Shown: positions 1 to 41,092 of the stretch, piece by piece
How the letters are laid out: each line of letters begins with the position of its first letter
Numbering within the stretch: the first letter of the stretch is position 1
Virus record (IMG/VR): IMGVR_UViG_3300024984_000002
Strand: one strand, 5' to 3'
DNA: 41,092 nucleotides
From: a virus
Notes under the pieces: generated by a model
Database searches by the model: none
What the model saw: only the letters and a program-made list of their open reading frames with translations
What the model was told of the DNA's origin: nothing
Made by a program: the position numbers and the translations under genes

Positions 1-127
1 ACTGCACCCGTATTAAAATTAGGAGCAGAAACTGTACCGTCATAAAAGAACACAGCCCCAATAGACCGCAGTTTTTGTGAAATAACATATGTTTTTCCAG
101 ATACGACTGGTACTAATCCCGAATATA
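1..127. repeat. Terminal direct repeat, left copy (identical to 40966..41092)
   Basis: Read by eye: actgcacccgtattaaaatt...tactaatcccgaatata occurs at both window ends, 127/127 identical. Confidence 0.95.
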
Positions 128-620
128 TGGCATCTGCATAGGGACTTAGAGTTGTATTTGGAGTGTATCCTACAAGTTTTCCATCTAAAGCGTTTAACTT
201 GTTGTATTCATTCCAAGACTTATCAATGTTTAAGGTTTGTCTTAGATTTGCAGATAATTTGTCTGGTGTCACTGAATCATTCTGTGGAATTGAGAGAACA
301 TTAACCGTTGTTCCGCCTGTTATTGCAGAAATCACAGTATCTGACATATCTTCCATAGCAAGTTTTTCAGATTTTAAACGAGTTTCTGATTTTGACGCTT
401 TATCTGCCAATTGTTCATCAACATCTATCAGTTTATCGCGCAAAACAGGGAACCCTAATCGAGCATCTTGTACTTCACTCGGTGAAGGATTCGCTATAAT
501 TAAATCATCCACACGCTTTTTCTGCGCTTGGATATCTGCATCCACATCGTTAAAGTTATCGTTCAAATTGTTTCTAAATACTCGGTCCAAAAATGAACCT
601 AATACACGATATTTCCCCAT
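1..620 (-). CDS. Tail fibre / receptor-binding protein, N-terminal part of a junction-spanning gene (788 aa in total with 39219..40965)
   Basis: Hand translation from ATG 620..618 (GGAGGT at 626-631) gives MGKYRVLGSFLDRVFRNNLNDNFNDVDADIQAQKKRVDDLIIANPSPSEVQDARLGFPVLRDKL... The frame is open to position 1 and in phase with ORF 39219..41018 (620+40965-41018=567=189 codons). The coiled-coil N-terminus carries the EVxDAR motif seen in Bacillus-phage fibres. Confidence 0.75.
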   Translation of the reverse strand, partial: MGKYRVLGSFLDRVFRNNLNDNFNDVDADIQAQKKRVDDLIIANPSPSEVQDARLGFPVLRDKLIDVDEQLADKASKSETRLKSEKLAMEDMSDTVISAITGGTTVNVLSIPQNDSVTPDKLSANLRQTLNIDKSWNEYNKLNALDGKLVGYTPNTTLSPYADAIYSGLVPVVSGKTYVISQKLRSIGAVFFYDGTVSAPNFNTGA

Positions 621-632
621 GTTTTACCTCCT

Positions 633-1448
633 TTACAAAGTGTAGAATCGGAAGGCAAAGGAAATAGTAAAGCTTCCGGTTGCACCTGTTATCGTAAAAT
701 TGTTGTATCCTGGTGCCAAACTAATTAACTTTTTGTTAGTATCTGAGAACACTGATAAGCCATTTTTCAATGAACGTACACCCGTGAGTAGTAAAGTATC
801 TCCAGATGCTGTTGTCTTCGTATACTGCCACACATCACCTGTAGTGGTGTTTGTGATTGTTAGGTTACTCGATGCACCTTTGAAGGTGATTTCTAATGGC
901 ATTTCACGAGGGTTAATGGTTACACCGTCAGCTGCATTGTAGATTTGAAAACTCGTAGTGCTGTGTGTGTACATAGTCTCATCTAGTGTTAACCCTTGCC
1001 CTGTTTGCCATAGTTCAGCATCGAAGGTTAAAGGATCTAGTGTGGTACCGATGGATTCTGCAAATGAAGAAGGAGAAATAAAATTCGTATTAAACTTTCC
1101 TCTGTTTGCGATTAATTGATCAGGTGAAAACCCTTCGGACTTTACCAGCCAACGTTTACCTGGTTCCCTGCTATCAATTAAATAAAAAGCTTCCCTAGAA
1201 TCAAGCATACGGAAAATTTCATTTCGTAACAAAGGAAAGTCTAAAAAGTCAGCTGCTACAAATTCGAAATCTCCATAAAGCTTTCTCTCTCCGTATTCCG
1301 TACCTTGATCAATTAAACCATCTCTACCTTCAATTTCTTCCCAATAAAAACGAGGTGAAGGTGAATCCACTTTGAAATAGTTTACGGTTATATCATGTTC
1401 GCTTAGTTTATATTGAGTCCCATTTAATCTTTCAATAGTGATATCCAT
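633..1448 (-). CDS. Distal tail protein (Dit, siphovirus tail family)
   Basis: 271 aa. The N-terminus MDITIERLNGTQYKL...EIEGRDGLID is typical of the Sipho_tail family. It lies directly after the tape measure gene with a TAATG overlap. Confidence 0.8.
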   Translation of the reverse strand: MDITIERLNGTQYKLSEHDITVNYFKVDSPSPRFYWEEIEGRDGLIDQGTEYGERKLYGDFEFVAADFLDFPLLRNEIFRMLDSREAFYLIDSREPGKRWLVKSEGFSPDQLIANRGKFNTNFISPSSFAESIGTTLDPLTFDAELWQTGQGLTLDETMYTHSTTSFQIYNAADGVTINPREMPLEITFKGASSNLTITNTTTGDVWQYTKTTASGDTLLLTGVRSLKNGLSVFSDTNKKLISLAPGYNNFTITGATGSFTISFAFRFYTL

Positions 1449-3460
1449 TATTTCACCCCACTTAACCGCAATTCAGCGTTAAAGTTATTTCCTTGAAGTA
1501 AATCAATGTAGGAGATAATAAGTCTTGTAAATTCATAACCATCAATGTATAGAGGAATTTCCACATTACCCGATGGCATCATAACTTGCCTACTTTGTGT
1601 TTCTTCTCTAACAATCTTTCTAAGATCATCAAGTGCTCCAACAAATTCAGGACGTTTTTCCCCAACCCCAATGATTTGTGGACCATAGAAAACTCCACCT
1701 TTGTCGTACCAATCCACAGATAACTTTGGTAATCCGTTCTTAATCCAATCTTTAGGGTTTAGCGAGAAATTACTAACTGAGAAATGAGGTAACTTTATTT
1801 TTGTACTGAAGTTAGAAAGGGCTGCTTTAATGTCGTCTACAAAACCAAGTACCTTTTCTTTGGCTGTTTTGATTGGAGACATGATTTTATCTCCGATCTT
1901 TCCGAAGATTCTTGCTGCATCATCCAGCATTCCATTAAAGAAGCCGGTTGTTGAAGTCCACATGCCTTTTATAGAGCTACCAACATTAGAAACGAATGTT
2001 TTTACTCCTCCAAGGATTCTACCTACGAACAACAGATTCATAAGGTTCCAGACAAACTCAATCGCACCTAAGAATAATTGTTTGATACCTTCCCACATTT
2101 TTGAGAAATCACCTGTGAAAAGACCTGCGAAAATCTTAATCAAGCCCATAATAATGTCTAAAGCGCCTGAAATAACACCTTTGATATTGCCCCAAATCAT
2201 TTGAATAATGAATAATAAAACTGGTGCAATAGCGTTAAAAATTGAAGCGATTACTGACCACATGTTTTGAACGGCTGCAATGATTTGTGCTCCATTTTCA
2301 TCCCAGAACGCTTTTAATTCAGCTAATGTAGATTTGATAAATCCAACAGCATCATTAAAAATTGGAAGGGCAATTTCTTTTATCGTATTGAATATCCGTA
2401 GGAAACTCTCTCCTACATTTCCTTCCCCAGAAAACAGTGTTTTTACCGTTTCAATGTAGCCAGAAACAAAACCACTCACATTTTCTTTTATACCGTTAAA
2501 AACCTCTATTATCTGGTCTTTATTCGATACAAAAACGCTTTTAACTTGTTCGAACGCTCCGTTGATCGTATTAAAGGCTGTTACTAAGAAGTTATAAGTA
2601 TCTTCTGGAAGTATTTCTTTAAATGCTCCCTTTAGTCCATCCGCCTTTAATCCTGATTGGAATTTTTCTAATACCGGCAAAGCGACTTCGAGAGAACTTT
2701 TAAGCTTATCAAAGAGTGGTTTGGTTAGTTCCCCTGAAATCATCTTAAGATTATCTTTTAATGTAGACATCAATCCATTAAATGTCTGAGATTTCTTTTG
2801 CATTGCTCCGCCAAAGTTTTTCTCCATCTGTTCAAACATTAATGGGAGTACATCATCAGCTAAAAGTTTACCTTGTTGAGATAGGTTCATTACTTCTTGC
2901 TTGGTAATACCCATTCCTTCAGCAAGAAGTCCCCAACCATCAATACCGCGTTCACCTAGCTGCATCATTTCTTCAGCTTGTACTTTTCCTTTAGTTGCAA
3001 TCTGTGATAATGCCCAACCTACACCTTCAAGTTCCTCTTGTCCTTTACCGGCATAGGAAACCGCATCACCTAAAGCTACTAACCGTTCTTTAAGTTGATC
3101 TCCGCCCATTCCTGCTAGTTCTAGTTGTCTCGCGACTTTATCTAGACCTTCAAACTCGAAAGGTGTTTTTGCTCCAAGTTGTTGTAACATTTCTTGTGTT
3201 TCGATTGCTTTTTGTTGGCTTTTTAATAGACCTTCCCATGCTATCAGTGAGTCTTCTAGTAAAGCATTATAAGAAACTCCAACTTTGCCTGTGATGCCAG
3301 CCAATGTAACTAAAGCAGTGCCGGCCGCAGCTGCACCAGCTGCAATTGCTCCCATAGCCATAGAAGCAGACCTTTGTACACCACCCATTGCAGAAGCTAC
3401 AGCCTTGCTTGCTTTATCTTTCGCTGAGAGTATGATCTCGACAGTGTTTTTTGCTGCCAA
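1448..3460 (-). CDS. Tail tape measure protein
   Basis: 670 aa with Ala/Gly-rich hydrophobic segments and helical repeats. It contains the TMP core motif region (...LGAKTPFEFEGL...QIATKGKVQAEEMMQLGERGI...) and sits downstream of the chaperone pair. Confidence 0.85.
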   Translation of the reverse strand: MAAKNTVEIILSAKDKASKAVASAMGGVQRSASMAMGAIAAGAAAAGTALVTLAGITGKVGVSYNALLEDSLIAWEGLLKSQQKAIETQEMLQQLGAKTPFEFEGLDKVARQLELAGMGGDQLKERLVALGDAVSYAGKGQEELEGVGWALSQIATKGKVQAEEMMQLGERGIDGWGLLAEGMGITKQEVMNLSQQGKLLADDVLPLMFEQMEKNFGGAMQKKSQTFNGLMSTLKDNLKMISGELTKPLFDKLKSSLEVALPVLEKFQSGLKADGLKGAFKEILPEDTYNFLVTAFNTINGAFEQVKSVFVSNKDQIIEVFNGIKENVSGFVSGYIETVKTLFSGEGNVGESFLRIFNTIKEIALPIFNDAVGFIKSTLAELKAFWDENGAQIIAAVQNMWSVIASIFNAIAPVLLFIIQMIWGNIKGVISGALDIIMGLIKIFAGLFTGDFSKMWEGIKQLFLGAIEFVWNLMNLLFVGRILGGVKTFVSNVGSSIKGMWTSTTGFFNGMLDDAARIFGKIGDKIMSPIKTAKEKVLGFVDDIKAALSNFSTKIKLPHFSVSNFSLNPKDWIKNGLPKLSVDWYDKGGVFYGPQIIGVGEKRPEFVGALDDLRKIVREETQSRQVMMPSGNVEIPLYIDGYEFTRLIISYIDLLQGNNFNAELRLSGVK

Positions 3461-3643
3461 TTACCTCACCCCCTTCTGTTGTTTCGCTTGATATTCGTTC
3501 ATAATCCCTTGAATAAGTTCAAATGCTTCAGTGTAAATAGCTGGTTGATCCATATAACCACCTTCAAAGGGTAGACAATGAAACTCCTTACACATCACGA
3601 ACAGTTTTAAGTATTCATTAGAAAAAGAGCCGCCTCCCATCAT
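3461..3643 (-). CDS. Tail assembly chaperone, -1 frameshift extension (gpT-like part)
   Basis: This ORF is in the -1 frame relative to 3661..4038. Hand reading after the slip gives ...KKLITAVSRMMGGGSFSNEY..., running directly into this ORF. It lies between the chaperone and the TMP. Confidence 0.6.
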   Translation of the reverse strand: MMGGGSFSNEYLKLFVMCKEFHCLPFEGGYMDQPAIYTEAFELIQGIMNEYQAKQQKGVR

Positions 3644-3660
3644 TCGGGAAACGGCTGTAA

Positions 3661-4038
3661 TTAGTTTTTTTCCTCACCTGGAGATAACTTGTTCATCTCC
3701 TGGACTTTCTGCATTAATATATCGAATATTTCTTCATCAAGCTCTTGAACAGTTTCTTCATTGATTGGAGTATCGGTATCACTCCATGTCTTAACGGCTT
3801 TTGATAAAAGAAAATATTCTGCTTGGTGGGTTTTATTTAGGATAGATTCTAGATCGATGTTTGTAGGAATTTCTTCTTCTTTTGCATTCTTTAATTGTTC
3901 AGCGTTTACGTCTCCTAAATCTTTTAACAAGCTACTCATCATAGCTTGATACTGATTCTTGGCACCTTTTGAGAGGAGTTTAAGCTCTGCCCATCCACCA
4001 ACAAACTCCACTTTCTCTGTTTTACTTGAAAAAGCCAT
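3661..4038 (-). CDS. Tail assembly chaperone (gpG-like)
   Basis: 125 aa acidic protein between the tail tube gene and the TMP. It ends in a slippery heptamer that feeds the downstream ORF. Confidence 0.65.
   Translation of the reverse strand: MAFSSKTEKVEFVGGWAELKLLSKGAKNQYQAMMSSLLKDLGDVNAEQLKNAKEEEIPTNIDLESILNKTHQAEYFLLSKAVKTWSDTDTPINEETVQELDEEIFDILMQKVQEMNKLSPGEEKN
3664..3670 (-). other. Canonical -1 programmed frameshift heptamer A_AAA_AAC
   Basis: The minus strand reads GGT GAG GAA AAA AAC TAA. The X_XXY_YYZ heptamer occupies the last codons of the chaperone ORF, immediately before its stop. Confidence 0.6.
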
Positions 4039-4048
4039 AAAAACCCTC

Positions 4049-5011
4049 CTAATAGCTAGCTTTAGAGTTTACTAATGTAATCTTCATTCCGAATAAACTT
4101 GCTGGATCATACTTTGCGGAACCAGATACCTGAGCCGTTACTGCTCCTGTCCCACCCACATTAATTGGGAATGAACCAAAACGAAGCTTCGGAACGTCTA
4201 TAGTTAGCTTGTAATTATGTTCACCGCTAATAACTGCACCGGTTAATTCAACCTTTGCTGGTATCTCATTTTGTGCTCTAAATTTGTTGTACTCAGTTAA
4301 GTCCTTAAGCTCTAATGTGAATGAAATAGGGAACGTTCTAGGACCGTTTCTAAGAACACGTGACACTTCTCTAGTGCCATCAAGGGTAGCTCTAGCTTCT
4401 AGATTATTATTTACACCAAATTCAATTGTGGAAAGGTCTGTGTTGGCTACACCATCGATAGTTATTGCAGATTGATTCCACATGAATGGTTTAGTTGCTT
4501 CTAAGCTAGGTGTAGTCTTCGAAATTAAAGCTAAACTCTTAGCAATAATTGCAGCTGTAACTTGCATAATTTTAGTGTCGGTTCCGAATGAAAAGGTTAA
4601 GTCATTAATTACTGAACCTGCATATTGCCAAGCTTGAGCGAAATCACGATGAACTTCATAAGTGTAAGGAGGCAATGCACAAACAGCTGAGAAGTTGTCT
4701 TGTGCTGGTGTGAATACGTGTTGATATACTCCTGTAGCTAACAGTGTGGTTGTTGGTGCTCCAAATGCAGAGCGTAATAAGTGTCCAACTGAGTTTGGAT
4801 AAACATCTGCTGAGATATCGCCTGCGATATTGTGCAAGCCTTCATGTGATTCTGCTTCATCCACAATACCCATAATGTTTTCAGAAACTACTTGTTCAAT
4901 TTCCTCATTTAAACTCTCAGAAGCAAAACGGATATAATCCTCGGCTGCTACCGCTGTACCGTAAGTTGTTTCTTTTCCTAAACCAACATGAGCTCTAACT
5001 CCAAACGGCAT
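4049..5011 (-). CDS. Major tail (tube) protein
   Basis: 320 aa. It lies between the tail-completion genes and the chaperone pair. The call is positional plus a beta-rich composition. Confidence 0.6.
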   Translation of the reverse strand: MPFGVRAHVGLGKETTYGTAVAAEDYIRFASESLNEEIEQVVSENIMGIVDEAESHEGLHNIAGDISADVYPNSVGHLLRSAFGAPTTTLLATGVYQHVFTPAQDNFSAVCALPPYTYEVHRDFAQAWQYAGSVINDLTFSFGTDTKIMQVTAAIIAKSLALISKTTPSLEATKPFMWNQSAITIDGVANTDLSTIEFGVNNNLEARATLDGTREVSRVLRNGPRTFPISFTLELKDLTEYNKFRAQNEIPAKVELTGAVISGEHNYKLTIDVPKLRFGSFPINVGGTGAVTAQVSGSAKYDPASLFGMKITLVNSKASY

Positions 5012-5166
5012 TACTCATCACCATCTTTCTCTGTTTTCTCACGAAAAAGCCCGGTTTCCAGAAGAGATTTATCAAAATCTACTTCGTCACCGGGCTTGTA
5101 CACTCCAAAGTTAGGAATTATCTTTTCATATTCACCTGTAAAAATTAATTTCTTCTTTTTGGCCAT
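5011..5166 (-). CDS. Small hypothetical protein (51 aa, below the ORF-track cutoff)
   Basis: Hand translation gives MAKKKKLIFTGEYEKIIPNFGVYKPGDEVDFDKSLLETGLFREKTEKDGDE. An RBS GGAGTGG lies 8 nt upstream, and its stop overlaps the next start (TAATG). Confidence 0.45.
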   Translation of the reverse strand: MAKKKKLIFTGEYEKIIPNFGVYKPGDEVDFDKSLLETGLFREKTEKDGDE

Positions 5167-5181
5167 GTAAGGATCCACTCC

Positions 5182-5589
5182 TTAATATTCTTCTGTTGTG
5201 GCTGTTAATGTTAATTCTGCTATCATCATCGGGTTGTTTTGGTCTAATAAAACAAGTATTTCTCCACTTGATACGTTGTGGTAAAGACAACTTCCACCTA
5301 AATCGTAATCACTTCTTAGCTGTTTTATGGTATTTTCTATCATTGTACGTATTGTTAATTGAGGTGCTTTTATATCACTTGTACGCATCGGAATGTACAA
5401 CCGAATTATCCATTCCCAATTCACATTCTTTCGCATAGTTGTTTGATCAGATTGTTCGAACCGATCAAAAAATATTGTTGCTGCAGGCAGATTCATTTTT
5501 TGAGGTTCATAATCATATGCCTCTTTAATATTTGGAACAGTTGCTAAAATCTCTTTGATTTTTTCACCCATTAAATTCAAATCAATCAT
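5182..5589 (-). CDS. Tail completion / tail terminator-like protein
   Basis: 135 aa. Positional call within the HK97-like head-tail joining block; it overlaps the upstream gene by 4 nt. Confidence 0.5.
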   Translation of the reverse strand: MIDLNLMGEKIKEILATVPNIKEAYDYEPQKMNLPAATIFFDRFEQSDQTTMRKNVNWEWIIRLYIPMRTSDIKAPQLTIRTMIENTIKQLRSDYDLGGSCLYHNVSSGEILVLLDQNNPMMIAELTLTATTEEY

Positions 5590-6095
5590 TTGCTCAACAC
5601 CTCGATCGCTTCTCGAACTCCTTGAGCAAACAAACTGTTTACTTGTCCTGAAGTTTGCATTTGGTTAAATGTTGTTTCTGTGAATTTATAAGCTTTAATA
5701 CCAGGATGATTTACAGATTTAGCAAATATCGGTCTGTAATACCCACCTAACCTTAAATATTTATGTCCACTCTTTTTTTGGGGTTTTATAAGATGGGGAT
5801 CTGTCCCACCTTCAAGAAAGTGAGCATACCATAATTTTGTTCCAATATAGGACTTTGTGTTTGTAGTAGAACCTCGAATACTTTTAGCTAAGGTTCCGCT
5901 TTTAACTAATCCTAACGAGCGAACTTTAGCTTTTATCTGCTTGCTACCTTCTCTAGTCACTCTTCTTAAGCCTAGTTTTATTGCAGTAGGGGCAATATCA
6001 GCGTGTTGTTCCATTAACTTTTTAAGGTCTGGACTAATTTCAATATCTACCTTTAAGTTCTGTAATAAATATGATTCACGTTCAATAGAGGCCAT
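5586..6095 (-). CDS. Head-tail joining protein, HK97 gp10-like
   Basis: 169 aa. The motif WYAHFLEGGT resembles the gp10-family Y..FxEFGT motif, and the position is consistent. Confidence 0.6.
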   Translation of the reverse strand: MASIERESYLLQNLKVDIEISPDLKKLMEQHADIAPTAIKLGLRRVTREGSKQIKAKVRSLGLVKSGTLAKSIRGSTTNTKSYIGTKLWYAHFLEGGTDPHLIKPQKKSGHKYLRLGGYYRPIFAKSVNHPGIKAYKFTETTFNQMQTSGQVNSLFAQGVREAIEVLSK

Positions 6096-6610
6096 TACAT
6101 CACCTTCTTATAAGGTTGTAAAAGCATTTTAACTTGTGCTGGAATAGAATCAGCTCTAAATACAAACCCTTCACCGAATGTGGTTGAGAAGTTAGCTACA
6201 TCAGTATTAAAGAATGATTTAACAAACACTTTACAAGCTAGTTCAACATCAGATGGGACTTCATTTAAACCAGCTGTATAAATGACTCTGACATTCATAA
6301 TTCCTTGTGGCCATACACCACTTCTAAACAACATTCCATTATTTTTTCTTACCTTGTATTCACTTGGAACAATAACTTGCTCGTCTACTTCCACAGACGA
6401 TATGGAGGTGACAGGATAATTTTGAAGTAGGATAAACGTCTTCCCGGAGCCGTCATATTCCTCTTCGTAGGTTTCCGCTTCAAACTTCCTCTGACAGTGA
6501 TTCTCTATGGCTGTTGAGCAAGCTTTGATTAATTCACTAAGCAAGGCATCGTCATTATTTTCATGCTCGATTTTCAAGTAAGTTTTTACCGCTGAAAGAG
6601 TAGTTAACAC
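6095..6610 (-). CDS. Head-tail connector, gp6-like
   Basis: The N-terminus LTTLSAVKTYLKIEHENNDDALLSELIKACSTAIENHC matches the gp6-like connector signature (..VK.YLRID.DDDD.LI..LI.AA). Confidence 0.65.
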   Translation of the reverse strand: MLTTLSAVKTYLKIEHENNDDALLSELIKACSTAIENHCQRKFEAETYEEEYDGSGKTFILLQNYPVTSISSVEVDEQVIVPSEYKVRKNNGMLFRSGVWPQGIMNVRVIYTAGLNEVPSDVELACKVFVKSFFNTDVANFSTTFGEGFVFRADSIPAQVKMLLQPYKKVM

Positions 6611-6831
6611 TATTCATCACTCTCTTTTTTAGCTTTTCCCCTTTTGGGTTTTGTTTCAATTTCCTTTTCTTCCTCTTCTTGTTCATTTGGCTCATAGGAT
6701 TCTTCTTCGATTTCTTCCACATAACCAAAATTAACTAGAACCTCTCCAACCTCTTGTTTAACCTCAGCAACATCTTCCTTTTTTAGGTCGTATCCAATAC
6801 CTACGCAATCAATAAGTGCTTTAACTTTCAT
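6610..6831 (-). CDS. Hypothetical acidic protein downstream of the capsid gene
   Basis: 73 aa with a Glu-rich C-terminus. It is tightly packed between the capsid and connector genes. Confidence 0.5.
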   Translation of the reverse strand: MKVKALIDCVGIGYDLKKEDVAEVKQEVGEVLVNFGYVEEIEEESYEPNEQEEEEKEIETKPKRGKAKKESDE

Positions 6832-6880
6832 CTTCTATTCTCCTTTCAATAAAAAAGAGGGAAAAAGCTTCCCCCTCTCC

Positions 6881-7996
6881 TTAAGAAATAGTGACTTGTC
6901 CGTATACAAATGCCTCAGCATCACGCATTTTAACTTCTTCGCGCTCAATTGCACGGAATAGAGTATTGTCTGTTTCAAATGCGTCCATGGCAACATCAGA
7001 AGCCATGATTTCAGTTGTTTCACGGTCAAACATTACAACTGCTTCTTTAAGATCACCAATGATGATTGGAGCCTTGACACCTACTGTAGTATCGTTAGCT
7101 AGGTCTTTATTTGAATAAACTTTAACAGGATATTTTCCAAACAATAACTTTTGTGTAGCAGAAGTTGGGTCCTTTTGTAATAGGTAGTTACCATCTGCAT
7201 CTTTTTGCTTATCTAACCAGTTAAAACCATCTTGGTTAGTTACAACCACAGATGTTTCTTGGAAAGCAGGATCTAGTTGGACGTTTGTAATATCTTTAAG
7301 AGTATCAAAGCTCGTAATAGCAGTTTTTGCTTTCTCTGCTAATTTTGCAAAGATTAATTTGTTTCGAGTAACACGAGATTCGTCTCCAATCCAGCGTACT
7401 AGAATGCTTCTTAAAGCTTGGTCTGTGTCTTTTAATACTTCATTTGTCATTTTGAAGAATCCAGCATATTTTTTTACGGCAAAAGTTAATTGAGTGAACT
7501 GCGGAGTAGCTTTTTCAGGAATCGCACCGTTTTCAGGTACTTCCACAAATCCGGTTTGTTGTGCTCTAGCTTTAAATACTCGTGATCCAGTAGGCATAGA
7601 TACTGGTTCAACAGTAATTAAGTTTTGTGCAGCATCCTTAGCCTGACGTAACTCATTAATTTCCGTTTGGATATCTTGTGGCACAGTATAACCACCATCT
7701 GCTGCACTTCCAACGCTCATAGCGTTTTTAAACTTTGTGCGAACAGCATTAATAAAGTTGCTAGTTTCATTGTTGTTTGGATTTGCAACTACAACTGGTT
7801 CTGGGTTTTGGGTAACTAAATTAGCCTTCTCTTCTTCTTCAATTTTGATTTGCATAGCAATCTTTGCCTGAAGTGTTTCAATTTGGTTATTGATATTTTG
7901 AATATCTTCCAACTTAGTATCTTCACTGTTTAATAGATTTTTAGCCTTATTTGTTAATTCCTCTAATTGTTGTTTCATCGCAACGCTTGCTAGCAT
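6881..7996 (-). CDS. Major capsid protein, HK97 family
   Basis: 371 aa. It has a coiled-coil delta-like N-terminus followed by ...ADGGYTVPQDIQTEI..., typical of the HK97 fold family. An RBS GGAGGG lies 8 nt upstream of ATG 7996. Confidence 0.85.
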   Translation of the reverse strand: MLASVAMKQQLEELTNKAKNLLNSEDTKLEDIQNINNQIETLQAKIAMQIKIEEEEKANLVTQNPEPVVVANPNNNETSNFINAVRTKFKNAMSVGSAADGGYTVPQDIQTEINELRQAKDAAQNLITVEPVSMPTGSRVFKARAQQTGFVEVPENGAIPEKATPQFTQLTFAVKKYAGFFKMTNEVLKDTDQALRSILVRWIGDESRVTRNKLIFAKLAEKAKTAITSFDTLKDITNVQLDPAFQETSVVVTNQDGFNWLDKQKDADGNYLLQKDPTSATQKLLFGKYPVKVYSNKDLANDTTVGVKAPIIIGDLKEAVVMFDRETTEIMASDVAMDAFETDNTLFRAIEREEVKMRDAEAFVYGQVTIS

Positions 7997-8709
7997 ATTT
8001 TTTGCCCTCCTAAGATATTAAATCGTAATTTTTGTTTTGCTAATTCCAACTCGTTATTTACTGTGTTTTCAACAATAGGATCCAGATTTGGTTGTTCAAT
8101 GATTTTTTCTTTCATGTTGCGAATTTTATTGATAATGTCTGGAGAAATCATTCCTGACTCAAAACTCGCAACCAACCGATTACCATTTTCGAACAGAATC
8201 TCATCAACAAATCCCATTTCCTTTGCTTGCTGTGCATTTAACCATGTTTCTTTGTTCATAAGATCAAGAAGGGTTACTTGTGCCATACCTGTTTTGAGCA
8301 TGTACGCGTTAGCGATTGATTTATTGAAGTTTTCTAGAACACTAGCTTCATGCTGCAATGTTCTATAATCACCTCTGGCACCACCCGAAACATTGTGAAT
8401 CATAAGTTGTCCAGTTGGAGATATACGGATTTTGTCTCCTGCCATTGCAATGACACCCGCAGCACTAGCAGCTGTACCTACAATGTCAGTAGTTACATGA
8501 CCTTTGTAATTTTTGAGAAGGTAATAAATCTCGCTACCCTCATCGACATATCCACCAGGACTATTGATTTGGACTTCAACATCTGATCCATCATTAGGTA
8601 GTTGACTCGCCACGTCCGATGAAGTTGTTGCATCGTATTCAAACCAGTCGTAAATCCACTTTTCATCTCTAGACACGATAGGACCTTTGATTTTAATTTG
8701 TTTTGCCAC
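7990..8709 (-). CDS. Prohead serine protease, ClpP family
   Basis: The motifs INSPGGYV, GTAASAAG and MIHN match the ClpP/S14 catalytic region. It lies between the portal and capsid genes. Confidence 0.85.
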   Translation of the reverse strand: MAKQIKIKGPIVSRDEKWIYDWFEYDATTSSDVASQLPNDGSDVEVQINSPGGYVDEGSEIYYLLKNYKGHVTTDIVGTAASAAGVIAMAGDKIRISPTGQLMIHNVSGGARGDYRTLQHEASVLENFNKSIANAYMLKTGMAQVTLLDLMNKETWLNAQQAKEMGFVDEILFENGNRLVASFESGMISPDIINKIRNMKEKIIEQPNLDPIVENTVNNELELAKQKLRFNILGGQKIC

Positions 8710-9956
8710 TAATTCTCACCTCCCTTCCCATATTGCTGCCCTACTTGTCCAACGGGAATATAGTTACCGTTTGTCATTAATACATCCCCACCTTCCTCAG
8801 CTGGCAAGTCAAGATAGCCTCTTGCTTCATTTGGAGTGTATATGGCATTGTTAACACCTTTGGCCAATGCTTCCATCTGTGACTTGATATCGGCTCTCAA
8901 AATGACGTTTACGTTGAACTTAAAGAAGTACCCTTGGTTAATAAGTTGAGAGCTTAATGTTTTATAAGTGATTTCTTCCTCATACTGCTTCAAGATGTAC
9001 AAAAGAGTGTCAACATAAAAAGCCAAGTTCTGCGCCTCTGCTGATGCGTAACTTGACTTCTCATAATCATTTATTTGATTAGGTTTGATTCCGAATGCTG
9101 CAGCAATTTGTAAGGCTGAATATTTCTTAAGCTCGATAAACTGACTATCGGTAAGCTTAATATCCATTGGTACTATTCTCATACCAAGTGGCACAGGAAT
9201 GATTTTCCCTGCATTCTTTGAACCGTTAGCAAACTCTTCAAATCCTTTAACTAGTCGCTCTTTTGCCCCTGCATCCAAGTCCCCTGTATATTCCAGGACT
9301 GCTTTACCTGTTAAACCATTTTTATAAAGGTTGTTCATGAACCTCTGACTTTCAAGGCTACCTTCCACAGTAGCAGAAAGAATTTCTTGAACCGGAATAC
9401 CTGTAATCCCATCAAAGGTAGATGAAGTCTTAAAGTGCATAACCTCTTCATTTGAAAAAACATAGAGCCTACCTGTTTTAGGATCATTATATTGATACCA
9501 AATTTTATTCTTCTCTCCAAAGTATCCTGCATTATCAACTAAGATATTTACATTGCTACTTTGCATAATCCACATATCCTGTAAAGTTGGTCCTCTATAA
9601 CGACACCAAACATAAGCATTCCCATAATGGTTTCGATTCATTTCAACCGTAGACCAAAAAACCGCACTGGTTGTATATGGATTCGGTCTAAGTTTAAGTA
9701 TGTTATATGCTTCTGATTTATCGCTTTTTACAATTCCTTTATCTGTTGCTTGGTGCATCTTTAATGGAAGCTTTCCTAAACTTTCAGCAAGGATTTTCAT
9801 ACAAGCAAAATAAGTAGCCTCTGACAACTTGTCATAAGGTGTTTTCGGGTCAATCCCTAGATATTCGAGCAATTTGTTTACGTTCATACTAAGTGATACG
9901 GAATTACTATTCTTAAAAAAGAAGTTCTTTAGCCATTTGAACACGCTGTTTCTCAC
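8709..9956 (-). CDS. Portal protein, HK97 family
   Basis: 415 aa, directly downstream of the large terminase, with size and composition typical of Phage_portal. Confidence 0.85.
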   Translation of the reverse strand: MRNSVFKWLKNFFFKNSNSVSLSMNVNKLLEYLGIDPKTPYDKLSEATYFACMKILAESLGKLPLKMHQATDKGIVKSDKSEAYNILKLRPNPYTTSAVFWSTVEMNRNHYGNAYVWCRYRGPTLQDMWIMQSSNVNILVDNAGYFGEKNKIWYQYNDPKTGRLYVFSNEEVMHFKTSSTFDGITGIPVQEILSATVEGSLESQRFMNNLYKNGLTGKAVLEYTGDLDAGAKERLVKGFEEFANGSKNAGKIIPVPLGMRIVPMDIKLTDSQFIELKKYSALQIAAAFGIKPNQINDYEKSSYASAEAQNLAFYVDTLLYILKQYEEEITYKTLSSQLINQGYFFKFNVNVILRADIKSQMEALAKGVNNAIYTPNEARGYLDLPAEEGGDVLMTNGNYIPVGQVGQQYGKGGEN

Positions 9957-9960
9957 CTCC

Positions 9961-11658
9961 TTACCAGCCCATCATTTTGAGATAGTCTTCGGTTGTTTTA
10001 TTTATGTCAATGGAGGAATCCAGCAACATTGTTCTTACGTGTGAGTTAATGGTTGCTGCAGCAGGGTCAATACGTTCGGTTGATTTAGATTTATCGAGCA
10101 TAATATTTTCATTAGCATCCATTCTAGTTACAGCGTTTGCCATTGCTAATGTTAAGACCGGGCTTTCATCATGCTCTACATTACCTTGATATACTTGTTC
10201 TCTAAAATCTTTGGTTGCTGCACCAAGGGTAGCTATTCCCTGTCTAATTTCCACAACTACATAACCTTCATTCTCCATATCCTGCATAAACTGAGTAGCG
10301 TTCCAAGGATCCGCACATATCTCTTTAATTTTAAAGTCGAATGTTTTAGATTTCTCTTTGATAAAAGCTTTAATATATGAGTAATCAACAACCGCACCTG
10401 GAGTGGCTGTTATCCATTTTTGATGTGCCCATAATTGATAATGTGCTTTATCGGTTCTGGCCCTTTGCGATAACGTATCATCTGGCATAAAACTGTGATT
10501 CTTAATAAGGTACTTTCCGTCTTTTTTAATTTCAAAGTTTACGCTCGTTAAGTCGATTTTTGCTGATAAATCGATACCAACGTAAACTTCTTGTCCCCGG
10601 AATTCTTCCCAATTGATTTTCCTTCCGCACTTAGCCCACTTGGACATATCCATGTAACCGTTTGGTTTCTGGTCCACCCATCTATTCATCCTTTTGGTTA
10701 AAAATGACCGCATTTTTTCAGGGTTATCTAATGCTATTTTCAAGTCACTTCTAAGCTTTTTAATACCAGCTTCATACGTTGCTACAATTGGATTTGCTTT
10801 AATCCAAACGGATTCATCCTTAATGTCATCCTCTTCATCCAGCTCACAGATGATAATAAAGTACTCGTCATTATCTCTTGGATCATTAGGGTCTAATACT
10901 CCTGAGCAATACTTATATTCCTTATAGCATGGTCCATTAATGTTGAATCCGCTAGTTGTAATAATGAACATTAATGTGTTTTCACGTGCACCCATCCCTG
11001 AATCAATTACATCGTAGATTTCAGAAGTGTCGTGAGCATGGTATTCATCTACAATTCCTAAACTCGGGTTGGTACCATCACCTGTTTTCTTGGCTTCTTT
11101 AGACAAAGGAACAATGATTGAACCACTTTTAAGATGTGTAATCTTTCCATATGCTTCTTTAAACTTCCCTTTAAGCATTGGGCAGGCTTCTAGTTGTTTG
11201 TTGATGTCGTTGTAGACAAGACTGGACTGTTGCCTATCCCAACCAGCTATATAACACTCTTCTTGCTGATCGCTCAGAAAGGTAATGTAAGAAGCAACTA
11301 TTGCAAGGAATTGTGATTTAGCATTCTTACGTGCAAGTTCGATAAACACTCTTAGAAAACGTCGTTTATTAGTGGCTTTATTCAAGAAACAAAAGATGTT
11401 AGCTCCCACAAATAACTGAAAGTCGGTTAGTTCAATGTATTGACCAGCTAACACACCCTTAAAGTGTTTAAACTGTTTAGCCCATTCGTAAAAGTCATAC
11501 AGTTGATCAATGTCAAAATAAAAAGAGCACTCATCTTGCTGAGTCCTCTCAAGGTCTTTTAAAAATCGTTCACAAGCCCACTTGTGCTTTTTACAAGCTG
11601 GAATAGTTCCATCCAAAATGTCATTTACATATTGGAGGACTCTCTCACCAAGATTCAT
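9961..11658 (-). CDS. terL: Terminase large subunit
   Basis: 565 aa. It has a Terminase_1-like ATPase region (...ARKNAKSQ...; GIVDEYHAHD Walker B-like) and a nuclease C-terminus. It overlaps terS by 4 nt. Confidence 0.9.
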   Translation of the reverse strand: MNLGERVLQYVNDILDGTIPACKKHKWACERFLKDLERTQQDECSFYFDIDQLYDFYEWAKQFKHFKGVLAGQYIELTDFQLFVGANIFCFLNKATNKRRFLRVFIELARKNAKSQFLAIVASYITFLSDQQEECYIAGWDRQQSSLVYNDINKQLEACPMLKGKFKEAYGKITHLKSGSIIVPLSKEAKKTGDGTNPSLGIVDEYHAHDTSEIYDVIDSGMGARENTLMFIITTSGFNINGPCYKEYKYCSGVLDPNDPRDNDEYFIIICELDEEDDIKDESVWIKANPIVATYEAGIKKLRSDLKIALDNPEKMRSFLTKRMNRWVDQKPNGYMDMSKWAKCGRKINWEEFRGQEVYVGIDLSAKIDLTSVNFEIKKDGKYLIKNHSFMPDDTLSQRARTDKAHYQLWAHQKWITATPGAVVDYSYIKAFIKEKSKTFDFKIKEICADPWNATQFMQDMENEGYVVVEIRQGIATLGAATKDFREQVYQGNVEHDESPVLTLAMANAVTRMDANENIMLDKSKSTERIDPAAATINSHVRTMLLDSSIDINKTTEDYLKMMGW

Positions 11659-12131
11659 ACACGATCACCAAACCGTTTTTCAGCTTCAGTTTCAGGTGTC
11701 TTTTCTTCAGGTTTAGGAATAACTAATTTACATCTTGAAGAGATCGTTAAGCCTAAATCACTCGCGTGTGCACGACAGGATTTTTTGGCTCTATCTGATT
11801 CTATAGAATATTTGGACCACAATTCTATATCAAATTCATCTAAGTCCTGGAGCTCTTCTTTTTTAGATTGTATGAACCTATAATCTTTGTAAGATTCAAT
11901 ATATAAGACTAAAGCATTTACATCTAGATTTGTCATTATTCCGATTTTAACTAGCTCATCAGCGATTTTTTTAAATTCCCTTTTCAATTCCTTAGGAAGG
12001 TAAGCCGGTGGTCGTACTTTATCACTTGGAGCTTGAATCTCTTTGGCCTTCCGTTCATCTATCTCAGCTTTAGTCAAATTCTTTTTTCCTTTGTAAAGCA
12101 ATAAATCAACCGGTTGTCTTGGTCTTGCCAT
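11655..12131 (-). CDS. terS: Terminase small subunit, P27 family
   Basis: The N-terminus MARPRQPVDLLLYKGKKNLTKAEIDERKAKE is typical of P27-family small terminases. It lies immediately upstream of terL. Confidence 0.75.
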   Translation of the reverse strand: MARPRQPVDLLLYKGKKNLTKAEIDERKAKEIQAPSDKVRPPAYLPKELKREFKKIADELVKIGIMTNLDVNALVLYIESYKDYRFIQSKKEELQDLDEFDIELWSKYSIESDRAKKSCRAHASDLGLTISSRCKLVIPKPEEKTPETEAEKRFGDRV

Positions 12132-12241
12132 CGTTTTACCTCCTTTCTGGAAATTTCATTTAGGGAATTTTCTGCGAGGAAACCTGTGATGCGGTCTATA
12201 GAGAAAAGGGCAAAACTTTTCGAATACCCCCTACCCCTGTC
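12132..12241. other. Candidate cos region between HNH and terS
   Basis: 110-nt non-coding gap containing the locally most G/C-rich tract (ccccctacccctgtcc, 12227-12242). The HNH + P27 TerS + HK97 module is the usual context of cos packaging. Confidence 0.3.
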
Positions 12242-12625
12242 CTAATTGTGTCTATTTGACAAACAATTTAACTTTTCGACACTTTTGTTACCGAATCCGC
12301 CGTCTTCTTTAACAGTTTTACTTGAATGACAGCTAGTACATAAGCTTTGCCAGTTAGATACTGACCAGAATAGATGCATGTCTCCTTTATGTGGAGTGAT
12401 ATGATCCACTACTGAAGCTACATCACCACACCTAACACAGATAGGATGCTTGGATAAGTATGCTTGTCTAGCTCTTCTCCACTTAGCTCCATACCCACGC
12501 TGTGCTGCTGTCCCTCTGTTCTGATCATACTGATTATTTAATTGTTTATGAGCTTCACAGTATCGTTCTCTAGTTAACTGTGAACACCCTTGTTTATTAC
12601 ATGGTTTTAATGGTTTACTTGGCAT
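12242..12625 (-). CDS. HNH endonuclease (packaging-associated)
   Basis: Cys pairs and the HNH core ...CVRCGDVASVVDHITPHKGDMHLFWSVSNWQSLCTSCHSSKT. It is adjacent to terS. Confidence 0.85.
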   Translation of the reverse strand: MPSKPLKPCNKQGCSQLTRERYCEAHKQLNNQYDQNRGTAAQRGYGAKWRRARQAYLSKHPICVRCGDVASVVDHITPHKGDMHLFWSVSNWQSLCTSCHSSKTVKEDGGFGNKSVEKLNCLSNRHN

Positions 12626-12665
12626 TCAATCAACTCCAAAATAAAAAGCACTCCACAAGGAATGC

Positions 12666-13037
12666 TTACTCTAACCCTAATCTCGTTTTAACTTCTGCCT
12701 TCGCATATTCTTTCAGTACTCCGAATGATACTTGCCCTATCTCTAATCCTTTGTTTTTGATTCCTGATTTTATTTTCTCCCAAACAGTATCATTTTTAAT
12801 TGAATCTAAGAAGTCATGACCTGGCCAAGTTAAAGAATCTGCATACCAAAGAAGGTATTGGTCAATCCCTGAACTTCTTCCATTAACTAATCCATGCTCA
12901 ACTAATAATTTCACATGATAAGATACCTCTTTAAAGTCGTGACCTTCTATATGCCACTCCCTTATCAATCTTTCTCCATCTGCATGTTCCTCTATATATA
13001 GAAGTACTTTTCTTATTAGCTCCATATCTCTTTTCAT
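12666..13037 (-). CDS. Hypothetical protein, DUF2513-like (winged-helix-like)
   Basis: The N-terminus MKRDMELIRKVLLYIEEH resembles my memory of DUF2513 proteins. This was not verified. Confidence 0.45.
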   Translation of the reverse strand: MKRDMELIRKVLLYIEEHADGERLIREWHIEGHDFKEVSYHVKLLVEHGLVNGRSSGIDQYLLWYADSLTWPGHDFLDSIKNDTVWEKIKSGIKNKGLEIGQVSFGVLKEYAKAEVKTRLGLE

Positions 13038-13088
13038 AACGATCTCTCCTTTCGCTTTATAATTCGTCGAAAAGGAGATTATTTCCTG

Positions 13089-13199
13089 CTATTCAACCCC
13101 ATTCCTATCCCTATACATTCTCCAGTTATGTCCACAATAGAAAAGAAGGAAGGTAACGATACAACCAATATTAAATCCAATGATTAGTCCTTTAATCAT
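13089..13199 (-). CDS. Possible 36-aa membrane peptide
   Basis: Hand translation gives MIKGLIIGFNIGCIVTFLLFYCGHNWRMYRDRNGVE. The RBS (GGTGA) is weak. Confidence 0.3.
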   Translation of the reverse strand: MIKGLIIGFNIGCIVTFLLFYCGHNWRMYRDRNGVE

Positions 13200-13210
13200 G
13201 TTGGTTTCAC

Positions 13211-13432
13211 CTACACGATCATATATCCGACAATCTTAACTGCTGGATTAGCTTTTAAATGAAAGTTATCATCATAAGCATTTAAGTAATATCCAAGTTT
13301 TTCTGGAATGTATTCAGTGTTAGTAATAGTTTCAATTGCTCCAGTAGGTAATTGAACAGCAACAGTTATTAATCTTGCACCATCTACTCCATGATTTAAT
13401 TCATTAACAAATCGTCCTCTTACTTTGTTCAT
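13211..13432 (-). CDS. Hypothetical protein (73 aa)
   Basis: ORF in the operon with a 4-nt overlap to the upstream gene. No family recognised. Confidence 0.55.
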   Translation of the reverse strand: MNKVRGRFVNELNHGVDGARLITVAVQLPTGAIETITNTEYIPEKLGYYLNAYDDNFHLKANPAVKIVGYMIV

Positions 13433-13647
13433 CTTCTTCTCATCGCTCCCTTCTCTCTTCTAAGTGTTTGCATATTCATCCCCATCAGTTCCTTTAGATC
13501 ACGTTGAGATAGTTTCTCTTTCTTTTTAACTTTCACAGGTTGTTTTTGTTGTTCTTTCGTTTTATGTTCCTTTTTATTTCTAGCTGCTTTCCTCAGGTTG
13601 TTTAACTTCTGTATGTCTGCTCTGGTTAAGTGCTCGGAAAATAACAT
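13429..13647 (-). CDS. Hypothetical highly basic protein (72 aa)
   Basis: Lys/Arg-rich. It is the first ORF after the long non-coding leader 13648-13970. Confidence 0.55.
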   Translation of the reverse strand: MLFSEHLTRADIQKLNNLRKAARNKKEHKTKEQQKQPVKVKKKEKLSQRDLKELMGMNMQTLRREKGAMRRR

Positions 13648-13740
13648 ACAATCACCTGCTTCAAGTAATACTTACTTAAAAGGACTGTTATCGTTATACG
13701 AATTCAGTCTCTCTCAATGTACAACTTGGTACATGAGCAA

Positions 13741-13778
13741 AATAAAAAGGCGCTGCACCCTATTGGTAACAACGCCTT
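13741..13778 (-). terminator. Possible weak terminator or attenuator hairpin in the late-operon leader
   Basis: The minus strand has AAGGCG-20 nt-CGCCTT followed by TTTTTATTTT. The stem is short. Confidence 0.3.
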
Positions 13779-13882
13779 CTTTCAGTATTTTGTCGAAGAA
13801 ATACTATAACCAACTACAAATCTGTTTTCCGCAGTTCGTAGTTTAATCACATTACTATCTTATCATGTATTTTTCCTAATAA

Positions 13883-13922
13883 CCTGCCAACCTTCTGTCA
13901 TTTATCTGCCTTTTGTCTGCCA
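13883..13922. repeat. Four TCTGYC motifs phased at exactly 11 bp
   Basis: CTGCC, CTGTC, CTGCC and CTGCC start at 13884, 13895, 13906 and 13917 (GGCAGA-like on the minus strand). Confidence 0.6.
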
Positions 13923-13970
13923 GTAATATTACTTTCGTTCAAACTAGAAAAGTTACTAGATAATAAAATG

Positions 13971-14006
13971 AAAAAAAAAGACATAATACCAATTGGCATT
14001 ACGTCT
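13971..14006 (-). terminator. Intrinsic terminator ending the 4-gene cassette
   Basis: The minus strand reads AGACGTAATGCC-AATT-GGTATTATGTCT (12-bp stem including 2 G-U pairs) followed by T9, 35 nt after the stop at 14041. Confidence 0.75.
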
Positions 14007-14040
14007 CTTTAGATAAGAAATATGTCCAAGTCATTACTTT

Positions 14041-14439
14041 TTAATGTACAGTAACTGTATGGCTATCGTTTGTATCATTTATTATAGTTACGTAATTTAA
14101 CGATCTAAGTTGATCAACTAGTTCCGTCGTAAAATTTTTAGGACTAATTATTTTGAAGTTGTTTGGTTTTTCAAATCTTGAACTAACTTGAGTTAAATAA
14201 ATATACTCGTTTACAATACTTAATAATGTATCTCTTAAATTTGGTTGTTCAAAAATAGGATTTATTGTTACTGTACCAAGGCTGTTAATCATCACTTCTA
14301 AGTCGTTTGATTCATATACAAGAAGGTCAGAGGAAGAGTAGACAATATGGGGAACTTTGTCTTCTAGTTCATCTAAAAAGTTATCAATAAAGTACTTATT
14401 TGTGTTAAATAAGACATTTATTTTACTCATTACTCTCAC
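14041..14439 (-). CDS. Hypothetical protein, cassette gene 4 (132 aa; probable start ATG 14430)
   Basis: The ATG at 14430 overlaps the stop of gene 3 (ATGAGTAA). No family recognised. The gene is AT-rich. Confidence 0.6.
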   Translation of the reverse strand: MRVMSKINVLFNTNKYFIDNFLDELEDKVPHIVYSSSDLLVYESNDLEVMINSLGTVTINPIFEQPNLRDTLLSIVNEYIYLTQVSSRFEKPNNFKIISPKNFTTELVDQLRSLNYVTIINDTNDSHTVTVH

Positions 14440-14761
14440 CCTTCTTTTCTAAGTCAATTAGTATTCTATTCATTGTACTAATTTTCCCTATAATTTTCAC
14501 CTTATCCCCAAGGTCGTTTGCTTGAGTAAAATTATAATAGGACGTGGTTGTTTCCGCATGCATTGTCTTTACATTATTTATTCCATAGTAAAGTGGATTT
14601 CCCTGCATTTTACTATCATCTTCATTATATTTTATTACATCTTGTACACGCGTGTGAATATCGGCTAGCCCGTTTTCAATAAAACCATTGGAATAATCTT
14701 TAATCTGCCTGAGTATATCGTCAGCATTTCGGTAAAATTCTTTTTCCTCTTTCGCGCTCAT
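14423..14761 (-). CDS. Hypothetical protein, cassette gene 3 (112 aa)
   Basis: ATGA start/stop overlap with gene 2. No family recognised. Confidence 0.6.
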   Translation of the reverse strand: MSAKEEKEFYRNADDILRQIKDYSNGFIENGLADIHTRVQDVIKYNEDDSKMQGNPLYYGINNVKTMHAETTTSYYNFTQANDLGDKVKIIGKISTMNRILIDLEKKGESNE

Positions 14762-15390
14762 CCTTTTAACGCCCCAAATCGTTTATTAATTTCTACCTCA
14801 ACTGCTTTTAATAATCTTATAAGTTCTGGTTCACTATCCTGATATTTTTCAGGAGTAGTAATCCCTTCGCATTCTATGTATAGCTTATCTAATAATCCCT
14901 TAAGTTCCTTTGGAGCAAATGTGAGCATTACCGAATTATCCAAGATCACTCTTTTGATATTATTAAAGTCTATATCGTTATTTTTCAATTCTTTATTTTT
15001 AAGTTCTTTAACTAGAGGTATGTAAACAGATGGCAATAGCTGCTTTAATGCCAAATCGAACTTTATTTGTAATTGTGCGTTCCTTCGGTTCAGATAATAA
15101 ATGACAAAAGTAACTGCCGCAGATATTATAGAACTTATTATTCCGATTGGTATCGCTAGCCCCCAAAATGTAATATTTTTTGATTCACCTTTAGTCGCTA
15201 CATTTCCCGATTCACCACTCGGACCTACCTCAATTAATACATCCCCGTTATTTGAAGTATTAATTTTCACTGAACCTTCACTGATTTTTACCTTTACATC
15301 ATCTGTATTAATTTCTGTGCTTCCATATGCATAGTATGAAGGAAATAGTAAAAAAGATAAGGTTAATAAAAATATAACTTTTCCCTTCAT
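14758..15390 (-). CDS. Hypothetical single-pass membrane protein with signal peptide, cassette gene 2 (210 aa)
   Basis: Signal-like N-terminus MKGKVIFLLTLSFLLFPSYYAYG, TM helix FWGLAIPIGIISSIISAAVTFVIYYL and a cytoplasmic tail of about 110 aa. TAATG overlap with gene 1. Confidence 0.65.
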   Translation of the reverse strand: MKGKVIFLLTLSFLLFPSYYAYGSTEINTDDVKVKISEGSVKINTSNNGDVLIEVGPSGESGNVATKGESKNITFWGLAIPIGIISSIISAAVTFVIYYLNRRNAQLQIKFDLALKQLLPSVYIPLVKELKNKELKNNDIDFNNIKRVILDNSVMLTFAPKELKGLLDKLYIECEGITTPEKYQDSEPELIRLLKAVEVEINKRFGALKG

Positions 15391-16022
15391 TATTTTACCT
15401 GGTTGCTCTCTTGACTAGCCTTGATACCTTGAAGCACTTCTTCTAATCTTGAATTAAATTCATCTGTAAACTTTTTATATTCACCAACAAGTTTCATGTC
15501 GATTTGATTATTTCCCCTATGTAGTTTTTGCTCAAAGTTATTCAACAACTGATTCATTAGGTTTAATCCTGAATTAAAGTCTAAGGAGGTCTTAAACGTA
15601 CTAGAGTCATTATTAATCAAACTCATATTAACTTGGTTTGGTTGCATATCGTTAATTGAAAAGAATGTGTAATTTAAAAAATTCGGCATTGCTAGTGATT
15701 TTTCTGCATTTACAATGTACACGGAGCATACCTTTTTCAACAGTTCCAACCTTCTATAAGCAGTCATATTCTTTGATTTAAAACCCTCGAAGTTTACTTC
15801 CCCTTTCAAAAAGGAAAGAATTGGCATTGTATGAAATCCAAGGATTTGATGTAGTTGGACTTGATAAGTAATATAACTTGATACATTTTCTTCTTTTCCA
15901 GTTAATAATACGAAATTGTTGGTAGCCTGTTCTAAAAATTGAAGATTATTACCTTCCGAAAGAAACTTCAGTGCATCCTCGAAATCAGATAAAAATTTCT
16001 CAATTTGTTCCAAATTATTCAC
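15390..16022 (-). CDS. Hypothetical protein, cassette gene 1 (210 aa; start GTG 16022 or TTG 16013)
   Basis: The RBS GAGGTG (16020-16025) overlaps the GTG and lies 6 nt before the in-frame TTG at 16013. No family recognised. Confidence 0.6.
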   Translation of the reverse strand: MNNLEQIEKFLSDFEDALKFLSEGNNLQFLEQATNNFVLLTGKEENVSSYITYQVQLHQILGFHTMPILSFLKGEVNFEGFKSKNMTAYRRLELLKKVCSVYIVNAEKSLAMPNFLNYTFFSINDMQPNQVNMSLINNDSSTFKTSLDFNSGLNLMNQLLNNFEQKLHRGNNQIDMKLVGEYKKFTDEFNSRLEEVLQGIKASQESNQVK

Positions 16023-16197
16023 CTCATATTCTATTAATATAAATATACCATTTTTTTGAATATTATCTATACCGAATTACTCATATCTTATATTTTGTTT
16101 CATTCACACAAACGCTATAAGCCTTGATACACATAATTCAAATACACTTCTTAAAAATGAATGACACACTCACTTAATATGGTTAATTGATTAAAAC

Positions 16198-16236
16198 AAA
16201 ATAAAAAAAGCTCATCCTACTTAAATAGGAGAGCTT
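16198..16236 (-). terminator. Intrinsic terminator after the small recombinase gene
   Basis: The minus strand reads AAGCTCTCCTA-TTTAAG-TAGGATGAGCTT (11 bp with a 1-nt bulge) followed by TTTTTTATTTT. Confidence 0.75.
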
Positions 16237-16777
16237 AGATTTTAAATCCTCTGATTGCTTTGTTTTGAATGTCTTCATCTATTCCAATGTATCTTAAAGT
16301 AAATGCTGGATCCGAATGGTTAAGTATCTTTTGTAGCAAGGCCACGTCTTTATATTTCATATACATGTGATAGCCGAATGTCTTTCTCATGGTATGTGTA
16401 CCAATATCATCTAATCCCACATACTCAGCAGCCTCACGTAATATCTTATAAGCCATGCTTCGACCAATGGGTTTGTTTATACCCTTTCGGCTTAAAAAAA
16501 GATATTCATGGTCTTCCTTGCCCTCAACATACTTCTTTAATTCACTTTGTAATTGAGTAGTCATGTCAAAACGTCTCTTCTTACCTGTTTTTATTTCAAT
16601 GATGTTAAAGTAAGAACGTTTCGTATCCTTTACCCTTAGTTGAAGAATATCTGATACTCTAAGTCCAGAATTAATTCCGGTCACAAATAACATGTAATTT
16701 CTTTCGCTTTTCTCTCTTAAAAACTTCTTTATTTCAAAGATCATATCTGGATCACGGATGGGTTGGACGAAGTTCAT
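16235..16777 (-). CDS. Core-only tyrosine recombinase (180 aa, no N-terminal arm or core-binding domain)
   Basis: Catalytic signature present: GLRVSD (Arg), HTMRKTF (His-x-x-Arg), LNHSDPAFTLRYIGI (His..Tyr). ATGA overlap with the arpU-like gene. Confidence 0.8.
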   Translation of the reverse strand: MNFVQPIRDPDMIFEIKKFLREKSERNYMLFVTGINSGLRVSDILQLRVKDTKRSYFNIIEIKTGKKRRFDMTTQLQSELKKYVEGKEDHEYLFLSRKGINKPIGRSMAYKILREAAEYVGLDDIGTHTMRKTFGYHMYMKYKDVALLQKILNHSDPAFTLRYIGIDEDIQNKAIRGFKI

Positions 16778-17229
16778 GAACCAACCACATCCTTTTCAAC
16801 GTACTTTTCTACTTTCAAAGCAAAAGCTAAGTTGTAAAAGGCTCGAGCTTTTAAACGGTAATACTTACGTTCTGACATTCCCATTTGATTATATAGCTCA
16901 TAGTCATACACTTCATCTTCAAGATACCTTTTTATAATTAGTTCTCTCTCTTTGTATCTTAATCGATTTATGGCTCTTGTTACCCACTCGATGTGTTTTT
17001 CTTTTGCTACCTCATAATCTATATTTCCAATTGCGATCTGTTCAGTCTGGGAGTGGAATTCATTTGAAAATGATGGAGGTACAAGAGAGTAAGTAGCTGT
17101 CATTTTTGGCATCTTATCTTCAGGAACCGAAAGCAAATAGATTCGATATTTCTCCAATGCTTTTTCAACAAGTGACTTGGTTTGCTCTCGGTCGATTTCT
17201 GGTAACGTAAAGAATAATTGACTCACCAT
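16774..17229 (-). CDS. ArpU-family late transcriptional regulator
   Basis: 151 aa. The C-terminus ...ERELIIKRYLEDEVYDYELYNQMGMSERKYYRLKARAFYNLAFAL is a sigma region-4-like HTH typical of the ArpU/RinA class. It lies upstream of the packaging genes. Confidence 0.75.
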   Translation of the reverse strand: MVSQLFFTLPEIDREQTKSLVEKALEKYRIYLLSVPEDKMPKMTATYSLVPPSFSNEFHSQTEQIAIGNIDYEVAKEKHIEWVTRAINRLRYKERELIIKRYLEDEVYDYELYNQMGMSERKYYRLKARAFYNLAFALKVEKYVEKDVVGS

Positions 17230-17243
17230 ATGACCCCTCCCAA

Positions 17244-17290
17244 TGGTATAATATTAATAGGCTGAGCTGGGAGAAATCCTGGCTTTTTTT
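17244..17290 (+). ncRNA. Possible tiny plus-strand transcript: extended -10 promoter plus intrinsic terminator
   Basis: TGgTATAAT at 17244-17252. A hairpin GCTGGG-AGAAAT-CCTGGC (17266-17283) is followed by T7 (17284-17290). The two G-U pairs become C-A mismatches on the other strand. Confidence 0.3.
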
Positions 17291-17324
17291 ATTATCTCAT
17301 GTACCGTTAACCTTTTAAATATCA

Positions 17325-17606
17325 CTATTTTCTACGACTCCTTACCTCATAAGATAACCACGACAAAACAATTTTTATTATGTCTCCTAACGAATAACAA
17401 GCCCCACTTATTTCTGAAGAATTATATGAATAATCCTCTATTTCTCCTTTATACAGGTGTTCGGCTTTTCCGTTATAAAAAACACGTAGTGTTTGTCCAT
17501 CTTCTCTATTGAATGTTAATCCCTTACCTGGTGATGTCGATTTTATTTGTTCTTCAATCCACCATTCTAAAGGAGGTACAAATTCAAATATCTCTAACTG
17601 TTGCAA
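17325..17606 (-). CDS. Hypothetical protein (93 aa, TTG start)
   Basis: An RBS GGAGGG lies 7 nt upstream of TTG 17606. It follows the XerC/D-like gene. Confidence 0.55.
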   Translation of the reverse strand: MQQLEIFEFVPPLEWWIEEQIKSTSPGKGLTFNREDGQTLRVFYNGKAEHLYKGEIEDYSYNSSEISGACYSLGDIIKIVLSWLSYEVRSRRK

Positions 17607-17623
17607 CCTACTACCCTCCTAAC

Positions 17624-18613
17624 CTACATAACTAGATGTTTCTTGTGTTGTTCTCGTTTTCGCTCTTCGGTAATCCTTGCATATCTTAATGTTGTATCTG
17701 GGCTACTGTGACCTAACAGTTCCTGTACAGCAACCAACTCTGCTCCGTTATTTAGTGTTAAAGTGGCGAATGTATGTCTCAGTACATGTGGACTCACTTT
17801 CTTTTCAAGACCAGCATCCTTTGCTATTTGCTTAATTTCTCGCTGTATGCCACGTTTAGAAAGACGACCGTATGGTTTTCTTTCTGACACCATGAGTGCT
17901 GGATCATCATCAGATCGACTCTTTAAATACTTCTTCAAGTGGTACATAGCCTTATAAGAAAGGTAAACTTCTCTCTCTTTATTTCCTTTACCAATAACGT
18001 TTGTAGACATGGACTGAATGTTTATATCCGTTCTGTTTAGTTGATGTATTTCAGATAGACGACAACCTGTTGCATATAACACTTCAATGAATGCTCTTTG
18101 TCTAACTGTTTTACACGATTCTCTAAGTAATTCAAGCTCTTCGATAGTTAAAGCTTTCGGTAATCTTTTTTCTGTCTTAGGTGGCTTTAGTTTTGCTGCA
18201 GGATCTCTGTTAATGATTTCTTCCCCTGCTAACCATCCAAAGAAACTTTTGATTACTGATAACTTTCTTCCGATTGTACTCATCTTTACGTTGGTCTGTT
18301 GAGCGAGGTAATTACGAATGTCAGCTGCAGTAATATCTTTGGTTAATTTCTTAACTGAGTTTGCAAATAAACCTAGCTCTAATCGATAACCATCTAATGT
18401 AAGTGGGCTCAATCCTTCAAGTTTTTTTGATGAAATAAAGAGGTGAACCTTATCGTGTAAATCTGGATGAACCTCCTCTTCATCAATCTTCTGGATGTTA
18501 TATCTAGTAACGATAGCTGATATTTTATTTTTAGCATCATCAAAGGAAAAGGCTGGTACAATATCACCTATTAAGGCCGCGATCTCTGATATGAGTTGTT
18601 CTCCAGCGTACAT
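17624..18613 (-). CDS. XerC/XerD-like tyrosine recombinase
   Basis: 329 aa. An N-terminal SAM-like core-binding domain is followed by the catalytic motifs ATGCRLSEI, HVLRHTFAT and LGHSSPDTTLRYARI. Confidence 0.85.
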   Translation of the reverse strand: MYAGEQLISEIAALIGDIVPAFSFDDAKNKISAIVTRYNIQKIDEEEVHPDLHDKVHLFISSKKLEGLSPLTLDGYRLELGLFANSVKKLTKDITAADIRNYLAQQTNVKMSTIGRKLSVIKSFFGWLAGEEIINRDPAAKLKPPKTEKRLPKALTIEELELLRESCKTVRQRAFIEVLYATGCRLSEIHQLNRTDINIQSMSTNVIGKGNKEREVYLSYKAMYHLKKYLKSRSDDDPALMVSERKPYGRLSKRGIQREIKQIAKDAGLEKKVSPHVLRHTFATLTLNNGAELVAVQELLGHSSPDTTLRYARITEERKREQHKKHLVM

Positions 18614-18634
18614 GACGTTTCACCCCTTATATTC

Positions 18635-18760
18635 TTATTTTTGTTTCATATTTTCATAAGCCTCAACTAGTTTCATAATATTTTCTAATTGCTCGTCCTT
18701 ATTGTTTTGATGGTTTAGAACGATATTAATTGATCTTCTTAACCACTCTTTATTTTCCAC
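18635..18760 (-). CDS. Possible 41-aa protein upstream of the XerC/D-like gene
   Basis: Hand translation from the GTG gives (M)ENKEWLRRSINIVLNHQNNKDEQLENIMKLVEAYENMKQK. An RBS GGAGGTG lies 8 nt upstream. Confidence 0.4.
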   Translation of the reverse strand: MENKEWLRRSINIVLNHQNNKDEQLENIMKLVEAYENMKQK

Positions 18761-18908
18761 TTTCGCTTCACCTCCAAAAAGGTGTTGTTTCATCGAACTA
18801 TTCATTAAACGTTTACCTAGAAAGTGTAGACAGTTTGAACCTCATGGGTTTTATTACCATTATAGTATGTTAAAATTTTTAATATCTATTTACTTTAAAT
18901 ATAGGTAG

Positions 18909-19106
18909 GTGTATGAAATGGTATTAACTATTCTTTATTTACTTGGCAGCATTATTCTTGTAGGTCTCGGAGTAATTTTTTATTTATTTACAGAAAAGAT
19001 TTTTAATAAAGAATGGAGAATCCTTGGTAAGATTACATCAATAGCCTTTATGGTTTATGGGTTATCAAATTTTATTTATTTAACTCTATCTCGTCTATTT
19101 ACTTAA
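18909..19106 (+). CDS. Small two-TM membrane protein on the opposite strand (likely start ATG 18918)
   Basis: MVLTILYLLGSIILVGLGVIFYLF...ITSIAFMVYGLSNFIYLTL. An RBS AGGTAGGTG lies 6 nt before the ATG. It is the only plus-strand gene in the early/late block. Confidence 0.5.
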   Translation: MYEMVLTILYLLGSIILVGLGVIFYLFTEKIFNKEWRILGKITSIAFMVYGLSNFIYLTLSRLFT

Positions 19107-19337
19107 CTCTCGCTATATCGCTGTATGTGTCACTCGTACACATTTCCGACCACTTCACACAGACTGGCGACAAATTCATTTAAGATTCTCCACTCAATGG
19201 TCTAACTTGTCCTGCATAGCATATAAGTTAATTAGCTTCATTTCTCGGAATCCTCCTATCTATTTCGATTAGTGCCGCGTATCTATATTTATCTGAATAT
19301 CTTGCTAAGAAATATAATTGACCAAGAGTGAGTATCT

Positions 19338-19553
19338 TCATTTCTCCACCCTGTATTCAGCGCCAAGGTGATTTAATAACTTTTCAATGGTCTTTGGGCC
19401 AATGCCTGGGACTTTAACTAAATCCTCTAATTTATCAGCAAAATGCATACAAGCACTGTACTTACCTTGTTCAAATCCAAACTTTGAACCAATTTGTATA
19501 CCTATTTTCTTGCCTTCCTCATACTTCTTTTGAAGGAGTGGGTTTTTGCTCAT
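19338..19553 (-). CDS. Hypothetical protein with helix-hairpin-helix-like motif
   Basis: VPGIGPKTIEKLL resembles an HhH DNA-binding motif. 71 aa. Confidence 0.5.
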   Translation of the reverse strand: MSKNPLLQKKYEEGKKIGIQIGSKFGFEQGKYSACMHFADKLEDLVKVPGIGPKTIEKLLNHLGAEYRVEK

Positions 19554-19765
19554 TTTTTACCACTCCCCTCGGAATAACATGTACTGCATGTACCCTCTAC
19601 TGCAAAACCATTAGGCTTTTTACAATTTGGACATAGAGGAGACTTAAATCTCCAAGTCACCCGACAAGGAATGCACTCCATCAAGACCATTGGATAAGCA
19701 TTTGCATAAAACTGACCTTCCTTTTTACATTTAGGGCAAGTAGGATTTGCCATAATTACCACCAC
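19550..19765 (-). CDS. Zinc-ribbon protein (likely start ATG 19753)
   Basis: Four CxxC pairs (CPKC, CIPC, CPNC, CSTC). Confidence 0.55.
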   Translation of the reverse strand: MVVIMANPTCPKCKKEGQFYANAYPMVLMECIPCRVTWRFKSPLCPNCKKPNGFAVEGTCSTCYSEGSGKK

Positions 19766-19961
19766 CTACTACTATCTGAAGTAATGTCAATTTCTCTGAA
19801 AGCCTGGAGTGTTAACTCATACTTCAATTCGTCATAATCCATATCATGTACGGACTTTCCACTTTGTCCTTTTGTGACTCCAGCTTTAATTAATTTATCT
19901 AGTACAAATTGTTTTTAATTTCATTATGTTGTTTTACAGAGTTGTAAGTTTTCATATACAT
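19756..19961 (-). pseudogene. Interrupted small ORF (frame change at an A5 run); pseudogene, sequencing indel or recoding
   Basis: Frame 1 gives M(Y)MKTYNSVKQHNEIKNNLY*. The -1 frame continues KQFVLDKLIKAGVTKGQSGKSVHDMDYDELKYELTLQAFREIDITSDSSRWW* with no start codon of its own. One extra A in the run at 19912-19916 would fuse them into a 68-aa ORF. Confidence 0.45.
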
Positions 19962-19977
19962 CAACTCCCAATGGGCA

Positions 19978-20214
19978 TTATTTTGCCTTCAACATTGCGT
20001 CATAACGCTTTTCAATATCTTCTAAACGCTTTACCTTTTCCATGAGCTCTAAGTTCTCTGTAGCCATACTCATAAAAGATTTAAAACGAGATTTTTGCTT
20101 TAAATCACCGATTGTTTGATGCTGCTGTTCAACTGTATCCATCATCCATTCCAGATCCTCAAAAGTCATACGACCGTTTTTATAATTCAGTCTGATTTGT
20201 TTCATTCTTCCCAT
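19978..20214 (-). CDS. Hypothetical coiled-coil protein (78 aa)
   Basis: An RBS GGAGGGG lies 7 nt upstream of ATG 20214. Confidence 0.55.
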   Translation of the reverse strand: MGRMKQIRLNYKNGRMTFEDLEWMMDTVEQQHQTIGDLKQKSRFKSFMSMATENLELMEKVKRLEDIEKRYDAMLKAK

Positions 20215-20533
20215 GGCTTGTCCCCTCCATTTTTAATACACTAAGGGCCATTGAAATGTAGAATCTAGGATTTGGAGCTTCTTCCCCTGCTTCGAGTAGT
20301 TTGATTAAATCGTTCTTCCGTTCCATTTCACATTGGATATATTTCAGCCCATCTGCCATTTCTTCTAAGAACATTTCTAACCAGTTATAATTGTCCAGGT
20401 GACTTAATGGTTTTCCGTACTTCTGAACTCCAACCATGTCCTGTCTGTGCATGGTTTCAATCATGGTTGCTACTGCTTTATTGGTAATTGGAAACTGACT
20501 CATGCTCTCTCCTCCGAATTCTTTCATTAGCAA
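20180..20533 (-). CDS. Hypothetical protein (likely start ATG 20503); weak resemblance to all-alpha MazG-like NTP pyrophosphohydrolases
   Basis: An RBS GGAGGAG lies 5 nt upstream of ATG 20503. The motif ...QKYGKPL...WLEMFLEEMADGLKY is only suggestive. Confidence 0.45.
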   Translation of the reverse strand: MLMKEFGGESMSQFPITNKAVATMIETMHRQDMVGVQKYGKPLSHLDNYNWLEMFLEEMADGLKYIQCEMERKNDLIKLLEAGEEAPNPRFYISMALSVLKMEGTSHGKNETNQTEL

Positions 20534-20675
20534 CTGCTATTTTTTCACGTAATCTAGTCAAATCTTCAAGCCATTTTCCTTCTGGTAAAGGTCCGCATAT
20601 GGAGCAAGGTTGAAATTCTATGGAGAAATGATTCATAGTACGTACCACGTGTGTACCGTTACATAATTCACACAT
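20478..20675 (-). CDS. Small zinc-finger protein
   Basis: CELC...CSIC Cys pairs. 65 aa. Confidence 0.5.
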   Translation of the reverse strand: MCELCNGTHVVRTMNHFSIEFQPCSICGPLPEGKWLEDLTRLREKIAVANERIRRREHESVSNYQ

Positions 20676-20692
20676 TTAGTTATTCTCCTAAT

Positions 20693-21505
20693 CTAAAAGT
20701 CTTGAACTCTCATATCCTTGCCTTCAACTTTTATTAATCTTGTTCCCTTCATCATTCGAGAGACAATTCTACCCCCGTTTTGCCCGTACTTTTCTGAGAG
20801 CTCTCCAGATCCACAGTTAGTGGTTATTACTTTAGGTTTGCTTGTCCTAGATGAGAACATCTGAAAAAGTACTTCCCCGACCCAACTTTCGCCTTTTTCA
20901 TCCGTCTTTACACGTTCAGCTCCCAAGTCATCGAATATTACTAAGTCAGCTGCTTCAATGGCATCAAATATCTTATCTGATGATTCTTTTTTATTACCGA
21001 ATGTGTTTTTGATTTTGTTCATTAAAGTTGGAGTATCAATGTAGATCACCGTGAAATTCTTGCTTCTAACACCATCTGAAATGGATTTAGCTAAGTGTGA
21101 TTTACCTACTCCATATGGGCCTTTTAAAATCAGAGAATTCCACCCTTCGATTTTTGAAAAGTTATCTGCATACCATTTTGCTTTTTGAAGTGCTTCTGAT
21201 TGAGTTGGATGATTTGGTATGTAGGAATCAAAGGATGCCTTTTCTAAATCAAATGGAACTAAACTGTATTGCTCATAAATGTATTCATGTTTCTTGCTAT
21301 CAGCTTTCTGTACAAACTCTTCATACTGTTTCTTCGTTTCAAGATTAATGCAGTTAAGGCACTTGCTTACTGGAATCACACGATCACTAACTGATCTTTC
21401 CATCATAAGAACTTCTTCACCGCATTTTTCACATATGCGTGAACCAACTACTCTGATTTTAGAAAAGCTTGTCATAATCTCCTGGAGGCTTTTTATCTTG
21501 ATCAC
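20693..21505 (-). CDS. DnaC/IstB-like AAA+ helicase loader with N-terminal zinc ribbon
   Basis: Walker A GPYGVGKSHLA, Walker B LVIFDDLGAE and N-terminal CEKCG...CLNC. It lies downstream of the replisome organiser. The start is uncertain (GTG 21505 or ATG 21475). Confidence 0.8.
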   Translation of the reverse strand: MIKIKSLQEIMTSFSKIRVVGSRICEKCGEEVLMMERSVSDRVIPVSKCLNCINLETKKQYEEFVQKADSKKHEYIYEQYSLVPFDLEKASFDSYIPNHPTQSEALQKAKWYADNFSKIEGWNSLILKGPYGVGKSHLAKSISDGVRSKNFTVIYIDTPTLMNKIKNTFGNKKESSDKIFDAIEAADLVIFDDLGAERVKTDEKGESWVGEVLFQMFSSRTSKPKVITTNCGSGELSEKYGQNGGRIVSRMMKGTRLIKVEGKDMRVQDF

Positions 21506-22280
21506 CTACTTTCTGATTCAAGTAGCCTTCAAATTTGTTTCCGAATAGTGTTTCAGGACGTAAATAACGGCTCATTTCCTTGTGCTTAATCCATTCGGTT
21601 ACTTTTTTATCAATAACTGTCTTGAAATCATCTAAACGAAAGCCTTCTTTCCAACGTTTACGTATTAACTCTTGTGTTTTAGATGTGGTATATCGATAAC
21701 ATGAGTCGGACTTCTCATTTAGATACTCGATAATTTCTCGGAATGGAGGCGAAGCGTGAGTTTTTGTTTCTTCTTCTTTTTCTTCTTCTTTTTCTTCTTC
21801 TTTTTCTTCTTCTTTTTCTTCTTCTTCCCCACCTAGCGTGGACGTATCGTTATACGTACCGTGGACGGTTCGTGAAAATAACGTTGCAATGTCCTCGTTT
21901 GGTATATGCGAGATGATATCAACCAATAAATTCAAGTCTTTTACTTCTTGCAATTCCTTTTTAATGCAATCAATAACCGGCTTACCTGCATTAGCTAAGT
22001 TGTGCTTTCCCCAGTTGTTGATTGCAATTTCTCTGGTCTTTTCGTTGTATTTAACCAATCGATGAACATTAATAAATCGATCGAGTAAGCTGCTAATGGA
22101 CTCTGTTGAATAACCTAAGTCAAAGGCCATTTGCTTCTTGGTTATTTGATACACTCCAATTTGAGTTGTGTTAGGATTTGTAAGTAAGTACAAGTAAAAA
22201 TACTTATCTTCTGGAGTGAGCTCTTCAAGTACTCTGGAATCCTGCCAGAAGGTGGTTTGAACCTTTCTAAACTTTGCCAT
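21459..22280 (-). CDS. Replisome organiser / DnaD-like replication protein with conserved phage C-terminal domain
   Basis: The C-terminus EIIEYLNEKSD..YRYTTSKTQELIRKRWKEGFRLDDFKTVIDKKV..W......YLRPETLFGNKFEGYLNQ matches the Phg_2220_C signature. The N-terminal domain is separated from it by an (EEEK)n linker. Confidence 0.8.
   Translation of the reverse strand: MAKFRKVQTTFWQDSRVLEELTPEDKYFYLYLLTNPNTTQIGVYQITKKQMAFDLGYSTESISSLLDRFINVHRLVKYNEKTREIAINNWGKHNLANAGKPVIDCIKKELQEVKDLNLLVDIISHIPNEDIATLFSRTVHGTYNDTSTLGGEEEEKEEEKEEEKEEEKEEETKTHASPPFREIIEYLNEKSDSCYRYTTSKTQELIRKRWKEGFRLDDFKTVIDKKVTEWIKHKEMSRYLRPETLFGNKFEGYLNQKVGDQDKKPPGDYDKLF
21770..21827. repeat. Tandem 12-bp repeat (cttcttcttttt x4 plus a partial unit) inside the replisome organiser gene
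   Basis: Counted by hand. It encodes EEEK repeats in the interdomain linker. Confidence 0.9.
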
Positions 22281-22473
22281 TCCTTTTTACTCCTTTCTCT
22301 GGAACATCTATTCTTATGCAATGAGCAAAACGATTTTTTATCGTCTTGACGGAATAATGTGGATAAGCAGTCATATACTTTAGTACAAGCTGTTCTAAAT
22401 ACTTTTTATCTTTTGCGGTTTCAAAGATCCATTCAGGCAACAAAACTTTATATACATCTAATTGATCAATCAT
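22267..22473 (-). CDS. Hypothetical protein (68 aa)
   Basis: ORF overlapping the start of the replisome organiser gene. No family recognised. Confidence 0.55.
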   Translation of the reverse strand: MIDQLDVYKVLLPEWIFETAKDKKYLEQLVLKYMTAYPHYSVKTIKNRFAHCIRIDVPEKGVKRNGKV

Positions 22474-22561
22474 TTAAAACCTCGTTTGCCTTACCAGCAA
22501 AAAGTAAGGTATTATAAATTATGAAATCACTAGTCTTGGATGACTCTTGTTGCAGCAAGAG

Positions 22562-22723
22562 TCATTCTTCATCTTTAACTACTTTTTGTTTAGCTCCATG
22601 AAATTCTTCAAGATAACGTGCAGCATTACCAATTAAAACGACTTCCCCGTTAATTTCTAGAACAACGTCACCAACAAAAATGTCATCACCACATGCGTCA
22701 ATTCCACAATATTTATCACTCAT
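22562..22723 (-). CDS. Possible 53-aa protein
   Basis: Hand translation gives MSDKYCGIDACGDDIFVGDVVLEINGEVVLIGNAARYLEEFHGAKQKVVKDEE. An RBS GGTGGTG lies 6 nt upstream, and the start abuts the stop of the Rha gene. Confidence 0.45.
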   Translation of the reverse strand: MSDKYCGIDACGDDIFVGDVVLEINGEVVLIGNAARYLEEFHGAKQKVVKDEE

Positions 22724-23413
22724 TTACGACACCACCTTTTTTGGTACCCATGCCTCGATATATCGAAGAGCTGACTGCATATCTTTACGTTTGATATCCT
22801 TATAGCTTCCAACTCCGAAACGGTCTTTAATTTCTCTGTAAATTTCACTAAATAATGCAGGTCTTAAATCAGGATCGTGTTCTAATTCATATACTTTATG
22901 ACCAACAGCTTTCTGGACCCGTCTTTGCTCTCCATGATCAAGAGTGATTTGTTGTTCCACCATATTCCGGATTTCCTTCACTTCTCCTTTAACCTCAGTG
23001 ATTTCTTCAGCTGTCTCTAATGACAACTTTAAAGATGCTACTAACTGTTCTCTTTCGCTTAGTGGACGAACACCATTTAAAGTTTCTCTCATTCTCTTAA
23101 ACTCTTGGACAAATTTCACTTTCATCTTCATAGCCTCTGGAGTTGTATATGCCATAGCAACAATGGCGAAAGCATCCTCGGTTAGCAAAAATTTTTCATA
23201 CTCTCTGCCTCGATCATTAACATAATTTGACCGCTCAAAGTTGAGCAGTGAAAATCTTCTTTCACCTGCTTCAATTAGTTTTACAATCTGATTTTCAATA
23301 TCTCTAATGACGTTTCTATGTTCTTTATCAAATACATCTGCAATTGTTAATGAGTCCGTTACCACTTGATTGTTTTCGATAAAAACTAATTCGTTCATAC
23401 TGCATCTCCTCAC
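22724..23413 (-). CDS. Rha-family phage regulatory protein / antirepressor (likely start ATG 23398)
   Basis: MNELVFIENNQVVTDSLTIADVFDKEHRNVIRDIENQI matches the Phage_pRha N-terminal signature. An RBS GAGGAG lies 7 nt before ATG 23398. Confidence 0.8.
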   Translation of the reverse strand: MRRCSMNELVFIENNQVVTDSLTIADVFDKEHRNVIRDIENQIVKLIEAGERRFSLLNFERSNYVNDRGREYEKFLLTEDAFAIVAMAYTTPEAMKMKVKFVQEFKRMRETLNGVRPLSEREQLVASLKLSLETAEEITEVKGEVKEIRNMVEQQITLDHGEQRRVQKAVGHKVYELEHDPDLRPALFSEIYREIKDRFGVGSYKDIKRKDMQSALRYIEAWVPKKVVS

Positions 23414-23667
23414 CAGTGTTTATTTGCATTTTTGTAATACTCGTACAAACCAGCTTTGCGTAATTTCCGCAGTTCTTCTTTTATCGCGTTTTCTGTTTTC
23501 CCTAAAGCTAATGAAATGGAAAAACGGCCATCATGCTCATAATACTTACAAAGATACTCTCTCTCTGATTCAGAGAAAGGCTTCCCGTGATTTTCATGAA
23601 ACTCCGGATGATATAACATGTGTCCTCTCCGATCATATTGGATATCATCCCCTTGCAACTTCATCAC
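23410..23667 (-). CDS. Hypothetical protein (85 aa), possibly DNA-binding
   Basis: ORF in the early operon. No family confidently recognised. Confidence 0.5.
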   Translation of the reverse strand: MMKLQGDDIQYDRRGHMLYHPEFHENHGKPFSESEREYLCKYYEHDGRFSISLALGKTENAIKEELRKLRKAGLYEYYKNANKHW

Positions 23668-23672
23668 CTCCT

Positions 23673-23786
23673 TTAGAGTCCTTTCTTTGCATCTTTATAA
23701 CCTTTCTCATAAGATCCTGCTGCACATATTGCCATCCCAAACGCACCGACCATTCCACTGACCAAACAGGATAGGATGAAAAGCAA
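23673..23786 (-). CDS. Possible 37-aa membrane peptide (TTG start)
   Basis: (M)LFILSCLVSGMVGAFGMAICAAGSYEKGYKDAKKGL. A strong RBS GGAAGGAGGT lies 6 nt upstream. Confidence 0.4.
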   Translation of the reverse strand: MLFILSCLVSGMVGAFGMAICAAGSYEKGYKDAKKGL

Positions 23787-23803
23787 GTTCGTACCTCCTT
23801 CCG

Positions 23804-24001
23804 TTACTTTCTGTAATAGGTTATACATTCACCAGTCATTTTCTCGATGTATTCTTTTTCTTTCTCTTCTATTTCTCTAATTTGAGCCTTCACCTGTTTA
23901 TGATTTGAATAAATGTTCAACCCTCCAGGTATCAAACTTTCACCCAATAGAGAACTTGTATAACCGTGATTGTCTGTTCTGAATTTCTTTTTCCTTCTCA
24001 T
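23804..24001 (-). CDS. Hypothetical protein (65 aa)
   Basis: ORF in the early operon. Confidence 0.5.
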   Translation of the reverse strand: MRRKKKFRTDNHGYTSSLLGESLIPGGLNIYSNHKQVKAQIREIEEKEKEYIEKMTGECITYYRK

Positions 24002-24137
24002 AAACTCTCCTTTACGTTCACTACATTTTCGTACTGTTCACTAACTTGTACCTGCAATTGCAATAAATAACATAATGAGAATTGCTATGAAGATAAAAAT
24101 TATAAATCCCATATCTCACCTCTGTTCGTACTGTTCA

Positions 24138-24293
24138 TTACCCATTGCTTTTACGAAGTACCTTTATTGCTTCAACATAATCCCACTCGCCACTATTATA
24201 TAGTTCCTCATACCTCTCAATTGCTTCAGCTTCTGTGTCAAATTCCTCTACATTTGTAGGCTTACTTGCTTTCTCATAACTAACTTGATACAT
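24138..24293 (-). CDS. Possible 51-aa acidic protein
   Basis: MYQVSYEKASKPTNVEEFDTEAEAIERYEELYNSGEWDYVEAIKVLRKSNG, preceded by an RBS-like AGAGAGGA. Confidence 0.4.
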   Translation of the reverse strand: MYQVSYEKASKPTNVEEFDTEAEAIERYEELYNSGEWDYVEAIKVLRKSNG

Positions 24294-24320
24294 AATATAA
24301 TCATCCTCTCTTGTTGTCCC

Positions 24321-24455
24321 TTACCTTAACTTAAACGAAAATTTAAAATCACAACTCCCCAATATTTGCAATGCAAGTATGAATATAAATATCCATCCGA
24401 AATCTAAAGTTAAATATATTGGCAAAGCCAGTAGAGAAGCTAAAATGCTTCGCAT
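24321..24455 (-). CDS. Possible 44-aa hydrophobic peptide
   Basis: MRSILASLLALPIYLTLDFGWIFIFILALQILGSCDFKFSFKLR. An RBS GGAGGT lies 8 nt upstream. Confidence 0.4.
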   Translation of the reverse strand: MRSILASLLALPIYLTLDFGWIFIFILALQILGSCDFKFSFKLR

Positions 24456-24467
24456 TTTTTTGACCTC

Positions 24468-24791
24468 CTATTCTTCAAACTCAATTACCTCTAACAATGG
24501 AGTAATGCATACGACATCTTGACACTTTATATGGTCAGTGTAAGATTCTGTTTCAATCAGTTCTGACACATCACTAAGTTTCCGTTCCAGTTCTTCGGTT
24601 TCTAACTCCATTTTTCTTAATGAATCAATTACTTCTCGCTTCTCTGGCATTCTTAATCCACTTGTCATTACACAAGATACTGCTATGTTTATTGCTTCAC
24701 TACTTTTCATCTCCATCTTCCTTTCTAACGCACAGTATATGTCGATTGTGCTCCTATTAGATAATAGGAACGAGCATTTAAACTCGCGCAC
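24468..24791 (-). CDS. Hypothetical protein (107 aa)
   Basis: ORF in the early operon. No family recognised. Confidence 0.55.
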   Translation of the reverse strand: MREFKCSFLLSNRSTIDIYCALERKMEMKSSEAINIAVSCVMTSGLRMPEKREVIDSLRKMELETEELERKLSDVSELIETESYTDHIKCQDVVCITPLLEVIEFEE

Positions 24792-24807
24792 TTTTTAAAG
24801 AAAAAAA

Positions 24808-25320
24808 TCAGTTGTTGTAAGCATACTTGCAATTCTTACAATCGAATCCACTCTCTGGAACCAGGTTGTCATTAAACACATTGTGCAGCTCACATGTATT
24901 CCAATCCTTTGTACATCCGTTACACTTTGCCGTCATGATCTCAGCACACCAGGAGTAAAATTGTTCTCTTGGCATCGTGCAATTGTGAATCTTATCAGCT
25001 ATGTTTCTATCAATCTGCTTAAGGGTGTAATCATCAATCAACTTGAAATCGAACTTCATTAATTTCTTTTTAAGTAAATCCTGTTCTTTTGGGCTTAATC
25101 GTTCGTAAACAGAAGCTAAGAACTTTCGTAAGTATGTTTCTGATGTTTTAAGACTTCTATGTTCATCTTTGGTGATGTTGCTGCGCTTAGACCATTCTTC
25201 TAACATGCTGTTGATCTTCGGGCCATCCACACCACTATTTCTTAATCCATCCATCATTTGTGTAATCGATTGAAGAACCATAAACTGGTTTTTCTCATTT
25301 GCATTAAGATAATCTCTCAC
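24808..25320 (-). CDS. Hypothetical protein with Cys-rich C-terminus (170 aa, GTG start)
   Basis: An RBS AGGAGGG lies 5 nt upstream. The C-terminus CNGC...C...CKNC suggests metal binding. Confidence 0.6.
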   Translation of the reverse strand: MRDYLNANEKNQFMVLQSITQMMDGLRNSGVDGPKINSMLEEWSKRSNITKDEHRSLKTSETYLRKFLASVYERLSPKEQDLLKKKLMKFDFKLIDDYTLKQIDRNIADKIHNCTMPREQFYSWCAEIMTAKCNGCTKDWNTCELHNVFNDNLVPESGFDCKNCKYAYNN

Positions 25321-25336
25321 TTTAACCCTCCTTTAC

Positions 25337-25447
25337 TTAGTTCTGGAATCGATTCACCCACTCCACAAACCTTTTTGATTGTGTGGCTACCGTAAATAGA
25401 GGAAGACCAATTACCGCTAATATGATTACTGTGAATATTTCACCCAT
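25337..25447 (-). CDS. Possible 36-aa membrane peptide
   Basis: MGEIFTVIILAVIGLPLFTVATQSKRFVEWVNRFQN, with an RBS AGGAGG upstream. Confidence 0.4.
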   Translation of the reverse strand: MGEIFTVIILAVIGLPLFTVATQSKRFVEWVNRFQN

Positions 25448-25535
25448 CGAGCAAACCTCCTATTCTGGTAATTTAGAATTTATTCAATCTTTCATAACCA
25501 AAATTTCGACACTAAGCTAAAAAGAGAAGGCTGCT

Positions 25536-25739
25536 TTATTCAGCCTGGAACATAACTTGCGACTTCATAATCTCAATCTGATCAAGTACATATTGTGGAA
25601 GGTCATTGAAACGAACATCTCCAAATTTACCGTTACTTTTAAGAATCCAGTAACCAACCATCGGACTTGGATCTCCTTTGAAGTGACGTACTAAAACTTT
25701 GTATTTGCCGTTATCTGAAACCCACAAGCGTCTGATCAT
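25536..25739 (-). CDS. Hypothetical protein (67 aa)
   Basis: ORF in the early operon. A short hairpin plus T-run overlaps its 3' end. Confidence 0.55.
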   Translation of the reverse strand: MIRRLWVSDNGKYKVLVRHFKGDPSPMVGYWILKSNGKFGDVRFNDLPQYVLDQIEIMKSQVMFQAE

Positions 25740-25753
25740 TTATTTGACCTCCT

Positions 25754-25945
25754 TTAGCTAGTTTTTCTCTTACTCTTTTCAAGCCAATTAAAGAAATCAT
25801 CCTTATTTACTCTCTTTGATCTGCGAATTTTAATTAGTGGAAAATCTGTTGAATCCATAATCTCGTAAGCCACACGCTTACTTACTCCTAGGATTTGTGA
25901 TATTTCTACTGCTGTTAACAAAATTGGATAATCTTTTTTATCCAT
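25754..25945 (-). CDS. Excisionase-family / MerR-type HTH DNA-binding protein
   Basis: LLTAVEISQILGVSKRVAYEIMDSTDFPLIKIRRSKRV fits the HTH_17/excisionase-family pattern. It is the second gene of the early operon. Confidence 0.6.
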   Translation of the reverse strand: MDKKDYPILLTAVEISQILGVSKRVAYEIMDSTDFPLIKIRRSKRVNKDDFFNWLEKSKRKTS

Positions 25946-25989
25946 TCAACTTTCCCCTCTCACAGTTGCACAATAGTTCAACTTTTTAC

Positions 25990-26175
25990 TTAAAAAAATA
26001 AATCATTCAAAGTACAATCTAAATTTTTAGCAATTCTTACTGCCAATTTTATACTAGGGTCCTTTCTCCCCCTTTCAATCCGGTTTAAATAATCGACCGA
26101 TATTTTAAGTCTCTTCGCAAATTCTTGCTGGGTGTATCCCTTTTGTTTTCTTAACTCTGCAATTTTGTTGACCAA
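25990..26175 (-). CDS. Cro-like XRE-family HTH repressor (61 aa; start revised to TTG 26175)
   Basis: The HTH is YTQQEFAKRLKISVDYLNRIERG. An RBS AAGGAGGT lies 7 nt before TTG 26175. The ORF-track start at 26235 lies upstream of the predicted promoter (-10 at 26225-26230). Confidence 0.7.
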   Translation of the reverse strand: MVNKIAELRKQKGYTQQEFAKRLKISVDYLNRIERGRKDPSIKLAVRIAKNLDCTLNDLFF

Positions 26176-26220
26176 TAACGAAACCTCCTTTCTATAAGTT
26201 TCATTATCGTTCAACCTTAA

Positions 26221-26331
26221 TTGAATTATACACACGAGTTGAATAATACGTCAACTAATTTATTTTAAATAATTTGAATTATTTTTAGTGCGGGTTTTTA
26301 GGTTGATGAATAGTTCAATAATTAGCATAAT
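26221..26331. promoter_or_regulatory. Immunity switch: divergent promoters with four TTSAATWAT operator-like repeats
   Basis: Minus strand: TTGACG (26249-26254), 18 nt, TATAAT (26225-26230). Plus strand: TTGATG (26303-26308), 17 nt, CATAAT (26326-26331). Repeats lie at 26221, 26239, 26274 and 26314, with a palindrome AGTTGA-8-TCAACT at 26237-26256. Confidence 0.6.
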
Positions 26332-26359
26332 ATAAGGTGAGTTATTTTGTTTATGAGGG

Positions 26360-26701
26360 GTGACAAACGTGAAGGGATTTGGAGAAAGAATAAAGAAATA
26401 TCGAAAATTAAAGAAGTTCACTCAAGAATCATTGGGTGAAAAAATCGAAGTAACTAAATCTTATATTTCAAAAGTTGAATCAGAATCAACTACACCAAGT
26501 TTAGAGATGTTAGTCAAAATAGCTGACGTATTAGAGGTGGATATATCTGATCTAATAGGAAATAAAAAAGAACCACCCTTAGCTTTAAAAGAACTTGGAG
26601 CTGACTGGATTGTTTTAGGGGAAGAACTTGAAAAAGAAGGTATAACACCCGAACAAGTTAAAATTTGGGCTGAGATTGTCAAAAAGTCGACACAAAAGTA
26701 A
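26360..26701 (+). CDS. CI-like XRE-family repressor (likely start GTG 26369)
   Basis: The HTH is FTQESLGEKIEVTKSYISKVESE. It is divergent from the cro-like gene and upstream of the integrase. The RBS GAGGGG at 26355-26360 favours GTG 26369. Confidence 0.75.
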   Translation: MTNVKGFGERIKKYRKLKKFTQESLGEKIEVTKSYISKVESESTTPSLEMLVKIADVLEVDISDLIGNKKEPPLALKELGADWIVLGEELEKEGITPEQVKIWAEIVKKSTQK

Positions 26702-26737
26702 GTTTAAAAACACTATTAAATCAAGGTTTTTAAGCTT

Positions 26738-26782
26738 TTGTCGAATCATGTAATAAAAAGCCAATCAACATTCGACAATTTT
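26738..26782 (+). terminator. Possible terminator after the repressor gene
   Basis: TTGTCGAAT-23 nt-ATTCGACAA followed by TTTT. The loop is long, so it is probably weak. Confidence 0.35.
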
Positions 26783-26977
26783 AGACTCCCTCACTCACAT
26801 TAACCATGATATATTAAGATTAACTTAAATGCAAACATCTGTTCGTATTTTTTGTTCTTATTTGTGTGAGGGGTGTAATAATGGCTACCATCGTTTATGT
26901 TCCAGAGCTTCCAAAAAAAATGATCATCAAAGTAAAAGACCTACTTCTCGTCGGAACTGGTCCGGTTAATAAAGGAG

Positions 26978-28108
26978 ATGACAGCAATGAAGGGTTATGT
27001 CCGCAAGAGGGGAAGTAAGTGGAGTTATACTGTTGATATCGGTCGTGATCCAATAACGGGAAAAAGAAAACAAAAAACAAAAGGAAGTTTTAACACTCAA
27101 AAAGAGGCAGAACAAGCACTAAATGAAGTGATTTATGAGTTCAATAAAGGGATATATATTGAACCGAATAAAATAATGGTTAAAGATTTTGCTAACGAGT
27201 GGATTGAAGGGTATAAGTATAACCTTCGAGATACCACAGCGGAACAGTATATTTCTAAAATCAATAAATGGATCATTCCTTTAATTGGGCATTACAAGAT
27301 ACAAGATTTAAAACCGGTACACGCTCAGAATTTTTCAGGACAATTACTCGCTAACATGAAGCCTAGTACCGCTCATAAAGTATACGCAATCACAAAACTA
27401 ATAGTTAAACACGCTGTACAACTTGAATTGATTACCAGAAACCCTTTCGAAAATGTATCTATTAAAGATCAAAAAAAGAAAGTGGAAACATGGACATTTG
27501 AAGAGATGAACCATTTCTTAGAAACAGTAAAGATGCACAATGAATTTTTCTATCGTGTGTTCGCTACCGCAGTTTTTACTGGAATGAGAAAAGGAGAAGT
27601 GTTAGGACTACGGAGGATAGATGTGGATCTAAGCAACAAGAAATTATCTCTCAAACAAAGTTTAACTGAAACAAAAGAAAAAGGTGTCCAAGTGAGCGAC
27701 TTGAAAACACCTTCGTCCTATCGCCAGGTAGCAATAGATGATTTTCTCATCTCTATAATAAAGGAACAGATCCATAAAAACAATGAAATGAAGTTAAAAT
27801 TAGGTTCTGAATACCAAGATTATGGGCTGATATTTTGCAATGTGGACGGAGCTCCCTATCGACCAACAAGTATCAATAGACCTTTTCGAAAGTACGTGGA
27901 GCTTTCTGGAGTGCCTAAATTACGGTTTCACGACCTTAGGCATACTCATGCTACCTTATTACTCGAAATGAATGTAAACCCTAAAATTGTAGCTGATAGA
28001 TTGGGGCACTCTTCTGTAAAAATCACATTAGATACCTATTCTCATGCTTCGTTAGGAATGCAGCAAAATGTAGCAGATCAGTTTTCTAAACGTGCATTAA
28101 AAGCTTGA
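26978..28108 (+). CDS. int: Tyrosine integrase (likely start ATG 26987)
   Basis: The N-terminus MKGYVRKRGSKWSY is an arm-binding type. Catalytic motifs are GMRKGE, RFHDLRHTHAT and LGHSSVKITLDTYSH. The RBS AAAGGAG lies 9 nt before ATG 26987. Confidence 0.9.
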   Translation: MTAMKGYVRKRGSKWSYTVDIGRDPITGKRKQKTKGSFNTQKEAEQALNEVIYEFNKGIYIEPNKIMVKDFANEWIEGYKYNLRDTTAEQYISKINKWIIPLIGHYKIQDLKPVHAQNFSGQLLANMKPSTAHKVYAITKLIVKHAVQLELITRNPFENVSIKDQKKKVETWTFEEMNHFLETVKMHNEFFYRVFATAVFTGMRKGEVLGLRRIDVDLSNKKLSLKQSLTETKEKGVQVSDLKTPSSYRQVAIDDFLISIIKEQIHKNNEMKLKLGSEYQDYGLIFCNVDGAPYRPTSINRPFRKYVELSGVPKLRFHDLRHTHATLLLEMNVNPKIVADRLGHSSVKITLDTYSHASLGMQQNVADQFSKRALKA

Positions 28109-28355
28109 TGTGGTCAGAATGTGGTCAAGCCTAAAGGAAGAACGGCTAAAACATTGATATAACATAACTTTTTATACTAAAACCATAATCATATCTGAAC
28201 TGTATTTTATTTTTACGCTAGTTGCATCCAATTAACAAAATAACTCAAAAACCCGTTAAATCAACAGTTTTATTCACCCTTTTTCACTTGCTAAATAATA
28301 GTAGTTAACACTAATTAATAGTAGTGTGTGGTCAATCATGTGGTCAATGTGGTCA
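28108..28355. other. Candidate attP with integrase arm-type repeats
   Basis: Five direct copies of RTGTGGTCA (28108, 28119, 28326, 28338, 28347) bracket an AT-rich non-coding stretch of about 200 bp immediately 3' of int. Confidence 0.5.
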
Positions 28356-28375
28356 TATCGATTGACCTTTTTTTT
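28342..28375 (+). terminator. Hairpin plus T8 (plus strand) at the convergent int / parR ends
   Basis: GGTCAAT-12 nt-ATTGACC followed by TTTTTTTT (28368-28375). Confidence 0.5.
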
Positions 28376-28589
28376 ATATCAGATCACTCATAAAATCCTC
28401 TGTCTCTAATGGTTTACTTACTTCAACTACATTCATAGTGGATTTAGTCATCCCTTCCAAATCTCTCTGAATTAATGCTTTAATATAAGCTGAAATATTC
28501 TCATATTGCTCACAATGGTCAAACAACTTCTTTTGGTGAGGATCCAATACATTAAATGATACAGATTTATTTTTGATTAACTTTGCCAT
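28374..28589 (-). CDS. parR: ParR-like ribbon-helix-helix adaptor protein
   Basis: 71 aa directly downstream of, and overlapping, the ParM-like gene. The N-terminus KSVSFNVLDPHQKKLFDHCEQYENISAYIKALIQRDL fits an RHH (beta strand plus two helices). Confidence 0.55.
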   Translation of the reverse strand: MAKLIKNKSVSFNVLDPHQKKLFDHCEQYENISAYIKALIQRDLEGMTKSTMNVVEVSKPLETEDFMSDLI

Positions 28590-29409
28590 AAATAGAACAT
28601 CCTATCTTATAGAAGCCGATCGCATTTGCGAATGTAGGATCACCACACACAGATTCATATATCGGCTTCAATACTTCCATGTTCGGATAGTACTGTTGAA
28701 TATAAGGAATTAACTTTTCTGCAGCACCACCGACTAAATAGCCTTTATCACTGTTATTCCACTTCTTTGTTGTGTGGGTGACTATTCCCCTTGCTAGTGC
28801 TGATAAGTCGCTAGAAACAACTGTATTTAAACCAAAAGGTAAGGTGAATGAGTCTCTATCTACATACCTCTTGTTTAATAAGGAAGCGCAGTTCACAGTA
28901 GCACTACCCACATCGATGATTCTTACTAATCCATCTTTCGGTTTACTCCAGAAGGAAGCTCCACCCTCAGCTGCTACTTCCACATGAGAGATAAGAATAA
29001 CTTTTGTCTTATCATTCACAGTGATTTCATGGGAACCCTTCAACATATCTTTAATTCGTTTCTTTTCTTCCTCGGTATGCTTACTGATCGGCTGACCGAC
29101 AATAATTTGAAATTGATTTGTAGTCTGACTATATCTGTGGAGGGCAAGTAAGATTCTTAGTTTTGCATCCTCATGCGCTTTACTATCTCCCATTAGAGAA
29201 CCACCAAACTCTGATTCAGCATCAGCTAGGCTCCCAGCAAATCCTTTTCTTCCTTCAAACTCGAAAATCATATCATCCTTACCTGGAGTGTTCTTAATTC
29301 TCCTTTCTCGATATTCGCCTAATGTAGAGCTGAATATATCTAGTCCTTGTGGACCACAAACCTTTACCCGGTAATTCCCTGCATCAATACCAACTATCAT
29401 TTTATACAC
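28567..29409 (-). CDS. parM: ParM/StbA-family actin-like segregation ATPase (likely start ATG 29400)
   Basis: Phosphate-1 motif IVGIDAGNYRVK, phosphate-2 motif IIDVGSATVN and an overall length of about 280 aa are typical of ParM-like proteins. Confidence 0.75.
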   Translation of the reverse strand: MYKMIVGIDAGNYRVKVCGPQGLDIFSSTLGEYRERRIKNTPGKDDMIFEFEGRKGFAGSLADAESEFGGSLMGDSKAHEDAKLRILLALHRYSQTTNQFQIIVGQPISKHTEEEKKRIKDMLKGSHEITVNDKTKVILISHVEVAAEGGASFWSKPKDGLVRIIDVGSATVNCASLLNKRYVDRDSFTLPFGLNTVVSSDLSALARGIVTHTTKKWNNSDKGYLVGGAAEKLIPYIQQYYPNMEVLKPIYESVCGDPTFANAIGFYKIGCSIYGKVNQK

Positions 29410-29414
29410 CTCTC

Positions 29415-29470
29415 TGGTTACTAACTAGTTAAGAACTAAATTTTCGTGGTTACTAACTAGTAAGGAACTA
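29415..29470. repeat. Two 24-bp direct repeats upstream of parM (candidate parC centromere/operator)
   Basis: TGGTTACTAACTAGTTAAGAACTA (29415-29438) and TGGTTACTAACTAGTAAGGAACTA (29447-29470): 22/24 identical, 32-bp period, each containing an ACTAGT palindrome. Confidence 0.55.
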
Positions 29471-30091
29471 TAAATCTTCTTTCGTTAAAATCATGTGTTT
29501 CAATCCTACTTTTTCGCACGATGCTTCAAGTATCTTTTTTCTGTGGTCAGTTGTTGTATAAAAAACGAGTACTGGTTTAGTTTTAAATTGCTGTTCAATG
29601 GCTGGAGATAATAACTGATATTGGCTTATCTTCTTTTTGTTTTCAGTCATGGATTGTGTACGATCTACTTCTAAAAAGTGGAACACATCATTAAGGGAGA
29701 ATGTAGCATCTGGAACAATGGTTGCTTCTTTGTAGCTTAATCCTGATTGATATTTGAAAATAATAGGTAATTCATTCTCCCAATCCTTTGGACATTCAAA
29801 GTAGATATACATATCGTTTCTTAAAAGATGGTGGTCAATCTGATTATTCCATTTGATTTCTTTATCGGAGCCTATCACTTCCCTTCCTTGCTGATTAAGG
29901 TAGTAAATGTTTTCTGATACACGTTTGATATGCATATACTCATTCATCTCCTTGAGTACTCTTATTGCATTTCTATCCGTTCCAAGGTCATGTAACTTCT
30001 GTAAATGATGTCTAGTGGCGAATCCCATCTTTTCCAAACTTAACAAGATCTTCTCTTGTCTCTTTCTTTTCTTCTCGATGTTCGACAACAT
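29468..30091 (-). CDS. Replication-relaxation family protein (putative relaxase/initiator)
   Basis: 207 aa. The N-terminal winged-helix-like ILLSLEKMGFATRHHLQKLHDLGTDRNAIRVLKEMNEY resembles the Replic_Relax family. It is paired with an FtsK-like translocase, as in Gram-positive mobilisable elements. Confidence 0.55.
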   Translation of the reverse strand: MLSNIEKKRKRQEKILLSLEKMGFATRHHLQKLHDLGTDRNAIRVLKEMNEYMHIKRVSENIYYLNQQGREVIGSDKEIKWNNQIDHHLLRNDMYIYFECPKDWENELPIIFKYQSGLSYKEATIVPDATFSLNDVFHFLEVDRTQSMTENKKKISQYQLLSPAIEQQFKTKPVLVFYTTTDHRKKILEASCEKVGLKHMILTKEDL

Positions 30092-31274
30092 GATCTGGCT
30101 TAACCTCCAATACTTGTGGTTGTTGGTATTTCTCTAATCGCTCCCACATTTCATCATGTGAGATAAAAGGTACTTGTAATTCCTTTAATTCATGTGTTTT
30201 AAATAAGGCCCTTCCTTTTATATCAGAAGGTAATTCCTCAGCTCCACGATCATCTATTGCAACCTCAGAAGCATACCCAGAAGGTAAACGGAAGGTGATT
30301 TTTGCATCACTATTCTGTTTTATGGAACGTGGCAAGGTATCGCTAGTTGGATACTGGGTTGCAAAGATTAAACGATATGAGAGCGCACCTGTGACTCGAG
30401 CAATCTCACCTAAGAAATACTGACACATACCCAATAGACTTTTCATTTCTCTACTCATCCATTTTTCTGGTGCTAACTGTGCGGCTTCATCCACAATTAT
30501 GAAGCGTCTCTTCTTGATATTTGTATCAACTACATTAGATATGTTTTTCTGTCTAAACTCTTTATAAAGCTCTTGGTATTCCTCATGTAACTTTTCAAGT
30601 AGATCAGCAGCTTCCATTGGATTTGAAGCGACCTTTTTAACTTGTTCTAAATGTTCGTATCGACCAAACTCTAAACCACCTTTTAAATCAATAATGTAGA
30701 ATTCAACATCATTTGGGTGGTTTTCAATTAAATAAGTCATCATCATACGAAGATAAACGGTTTTTCCAAAACGAGTAGTACCAGCGACTGTCATATGTGG
30801 TGTGTGGTCAAAGTTATGCCATATTAACCCTTCAACGGATTTCCCTATAGGTACTAACCACTTATTAGATTTATGTGGAAGATCAGCGTAAGGGAATAAC
30901 TCAGGAAGCTCCTCATTGTATACTTTTATTTGAAGTAATCCCTTTTTAAATTCAACTTCTACAGGCTTACCAAGACCATCACTAAACACATTGATTTCCT
31001 TCTCAACCTTTTTCATTTTAGTAGCTGGTAATCCTAAAGGTACGGAAAAGTGATAATTCACTCCAATTTCTTTATCACCGTCAAAAAGTTTCTTCTTGAA
31101 TTTAAAAGTAGGAGTTTTGATTGGCTCTTCTTCACTTTTACCTGGTATTCCATATCGAGTGTTCTTGAATATATTTTCAATTTTCTTTTTGTCTGACATA
31201 CCACTTTTTGGTATTAAAGCTACACCGGCCACAGCTAACGGAAATGCTAACCATTCAATCACGAAGCTCACCAC
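30012..31274 (-). CDS. FtsK/SpoIIIE (TraB/TcpA-like) membrane-anchored DNA translocase
   Basis: N-terminal TM segment, Walker A VAGTTRFGKT, Walker B FIIVDEAAQL, 420 aa. Confidence 0.85.
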   Translation of the reverse strand: MVSFVIEWLAFPLAVAGVALIPKSGMSDKKKIENIFKNTRYGIPGKSEEEPIKTPTFKFKKKLFDGDKEIGVNYHFSVPLGLPATKMKKVEKEINVFSDGLGKPVEVEFKKGLLQIKVYNEELPELFPYADLPHKSNKWLVPIGKSVEGLIWHNFDHTPHMTVAGTTRFGKTVYLRMMMTYLIENHPNDVEFYIIDLKGGLEFGRYEHLEQVKKVASNPMEAADLLEKLHEEYQELYKEFRQKNISNVVDTNIKKRRFIIVDEAAQLAPEKWMSREMKSLLGMCQYFLGEIARVTGALSYRLIFATQYPTSDTLPRSIKQNSDAKITFRLPSGYASEVAIDDRGAEELPSDIKGRALFKTHELKELQVPFISHDEMWERLEKYQQPQVLEVKPDHVVEHREEKKETREDLVKFGKDGIRH

Positions 31275-31464
31275 TTTCCCATAGGTTAAACGCTTCGTAC
31301 TTAATGTAATTCTTTAGTTCACAGTAATAATCACTTCCATAAAACTCTTGGATTTCATCTTCTGTTAAATCCTCAAGAGCTCTTTCAGCTAATACTTTCA
31401 TCTCGATAAACAATCTGTTTTTACGGCTGATTTTCATATAAAAATCGCATCCTTTCTTAACCAT
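31255..31464 (-). CDS. Hypothetical protein (69 aa)
   Basis: ORF overlapping the start of the translocase gene. Confidence 0.5.
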   Translation of the reverse strand: MVKKGCDFYMKISRKNRLFIEMKVLAERALEDLTEDEIQEFYGSDYYCELKNYIKYEAFNLWESGELRD

Positions 31465-31592
31465 TCAGAATGAAATGAGGGATGGGTGAGACCTTAGCGA
31501 AAAGCTAAGGGAGTTTAATTTAAAAAGAACCTTTCAAAAAACCTATAAAACTAGTAATCACAACGAACGGAATATACTGAAGAAAATTCTAC

Positions 31593-31859
31593 CTAAAACC
31601 CAGTCAATACATGCCTGAAAAGAGGATTCTTAAATATAGTCCAAAGTAGAGAGAACAGAATACCTGAAAGCATAAGCACCCGTACAAAGGCTTCGTTAAT
31701 CGGAATACCCATCTTTTCTAGTGCTATCATTCCTAATAGGACAGCTCCCGTACCAACAAAGAAGGTCAAGCCCCCATCCACCATAGAGAAGATACCAGGA
31801 CTAGGGCTAATAGATCCAGCAACAAAAGCTTTAAAAGGAATCACTTCATAAGTCATCAT
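31593..31859 (-). CDS. Hypothetical membrane protein (88 aa, 2-3 TM)
   Basis: Hydrophobic segments GGLTFFVGTGAVLLGMIAL and VLMLSGILFSLLWTIF. Confidence 0.55.
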   Translation of the reverse strand: MMTYEVIPFKAFVAGSISPSPGIFSMVDGGLTFFVGTGAVLLGMIALEKMGIPINEAFVRVLMLSGILFSLLWTIFKNPLFRHVLTGF

Positions 31860-32134
31860 TTATTCTCCTTTTCCCACATCTTTTTATATTGATCTTTAGC
31901 TTTGAAATAAACTTTGTCATAGCTTTCGATTCCAACGTCAACGCAACTGTATCGCTCCATATAGAGCATTAATTCATGAAGATCCTCTAGATCATCTGCT
32001 TCCCACAATAATTCATTGAGATAGTTGGAGCTAAACAACATAGGATAGGTGTTCAGCTCATCAAACTTCCTCTGGTGAAACTCATCTTGCTTAGCTTCCT
32101 TATAACCTTCAAACATTGACCATAGGAGGCTCAT
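31856..32134 (-). CDS. Hypothetical protein (92 aa)
   Basis: 4-nt overlaps with both neighbours. Confidence 0.55.
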   Translation of the reverse strand: MSLLWSMFEGYKEAKQDEFHQRKFDELNTYPMLFSSNYLNELLWEADDLEDLHELMLYMERYSCVDVGIESYDKVYFKAKDQYKKMWEKENK

Positions 32135-32343
32135 AGAGGTTCACCAACTTGCAAGAAAGCATTTAATGGAAGCTCCCATTCACACCATTCAGATGGATCA
32201 TCATCCTTCTCTCCAATAAGTAGCCAATAAACGTTATAAACGTTTCCATCGGCATCTAACGCTCTTACCACACAATACTCTTCATCCACAATACAAGGCT
32301 GATTGATAGCATGAAGCTCTTTTCCTCTGTAGTTAATAGTCAT
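32131..32343 (-). CDS. Hypothetical protein (70 aa)
   Basis: First gene of the minus-strand operon that leads to the translocase. Confidence 0.55.
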   Translation of the reverse strand: MTINYRGKELHAINQPCIVDEEYCVVRALDADGNVYNVYWLLIGEKDDDPSEWCEWELPLNAFLQVGEPL

Positions 32344-32381
32344 TAGCTATCCTTCCTTTCGTTGTTTGATAGTCTATTCTT

Positions 32382-32702
32382 ATGACCATTCCGAAAGGAA
32401 GTTGCCTGTCTATCACAAATTTATTTGGATTTTACAAAAAATATTGTGAAAGGAATAATATTACTTGTACCGAATACATATATTGGGTGATAAATATGGT
32501 AGTAGTTCTGATAGGAAATTGGATTAAACGATCTAATTATTCGAGGGTAGAAATCTGCAATGAGTTTGGTATATCTCAGAATACCTTATCAAATTGGTGT
32601 ACTGGGAAGACTTATCCTTCTATTCCACAAGCTTTAAAACTTGCATCAATGTTGAACGTAAAGGTAGATGATCTTTACGTAATAAAGGAGGAAGAAGAAT
32701 GA
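32382..32702 (+). CDS. XRE-type HTH regulator (likely start ATG 32496, 68 aa)
   Basis: The HTH is YSRVEICNEFGISQNTLSNWCTGKTYP. An RBS GGGTGA lies 5 nt before ATG 32496. It is divergent from the 32343 operon. Confidence 0.65.
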   Translation: MTIPKGSCLSITNLFGFYKKYCERNNITCTEYIYWVINMVVVLIGNWIKRSNYSRVEICNEFGISQNTLSNWCTGKTYPSIPQALKLASMLNVKVDDLYVIKEEEE

Positions 32703-33298
32703 AGAAAATGGTTATTTTAGTATTGGCCGCTTTCCTTTTAGGAGGATGTGTTCAGTACAAAGATGGTAAGCCAGTAGAAACAGCAAGTAGTGAAGAGAAG
32801 CCAAAAGAAGAAGTGAAGAAAGAAGAACCTAAAAAAGAAGAAAAGCCAGTTAATGAGGAAAAGGTTGAAGAGATAAAGTTACCAACTAATAATGAAGAAT
32901 TAACAGCTTACTTAGAAAATGTTCTTCCGAAGGAAGCTAAAGGTGAAGTTGCTGTAACTAATTTTGAAGATGGAACTATAAGTGCACAAGTCGTCTTTCA
33001 AATAGAAGATGGATTTGTTTTAGAAGCACCTGCTAAAGATGCTGCACGAGACTTTATTTTTGCTGCTTATGCTTCAGGAATGGATATTGGTTATGCCATG
33101 GCTGCAATTAATGCCCCGGATGGTTCACTTGGTTTATCAGTAGGTGTCGGTAAAGAAGCAGCTGCTACACAAGATCCTTCCACATGGACTGATTCTTCTG
33201 TAGGTGCAACTGTATTTCTTGATTGGGTAAAGGAAAATATAAATGAAACTGAGGTTTTTACTCAACGAGTATTTTTAAGTGGCCAATGGGCTAAATAA
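32699..33298 (+). CDS. Lipoprotein (199 aa) with Lys/Glu-rich tether
   Basis: The signal plus lipobox is MKKMVILVLAAFLLGGC. It is followed by SSEEKPKEEVKKEEPKKEEKPVNEEK and then a globular domain of about 130 aa. Confidence 0.75.
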   Translation: MKKMVILVLAAFLLGGCVQYKDGKPVETASSEEKPKEEVKKEEPKKEEKPVNEEKVEEIKLPTNNEELTAYLENVLPKEAKGEVAVTNFEDGTISAQVVFQIEDGFVLEAPAKDAARDFIFAAYASGMDIGYAMAAINAPDGSLGLSVGVGKEAAATQDPSTWTDSSVGATVFLDWVKENINETEVFTQRVFLSGQWAK

Positions 33299-33309
33299 GG
33301 AGAAAAATA

Positions 33310-33549
33310 ATGAAAGAAGTATTCCTAAGAATCAATTACACCTCCCCAGCCGGCAGATCCGAACGAAAAGGTAACTTCCCATTACGTGGTCAACGTCCAG
33401 AAGAAGTTGCTTTGGATTGGTGGGAGAAAGATGTCAGTAGAGGTGTAGAAAAGAAGCTAGATAAGATACTGGCTGATGGTGTGGATATAACGGAGAAAGT
33501 GTTAGAAGTGAGAAAAGAACGATGGTATAAACTTGGATTACCTTTTTAA
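33310..33549 (+). CDS. Hypothetical protein (79 aa)
   Basis: Third gene of the plus-strand operon, followed by a terminator. Confidence 0.55.
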   Translation: MKEVFLRINYTSPAGRSERKGNFPLRGQRPEEVALDWWEKDVSRGVEKKLDKILADGVDITEKVLEVRKERWYKLGLPF

Positions 33550-33579
33550 AGCCCCTCCAATAAGGAGAGGCTCTTTTTT
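33550..33579 (+). terminator. Intrinsic terminator of the plus-strand moron operon
   Basis: AGCCCCTCC-AATAA-GGAGAGGCT followed by CTTTTTT. Confidence 0.65.
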
Positions 33580-33766
33580 ATACAGTTTCCAATGTTAATT
33601 GACCATTAACCACACGATAATTCGGCACGTTGCTGATCACAGTTTCGTAATCATCCATTAAATAAAAAAAGAAATCGTACTGCTTCATCGGAATAACTCT
33701 GGCCCCAATCAAACTATCTTCGATTTTGCCCTCTTCATCTACATCACAAAAAAATAATACGCCCAT
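33578..33766 (-). CDS. Hypothetical protein (62 aa) downstream of the Tal-like gene
   Basis: Tightly coupled to the stop of the Tal-like gene. Confidence 0.5.
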   Translation of the reverse strand: MGVLFFCDVDEEGKIEDSLIGARVIPMKQYDFFFYLMDDYETVISNVPNYRVVNGQLTLETV

Positions 33767-33767
33767 A

Positions 33768-35633
33768 TTATCCCTCCTGGACTATATATCTAACACTTCC
33801 ATACGTGTAATAATTTAAGCTTGAATACATGCGCCAATAGCAAACTAAGATATTTCCTGTTGGTGTGCCTAAGTCCACTAGAATATCTTTTCTGTACCCT
33901 TGGTCAGGATGTTTTCTCGTTTCCGTAACAGTGACACTTGCAATAGATGTTGATTCGTCGTCACTTAGAACATCAAAGGAAATTCTCCCAATGTTACCGA
34001 AGTCTACTCCGCCATCCACAGACATACTGCATATAATTCGTAAGTATCGACTATCGTGTTTAAACACAAATCGTTGGACGTTTTCATATCGGTTTTGTGC
34101 TGAAGTTCTGTAAAATTGCCCAGATTCTTCTATGCCGGTTGTCTTAAATGTTGGTGTGGATCCTTGGATTGCAAAACTGTTGGAAAGGATGCCGTTATTC
34201 ACAACCTTGTAACCGTCTGGACGTTCAATGACCATAGCACCTTTAGCAATATAGATCTCACCAGAATCCAACCTTACAAACTTATTTGCGTCGGCTGCAT
34301 CAATAGAAATTAAGTAATTACCATCCCAATAAAAAAGATCATCGTTTCCGATAATCTGAATGTTGTTGGTTTTTATTTGTCCGGCTGTTAATAGTGATGT
34401 GTTTACTCCAAATGGAGTGATTGCATCTGGGAAAGTTACCCCGTTATCAGTAGTCACGCCAATTCCCGAGCTTCGAAAAACAACGAACCTTTCCGGATTC
34501 TCTGGATCGCGAGCGAGTATTCCCATATTCTCAGGATATTCAAGTTGTGTTAGAGAATTATTCAATGCTTCAGTTGCTCGTTTAACAGCTTCATCATATA
34601 CGTTGTATCGAAGTTTGCCTACGTTCTCGTCATAAATTTTATCGAGTAATGATTTCTGATAATCCATGACACTCTTCACGAAAGATTTAGGAACAGTTGA
34701 AAGTGTAACCTTTGGTGATTTCTTACTTTCTGGATAATCTTCACTCTCAATAATCCGCAAATCCACATCGATATTTAAAGGCTCATAAATGGTCGGTACG
34801 GTGTCTCCGATATTCGGGTTAACAGATGTATATCCTTGCTCTTGTAAGCTCACAAACTCCAATTCTATGCTTATTTCAGGTGTATCTTGAAGTTTAGCTT
34901 TCAGATTTTCTACAAGTGTATCATAATGGGTGATTGATTCATTACTGTATGGTGGAGCATGACGTACTCCATAGATGGCAGCCATAGGTGATGTATACTC
35001 AGCTGATACAATAGGATTTTCATCCTCATCTAATTTTCCGGTACCTTTGATGTATGTGGATAGATTGCTTGTATTTACATTTCGTTTAAAGGTCTTAATG
35101 TTGTAACCGTAACGGAATTGAAAATCTGCAGTAGAACCTATTTTCTTTTTTATTCTCACGTCATTATCGATGAATTCAAACTCTGCCTGGTACCGATCAA
35201 TCACCTTTTGAAATAAAGATAAACAATTTTCATTACCAAAGTTCTCAAATTCAACTGTGGAAAAAGAATCGATTACTGAGAATGTCCAATCTAAACCACT
35301 AAAAATAAACGATAGTACCGTATTTATGGACTTGAATCCTGTAGTAAGAGTTGTATATCTGTATTCGTCCACAATATCAAAGAAAGTATGATACGCTGTG
35401 ATTGATTTAATTGGTTTTCCTTTTGTTTGCTCGACTAGTCCTTTAATTCGATATTTAATGGAGTCATATTCTACAATGCTTTCCTCTGCAACCAAATCAA
35501 AGGAATGACTATTCTTATCTGTTTTAAGTAATAAAAAGGATATGGACTGTTCTCCATTCACTCTTTTCTTACGAGTTAAGTTTGTATAGTCAGTGATAAT
35601 TTCTGATGTTCCAGCTAAGTTCGTGACGATCAA
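33768..35633 (-). CDS. Tail-associated (Tal) / prophage tail endopeptidase-family minor structural protein (TTG start)
   Basis: 621 aa. The N-terminal 350 aa (MIVTNLAGTSEIITDYTNL...VNGEQSISFLLLK...; ...GDTVPTIYEPLNIDVDLRIIESEDYP) follow the pattern of the phage minor structural protein N-terminal region. An RBS GAGGTG lies 7 nt upstream. Confidence 0.7.
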   Translation of the reverse strand: MIVTNLAGTSEIITDYTNLTRKKRVNGEQSISFLLLKTDKNSHSFDLVAEESIVEYDSIKYRIKGLVEQTKGKPIKSITAYHTFFDIVDEYRYTTLTTGFKSINTVLSFIFSGLDWTFSVIDSFSTVEFENFGNENCLSLFQKVIDRYQAEFEFIDNDVRIKKKIGSTADFQFRYGYNIKTFKRNVNTSNLSTYIKGTGKLDEDENPIVSAEYTSPMAAIYGVRHAPPYSNESITHYDTLVENLKAKLQDTPEISIELEFVSLQEQGYTSVNPNIGDTVPTIYEPLNIDVDLRIIESEDYPESKKSPKVTLSTVPKSFVKSVMDYQKSLLDKIYDENVGKLRYNVYDEAVKRATEALNNSLTQLEYPENMGILARDPENPERFVVFRSSGIGVTTDNGVTFPDAITPFGVNTSLLTAGQIKTNNIQIIGNDDLFYWDGNYLISIDAADANKFVRLDSGEIYIAKGAMVIERPDGYKVVNNGILSNSFAIQGSTPTFKTTGIEESGQFYRTSAQNRYENVQRFVFKHDSRYLRIICSMSVDGGVDFGNIGRISFDVLSDDESTSIASVTVTETRKHPDQGYRKDILVDLGTPTGNILVCYWRMYSSLNYYTYGSVRYIVQEG

Positions 35634-35693
35634 GAGGTATCACCTCATTTCAATATTTATGTTTTACAACAATAGGATACTGCGACATAAGAA

Positions 35694-35721
35694 AGCCCCT
35701 CTCGGATGAATGAGAAGGGCT
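35694..35721 (-). terminator. Hairpin terminator between the repeat-fibre gene and the Tal-like gene
   Basis: On minus-strand RNA, AGCCCUUCUC-8 nt-GAGAGGGGCU pairs perfectly (one G-U) and is followed by UUCUUAU. On the plus strand the same stem has a C-A mismatch. Confidence 0.5.
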
Positions 35722-35729
35722 GTTTTTCT

Positions 35730-37157
35730 TTACACTCCACTTGGTAAAATACTAGCATTTCCGGCGGTTACAGTTGTCACATTTCCTGATGGGTCAGTTA
35801 TTTCACATTCATGATAATAATCACCTTTTAGGTTTGCTGTATCAACTGGATCAAGTTTAATATGAATCTCGGAACCGTTGATTGTGATTCCGTTTGTTGT
35901 ATCCTTATAAATTAGATGTTCAGGAGAAATAACACGTTGCTTTAATGCCCACTTAGCCGTACATCCGGTTAAGTCCTCACCAGCATCGAGTATGATCGTC
36001 ATGGTATCGCCTGCATGACGGGTAAAGCCTTGATTGGTTGCTGTCATCTGTATGCCCCCTTTCAAGCGTATTTCTAATTCTCTTTTTGCTTCCAAGTAAA
36101 TATATAAATCTCGTTTGGCTTTTAATCGAATGACACCAACAATATCCTTCTCTGGAAGCACCGTTAATTGGCTTGTAGTTGATAGTTCAACTTCACCCGA
36201 TACAATTAGGCTTGCTAATGCTTCTAATTGGATGACAACCGAAAATGAAGCTTCTGACGATTGAATAACAGAGCCTTCCACAGTTAACAAAGCTCTAGCT
36301 GATAAATCAACCGATATATCCATGCTGACTATTTCGCCAATGGCTGTTAAGTCACTGTTAGCCGATAGAACTGTTTCACCGTTAACGATGATACTTCCTA
36401 AAGCCGATAAGCTAGAACTTGCTGATAAGTCTACACTAATCTCTGGTGAGAGTTTATCTCCTTCTGCTGTAAGGTTAGATACGGCTGATAATATTACTTC
36501 TGTTGATTGGATAACAGTTGCTTCTGATGTTAAATTACTTACCGCTGATAACGTAGATTCTCCGTTGTAAATAAGGTTAGATTCGGCTGTTAGATTGGAT
36601 ACAGAAGAAAGAATGCTCTCGCCTTCGTGTACGGTTGGTGTTGTTCCTCCACCTGTTCCATCATCCAACCACGTACCACCTGTTAAGGTTGCGTGGTTGC
36701 CGTTTCCGCTTTGGTCTTGGACGGTTCCTGTTGTCATATCGTAATGAGCAACTAATACACCAGTATTTTTTAGTTTGATGGAGTAGATATCTAATGGAGT
36801 AAAGTTACCTGTACTTCCACTTCCTCCAAACGGTACCTGTTTAGTTGTTGTTGCGTAAAAGACTAATCTCGCTACCGTTCTTACCCCAGCTGAAACTAAA
36901 TTAGTGTAGTTGTTTGCGGTCTTTTCTACTCCGTTAATATAAACATTTTTTGTTCTTGATCCTGCTTGCCACTCATCTTTTAATTGGTAAAAGTAGAAGT
37001 AACTACCGGTGGTCGAACCCCTTGCATCAAAGTACCATTTTGTTGTGGTTGTATTAACTTTTTCCCTTAGAATAAAATCCATTTCAACTTCATCAAAGGT
37101 TACGTTTGCCGACCGTACTAAGTCATCTACACCGTCGAGAGAGAGGTACTGTACCAT
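35730..37157 (-). CDS. Fibre-like structural protein: LamG-like N-domain, eight ~20-aa repeats, Ig-like C-domain
   Basis: YLSLDGVDDLV and DQSGNGNHATLTGGTW are Laminin_G_3-type motifs. The repeats are xxxLSAVSNLTAEGxxIxxG. The C-terminal 105 aa are beta-rich. Confidence 0.6.
   Translation of the reverse strand: MVQYLSLDGVDDLVRSANVTFDEVEMDFILREKVNTTTTKWYFDARGSTTGSYFYFYQLKDEWQAGSRTKNVYINGVEKTANNYTNLVSAGVRTVARLVFYATTTKQVPFGGSGSTGNFTPLDIYSIKLKNTGVLVAHYDMTTGTVQDQSGNGNHATLTGGTWLDDGTGGGTTPTVHEGESILSSVSNLTAESNLIYNGESTLSAVSNLTSEATVIQSTEVILSAVSNLTAEGDKLSPEISVDLSASSSLSALGSIIVNGETVLSANSDLTAIGEIVSMDISVDLSARALLTVEGSVIQSSEASFSVVIQLEALASLIVSGEVELSTTSQLTVLPEKDIVGVIRLKAKRDLYIYLEAKRELEIRLKGGIQMTATNQGFTRHAGDTMTIILDAGEDLTGCTAKWALKQRVISPEHLIYKDTTNGITINGSEIHIKLDPVDTANLKGDYYHECEITDPSGNVTTVTAGNASILPSGV
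36150..36623 (-). repeat. Coding tandem repeats (about 8 units of 60-63 nt) within the fibre-like gene
   Basis: In the translation, LS dipeptides recur at aa 183, 203, 223, 244, 264, 285, (305) and 325 with a conserved context. Confidence 0.7.
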
Positions 37158-37168
37158 TTGAATACCTC

Positions 37169-37462
37169 CTATTCTCCTGTGTAACTTTCAATAATTATAC
37201 AAGGTTGAGGGTTTTCTTCATCGTGAGTACATTCGTGCCAACTGATTTCTCCACCAAGTAAATTCACTTGCCCTTTTAAATCATTAAACAAGGTGTCTTT
37301 GTCCACAATAGAAGAGACGTGAACTTCAAAGTTCACAATGTCTCTTCCGTTCTCATCCTTCCCTTTTCGTGGATCTAACTTATATAACAAGACTTTATTT
37401 AATAAGTTGACCAAGGATATATCATCAGCAGTTCTTAGACGACCTATGATAGAGTATTTCAT
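37169..37462 (-). CDS. Hypothetical protein (97 aa)
   Basis: ORF between two fibre-associated genes. Confidence 0.5.
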   Translation of the reverse strand: MKYSIIGRLRTADDISLVNLLNKVLLYKLDPRKGKDENGRDIVNFEVHVSSIVDKDTLFNDLKGQVNLLGGEISWHECTHDEENPQPCIIIESYTGE

Positions 37463-37472
37463 CCTCCATCAC

Positions 37473-37859
37473 CTACTCAATACTTACAGACAATTTAGTA
37501 GCAGCCATCTTAAACTGATCTCCACTCGGTACGGTTTTAGCAGTAGATAAAGCACCATACCACAGCATATTTCCGCCTGTTAGAGCATCCATTAAGCCAA
37601 TGTGAGTGATTGTTCCCCAGTTGGCTGTAGCTGTGTCAAATAGAACATCAACACTGTTAGAGGTCGCTCCTGTCGTTGCCGCAGTGAATGAAATAGCTTT
37701 ACGAGCATAAGCGCCACCCGTTACTTCGGTTCCTGTTCCAGCTTCTGTTGGATCAGCTGTAAATAAAGCAAGGTACACTGTAGGCATAGTGAAAGCAGAA
37801 ACTCCAAGAATGTGGTTTAATACTTTATTCTCTGCGTAATTAGTAAGATTGTTAGCCAT
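37473..37859 (-). CDS. Conserved phage protein (128 aa), possibly virion or fibre-associated
   Basis: The pattern ...VYLALFTADPTE.GTGTEVTGGAYARK.ISF...WGTITHIGLMDALTGGN resembles a widespread small phage protein usually found near fibre genes (from memory, unverified). An RBS AAGGAGG is present. Confidence 0.4.
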   Translation of the reverse strand: MANNLTNYAENKVLNHILGVSAFTMPTVYLALFTADPTEAGTGTEVTGGAYARKAISFTAATTGATSNSVDVLFDTATANWGTITHIGLMDALTGGNMLWYGALSTAKTVPSGDQFKMAATKLSVSIE

Positions 37860-37905
37860 GTATTATTCCTCCTTTTTATATAAAAAGCCCTCAAAAAAGA
37901 TGGCA

Positions 37906-38766
37906 TTAAATTGATGCGCCGTAAACTTTGTCATATCCTCTATGCTTCAATTCGATAACAAAGTGTTTTGCTTGTTCGTGGTCTGTGAAAATAACAAATT
38001 GATACGGATCTTTCGGCTGTGCTTTTTCTTTCGGGTCATATTTCTTAATCGCTACACCCTGGCACTTATACCCTCTTCCCTCAAACTCTTGCACCAAGTT
38101 CTTCGCTTGCCAATGCGCTGTATTCGGAATAATAACCTTGTGCGTTAATTCCTTTTTATCCTTGCCTAAGAACCATTCAAGGGTTTTATCTCCGTTGAGC
38201 ATGTTCTTATCGAGATAACTGTTAAACCAGCTCACGCGCCCTTTTTCGGTGTATTGCCACAAGCAACAAGGATAATCCGGTTTCATACTTGGAGAACCGT
38301 CATTGCTTCCGTAGCGTGGAATCCAAAGGAAATCCGCTTCGACTTTGTTTAGTCCGTACTTGTTGTAGAGGTGATGTGAGACGTAGAATCCTGTTCTATA
38401 TCCGGCTTCTTTACACACGTCAATAAAGGCTTGTGAAGCTTCTGCAACCTTTGCAGTACCGCAAGACTCAATCGTGTCATTCTCCGTGTCCAGAACAAGG
38501 AATTTCGCTTCTTTATCGATACGGCTAAGGAAATCCTTCGCTTCTTTCTTCGCATCTTCCACAGAGACAAAATGACCGTAGGCATAATGTCCGAATGGAA
38601 TACCGTACTTTTTACAGTTGGCTACGTGGTTTTTATATTCCCGGTCAATCGTTTTGGAACCGTACTGCACACGAATAATCACCAAGGCTAGTTCTTTCGC
38701 CGCTTCTTTCCAGTTGATGTTGATAGACGGTTGGTGATGAGATAAATCGATGATCATTTTACTCAC
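37906..38766 (-). CDS. Endolysin: GH25 muramidase domain plus C-terminal wall-binding repeats
   Basis: IIDLSHHQPSININWKEAAKELALVIIRVQYGSK...GHYAYGHF fits the GH25 N-terminal signature. The start overlaps the holin stop. Confidence 0.8.
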   Translation of the reverse strand: MSKMIIDLSHHQPSININWKEAAKELALVIIRVQYGSKTIDREYKNHVANCKKYGIPFGHYAYGHFVSVEDAKKEAKDFLSRIDKEAKFLVLDTENDTIESCGTAKVAEASQAFIDVCKEAGYRTGFYVSHHLYNKYGLNKVEADFLWIPRYGSNDGSPSMKPDYPCCLWQYTEKGRVSWFNSYLDKNMLNGDKTLEWFLGKDKKELTHKVIIPNTAHWQAKNLVQEFEGRGYKCQGVAIKKYDPKEKAQPKDPYQFVIFTDHEQAKHFVIELKHRGYDKVYGASI

Positions 38767-39137
38767 TACTCCCCAGCTCCCTTATCCTTATCGAATTCCT
38801 TAAGTTTCTCACCGACTTGTTCAGGTAACTCCACACCAATAGCTTTCAGGTTTTCTACAATGCTACCACCCTCTTTATAGATGAATAGAGCAACCGTAAA
38901 CCCTGTTAAGTAGAAGTTGAGTCCTAAAACGATATCTAAAGCTAAGACAAATACGATTCCCACAAGCTCCCCAATCCATCGAATCAGACCGTCACGCATT
39001 ACACGTGATTTATAAGGTGAAACACCTTTCCATGTTTTGAGTAAGCCTGAAACAAAGTCGAGCACCTTGACCAAAAAGTAAAATAACAACATCGTTCTAA
39101 TTAATTGTGGAAGTAATTGAATCACATGAAATTCCAT
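38766..39137 (-). CDS. Holin
   Basis: 123 aa with 3-4 hydrophobic helices and a charged C-terminus. It lies immediately upstream of the endolysin. Confidence 0.8.
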   Translation of the reverse strand: MEFHVIQLLPQLIRTMLLFYFLVKVLDFVSGLLKTWKGVSPYKSRVMRDGLIRWIGELVGIVFVLALDIVLGLNFYLTGFTVALFIYKEGGSIVENLKAIGVELPEQVGEKLKEFDKDKGAGE

Positions 39138-39160
39138 CTCACACCGCCCTTTTTACATAA

Positions 39161-39187
39161 TTAAAAAGAGCCCTCGAAAGGACTCTT
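39161..39187 (-). terminator. Intrinsic terminator between the fibre gene and the lysis cassette
   Basis: The minus strand has AAGAGUCC-UUUCGA-GGGCUCUU followed by UUUUUAAUU. Confidence 0.65.
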
Positions 39188-39218
39188 CGTTTTGTCGCAT
39201 TTGTTTCCGATTGTTCAT

Positions 39219-41092
39219 CTAGTTGTATAGTCTTAAAACTCCATATCCGTAGTTATTTACAACTTTCACTTTAATTCCCTTAGCTGATACAAATTCACTT
39301 TGGATAGTGGTGTTTGCATGAACATCTAATTGCTCAATCTTTTTTCCTGCCATATAACTTGGTAATTCAATGATTTTATTAATGCTCTTATGGTAATCAA
39401 ATGCAAGATAGATATCTTCTCCCACCCAATACCAATACAAGCATGTAGCATCTGCATCAATTGTTTTCAATGGCACTCTAAACGCAACTGCTTCTTGGTA
39501 ATCTCCTAAAGTAGCAGTACCGCCTACTTTAACGTGTGGATACATCTTCTTTGAAGAACCAGCAAAGTTGCCTGCACTTGAGTTGTTCTGACGAATAGAA
39601 GGTTTTGCTACACCGAATTGCGTATTGTATCCTAATGCCATTCCTTTGCTATAATCATCGTTAAATTGATGATAACGATAAGGTGGCTTTGTCCCATCTA
39701 ACCATGTAGCTTTAGCAAATTCTAGTGTATTTGTTCCTTGTGTCACAACCGTTCCCATATCTTTACCGTCAACAATTCCAACACCTGGCACATAAGCCTT
39801 TGTTCCAACAGTCACAGATTGAACAATACCGTAAAAGCTTATGTTGGTTTGTTTCAAGAACTCGTACCCTGTCTTAACTGTTAAACTCCCATTCCTGCCA
39901 TGACTAAATATATTTGTAACTGTCACCCATCCCGGTATAGTGTTATCCGATAGATTTGCTTTTGTTCCGATATGGTCTTTAAGGTACTGTTGAACGCTAG
40001 GAATGTCTAGGATGTTGTAAGTTTCGATTATGTCGAACTTATCCCCGTAGAAAGTACCATCTTCCGTAATCTCTTTCCCATCTAATACAAATTTAACACT
40101 TTTATTATTCGTGTTAGGAAACAACTGATCCTTAACGGTAGAAGCAAAAGTTATATCTGTAAGATTTGTTGCTCCACTAACATGAGTTAACGTTCCTGAA
40201 AAAGATGCTGCACTTGTATAATGAGTTGGTAAGGTTGGGTTGCCAGTGTAATCGGAGAATATTTTAAGTTTATTAGCATCGACAATATCAACAATAATGA
40301 ACCTTTTTGTCCCACCAGTTAAGTTCCACACACTACCAATATCGGCATTAGTCTTACCGTGAGCAGTTGCCGTTAGTGTAATTAAATCAAAGTACCCATG
40401 ATTCGCACCCATATACGATTCATTGATGTAAAGAGGTGTTATATCGTCGCCAGAGTTTTTATATAAGTCACCTGCAATTACGTTGTGTGGAGTATTTATG
40501 TCACAAGTATAAATACCTTCTAGGTTAAGACCTAGATTCATATTTGCCTTTGGATATTTCCACAGGTGATAAAGGTCTTTAGTTTCCGAAAAATTTACTC
40601 TCCCGGTAATATCAGAGCCTTTCTTTAATACGACAATATGGTTGTTTTGTAATTGCTTAAATTGATCAGGTAACGCATCTTCTCTGATTTTATAATTCTC
40701 CCACCCAAAAGTAGTATATTGAGTTCTAAGTGTACCTTCTTCCACTTGAGCAGAATCTATCAATTCGTTAAATTGTGCAGTTGTATGTGTCCAGTACGAA
40801 CCACTATGCATATGCCATGCCATAAACTTTATATTCGGATCAATAATTGTGATTACTGAAACATAATACCCTTCTGAATCAACTGATTTATTAGTTCTCG
40901 TTACTTTTCCATCTGGACTTACCCACGAACCATACGCTCCTCCTGCACCTTCTACGATTGCACAAACTGCACCCGTATTAAAATTAGGAGCAGAAACTGT
41001 ACCGTCATAAAAGAACACAGCCCCAATAGACCGCAGTTTTTGTGAAATAACATATGTTTTTCCAGATACGACTGGTACTAATCCCGAATATA
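39219..41092 (-). CDS. Tail fibre / receptor-binding protein, C-terminal part (frame open to the window end; continues at 128..620)
   Basis: The ORF-track entry 39219..41018 begins at an internal GTG. Upstream codons to 41092 contain no stop and duplicate positions 1..127. Confidence 0.75.
   Translation of the reverse strand, partial: YSGLVPVVSGKTYVISQKLRSIGAVFFYDGTVSAPNFNTGAVCAIVEGAGGAYGSWVSPDGKVTRTNKSVDSEGYYVSVITIIDPNIKFMAWHMHSGSYWTHTTAQFNELIDSAQVEEGTLRTQYTTFGWENYKIREDALPDQFKQLQNNHIVVLKKGSDITGRVNFSETKDLYHLWKYPKANMNLGLNLEGIYTCDINTPHNVIAGDLYKNSGDDITPLYINESYMGANHGYFDLITLTATAHGKTNADIGSVWNLTGGTKRFIIVDIVDANKLKIFSDYTGNPTLPTHYTSAASFSGTLTHVSGATNLTDITFASTVKDQLFPNTNNKSVKFVLDGKEITEDGTFYGDKFDIIETYNILDIPSVQQYLKDHIGTKANLSDNTIPGWVTVTNIFSHGRNGSLTVKTGYEFLKQTNISFYGIVQSVTVGTKAYVPGVGIVDGKDMGTVVTQGTNTLEFAKATWLDGTKPPYRYHQFNDDYSKGMALGYNTQFGVAKPSIRQNNSSAGNFAGSSKKMYPHVKVGGTATLGDYQEAVAFRVPLKTIDADATCLYWYWVGEDIYLAFDYHKSINKIIELPSYMAGKKIEQLDVHANTTIQSEFVSAKGIKVKVVNNYGYGVLRLYN
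40966..41092. repeat. Terminal direct repeat, right copy (identical to 1..127)
   Basis: See the left copy. Confidence 0.95.

Follow-up and report, generated by a model that had tools for sequence, protein, structure and literature searches.

A horizontally acquired four-gene cassette of Bacillus-type phages is most likely a lysogen-expressed accessory module

Four small minus-strand genes lie side by side at the early/late boundary of the phage recovered as IMG/VR record IMGVR_UViG_3300024984_000002, and the locus raises the question of whether they form a single acquired unit and, if so, what that unit might do for its carrier. Throughout, the window denotes the whole stretch of viral DNA that was analysed (41,092 nt). 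A first-pass annotation, made from the letters alone, had proposed a horizontally acquired, terminator-bracketed accessory system and had named superinfection exclusion, abortive infection and anti-defence as possible roles. Here we compare the locus with related prophages and with distant homologues, and examine the predicted proteins at the levels of sequence and fold. The cassette is most likely an accessory module that would be expressed in the lysogen, and phage exclusion is perhaps its role.

A discrete insertion between an early-operon terminator and a late promoter

In blastn comparisons of the window with the prophages L001-L004, homology of about 93% breaks at 16073/16074 in all four prophages and restarts on the right-hand side at approximately 13913-13934. 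The site is occupied in these siblings by a short spacer of about 40 nt (in L001, about 40 nt separate the breakpoints in place of the 2151 nt of the window), beyond which lies a small gene of Pmp3 or another type. The alignments with these cassette-less prophages therefore show a discrete insertion of 2.15 kb, which carries a promoter-like site and a terminator of its own (Table 1), and they bear out the earlier suggestion of a cargo slot. The insert has a GC content of 30.7% and its four genes one of 31.4%, against 37.0 +/- 1.6% in non-overlapping windows of the same size (z -4.0), and the global GC minimum of the window coincides exactly with the insert. The low GC content first noted from hand counts of a few lines is thus real, but the difference is smaller than those counts implied.

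Table 1. Coordinates of the cassette and of the neighbouring transcription signals in the window.
Feature	Position	Strand	Description	Basis or location
Upstream terminator	16198..16236	-	Terminator of the early operon (ArpU and short integrase-fold gene)	Phage backbone
Inserted segment	13923..16073	.	~2.15 kb (2151 nt); holds promoter-like site, four genes and terminator	
Promoter-like site	16042..16069	-	Sigma-A-type; TAGATA, 16 nt, TGgTATATT (extended -10)	Consensus scan
Gene 1	15390..16013	-	207 aa, soluble	ORF; start from identical contigs
Gene 2	14758..15390	-	210 aa, predicted membrane anchor	ORF, hydrophobicity, alignment, AF2
Gene 3	14423..14761	-	112 aa, soluble, acidic C-terminus	ORF
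Gene 4	14041..14430	-	129 aa, soluble	ORF
Cassette terminator	13975..14010	-	Intrinsic; 16-bp stem, 4-nt loop, T9 run	Inside insert
GRCAGR array	13883..13921	-	Four phased GRCAGR hexamers, 11-bp period, then -10-like element	Flank, not cassette

The predicted promoter of the cassette (9/12 consensus matches plus the TG) lies 4 nt inside the left breakpoint. A TGGTATATT-type promoter-like element is also found 5' of gene 1 in two of the distant loci described below (L011 and L014), and variants of it occur in two others (L010 and L012). Both of the hairpins that had been read as bracketing the cassette fold strongly: the downstream one has a folding energy of -19.2 kcal/mol (z -7.6), and the upstream one, which is followed by a T-run, has an energy of -14.3 kcal/mol (z -4.2) that was equalled by 0/200 shuffled sequences. 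A simple terminator consensus scan picked up the downstream hairpin only, since the stem of the upstream terminator carries a bulge. The upstream terminator sits in a stretch that is 93% identical in relatives lacking the cassette; its retention there makes it part of the phage early operon and not of the cassette, and we therefore rejected the view that both terminators are cassette components. This backbone terminator insulates the cassette from early transcription. Non-coding DNA around the genes measures 212-221 nt upstream and 393 nt downstream, in agreement with the approximately 200 and 390 nt estimated previously, and an Rfam scan of positions 13400-16400 returned chance-level matches on the terminators only.

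On its other side the cassette abuts a GRCAGR array that is unique in the window (0.015 expected by chance), occurs at the equivalent place in L001-L003 and, in L010, an unrelated phage, is found 10 nt past gene 4. The array is probably an activator-dependent late promoter, with the cassette inserted directly upstream of it. The cassette is wedged between the early-operon terminator and this probable late promoter. In L010 the array follows gene 4 without an intervening terminator, so insulation of this kind is not universal. Taken with its recurrence elsewhere, the comparative evidence strongly supports the view that the cassette arrived by horizontal transfer, is a transcription unit complete in itself and occupies a cargo slot whose content varies, much as the first-pass annotation had surmised.

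Four overlapping genes and their predicted products

The four ORFs are present where they were first called, with corrected starts for genes 1 and 4: gene calls made independently on identical metagenome contigs place both starts later, at a TTG (16013) behind a GAGGTG Shine-Dalgarno sequence for gene 1 and at an ATG (14430) for gene 4. The overlapping stop and start codons described previously were also recovered, namely TAATG (1 nt), ATGA between genes 2 and 3 (4 nt), and ATGAGTAA between genes 3 and 4 (8 nt), and this junction architecture is conserved in the other cassette loci. Hydrophobic segments are absent from genes 1, 3 and 4, whose Asn content is 10-12%, in line with their earlier description as soluble proteins. 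Comparisons among the four cassette families by hhalign revealed no internal paralogy.

The earlier view that the proteins belong to no recognisable family holds at the sequence level. Searches of all four proteins and their homologues against Pfam, PHROGs, PADLOC and NCBIfam gave no significant match, the family libraries returning only sub-threshold noise (TMEM100, DBB, RteC, PDC-S02 and DUF4760), and neither single-sequence searches nor profiles built from 4-, 7- and 10-member alignments found anything significant among PDB sequences. An enzymatic domain was not detected in any cassette protein with any library searched. As for the defence and anti-defence roles that had been proposed, genes 1, 2 and 4 have no match at all in PADLOC-DB v2.0, and gene 3 has one 14-bit match to a candidate family (E 0.0046, 42 residues) that we judged to be noise. 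As far as sequence can tell, the cassette proteins match no known system.

At the level of fold, gene 1 offers a lead that the sequence-based reading had missed. AF2 models cover two of the four proteins, those of genes 1 and 2. The gene 1 model (pLDDT 75 overall, 80-94 in the N-domain) comprises an N-terminal four-helix domain (helices 2-18, 23-40, 44-70 and 83-108; pLDDT 74-94), followed by strands 113-120, 127-134 and 139-145, a helix at 146-165, and an extra C-terminal helix. In Foldseek searches of the PDB, its top five matches are all COMMD-fold proteins, aligned over 171-194 columns; they include Cpn0803 (3q9d, E 1.4e-4, probability 1.0), CT584 (4mlk, E 5e-4, probability 1.0) and human COMMD subunits (8p0w_E and 8esd_N, E 0.02-0.1). 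[quoted passage not shown] The modelled protein shares with Cpn0803 and CT584 the N-terminal helical domain, the three-stranded antiparallel sheet and the long helix. It differs in lacking sequence similarity, in its extra C-terminal helix, and in its low TM-scores of 0.32-0.42 despite the significant E-value. Over the matches including the human subunits, TM-scores are 0.27-0.42 and the rmsd is 17-18 A. Pfam scans of four members gave no COMM domain match at E <= 1, profile searches of the PDB found no COMMD-fold sequence, and fold searches of BFVD with the model found nothing significant. Prokaryotic COMMD-like proteins are less than 20% identical to their eukaryotic counterparts (PMC13392464). 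The sheet-plus-helix region of the model has a pLDDT of 53-70, which would plausibly fit a domain that needs a dimer partner. Overall, the top fold hits of the model point to a COMMD-like fold for gene 1.

Gene 2 has the topology first proposed for it. Its N-terminal segment resembles a signal peptide (AYG|S), and next to it comes an ectodomain that spans about 50 aa and varies between members. A single, strongly hydrophobic stretch follows at approximately 73-101 (TM helix at approximately 76-98), with RRN directly after it, and the C-terminal tail takes up about 110 aa; this arrangement satisfies the positive-inside rule. The tail forms a cytoplasmic domain that is all helical in the AF2 model (pLDDT 70-88), is the most conserved part of the protein, and ends in an invariant RFGAL motif. 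The ectodomain is hypervariable (conservation 0.28 vs 0.53). The 26 relatives found among 1.84 billion representatives occur in long forms and in short forms without the ectodomain, and loci with the short form keep all partner genes; we therefore rejected the ectodomain, on which the first description had laid some weight, as the key functional part and regard it as optional. The model resembles PDB entries only in generic ways, with four-helix-bundle (HPt) and Hsp70-lid likenesses at E > 0.1, which we set aside. Short-form relatives recall Pfam DUF4760 in combining an N-terminal TM helix with a helical domain of about 120 aa, but the likeness comes down to one faint match in one member (E 0.11, 13 bits vs a cutoff of 25 bits) that lies mostly in the TM segment, and 0/10 distant gene 2 members match the family.

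Gene 3 probably folds as a helical hairpin or a coiled coil, and its weak PDB sequence matches are to coiled-coil proteins only, a generic result; its conserved homologues keep this position in eight further loci. Gene 4, for which family and PDB searches gave no match, is likewise conserved in place in ten further loci, and its sequence pattern suggests a protein of mixed alpha/beta type. A possible relationship of gene 4 to RicA/YmcA (PDB, E 0.18-0.38) was rejected when the matches vanished with a broader profile.

Occurrence in phages, a satellite-like element and a chromosome

The same four genes occur in the same order in 13 distinct loci, at identities down to 11-27% and with E-values of 1e-5 to 1e-63, and all four ORFs are intact and syntenic. 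The genomic contexts differ widely, but they are slots of the kind that typically carry cargo. Cassettes lie at the early/late boundary in the window, L010 and L012, and directly after holin-lysin modules in L016, L018 and L021, the last of which also adjoins HicAB; in the window phage, about 16 kb of circular gene order separates the cassette from the GH25 lysin. In L014 the cassette stands at the end of a primase-bearing satellite-like element. L011 is a lone chromosomal cassette between suf genes and yunB/lipA, without phage genes, which indicates that the cassette needs no other phage gene. Bacillus sp. T33-2 and the strain of GCA_042749055.1 are among the lysogens with the cassette. With the exception of the HicAB neighbour in L021, the sampled loci are outside recognisable defence islands. 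The GC content of the cassette (27-33%) can be compared with that of its flanks (33-48%), and the cassette is the more AT-rich at every locus compared. This distribution shows that the four genes travel together, intact, into genomic settings that are otherwise unrelated; the carriers between which the cassette has moved comprise several phages of the Bacillus type, one satellite-like element and the chromosome of a bacterium. The pattern of an intact unit that is always compositionally foreign is characteristic of a selected mobile function.

The family is at the same time very rare. DNA and protein searches of 50,697 phage records and 72,556 plasmids gave no cassette match, IMG/VR scans with alignments of genes 1, 2 and 4 found no relatives, and the gene 1 family accounts for only five clusters in 5.8 billion.

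Morons, which are insertions in temperate phages, the lambdoid ones among them, that bring promoter, gene and terminator as an autonomous unit, are a concept reportedly due to Hendrix, Juhala and colleagues. Like such elements, the cassette is present in or absent from near-identical phages between two backbone genes, and it has its own promoter-like site, its own terminator and a deviant base composition; in its sequence organization it is a textbook moron. Most described morons are single genes, whereas the cassette is an operon of four, predicted to be translationally coupled and conserved as a unit across unrelated elements. Even if it should prove to have no phenotype, it would still be a well-documented multi-gene moron.

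Possible functions of the cassette

The reading that we tentatively prefer, while giving it a little less than an even chance, is that the cassette is an autonomous moron of temperate Bacillaceae phages and related elements, whose products form a membrane complex protecting the carrier cell from other phages. Its own sigma-A-type promoter would drive transcription whatever the state of the phage programme, and so also in the lysogen. The overlapping stop and start codons would couple translation of the four proteins, which may then come together on the cytoplasmic side of the membrane. There gene 2 would be the anchor, with its N-terminus outside and a single TM helix, and the invariant RFGAL tail of its conserved helical domain in the cytoplasm could be a docking site; gene 1, with its putative COMMD-like fold, would dimerize and oligomerize into a scaffold or ring, and genes 3 and 4 could be small adaptor or sensor subunits. 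As no subunit has a recognisable catalytic domain, the complex would have to work through binding or through perturbation of the membrane. It may stop genome entry at the membrane, as in superinfection exclusion, or it may sense infection and permeabilize the membrane, an abortive infection following Rex-like logic. Expression in the lysogen, complex formation and oligomerization are steps that we infer. The extreme rarity of the family would be unusual for a successful defence system, and counts against a protective role.

The same complex could instead change the lysogen in a way that has nothing to do with phage attack and be retained for the benefit it brings to the carrier cell, for instance in envelope or membrane organization, stress tolerance, sporulation, germination or competence. 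We consider this somewhat unlikely: no domain indicates any specific pathway, the carriers are overwhelmingly phages and mobile elements, in which the cassette occupies the sort of slot that often holds anti-phage cargo, as phage and satellite hotspots generally do, and the hypervariable ectodomain of gene 2 suits an arms race better than housekeeping. What speaks for such a role is that the unit stands alone in the L011 chromosome, that no defence model matches it, and that the COMMD fold is otherwise tied to membrane-associated scaffolds and not to immunity (PMC13392464). An addiction module, with gene 2 as a membrane-active toxin restrained by one or more cytoplasmic partners so that the carrier element is stabilized, would be in keeping with a cassette that is small, AT-rich, highly mobile and tightly coupled through linked translation, with the single TM helix and conserved juxtamembrane helix of gene 2, and with the HicAB pair beside the cassette in L021. 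Four unrelated, strictly co-conserved proteins nevertheless exceed the needs of an addiction pair, the cassette proteins match no toxin or antitoxin family in Pfam, NCBIfam or PADLOC, and the large folded cytoplasmic domain of gene 2 is unlike small pore-forming toxins, which leaves this explanation distinctly unlikely.

A role at the membrane during lytic growth, in lysis timing, genome ejection or entry, replication or assembly, is suggested by the cassettes that directly follow holin-endolysin genes in several loci, by those just ahead of the late operon in three phages, and by the lack of a terminator before the late promoter in L010. Such a role is improbable, given that siblings 93% identical on both flanks lack the cassette, which is therefore dispensable for the phage, that its position differs between phages, that it has its own promoter-like site and terminator, that the L011 copy has no phage genes around it, and that no holin, antiholin or spanin family in Pfam or PHROG matches its proteins. 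That the complex instead sequesters or inactivates a host immune component so that the phage can replicate would suit these proteins in being small, non-enzymatic, phage-borne and without homologs, and the gene 1 model does have a very weak Foldseek match to the Acb4 sponge of phage SPO1 (E 0.7), although this is non-significant and at chance level. Anti-defence genes are usually early-expressed single genes; a membrane anchor, a separate housekeeping-type promoter, insulation from the early operon by a terminator and a stand-alone chromosomal copy are all atypical of them, and make an anti-defence function very improbable. That the ORFs are chance readings or decaying remnants in an AT-rich spacer might be argued from the lack of database annotations and from long ORFs being less rare at low GC. 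The idea is scarcely credible beside intact, syntenic homologues retained across 13 loci at such low identity, a conserved junction architecture and AF2 models with confident folded domains, and the comparative data effectively refute it.

Returning to protection of the carrier cell by a membrane complex, a bolder and unlikely version would see in the cassette a previously undescribed machine for immunity or exclusion, non-enzymatic and tethered to the membrane, with a COMMD-like ring at its core. Gene 1 would then be the first COMMD-like protein of prokaryotes whose partners, a membrane anchor and two adaptors, are obligate and co-evolve with it. In a survey of prokaryotic COMMD-like proteins (Liu et al., 2026; PMC13392464), these are single genes with no predicted partners, and phages are not mentioned; gene 1, by comparison, is locked in an operon whose other genes encode a membrane anchor and two more proteins. 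If gene 1 is truly COMMD-like, the operon would add obligate genomic partners, including a membrane anchor, that are missing from the published survey, and the role of bacterial COMMD-like proteins would become a four-gene cloning question in Bacillus. Were the ring machine itself real, it would give a tractable view of what the COMMD fold did before its eukaryotic recruitment for endosomal trafficking.

The cargo slots of temperate phages are a source of many anti-phage and host-modifying systems, and the cassette, with 2.15 kb, its own signals and four small proteins, is a clean and compact candidate. Lambda RexAB, Sie2009, Ltp and T4 Imm/Sp are abortive-infection or exclusion modules of the prophage type that act at the membrane. 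The cassette resembles them as prophage cargo with independent transcription signals, a membrane component with cytoplasmic partners, and no catalytic domains. It differs from them in having no homology to any of them and in having four components where they have one or two, and, while RexB is polytopic, gene 2 has a single predicted TM helix.

Structure of the cassette and its insertion site

The cassette is a moron (a promoter-gene-terminator insertion in temperate phages), four genes forming an autonomous transcription unit that moves horizontally. The flank with ArpU and the short integrase is ~93% identical in four sibling prophages (L001-L004, Robertmurraya korlensis type), which also have the downstream flank in common with the window. 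In all four, homology ends at 16073/16074 and restarts at ~13934-13913; in L001, ~40 nt lie between the two breakpoints in place of the 2.15-kb insert, which ends shortly past the strong downstream terminator. The insertion is discrete and carries its own terminator and promoter-like site, its slot is variable, and this phage stretch is a cargo-exchange hotspot.

The four minus-strand ORFs and overlapping stop/start codons described in the first-pass annotation were recovered where it had placed them, with junctions of TAATG (1 nt), ATGA (4 nt) and ATGAGTAA (8 nt). Gene calls on identical metagenome contigs start gene 1 at TTG 16013 (207 aa), preceded by a GAGGTG ribosome-binding site, and gene 4 at ATG 14430 (129 aa). 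The GC content of the 2151-nt insert is 30.7%, against 37.0 +/- 1.6% in other windows of the same size (z -4.0), and the GC minimum of the entire 41-kb window coincides exactly with it; the AT-richness noted earlier is real, although milder than hand counts had indicated.

Two terminators had been proposed to bracket the unit. Both hairpins are present, each followed by a T-run, but the upstream one lies within the conserved phage backbone and therefore ends the early operon rather than forming part of the cassette. A consensus scan returned only the downstream terminator, the upstream one being missed owing to a bulge in its stem. The unrelated phage L010 has a terminator upstream of gene 1 but none in the 10 nt that separate gene 4 from a GRCAGR array (11389-11445), so insulation of the cassette varies between hosts.

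In the window, the GRCAGR array occurs once (0.015 expected by chance), and it is conserved in L010, immediately past gene 4, and in the sibling prophages L001-L003, where it precedes the late genes. It is probably an activator-dependent late promoter carrying a binding array for the late activator, perhaps ArpU. With the early terminator on one side and this putative promoter on the other, the cassette would lie exactly between early termination and late initiation.

Coordinates and contexts of features in the window and in related loci
Feature	Location	Strand	Details
Upstream hairpin	window 16236-16198		-14.3 kcal/mol, z -4.2
Downstream hairpin	window 14010-13975		-19.2 kcal/mol, z -7.6
Promoter-like site			TAGATA, 16 nt, TGgTATATT; insert edge 4 nt before it; consensus scan
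GRCAGR array	window 13883-13921	minus	directly after insert; four hexamers, 11-bp phasing; -10-like CATGATAAGAT ~20 nt later
GRCAGR array equivalents	L001 10745-10790; L002 7163-7208; L003 5020-5055; L010 11400-11445
Alternative slot content	L001 11336-11545; L002 7754-7963		69-aa Pmp3-family small membrane protein
Alternative slot content	L003 5169-5420		83-aa ORF
ISL3 transposase	L003 2407-3729		inserted upstream of ArpU
Cassette, unrelated phages	L010, L012		again just upstream of HNH genes
Cassette, 76-kb chromosomal contig	L011 9397-11455		four genes alone between sufB and DUF72/TauE/metallophosphatase/yunB/lipA block
Cassette, Bacillus sp. T33-2	L013		adjoins prophage tail and lysis end
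Cassette, primase/D5-helicase element resembling phage satellite	L014		at element end
Cassette behind lysis genes	L015/L016, L018, L021		immediately behind holin-endolysin genes
Cassette, GCA_042749055.1 prophage	L021 11642-14080		post-lysis cargo region; then HicA/HicB, WYL-domain, LexA-like HTH, two YolD-like, host opp genes
Cassette, short contigs	L017, L019, L020, L022
ArpU-family gene/180-aa protein pair	window 16235-17229	minus	4-nt overlap
XerC-like recombinase	window 17624-18613	minus	329 aa, full-length; just upstream of ArpU pair
Attachment-site integrase	window 26978-28108
Actin-like ALP_N protein	window 28567-29409
Replic_Relax protein	window 29468-30091
FtsK/SpoIIIE ATPase	window 30012-31274
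Second CI-like HTH gene	window 32382-32702	opposite

Distribution and conservation of the cassette

In 5.8 billion protein clusters, gene 1 had one further relative and gene 2 had three; a profile search brought gene 1 to a total of five clusters, and when the gene 2 profile was run exhaustively with HMMER on 1.84 billion representatives, 26 proteins were recovered. No cassette match was found by tblastn in 50,697 phage genomes and 72,556 plasmids. Gene order is identical in every locus examined, with product sizes of about 200-209, 143-246, 104-116 and 127-158 aa. In divergent loci, homology of the neighbouring genes was supported by profile E-values of 1e-57 to 2e-5 (gene 1) and 8e-51 to 5e-3 (gene 4), and gene 3 was confirmed in this way in four of six. 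These comparative data rule out chance ORFs.

The structural reasoning of the first-pass annotation was right; its functional proposal is conjectural. The cassette is AT-richer than its flanks in every locus, for example 27.2% vs 41-43% GC in the chromosomal contig L011 and 33.3% vs 44-48% in the prophage L021. In L011, the 9 kb to each side contain no phage, integrase or transposase gene. The cassette is dispensable for the phage and can persist where phage genes are lacking altogether. Gene 1 is preceded by a -10 element of the TGGTATATT type that is conserved along with the cassette. The gene 2/gene 3 junction GGGGCGYTAAWWGRATGA (window 14755-14775, with equivalents in L010-L014) shows nucleotide-level conservation between cassettes with just 36-50% protein identity; it codes for the invariant gene 2 C-terminal GAL(K/I)(G/E) and overlaps the gene 3 start, which suggests that the protein tail and translational reinitiation constrain it jointly.

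Predicted proteins and possible function

Searches of Pfam, PHROG, NCBIfam, PADLOC and PDB sequences gave no significant match for any member of the four families, which are mutually unrelated. Modelled with AlphaFold2 from a five-sequence alignment (mean pLDDT 75), gene 1 begins with four helices (pLDDT 74-94) and continues with three strands, a long helix and an extra C-terminal helix (pLDDT 53-70). In a Foldseek search of the PDB, the model's top five matches, Cpn0803 (3q9d, E 1.4e-4), CT584 (4mlk, 5e-4) and human COMMD subunits (8p0w_E, 8esd_N), span 171-194 columns with low TM-scores of 0.27-0.42. Liu et al. 2026 (PMC13392464) place both 3Q9D and 4MLK in the COMMD fold, which in their definition combines a helical HN domain with a COMM domain built from an extended helix and a three-stranded antiparallel sheet. 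Taking these matches and this definition together, we term the modelled gene 1 protein "COMMD-like in fold" with moderate confidence; COMMD membership was not found at the sequence level. Prokaryotic COMMD-like proteins are described as obligate dimers in rings of 8-10 subunits, of unknown function and with no predicted partners among neighbouring genes, in a text that does not mention phages or Bacillota (PMC13392464).

Gene 2 has the topology read from it earlier, with a signal-peptide-like N-terminus, one strong hydrophobic segment (~73-101) followed by RRN, and a C-terminal tail of ~110 aa; the other three proteins lack a hydrophobic segment. In the model, the cytoplasmic domain (residues ~110-207) is a helical bundle (pLDDT 70-88) and the ectodomain forms low-confidence strands; a structure search returned no significant match. 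Conservation across 11 members is 0.28 for the ectodomain vs 0.53 for the cytoplasmic domain, whose QIKFDLALKxLLPxVYxPL helix and C-terminal RFGAL tail belong to the invariant core. The ectodomain is wholly absent from about half of the 26 gene 2 relatives, with all three partners kept. These short forms weaken the emphasis previously placed on the ectodomain, and the core is therefore the transmembrane anchor, the cytoplasmic domain and genes 1, 3 and 4. PDB-sequence searches with gene 3 gave only weak coiled-coil-type matches, and gene 4 appears to have an alternating strand/helix pattern.

The genomic kind, a moron or cargo-slot accessory module, is well known, but its content is not: four unannotated, extremely rare families, one of them a predicted COMMD-like subunit tied to a membrane anchor. 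Transcription would start at a housekeeping-type promoter of the cassette's own, so that the genes would be expressed in lysogens. Coupled translation could yield a complex of a gene 1 oligomer and two small subunits, tethered to the membrane through gene 2; having no catalytic domain, this complex would work by binding or membrane perturbation.

Judging by its mobility, its variable exposed domain and the slots it occupies, we tentatively propose that the cassette's likeliest role is to shield the carrier cell from other phages through exclusion or Rex-like abortive infection. A non-immune function in host physiology is an unlikely reading. We consider a role in the phage life cycle improbable, and an addiction module equally so. 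Anti-defence, which had been raised alongside exclusion and abortive infection, seems the least probable.

Other features of the phage genome

As a whole, the window represents a temperate phage genome of siphovirus type, essentially identical assemblies of which occur in many metagenomes; none of the GenBank phages is close to it. Its minus-strand order is integrase, CI/Cro, Rha antirepressor, DnaD-/DnaC-like replication genes and XerC-like recombinase, then ArpU, a 180-aa integrase-fold gene, the cassette, DUF2513, HNH, terS, terL, portal, protease, capsid and tail. The ArpU-family gene (151 aa, without a Pfam match and named from cluster members) is paired in relatives as well with the 180-aa protein, which comprises a tyrosine-recombinase catalytic domain only. 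Counting also the XerC-like recombinase and the attachment-site integrase, the phage has three integrase-fold genes. A plasmid-/ICE-like gene set at 28374-33549 adjoins the integrase, perhaps as another small integrative element, or else as a phage-carried segregation and transfer module.

Follow-up and report, generated by a model that had tools for sequence, protein, structure and literature searches.

A putatively mobile ParM-type cassette and a conserved FtsK/Replic_Relax pair appear as separable modules beside attP in an integrase-bearing phage genome

Why would a phage equipped with an integrase also carry plasmid-like partition genes and a membrane-anchored DNA translocase? We analysed a 41,092-nt stretch of viral DNA (IMG/VR record IMGVR_UViG_3300024984_000002; hereafter the window) in which a sequence-only reading had described positions 28374-31274 as one maintenance and transfer module, formed by a type II partition pair, a Replic_Relax protein and an FtsK/SpoIIIE translocase. 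All four ORFs lie on the minus strand where that reading had placed them (Table 1), and profile searches against Pfam and PHROGs recognise the FtsK-like, Replic_Relax and ParM-like ORFs, so that the four-ORF block is confirmed in coordinates, strand, motifs and profile matches. The interpretation fared less evenly: the kinds of gene were read correctly, and the claims that the partition system is a hallmark of an extrachromosomal prophage, that the FtsK/Replic_Relax pair is a minimal mobilisation module and that the block is a single unit find no support in the form given.

Table 1. Positions in the window of the block and of the features discussed with it.
Feature	Position	Strand	Remarks
XRE/CI-type HTH gene, divergent	32496..32702	+	68 aa by gene callers; longest ORF starts at 32382
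Putative divergent promoter region, HTH gene / first operon gene	32344..32495	.
Four small leader ORFs	31255..32343	-	from ORF list
Leader ORF, 70 aa	32343..32131	-	from ORF list
Leader ORF, 92 aa	32134..31856	-	from ORF list
Leader ORF, 88 aa	31859..31593	-	two hydrophobic segments
Hairpin CCTTAGC-N5-GCTAAGG	31492..31510	.	perfect 7-bp stem; in 128-bp gap upstream of 60-aa ORF and FtsK
Leader ORF, 60/69 aa	31437 or 31464..31255	-	from ORF list
FtsK/SpoIIIE-family ATPase, membrane-anchored, TcpA (coupling-protein-like) type	30012..31274	-	420 aa; without gamma domain
Replic_Relax (MobC-superfamily) protein	29468..30091	-	207 aa; 192 aa by gene callers
parC-like site	29415..29470	-	two 24-nt direct repeats directly upstream of parM ribosome-binding site
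ParM/Alp-type actin-like ATPase	28567..29409	-	280 aa, or 277 aa from ATG at 29400
Adapter, ParR-like by position	28374..28589	-	71 aa; 23-nt overlap with ParM stop
attP region	28109..28373	.	five same-orientation TGTGGTCA arm-type sites
Tyrosine integrase with arm-DNA-binding domain	26978..28108	+	Phage_integrase 2.3e-24; Arm-DNA-bind_4 3.3e-18
Canonical replication module: DnaD-like organiser and DnaC-like loader	20693..22280	-	phrog_6251 4e-79; phrog_50 7e-61
Xer-family recombinases, accessory	16235..18613	-	flank ArpU-like activator

The partition genes form a compact unit. The ParM-like protein matches Pfam ALP_N (6.4e-21) and phrog_691 'partition protein' (2.5e-50), carries the motifs IVGIDAGNY (residues 5-13) and IIDVGSATVN (residues 164-173), and in an alignment of six homologues retains invariant phosphate-1, E148-G149, phosphate-2 and adenosine motifs. 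The model named for it in the sequence-only reading, Pfam PF06406, gave no match, recognition coming instead from the related ALP_N, and the NCBIfam ParM equivalog scored far below its cut-off (40 bits vs 417). Its solved relatives in the Protein Data Bank are CorM, AlfA (3e-6), Alp12 and clostridial ParMs. The overlapping adapter shares with its homologues a K-S-V-S-F strand, an N-F-S-x-Y-I-K-x-L-I helix cap and an acidic/hydrophobic C-terminal tail, E-D-F-M-S-D-L-I. Its AlphaFold2 model, at a pLDDT of only 62, has an extended N-terminus followed by helices at residues 17-28 and 32-50, and searches of the PDB, Pfam and Foldseek returned no significant match. The predicted layout is strand-helix-helix, and the adapter is probably an RHH protein, as first proposed, although the fold is not established. 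Upstream of parM, the claimed direct repeats are present as two 24-nt copies (29415-29438 and 29447-29470) spaced 32 nt apart in a 58-bp gap, each holding the palindrome TTACTA-GT-TAGTAA; the 15-nt repeat core occurs twice, in this gap and nowhere else in the window, against 0.11 expected. The equivalent place in other ParM homologues is also occupied by paired palindromes, which are different from these. With these repeats, an actin-like ATPase with intact motifs and a small overlapping adapter, a complete type-II-partition-like cassette is present.

Comparison with characterised systems places this cassette among known actin-based ones. It shares the centromere-ATPase-adapter order and actin-fold motifs of R1 ParMRC and pLS32 AlfA-AlfB-parN, and its ATPase is as short as AlfA (about 275-280 aa), which is among its best solved relatives; unlike those systems it has only two repeats, and no solved ParR or AlfB-type protein is detectably similar to its adapter. 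Classical parC sites such as those of R1 and pSK41 carry more repeats. The plasmid prophages IEBH, B83 and Bp8p-C carry ParM, an RHH protein and iterons, with or without Xer (PMC8026635, PMC6669507), and vB_BtS_B83, vB_BceS-IEBH and Bp8p-C resemble the present phage in several ways: repeats precede an actin-like ATPase gene, a small adapter is encoded directly after it, genes for Xer-family recombinases are found at other sites, and both host family and siphovirus context agree. They differ in lacking a lambda-type integrase and attP and in encoding their maintenance genes on the lysogeny strand, whereas the present cassette is flanked by an integrase and arm sites and is co-directional with the late genes. 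The ParM subfamily is also rare on bona fide plasmids (seven full-length matches, all at most 43% identical), and the ParMs of confirmed plasmid prophages are absent among the best 40 phage matches. An integrating counterpart exists in the AlpA-AlpC-alpS system of Corynebacterium glutamicum prophage CGP3, whose target is the circular phage DNA after excision (PMC4446434, PMC5539076); it likewise joins an actin-like protein and a DNA-binding adapter in an integrating prophage, although it belongs to another phylum and the likeness rests on its published description rather than on sequence.

The boundaries of the cassette are revealed by a Robertmurraya korlensis prophage. Across a 20.8-kb R. 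korlensis locus only one segment matches the window at the DNA level, window positions 29461..28383, which begins at repeat 1 and stops at the adapter stop codon (1,081 bp; 86% identity by blastn, about 90% in a MAFFT alignment). At the protein level the two elements share 93% identity in ParM and 76% in the adapter, compared with 25% for FtsK and a relationship undetectable by BLASTP for Replic_Relax; both repeats are kept, and the spacer and upstream gene differ. These data indicate that parC-parM-parR (29462..28374) is a horizontally mobile cassette of ~1.09 kb, and that it was inserted into an FtsK/Replic_Relax-att-int end; because of this insertion the block is not the one unit it had been taken for and, as judged from sequence, consists of two separable modules, parC-parM-parR and FtsK/Replic_Relax with a divergent HTH gene. 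The R. korlensis prophage is chromosomally integrated, adjoining a radC fragment and mreBCD, with the cassette at the prophage end, and the cassette therefore also lives in integrated prophages, as AlpAC does. The presence of a 93%-identical ParM in such a prophage speaks against the idea that partition systems are hallmarks of extrachromosomal prophages, as do phages D6E and PVJ1, which combine ParM and adapter with an integrase.

The second module centres on the FtsK/Replic_Relax pair. The FtsK-like protein matches FtsK_SpoIIIE (PF01580, 2.3e-19) and phrog_1358 (2.8e-104), with Walker A GTTRFGKT at residues 165-172, Walker B IIVDEAAQ at 259-266 and a single N-terminal hydrophobic segment (residues 1-23), in agreement with the membrane-anchored translocase proposed. 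Its best solved relative is a 'DNA translocase coupling protein' (6o1w-z, 8e-23), compared with 9e-11 for chromosomal FtsK. The Replic_Relax start overlaps the FtsK stop, and the protein matches PF13814 at 2.8e-12 (47.5 bits, with the cut-off at 25.3) and phrog_2190 at 3e-63, so that this assignment too is sound. PF13814 is part of the MobC relaxase superfamily (PMC5357655). A confident AlphaFold2 model (pLDDT 93.6) predicts an N-terminal winged helix and a C-terminal PD-(D/E)XK nuclease, Foldseek matches it to nucleases and winged-helix proteins of these kinds, and H87, N92, D93, D128, E141, D143, Q146 and K154 are invariant across 32 homologues.

Together with the divergent HTH gene, the pair forms a cassette that is conserved at the right end of Wbeta-like phages and of many others from Bacillaceae. 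The pair occurs in 105 phage records (97 Bacillus, 6 Geobacillus and 2 Staphylococcus), with FtsK adjacent in 40/40 of the rows listed, and on 124 plasmids whose hosts are all Bacillus, Priestia, Brevibacillus, Geobacillus or Cytobacillus. In the wp19-wp23 cassette of Wbeta, Gamma, Cherry and Fah (HTH, small membrane protein, FtsK/SpoIIIE, Replic_Relax), as in its homologues from Page-like, Andromeda-like, PM1 and Geobacillus phages, the gene order and the FtsK-Replic_Relax overlap are those of the window, and so is the placement after the lysis genes and ahead of recombinase or lysogeny genes; their FtsK is 44-48% and Replic_Relax 36-46% identical to those of the window. Unlike the present phage they lack the ParM/adapter cassette, and the Wbeta integrase ORF is longer (about 480 aa). 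Page shows the same layout, as do a Niallia prophage integrated next to a truncated comGA, free 42.7-kb phage contigs in which int follows directly, phage-plasmid pBFR_3 and Priestia cargo plasmids. The closest relatives, at 64% identity, are integrating phages without ParM (the Niallia prophage and the 42.7-kb contigs). In the stretch of phage Page that we examined no integrase was seen near the pair, nor was one seen in the Andromeda-like phages that carry it; these we take to be lytic, as we do Gamma, presumably a lytic derivative of Wbeta.

Towards the virion genes the block is preceded by an apparent operon front. The HTH gene (HTH_3, 3.8e-9), whose 68-aa call comes from independent assemblies, has reversed counterparts ahead of the FtsK cassette in Wbeta, the Niallia prophage, loci L018/19, pBFR_3, pBEH3 and R. 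korlensis, and is probably a local operon regulator; a plus-strand promoter-like site lies at 32431-32459 (10/12 matches). The leader ORFs have no family match in Pfam, PHROGs, PADLOC or NCBIfam profile searches. A relative of the 92-aa ORF, judged by eye from its translation, stands ahead of FtsK in locus L024, as does a small membrane protein in Wbeta (wp21) and R. korlensis. The block had been placed between attP and the virion genes; its virion side needs correction, since the virion and lysis genes are reached only after the four minus-strand leader ORFs and three divergent plus-strand genes, for the HTH protein, a lipoprotein and a 79-aa product. Its position next to attP holds because the gap adjoins a tyrosine integrase with an arm-binding domain. 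Two TGTGGTCA arm-type sites lie beside int (28109, 28120) and three beside the adapter gene (28327, 28339, 28348), with eight in the whole window against 0.88 expected; no attP core was located in 28109..28373 and no tRNA was found in the window. This intact-looking integrase with its 2+3 arm sites points to a capacity to integrate.

The phage is also repeatedly assembled as a free circle, in line with the proposed episomal form. The window represents a ~40,965-bp circle with a 127-bp terminal overlap; copies at least 99.99% identical occur in three independent assemblies, always in the attP form. The exact ParM and adapter proteins are indexed in 30-31 blocks, with 20-50-kb contigs in 26-27 and none longer, and all 20-21 contigs read contain the adapter-attP-int junction and none contains host flanks. 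An 80.6-kb contig is on record for the same proteins. Two Xer-family proteins, of 329 aa (18613..17624) and a short form of 180 aa (16777..16235), match NCBIfam XerA/XerC/XerD-like models (4e-69 and 8e-21) with support from PHROGs and are, by analogy with plasmid prophage B83, candidate multimer resolvases for a circular form (PMC6669507).

The explanation we favour, and hold slightly likelier to be right than wrong, is that a temperate, integrating siphophage of Bacillaceae carries a self-regulated accessory operon at its attP end, whose two separable modules act on the free-circle phage genome. It builds on gene identities, motifs, folds, repeats, cassette boundaries and distribution, together with the occurrence of the element and its relatives as free circles and in integrated form, all of which are shown directly. 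Published work also finds that genes for Replic_Relax and FtsK frequently adjoin partition systems (PMC9658697). In the first module the adapter would bind the two palindromic repeats before parM and autoregulate the cassette, and ATP-dependent actin-like filaments would capture adapter-DNA complexes by the C-terminal tail of the adapter and push phage circles or set their position, such that unintegrated or excised copies would be retained at division and probably also at sporulation; alternatively, the filaments may place replicating DNA, as AlpAC does in CGP3. The second module would comprise the HTH regulator, small membrane protein, FtsK-type ATPase and Replic_Relax, forming a hexameric, membrane-tethered DNA translocase whose translation is coupled to that of a winged-helix/PD-(D/E)XK nuclease, which may recruit or process the element's own DNA sequence-specifically for intracellular DNA handling rather than conjugative export; what the pump moves, in which direction, and when either module is expressed, we infer. 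Against this explanation stand the sequence- and structure-prediction level of all its support, the modest adapter model, the two-repeat parC-like site, an operon co-directional with late genes where B83 uses the lysogeny strand, and a ParM subfamily rare on plasmids and without confirmed plasmid-prophage ParMs among its 40 best phage matches. The nearest characterised relatives of the FtsK/Replic_Relax pair are moreover conjugation proteins, a coupling protein and MobC relaxases, and Firmicutes ICEs and IMEs (Tn916, ICEBs1, ICESt3; streptococcal IMEs) likewise encode an FtsK-related anchored ATPase upstream of a DNA-processing enzyme with an integrase adjoining. These relatives and the IME-like order of coupling protein, relaxase, (x), integrase therefore favour the original mobilisation view, in which the phage alternates between integrated, episomal and conjugatively mobilised states, with Replic_Relax as a MobC-type relaxase nicking an oriT and FtsK as the coupling protein that links phage DNA to a T4SS encoded by a co-resident ICE or plasmid. 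The predicted nuclease fold with intact catalytic residues and the N-terminal TM also agree with it, as do the ParM homologues of D6E, L025 and L027, which adjoin VirD4-like ATPases of about 850 aa, and a Metabacillus ParM cassette within a conjugation-like region. However, no oriT was identified in the phage and no T4SS gene among the profile-scanned ORFs, the carrier is a complete tailed phage, and the pair is kept in Gamma, Page and Andromeda-like phages, which speaks against a 'minimal mobilisation module'. The Fah homologue is transcribed during lytic growth in the 'delayed' class (PMC4113786), 55/124 plasmids carrying the pair are typed non-mobilizable, and in streptococcal IMEs the partners of TcpA are rolling-circle-type relaxases and that of MobC is VirD4 (class 8), the TcpA-MobC combination seen here never being found (PMC5357655). 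Conjugative mobilisation of the phage is unlikely, and the full three-state scheme decidedly so.

A low-copy circular plasmid as main lysogenic state, with ParMRC segregation, Xer-type multimer resolution, Replic_Relax as plasmid-type initiator and integration as occasional back-up, would account for free circles without host flanks in every sample read, for the B83-like set of ParM, adapter, repeats and two Xer-like genes, and for the pair on pBFR_3 and ordinary plasmids. We consider it doubtful given the intact-looking int/attP with five arm sites, the near-identical cassette in an integrated prophage, the integrating closest relatives of the pair and the 80.6-kb contig, and circular contigs are expected from virion or replicating DNA too. 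Entry into spores is a tentative idea that we rate as improbable: ParMRC would push circles to the poles and a Replic_Relax-loaded FtsK-like pump would move phage DNA across the sporulation septum, so that the genome would be carried in endospores, which would be of use to temperate and virulent phages and plasmids alike. AlfA-type actins support plasmid inheritance in B. subtilis sporulation, nearly all hosts of the pair form endospores, non-chromosomal elements of all kinds carry it, among them phages with no integrase seen, and its membrane association is conserved, in cis or via the small upstream membrane protein. This host restriction may nevertheless reflect mere gene flow inside one family, integrated prophages keep the pair without needing it, no sporulation-specific promoter or regulator was identified, and the literature searched gave no experiment on any homologue. 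Nicking of the circular genome by Replic_Relax for rolling-circle (late, concatemer-forming) replication, like NicK on excised ICEBs1 and with FtsK as accessory motor, is suggested by the phrog_2190 label 'replication initiation protein', by the description of the family for plasmid replication and relaxation, by the middle-class timing in Fah and by Priestia plasmids that carry the pair without a typed replicon. It is unlikely: the label is a propagated annotation, a membrane anchor fits a replicative helicase role poorly, and the genome already has a separate DnaD/DnaC-type module, so FtsK/Replic_Relax would not be its sole replication-type function. To our knowledge, PD-(D/E)XK enzymes form no covalent 5' link, unlike HUH initiators. 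Finally, HerA-type defence systems pair an ATPase with a nuclease, and a site between lysis genes and att is typical of lysogeny-expressed accessory genes, yet an attack on incoming foreign DNA by a membrane FtsK/HerA-like ATPase and nuclease, as defence or superinfection exclusion, is highly improbable, since PADLOC finds only generic FtsK-domain similarity (SspH, mad8) with no match for the nuclease, ParM or adapter, and the pair also occurs in phages with no integrase seen.

Both modules are thus of kinds already known, and their roles in this phage are proposed from sequence. Partition genes by themselves do not prove a plasmid lifestyle, because the ParM cassette also resides in an integrated prophage and the closest FtsK/Replic_Relax relatives carry no ParM; in the explanation we favour, such genes would instead serve the free-circle stage of a phage that can integrate.

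All four ORFs that the sequence-only reading had placed between 28374 and 31274 were recovered there on the minus strand (see the feature table). Profile searches matched the ParM-like protein to ALP_N (PF17989, 6.4e-21) and to phrog_691, labelled 'partition protein' (2.5e-50). PF06406 (ParM/StbA), the family proposed earlier, returned no match, ALP_N being the sole Pfam report at E ≤ 0.1, and the NCBIfam ParM equivalog scored 40 bits against a cut-off of 417. Both motifs picked out by the earlier reading are present (IVGIDAGNY at residues 5-13 and IIDVGSATVN at 164-173), and across six homologues of 45-94% identity the nucleotide-binding residues are invariant, including phosphate 1 (G7, D9, G11, N12 and K16), E148-G149, phosphate 2 (D166, G168, S169 and T171) and adenosine (G227-G228). 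The call of a ParM-like ATPase therefore holds on its ALP_N match and on its ATPase residues. With its phosphate-1, connect/catalytic glutamate, phosphate-2 and adenosine motifs, the protein carries the actin-fold ATPase signature of a type II partition system, and its solved relatives are the bacterial actins CorM, AlfA, Alp12 and clostridial ParMs.

Directly downstream of the ATPase gene, as in type II partition systems, lies a small gene encoding a putative DNA-binding adapter. The same ATPase-then-adapter arrangement occurs in Robertmurraya korlensis, in Metabacillus, in Lietuvens, in the phages PVJ1 and D6E, and in the compared loci L023, L024, L026 and L028. Every PHROG matched by the 71-aa protein is of unknown function. 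Members of the adapter family share the strand motif K-S-V-S-F, the helix cap N-F-S-x-Y-I-K-x-L-I and an acidic/hydrophobic C-terminal tail. A low-confidence AlphaFold model (pLDDT 62) places an extended N-terminus before helices at residues 17-28 and 32-50, which is the element order of a ribbon-helix-helix (RHH) protein; the conserved SVSF and NFSxYIKxLI motifs also suit that fold, which the adapter probably adopts. Foldseek returned no matches to the AF2 model, Pfam was uninformative on 10 homologues, and the sole RHH match in a PDB profile search was HP0222, at a weak E = 0.62. Phage D6E (L010, NC_019544; 6821-7470, a stretch that includes ambiguous bases) has a 68-aa adapter homologue that is unannotated in the record and overlaps the stop of ParM; beyond it come another RHH-like ORF, a membrane protein of 146 aa and, adjoining the integrase, a VirD4-like ATPase.

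Features of the window and their coordinates
Feature	Coordinates	Strand	Remarks
FtsK-like gene	31274..30012	minus	FtsK_SpoIIIE and phrog_1358 matches
Replic_Relax gene	30091..29468	minus	start overlaps FtsK stop; PF13814, phrog_2190
ParM-like gene	29409..28567	minus	ALP_N and phrog_691 matches
71-aa adapter gene	28589..28374	minus	overlaps ParM stop by 23 nt
Direct repeats, 24 nt each	29415-29438 and 29447-29470		upstream of ParM-like gene
Hairpin	31492-31510		perfect 7-bp stem
Gap with five TGTGGTCA sites	28109-28373		two sites adjoin int, three adjoin 71-aa gene
Further TGTGGTCA copies	29542-29549 and 30803-30810		in Replic_Relax and in FtsK; orientation as arm sites
DnaD-like organiser and DnaC-like loader	22280..20693	minus	standard replication module
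Two Xer-family recombinases (329 aa full length, 180 aa short) flanking ArpU-like activator	18613..16235	minus	
HNH endonuclease gene	12242-12625	minus	directly upstream of TerS/TerL
Late genes	33578-41018 and 633-3460		lysis cassette embedded among tail/baseplate genes
HTH, 199-aa and 79-aa trio	32382-33549	plus	between structural genes and operon

The FtsK-like protein has 420 aa, a single ATPase domain and one N-terminal hydrophobic or transmembrane segment, and its Walker A (GTTRFGKT, residues 165-172) and Walker B (IIVDEAAQ, residues 259-266) motifs are as claimed. The FtsK_SpoIIIE profile matched as predicted (2.3e-19), and phrog_1358 matched at 2.8e-104. Among solved structures, the closest to it is a 'DNA translocase coupling protein' (6o1w-z, 8e-23, compared with 9e-11 for chromosomal FtsK), and the 6O1W/6O1X entry is one that we take to be TcpA of pCW3. 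We rejected a chromosomal FtsK/SpoIIIE translocase, a type with a multi-span N-terminal domain, a long linker and a KOPS/SRS-reading gamma domain at the C-terminus, as a candidate on the basis of the 420-aa length, the one hydrophobic segment and the lack of a gamma domain, FtsK_gamma giving no Pfam match in this protein; the NCBIfam FtsK equivalog scored 37 bits against 1566. The protein instead combines the features of a TcpA-type coupling protein, namely an FtsK_SpoIIIE domain, Walker A and B motifs, an N-terminal anchor and a gene lying directly upstream of that for a DNA-processing enzyme, which is the gene-order rule described for TcpA (PMC5357655).

For the adjoining gene, the Replic_Relax family proposed earlier was recovered with PF13814 (2.8e-12, 47.5 bits against a gathering score of 25.3), a match also carried by its homologues, and with phrog_2190 (3e-63). 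An AF2 model of this protein (pLDDT 93.6) reveals a winged helix at the N-terminus together with an alpha/beta core whose Foldseek matches are the PD-(D/E)XK nucleases VC1899, Cdn1, AddAB, Card1/Can2, Cas4, RecE and OkrAI, with winged-helix proteins also among the matches of the protein; 32 homologues all share residues H87, N92, D93, D128, E141, D143, Q146 and K154. The fold agrees with the published assignment of the Replic_Relax family to the PD-(D/E)XK superfamily (PMC3424549), and an HTH fused to a PD-(D/E)XK core with conserved acidic residues is the make-up of the MobC relaxase superfamily, in which the family has been placed (PMC5357655). MobC pairs with a VirD4-type coupling protein in integrative mobilisable element (IME) class 8 and in pGIAK1 (PMC5357655, PMC3756968), whereas the partner of Replic_Relax here is an FtsK_SpoIIIE-domain protein. 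The gap upstream of a 60-aa ORF and the FtsK-like gene holds a perfect hairpin that may serve in termination, as an operator or as a nick site, and this is the sole candidate oriT/nic site that we can suggest for Replic_Relax.

The direct repeats reported upstream of the ParM-like gene are indeed present as two copies. Their 15-nt core is found twice in the window, against 0.11 occurrences expected, both times in these repeats. The palindrome TTACTA-GT-TAGTAA is present in both copies, and the pair lies just 5' of the parM ribosome-binding site. In more distant ParM homologues this position is occupied by paired palindromes of another sequence. The repeats have the character of a putative centromere site that adjoins the partition operon and travels with it. 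Comparison with a 20.8-kb R. korlensis locus defines the limits of this cassette. The sole DNA homology between that locus and the window is 29461..28383 (1,081 bp), which runs from the first repeat to the adapter stop codon and keeps both repeats around a diverged spacer; ParM is 93% identical and the adapter 76%, while in the flanks FtsK is 25% identical and Replic_Relax is undetectable by BLASTP. Because the homology covers the cassette only and the flanks have diverged, parC-parM-parR is a discrete exchangeable unit of ~1.09 kb, and because the homology starts at the first repeat with both copies kept, the repeats are part of that unit, as expected of a centromere/operator.

The closest Replic_Relax relatives (64% identity) lack the ParM cassette, so the window's parC-parM-parR (ParMRC) cassette is an insertion between Replic_Relax and attP. 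It stands on the other side of the pair in L024, L026 and L028 (ParM-adapter-...-FtsK-Replic_Relax), it adjoins a VirD4-like ATPase of ~850 aa in D6E, L025 and L027, and in PVJ1 and Lietuvens ParM and adapter occur without such an ATPase. On a 786-kb contig of Metabacillus sp. Hm71 (L007, 5000-17200), a ParM (56%) and an 80-aa adapter lie in a conjugative-element-like region together with an 839-aa ORF of unknown family, a large multi-span membrane protein and a 758-aa FtsK-type ATPase, and the cassette family is therefore common to phages and conjugation-type elements.

The FtsK/Replic_Relax pair recurs in the same order and with overlapping genes, preceded by a divergent XRE-type HTH gene and by small ORFs, one for a membrane protein among them. 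Its carriers include phage Wbeta, free 42.7-kb phage contigs with an integrase directly after it, a Niallia prophage whose integration site adjoins a truncated comGA, the phage-plasmid pBFR_3 and non-phage Priestia plasmids. Annotated terminators flank the cassette in Page-like podophages, where the stretch examined showed no integrase. Phage records that carry the pair number 105 (97 of Bacillus, 6 of Geobacillus and 2 of Staphylococcus), with the FtsK gene adjacent in all 40 of the rows listed among them. These relatives were found by protein-level searches; Megablast of window 28000-32500 against phage and plasmid records gave no match. The operon is preceded by the plus-strand trio, namely an XRE-type HTH gene, a gene for a 199-aa protein whose N-terminus is signal/lipobox-like and which weakly matches Cor-type exclusion proteins, and the 79-aa ORF. 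Wbeta, the Niallia prophage, L018/19, L024, pBFR_3 and pBEH3 have a comparable reversed pair of HTH and membrane/unknown genes 5' of their FtsK cassette.

We examined the operon in the layout of the whole genome. Bases 1-127 repeat 40966-41092 exactly, the signature of a circular contig with a true length of ~40,965 bp, and a 789-aa tail protein ORF crosses the junction once the overlap is removed. The early part of the circle lies on the minus strand and begins with a cro-like gene and early genes including a Rha-type anti-repressor, followed by the replication genes and the Xer-family recombinases; the plasmid prophage B83 is reported to have the same accessory set (PMC6669507). After the recombinases come HNH, TerS, TerL, portal, protease, capsid and tail genes, tape-measure protein and Dit, then the 789-aa tail protein, holin, GH25 endolysin and four structural-type genes including Prophage_tail (Tal), and finally the plus-strand trio (HTH, lipoprotein, 79 aa), the operon, attP and a plus-strand integrase and CI-like repressor. 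The position of the HNH gene relative to TerS/TerL is the usual arrangement of HNH-assisted cos packaging. The late-gene order is unusual in the placement of its lysis cassette, with Gp80-like, 97-aa, 475-aa and Prophage_tail (Tal-like, 621 aa) proteins and a 62-aa ORF after the endolysin, and it is identical in independent assemblies. Standard replication and standard integration modules are present besides the block. The five TGTGGTCA sites in the gap beside int share one orientation, the whole window holding 8 copies against 0.88 expected, and their layout is typical of the arm sites of integrases that carry an Arm-DNA-binding domain. The genome is therefore in its unintegrated (attP) configuration. 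The two copies inside Replic_Relax and FtsK may be chance.

Copies at least 99.99% identical were present in three independent assemblies. Exact copies of the ParM and adapter proteins occur in 30-31 indexed blocks of the collection; in 26-27 of these the contigs are 20-50 kb, none is longer, and the adapter-attP-int junction was found on all 20-21 contigs read. A scan of metagenome and viral contigs for the adapter 3' end, aimed at integrated copies (attR junctions), gave 0 matches. All contigs found for the element are of the free-circle attP form, circles that virion or replicating DNA would equally give. The adapter and Replic_Relax proteins (records P0001 and P0009) are also listed on an 80,601-bp contig, which could be a tandem dimer or a host-flanked integrated copy. 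Like a phage-plasmid, this complete phage genome carries a partition system and a candidate multimer-resolution recombinase, and lysogens may maintain it as an episome; its integrase and arm sites provide the capacity for integration. The sequence-only reading had treated partition genes as a hallmark of extrachromosomal prophages, a view that the near-identical cassette at the end of an integrated R. korlensis prophage speaks against; ParM, adapter and integrase also occur together in D6E and PVJ1, which argues against partition genes as a plasmid marker. On its 823-kb contig, the R. korlensis prophage end gives way to a radC fragment and then to mreB, mreC and mreD. The interval between prophage end and mreB (L004, NZ_JAMBNS010000001.1, 11025-13218) contains a 417-aa ORF that weakly matches a group II intron maturase, and a 64-aa C-terminal RadC fragment, which together suggest integration into or beside radC plus an additional insertion. 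A caution comes from the Corynebacterium glutamicum prophage CGP3, which is integrated and whose actin-like AlpC acts on excised DNA (PMC8026635, PMC4446434).

The best-supported reading of the block is an HTH-controlled operon that handles the phage genome as a free circle. Around the observed family memberships, motifs, folds, boundaries and distribution we infer adapter binding, ParM polymerisation, pump substrate and expression timing: the ParMRC module would act like ParMRC/AlfAB or AlpAC, with the adapter on the two palindromes and ATP-driven filaments pushing or placing phage DNA, and the FtsK/Replic_Relax module would couple a membrane-tethered DNA pump to a site-specific winged-helix nuclease. 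Mobilisation, the model of the sequence-only reading, would have a relaxase and a coupling protein move phage DNA by conjugation, and it draws on the nearest characterised relatives of the pair being conjugation proteins and on a gene order of coupling protein, relaxase and integrase that mirrors IMEs. We nevertheless rate its likelihood as low because the pair is kept in lineages with no integrase seen, a gene of the pair is a 'delayed' lytic-cycle gene in phage Fah (PMC4113786), no T4SS genes were seen among the profile-scanned ORFs of the window, and the MobC of IMEs pairs with VirD4, never TcpA.

Delivery of the phage genome into forespores is a possible role that would fit a pair nearly restricted to endospore formers and that occurs on every kind of non-chromosomal element. 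Replic_Relax as a rolling-circle initiator would suit its PHROG label but is a poor fit to the membrane anchor and the enzyme chemistry. A defence role was rejected because PADLOC gave generic ATPase-domain matches only. We give a slim chance to a broader proposal in which Bacillaceae phages carry a conjugation-derived pump and nuclease together with a pole-positioning ParMRC and move their whole genome across a membrane without a virion, to the forespore or, through a helper T4SS, to a neighbour. Such movement may span temperate and some apparently integrase-less phages, with a TcpA-like and MobC-like pairing unreported for IMEs. If it occurs, the recurrent, independently arranged linkage of this ParM subfamily to coupling-protein-like ATPases, with FtsK/Replic_Relax on either side of the cassette or with the VirD4-like ATPase in D6E, L025 and L027, would point to a functional partnership.

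Sets of ParM-like protein, RHH protein and iterons (with Xer) have already been published for Bacillus plasmid prophages (PMC6669507, PMC8026635), and annotations of the FtsK/Replic_Relax pair go back to the Wbeta/Gamma genomes; both modules of the proposed free-circle operon are therefore of known kinds. The present analysis adds the exact boundaries and mobility of parC-parM-parR, its presence in an integrated prophage, its variably ordered recurrent linkage to coupling-protein-like ATPases, and a TcpA-like and MobC-like pairing that departs from IME rules. The FtsK/Replic_Relax cassette, for which the literature searched holds no demonstrated function, is among the most widespread uncharacterised cassettes of phages and plasmids of Bacillaceae, and the Bacillus anthracis typing phages are among its carriers. 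This cassette is found both with ParMRC and without it, and in two gene orders, so that the element gives a clean natural 'with/without' comparison, and the exact boundaries define a 1.09-kb unit to clone. For phage-plasmid classifiers the finding is a caution: a plasmid lifestyle should not be read from a partition system alone when that system adjoins an integrase or lies in an integrated prophage. If the operon works as proposed, it would allow an integrating phage to avoid losing its genome in the free-circle stage, whether following infection, following excision or during sporulation.
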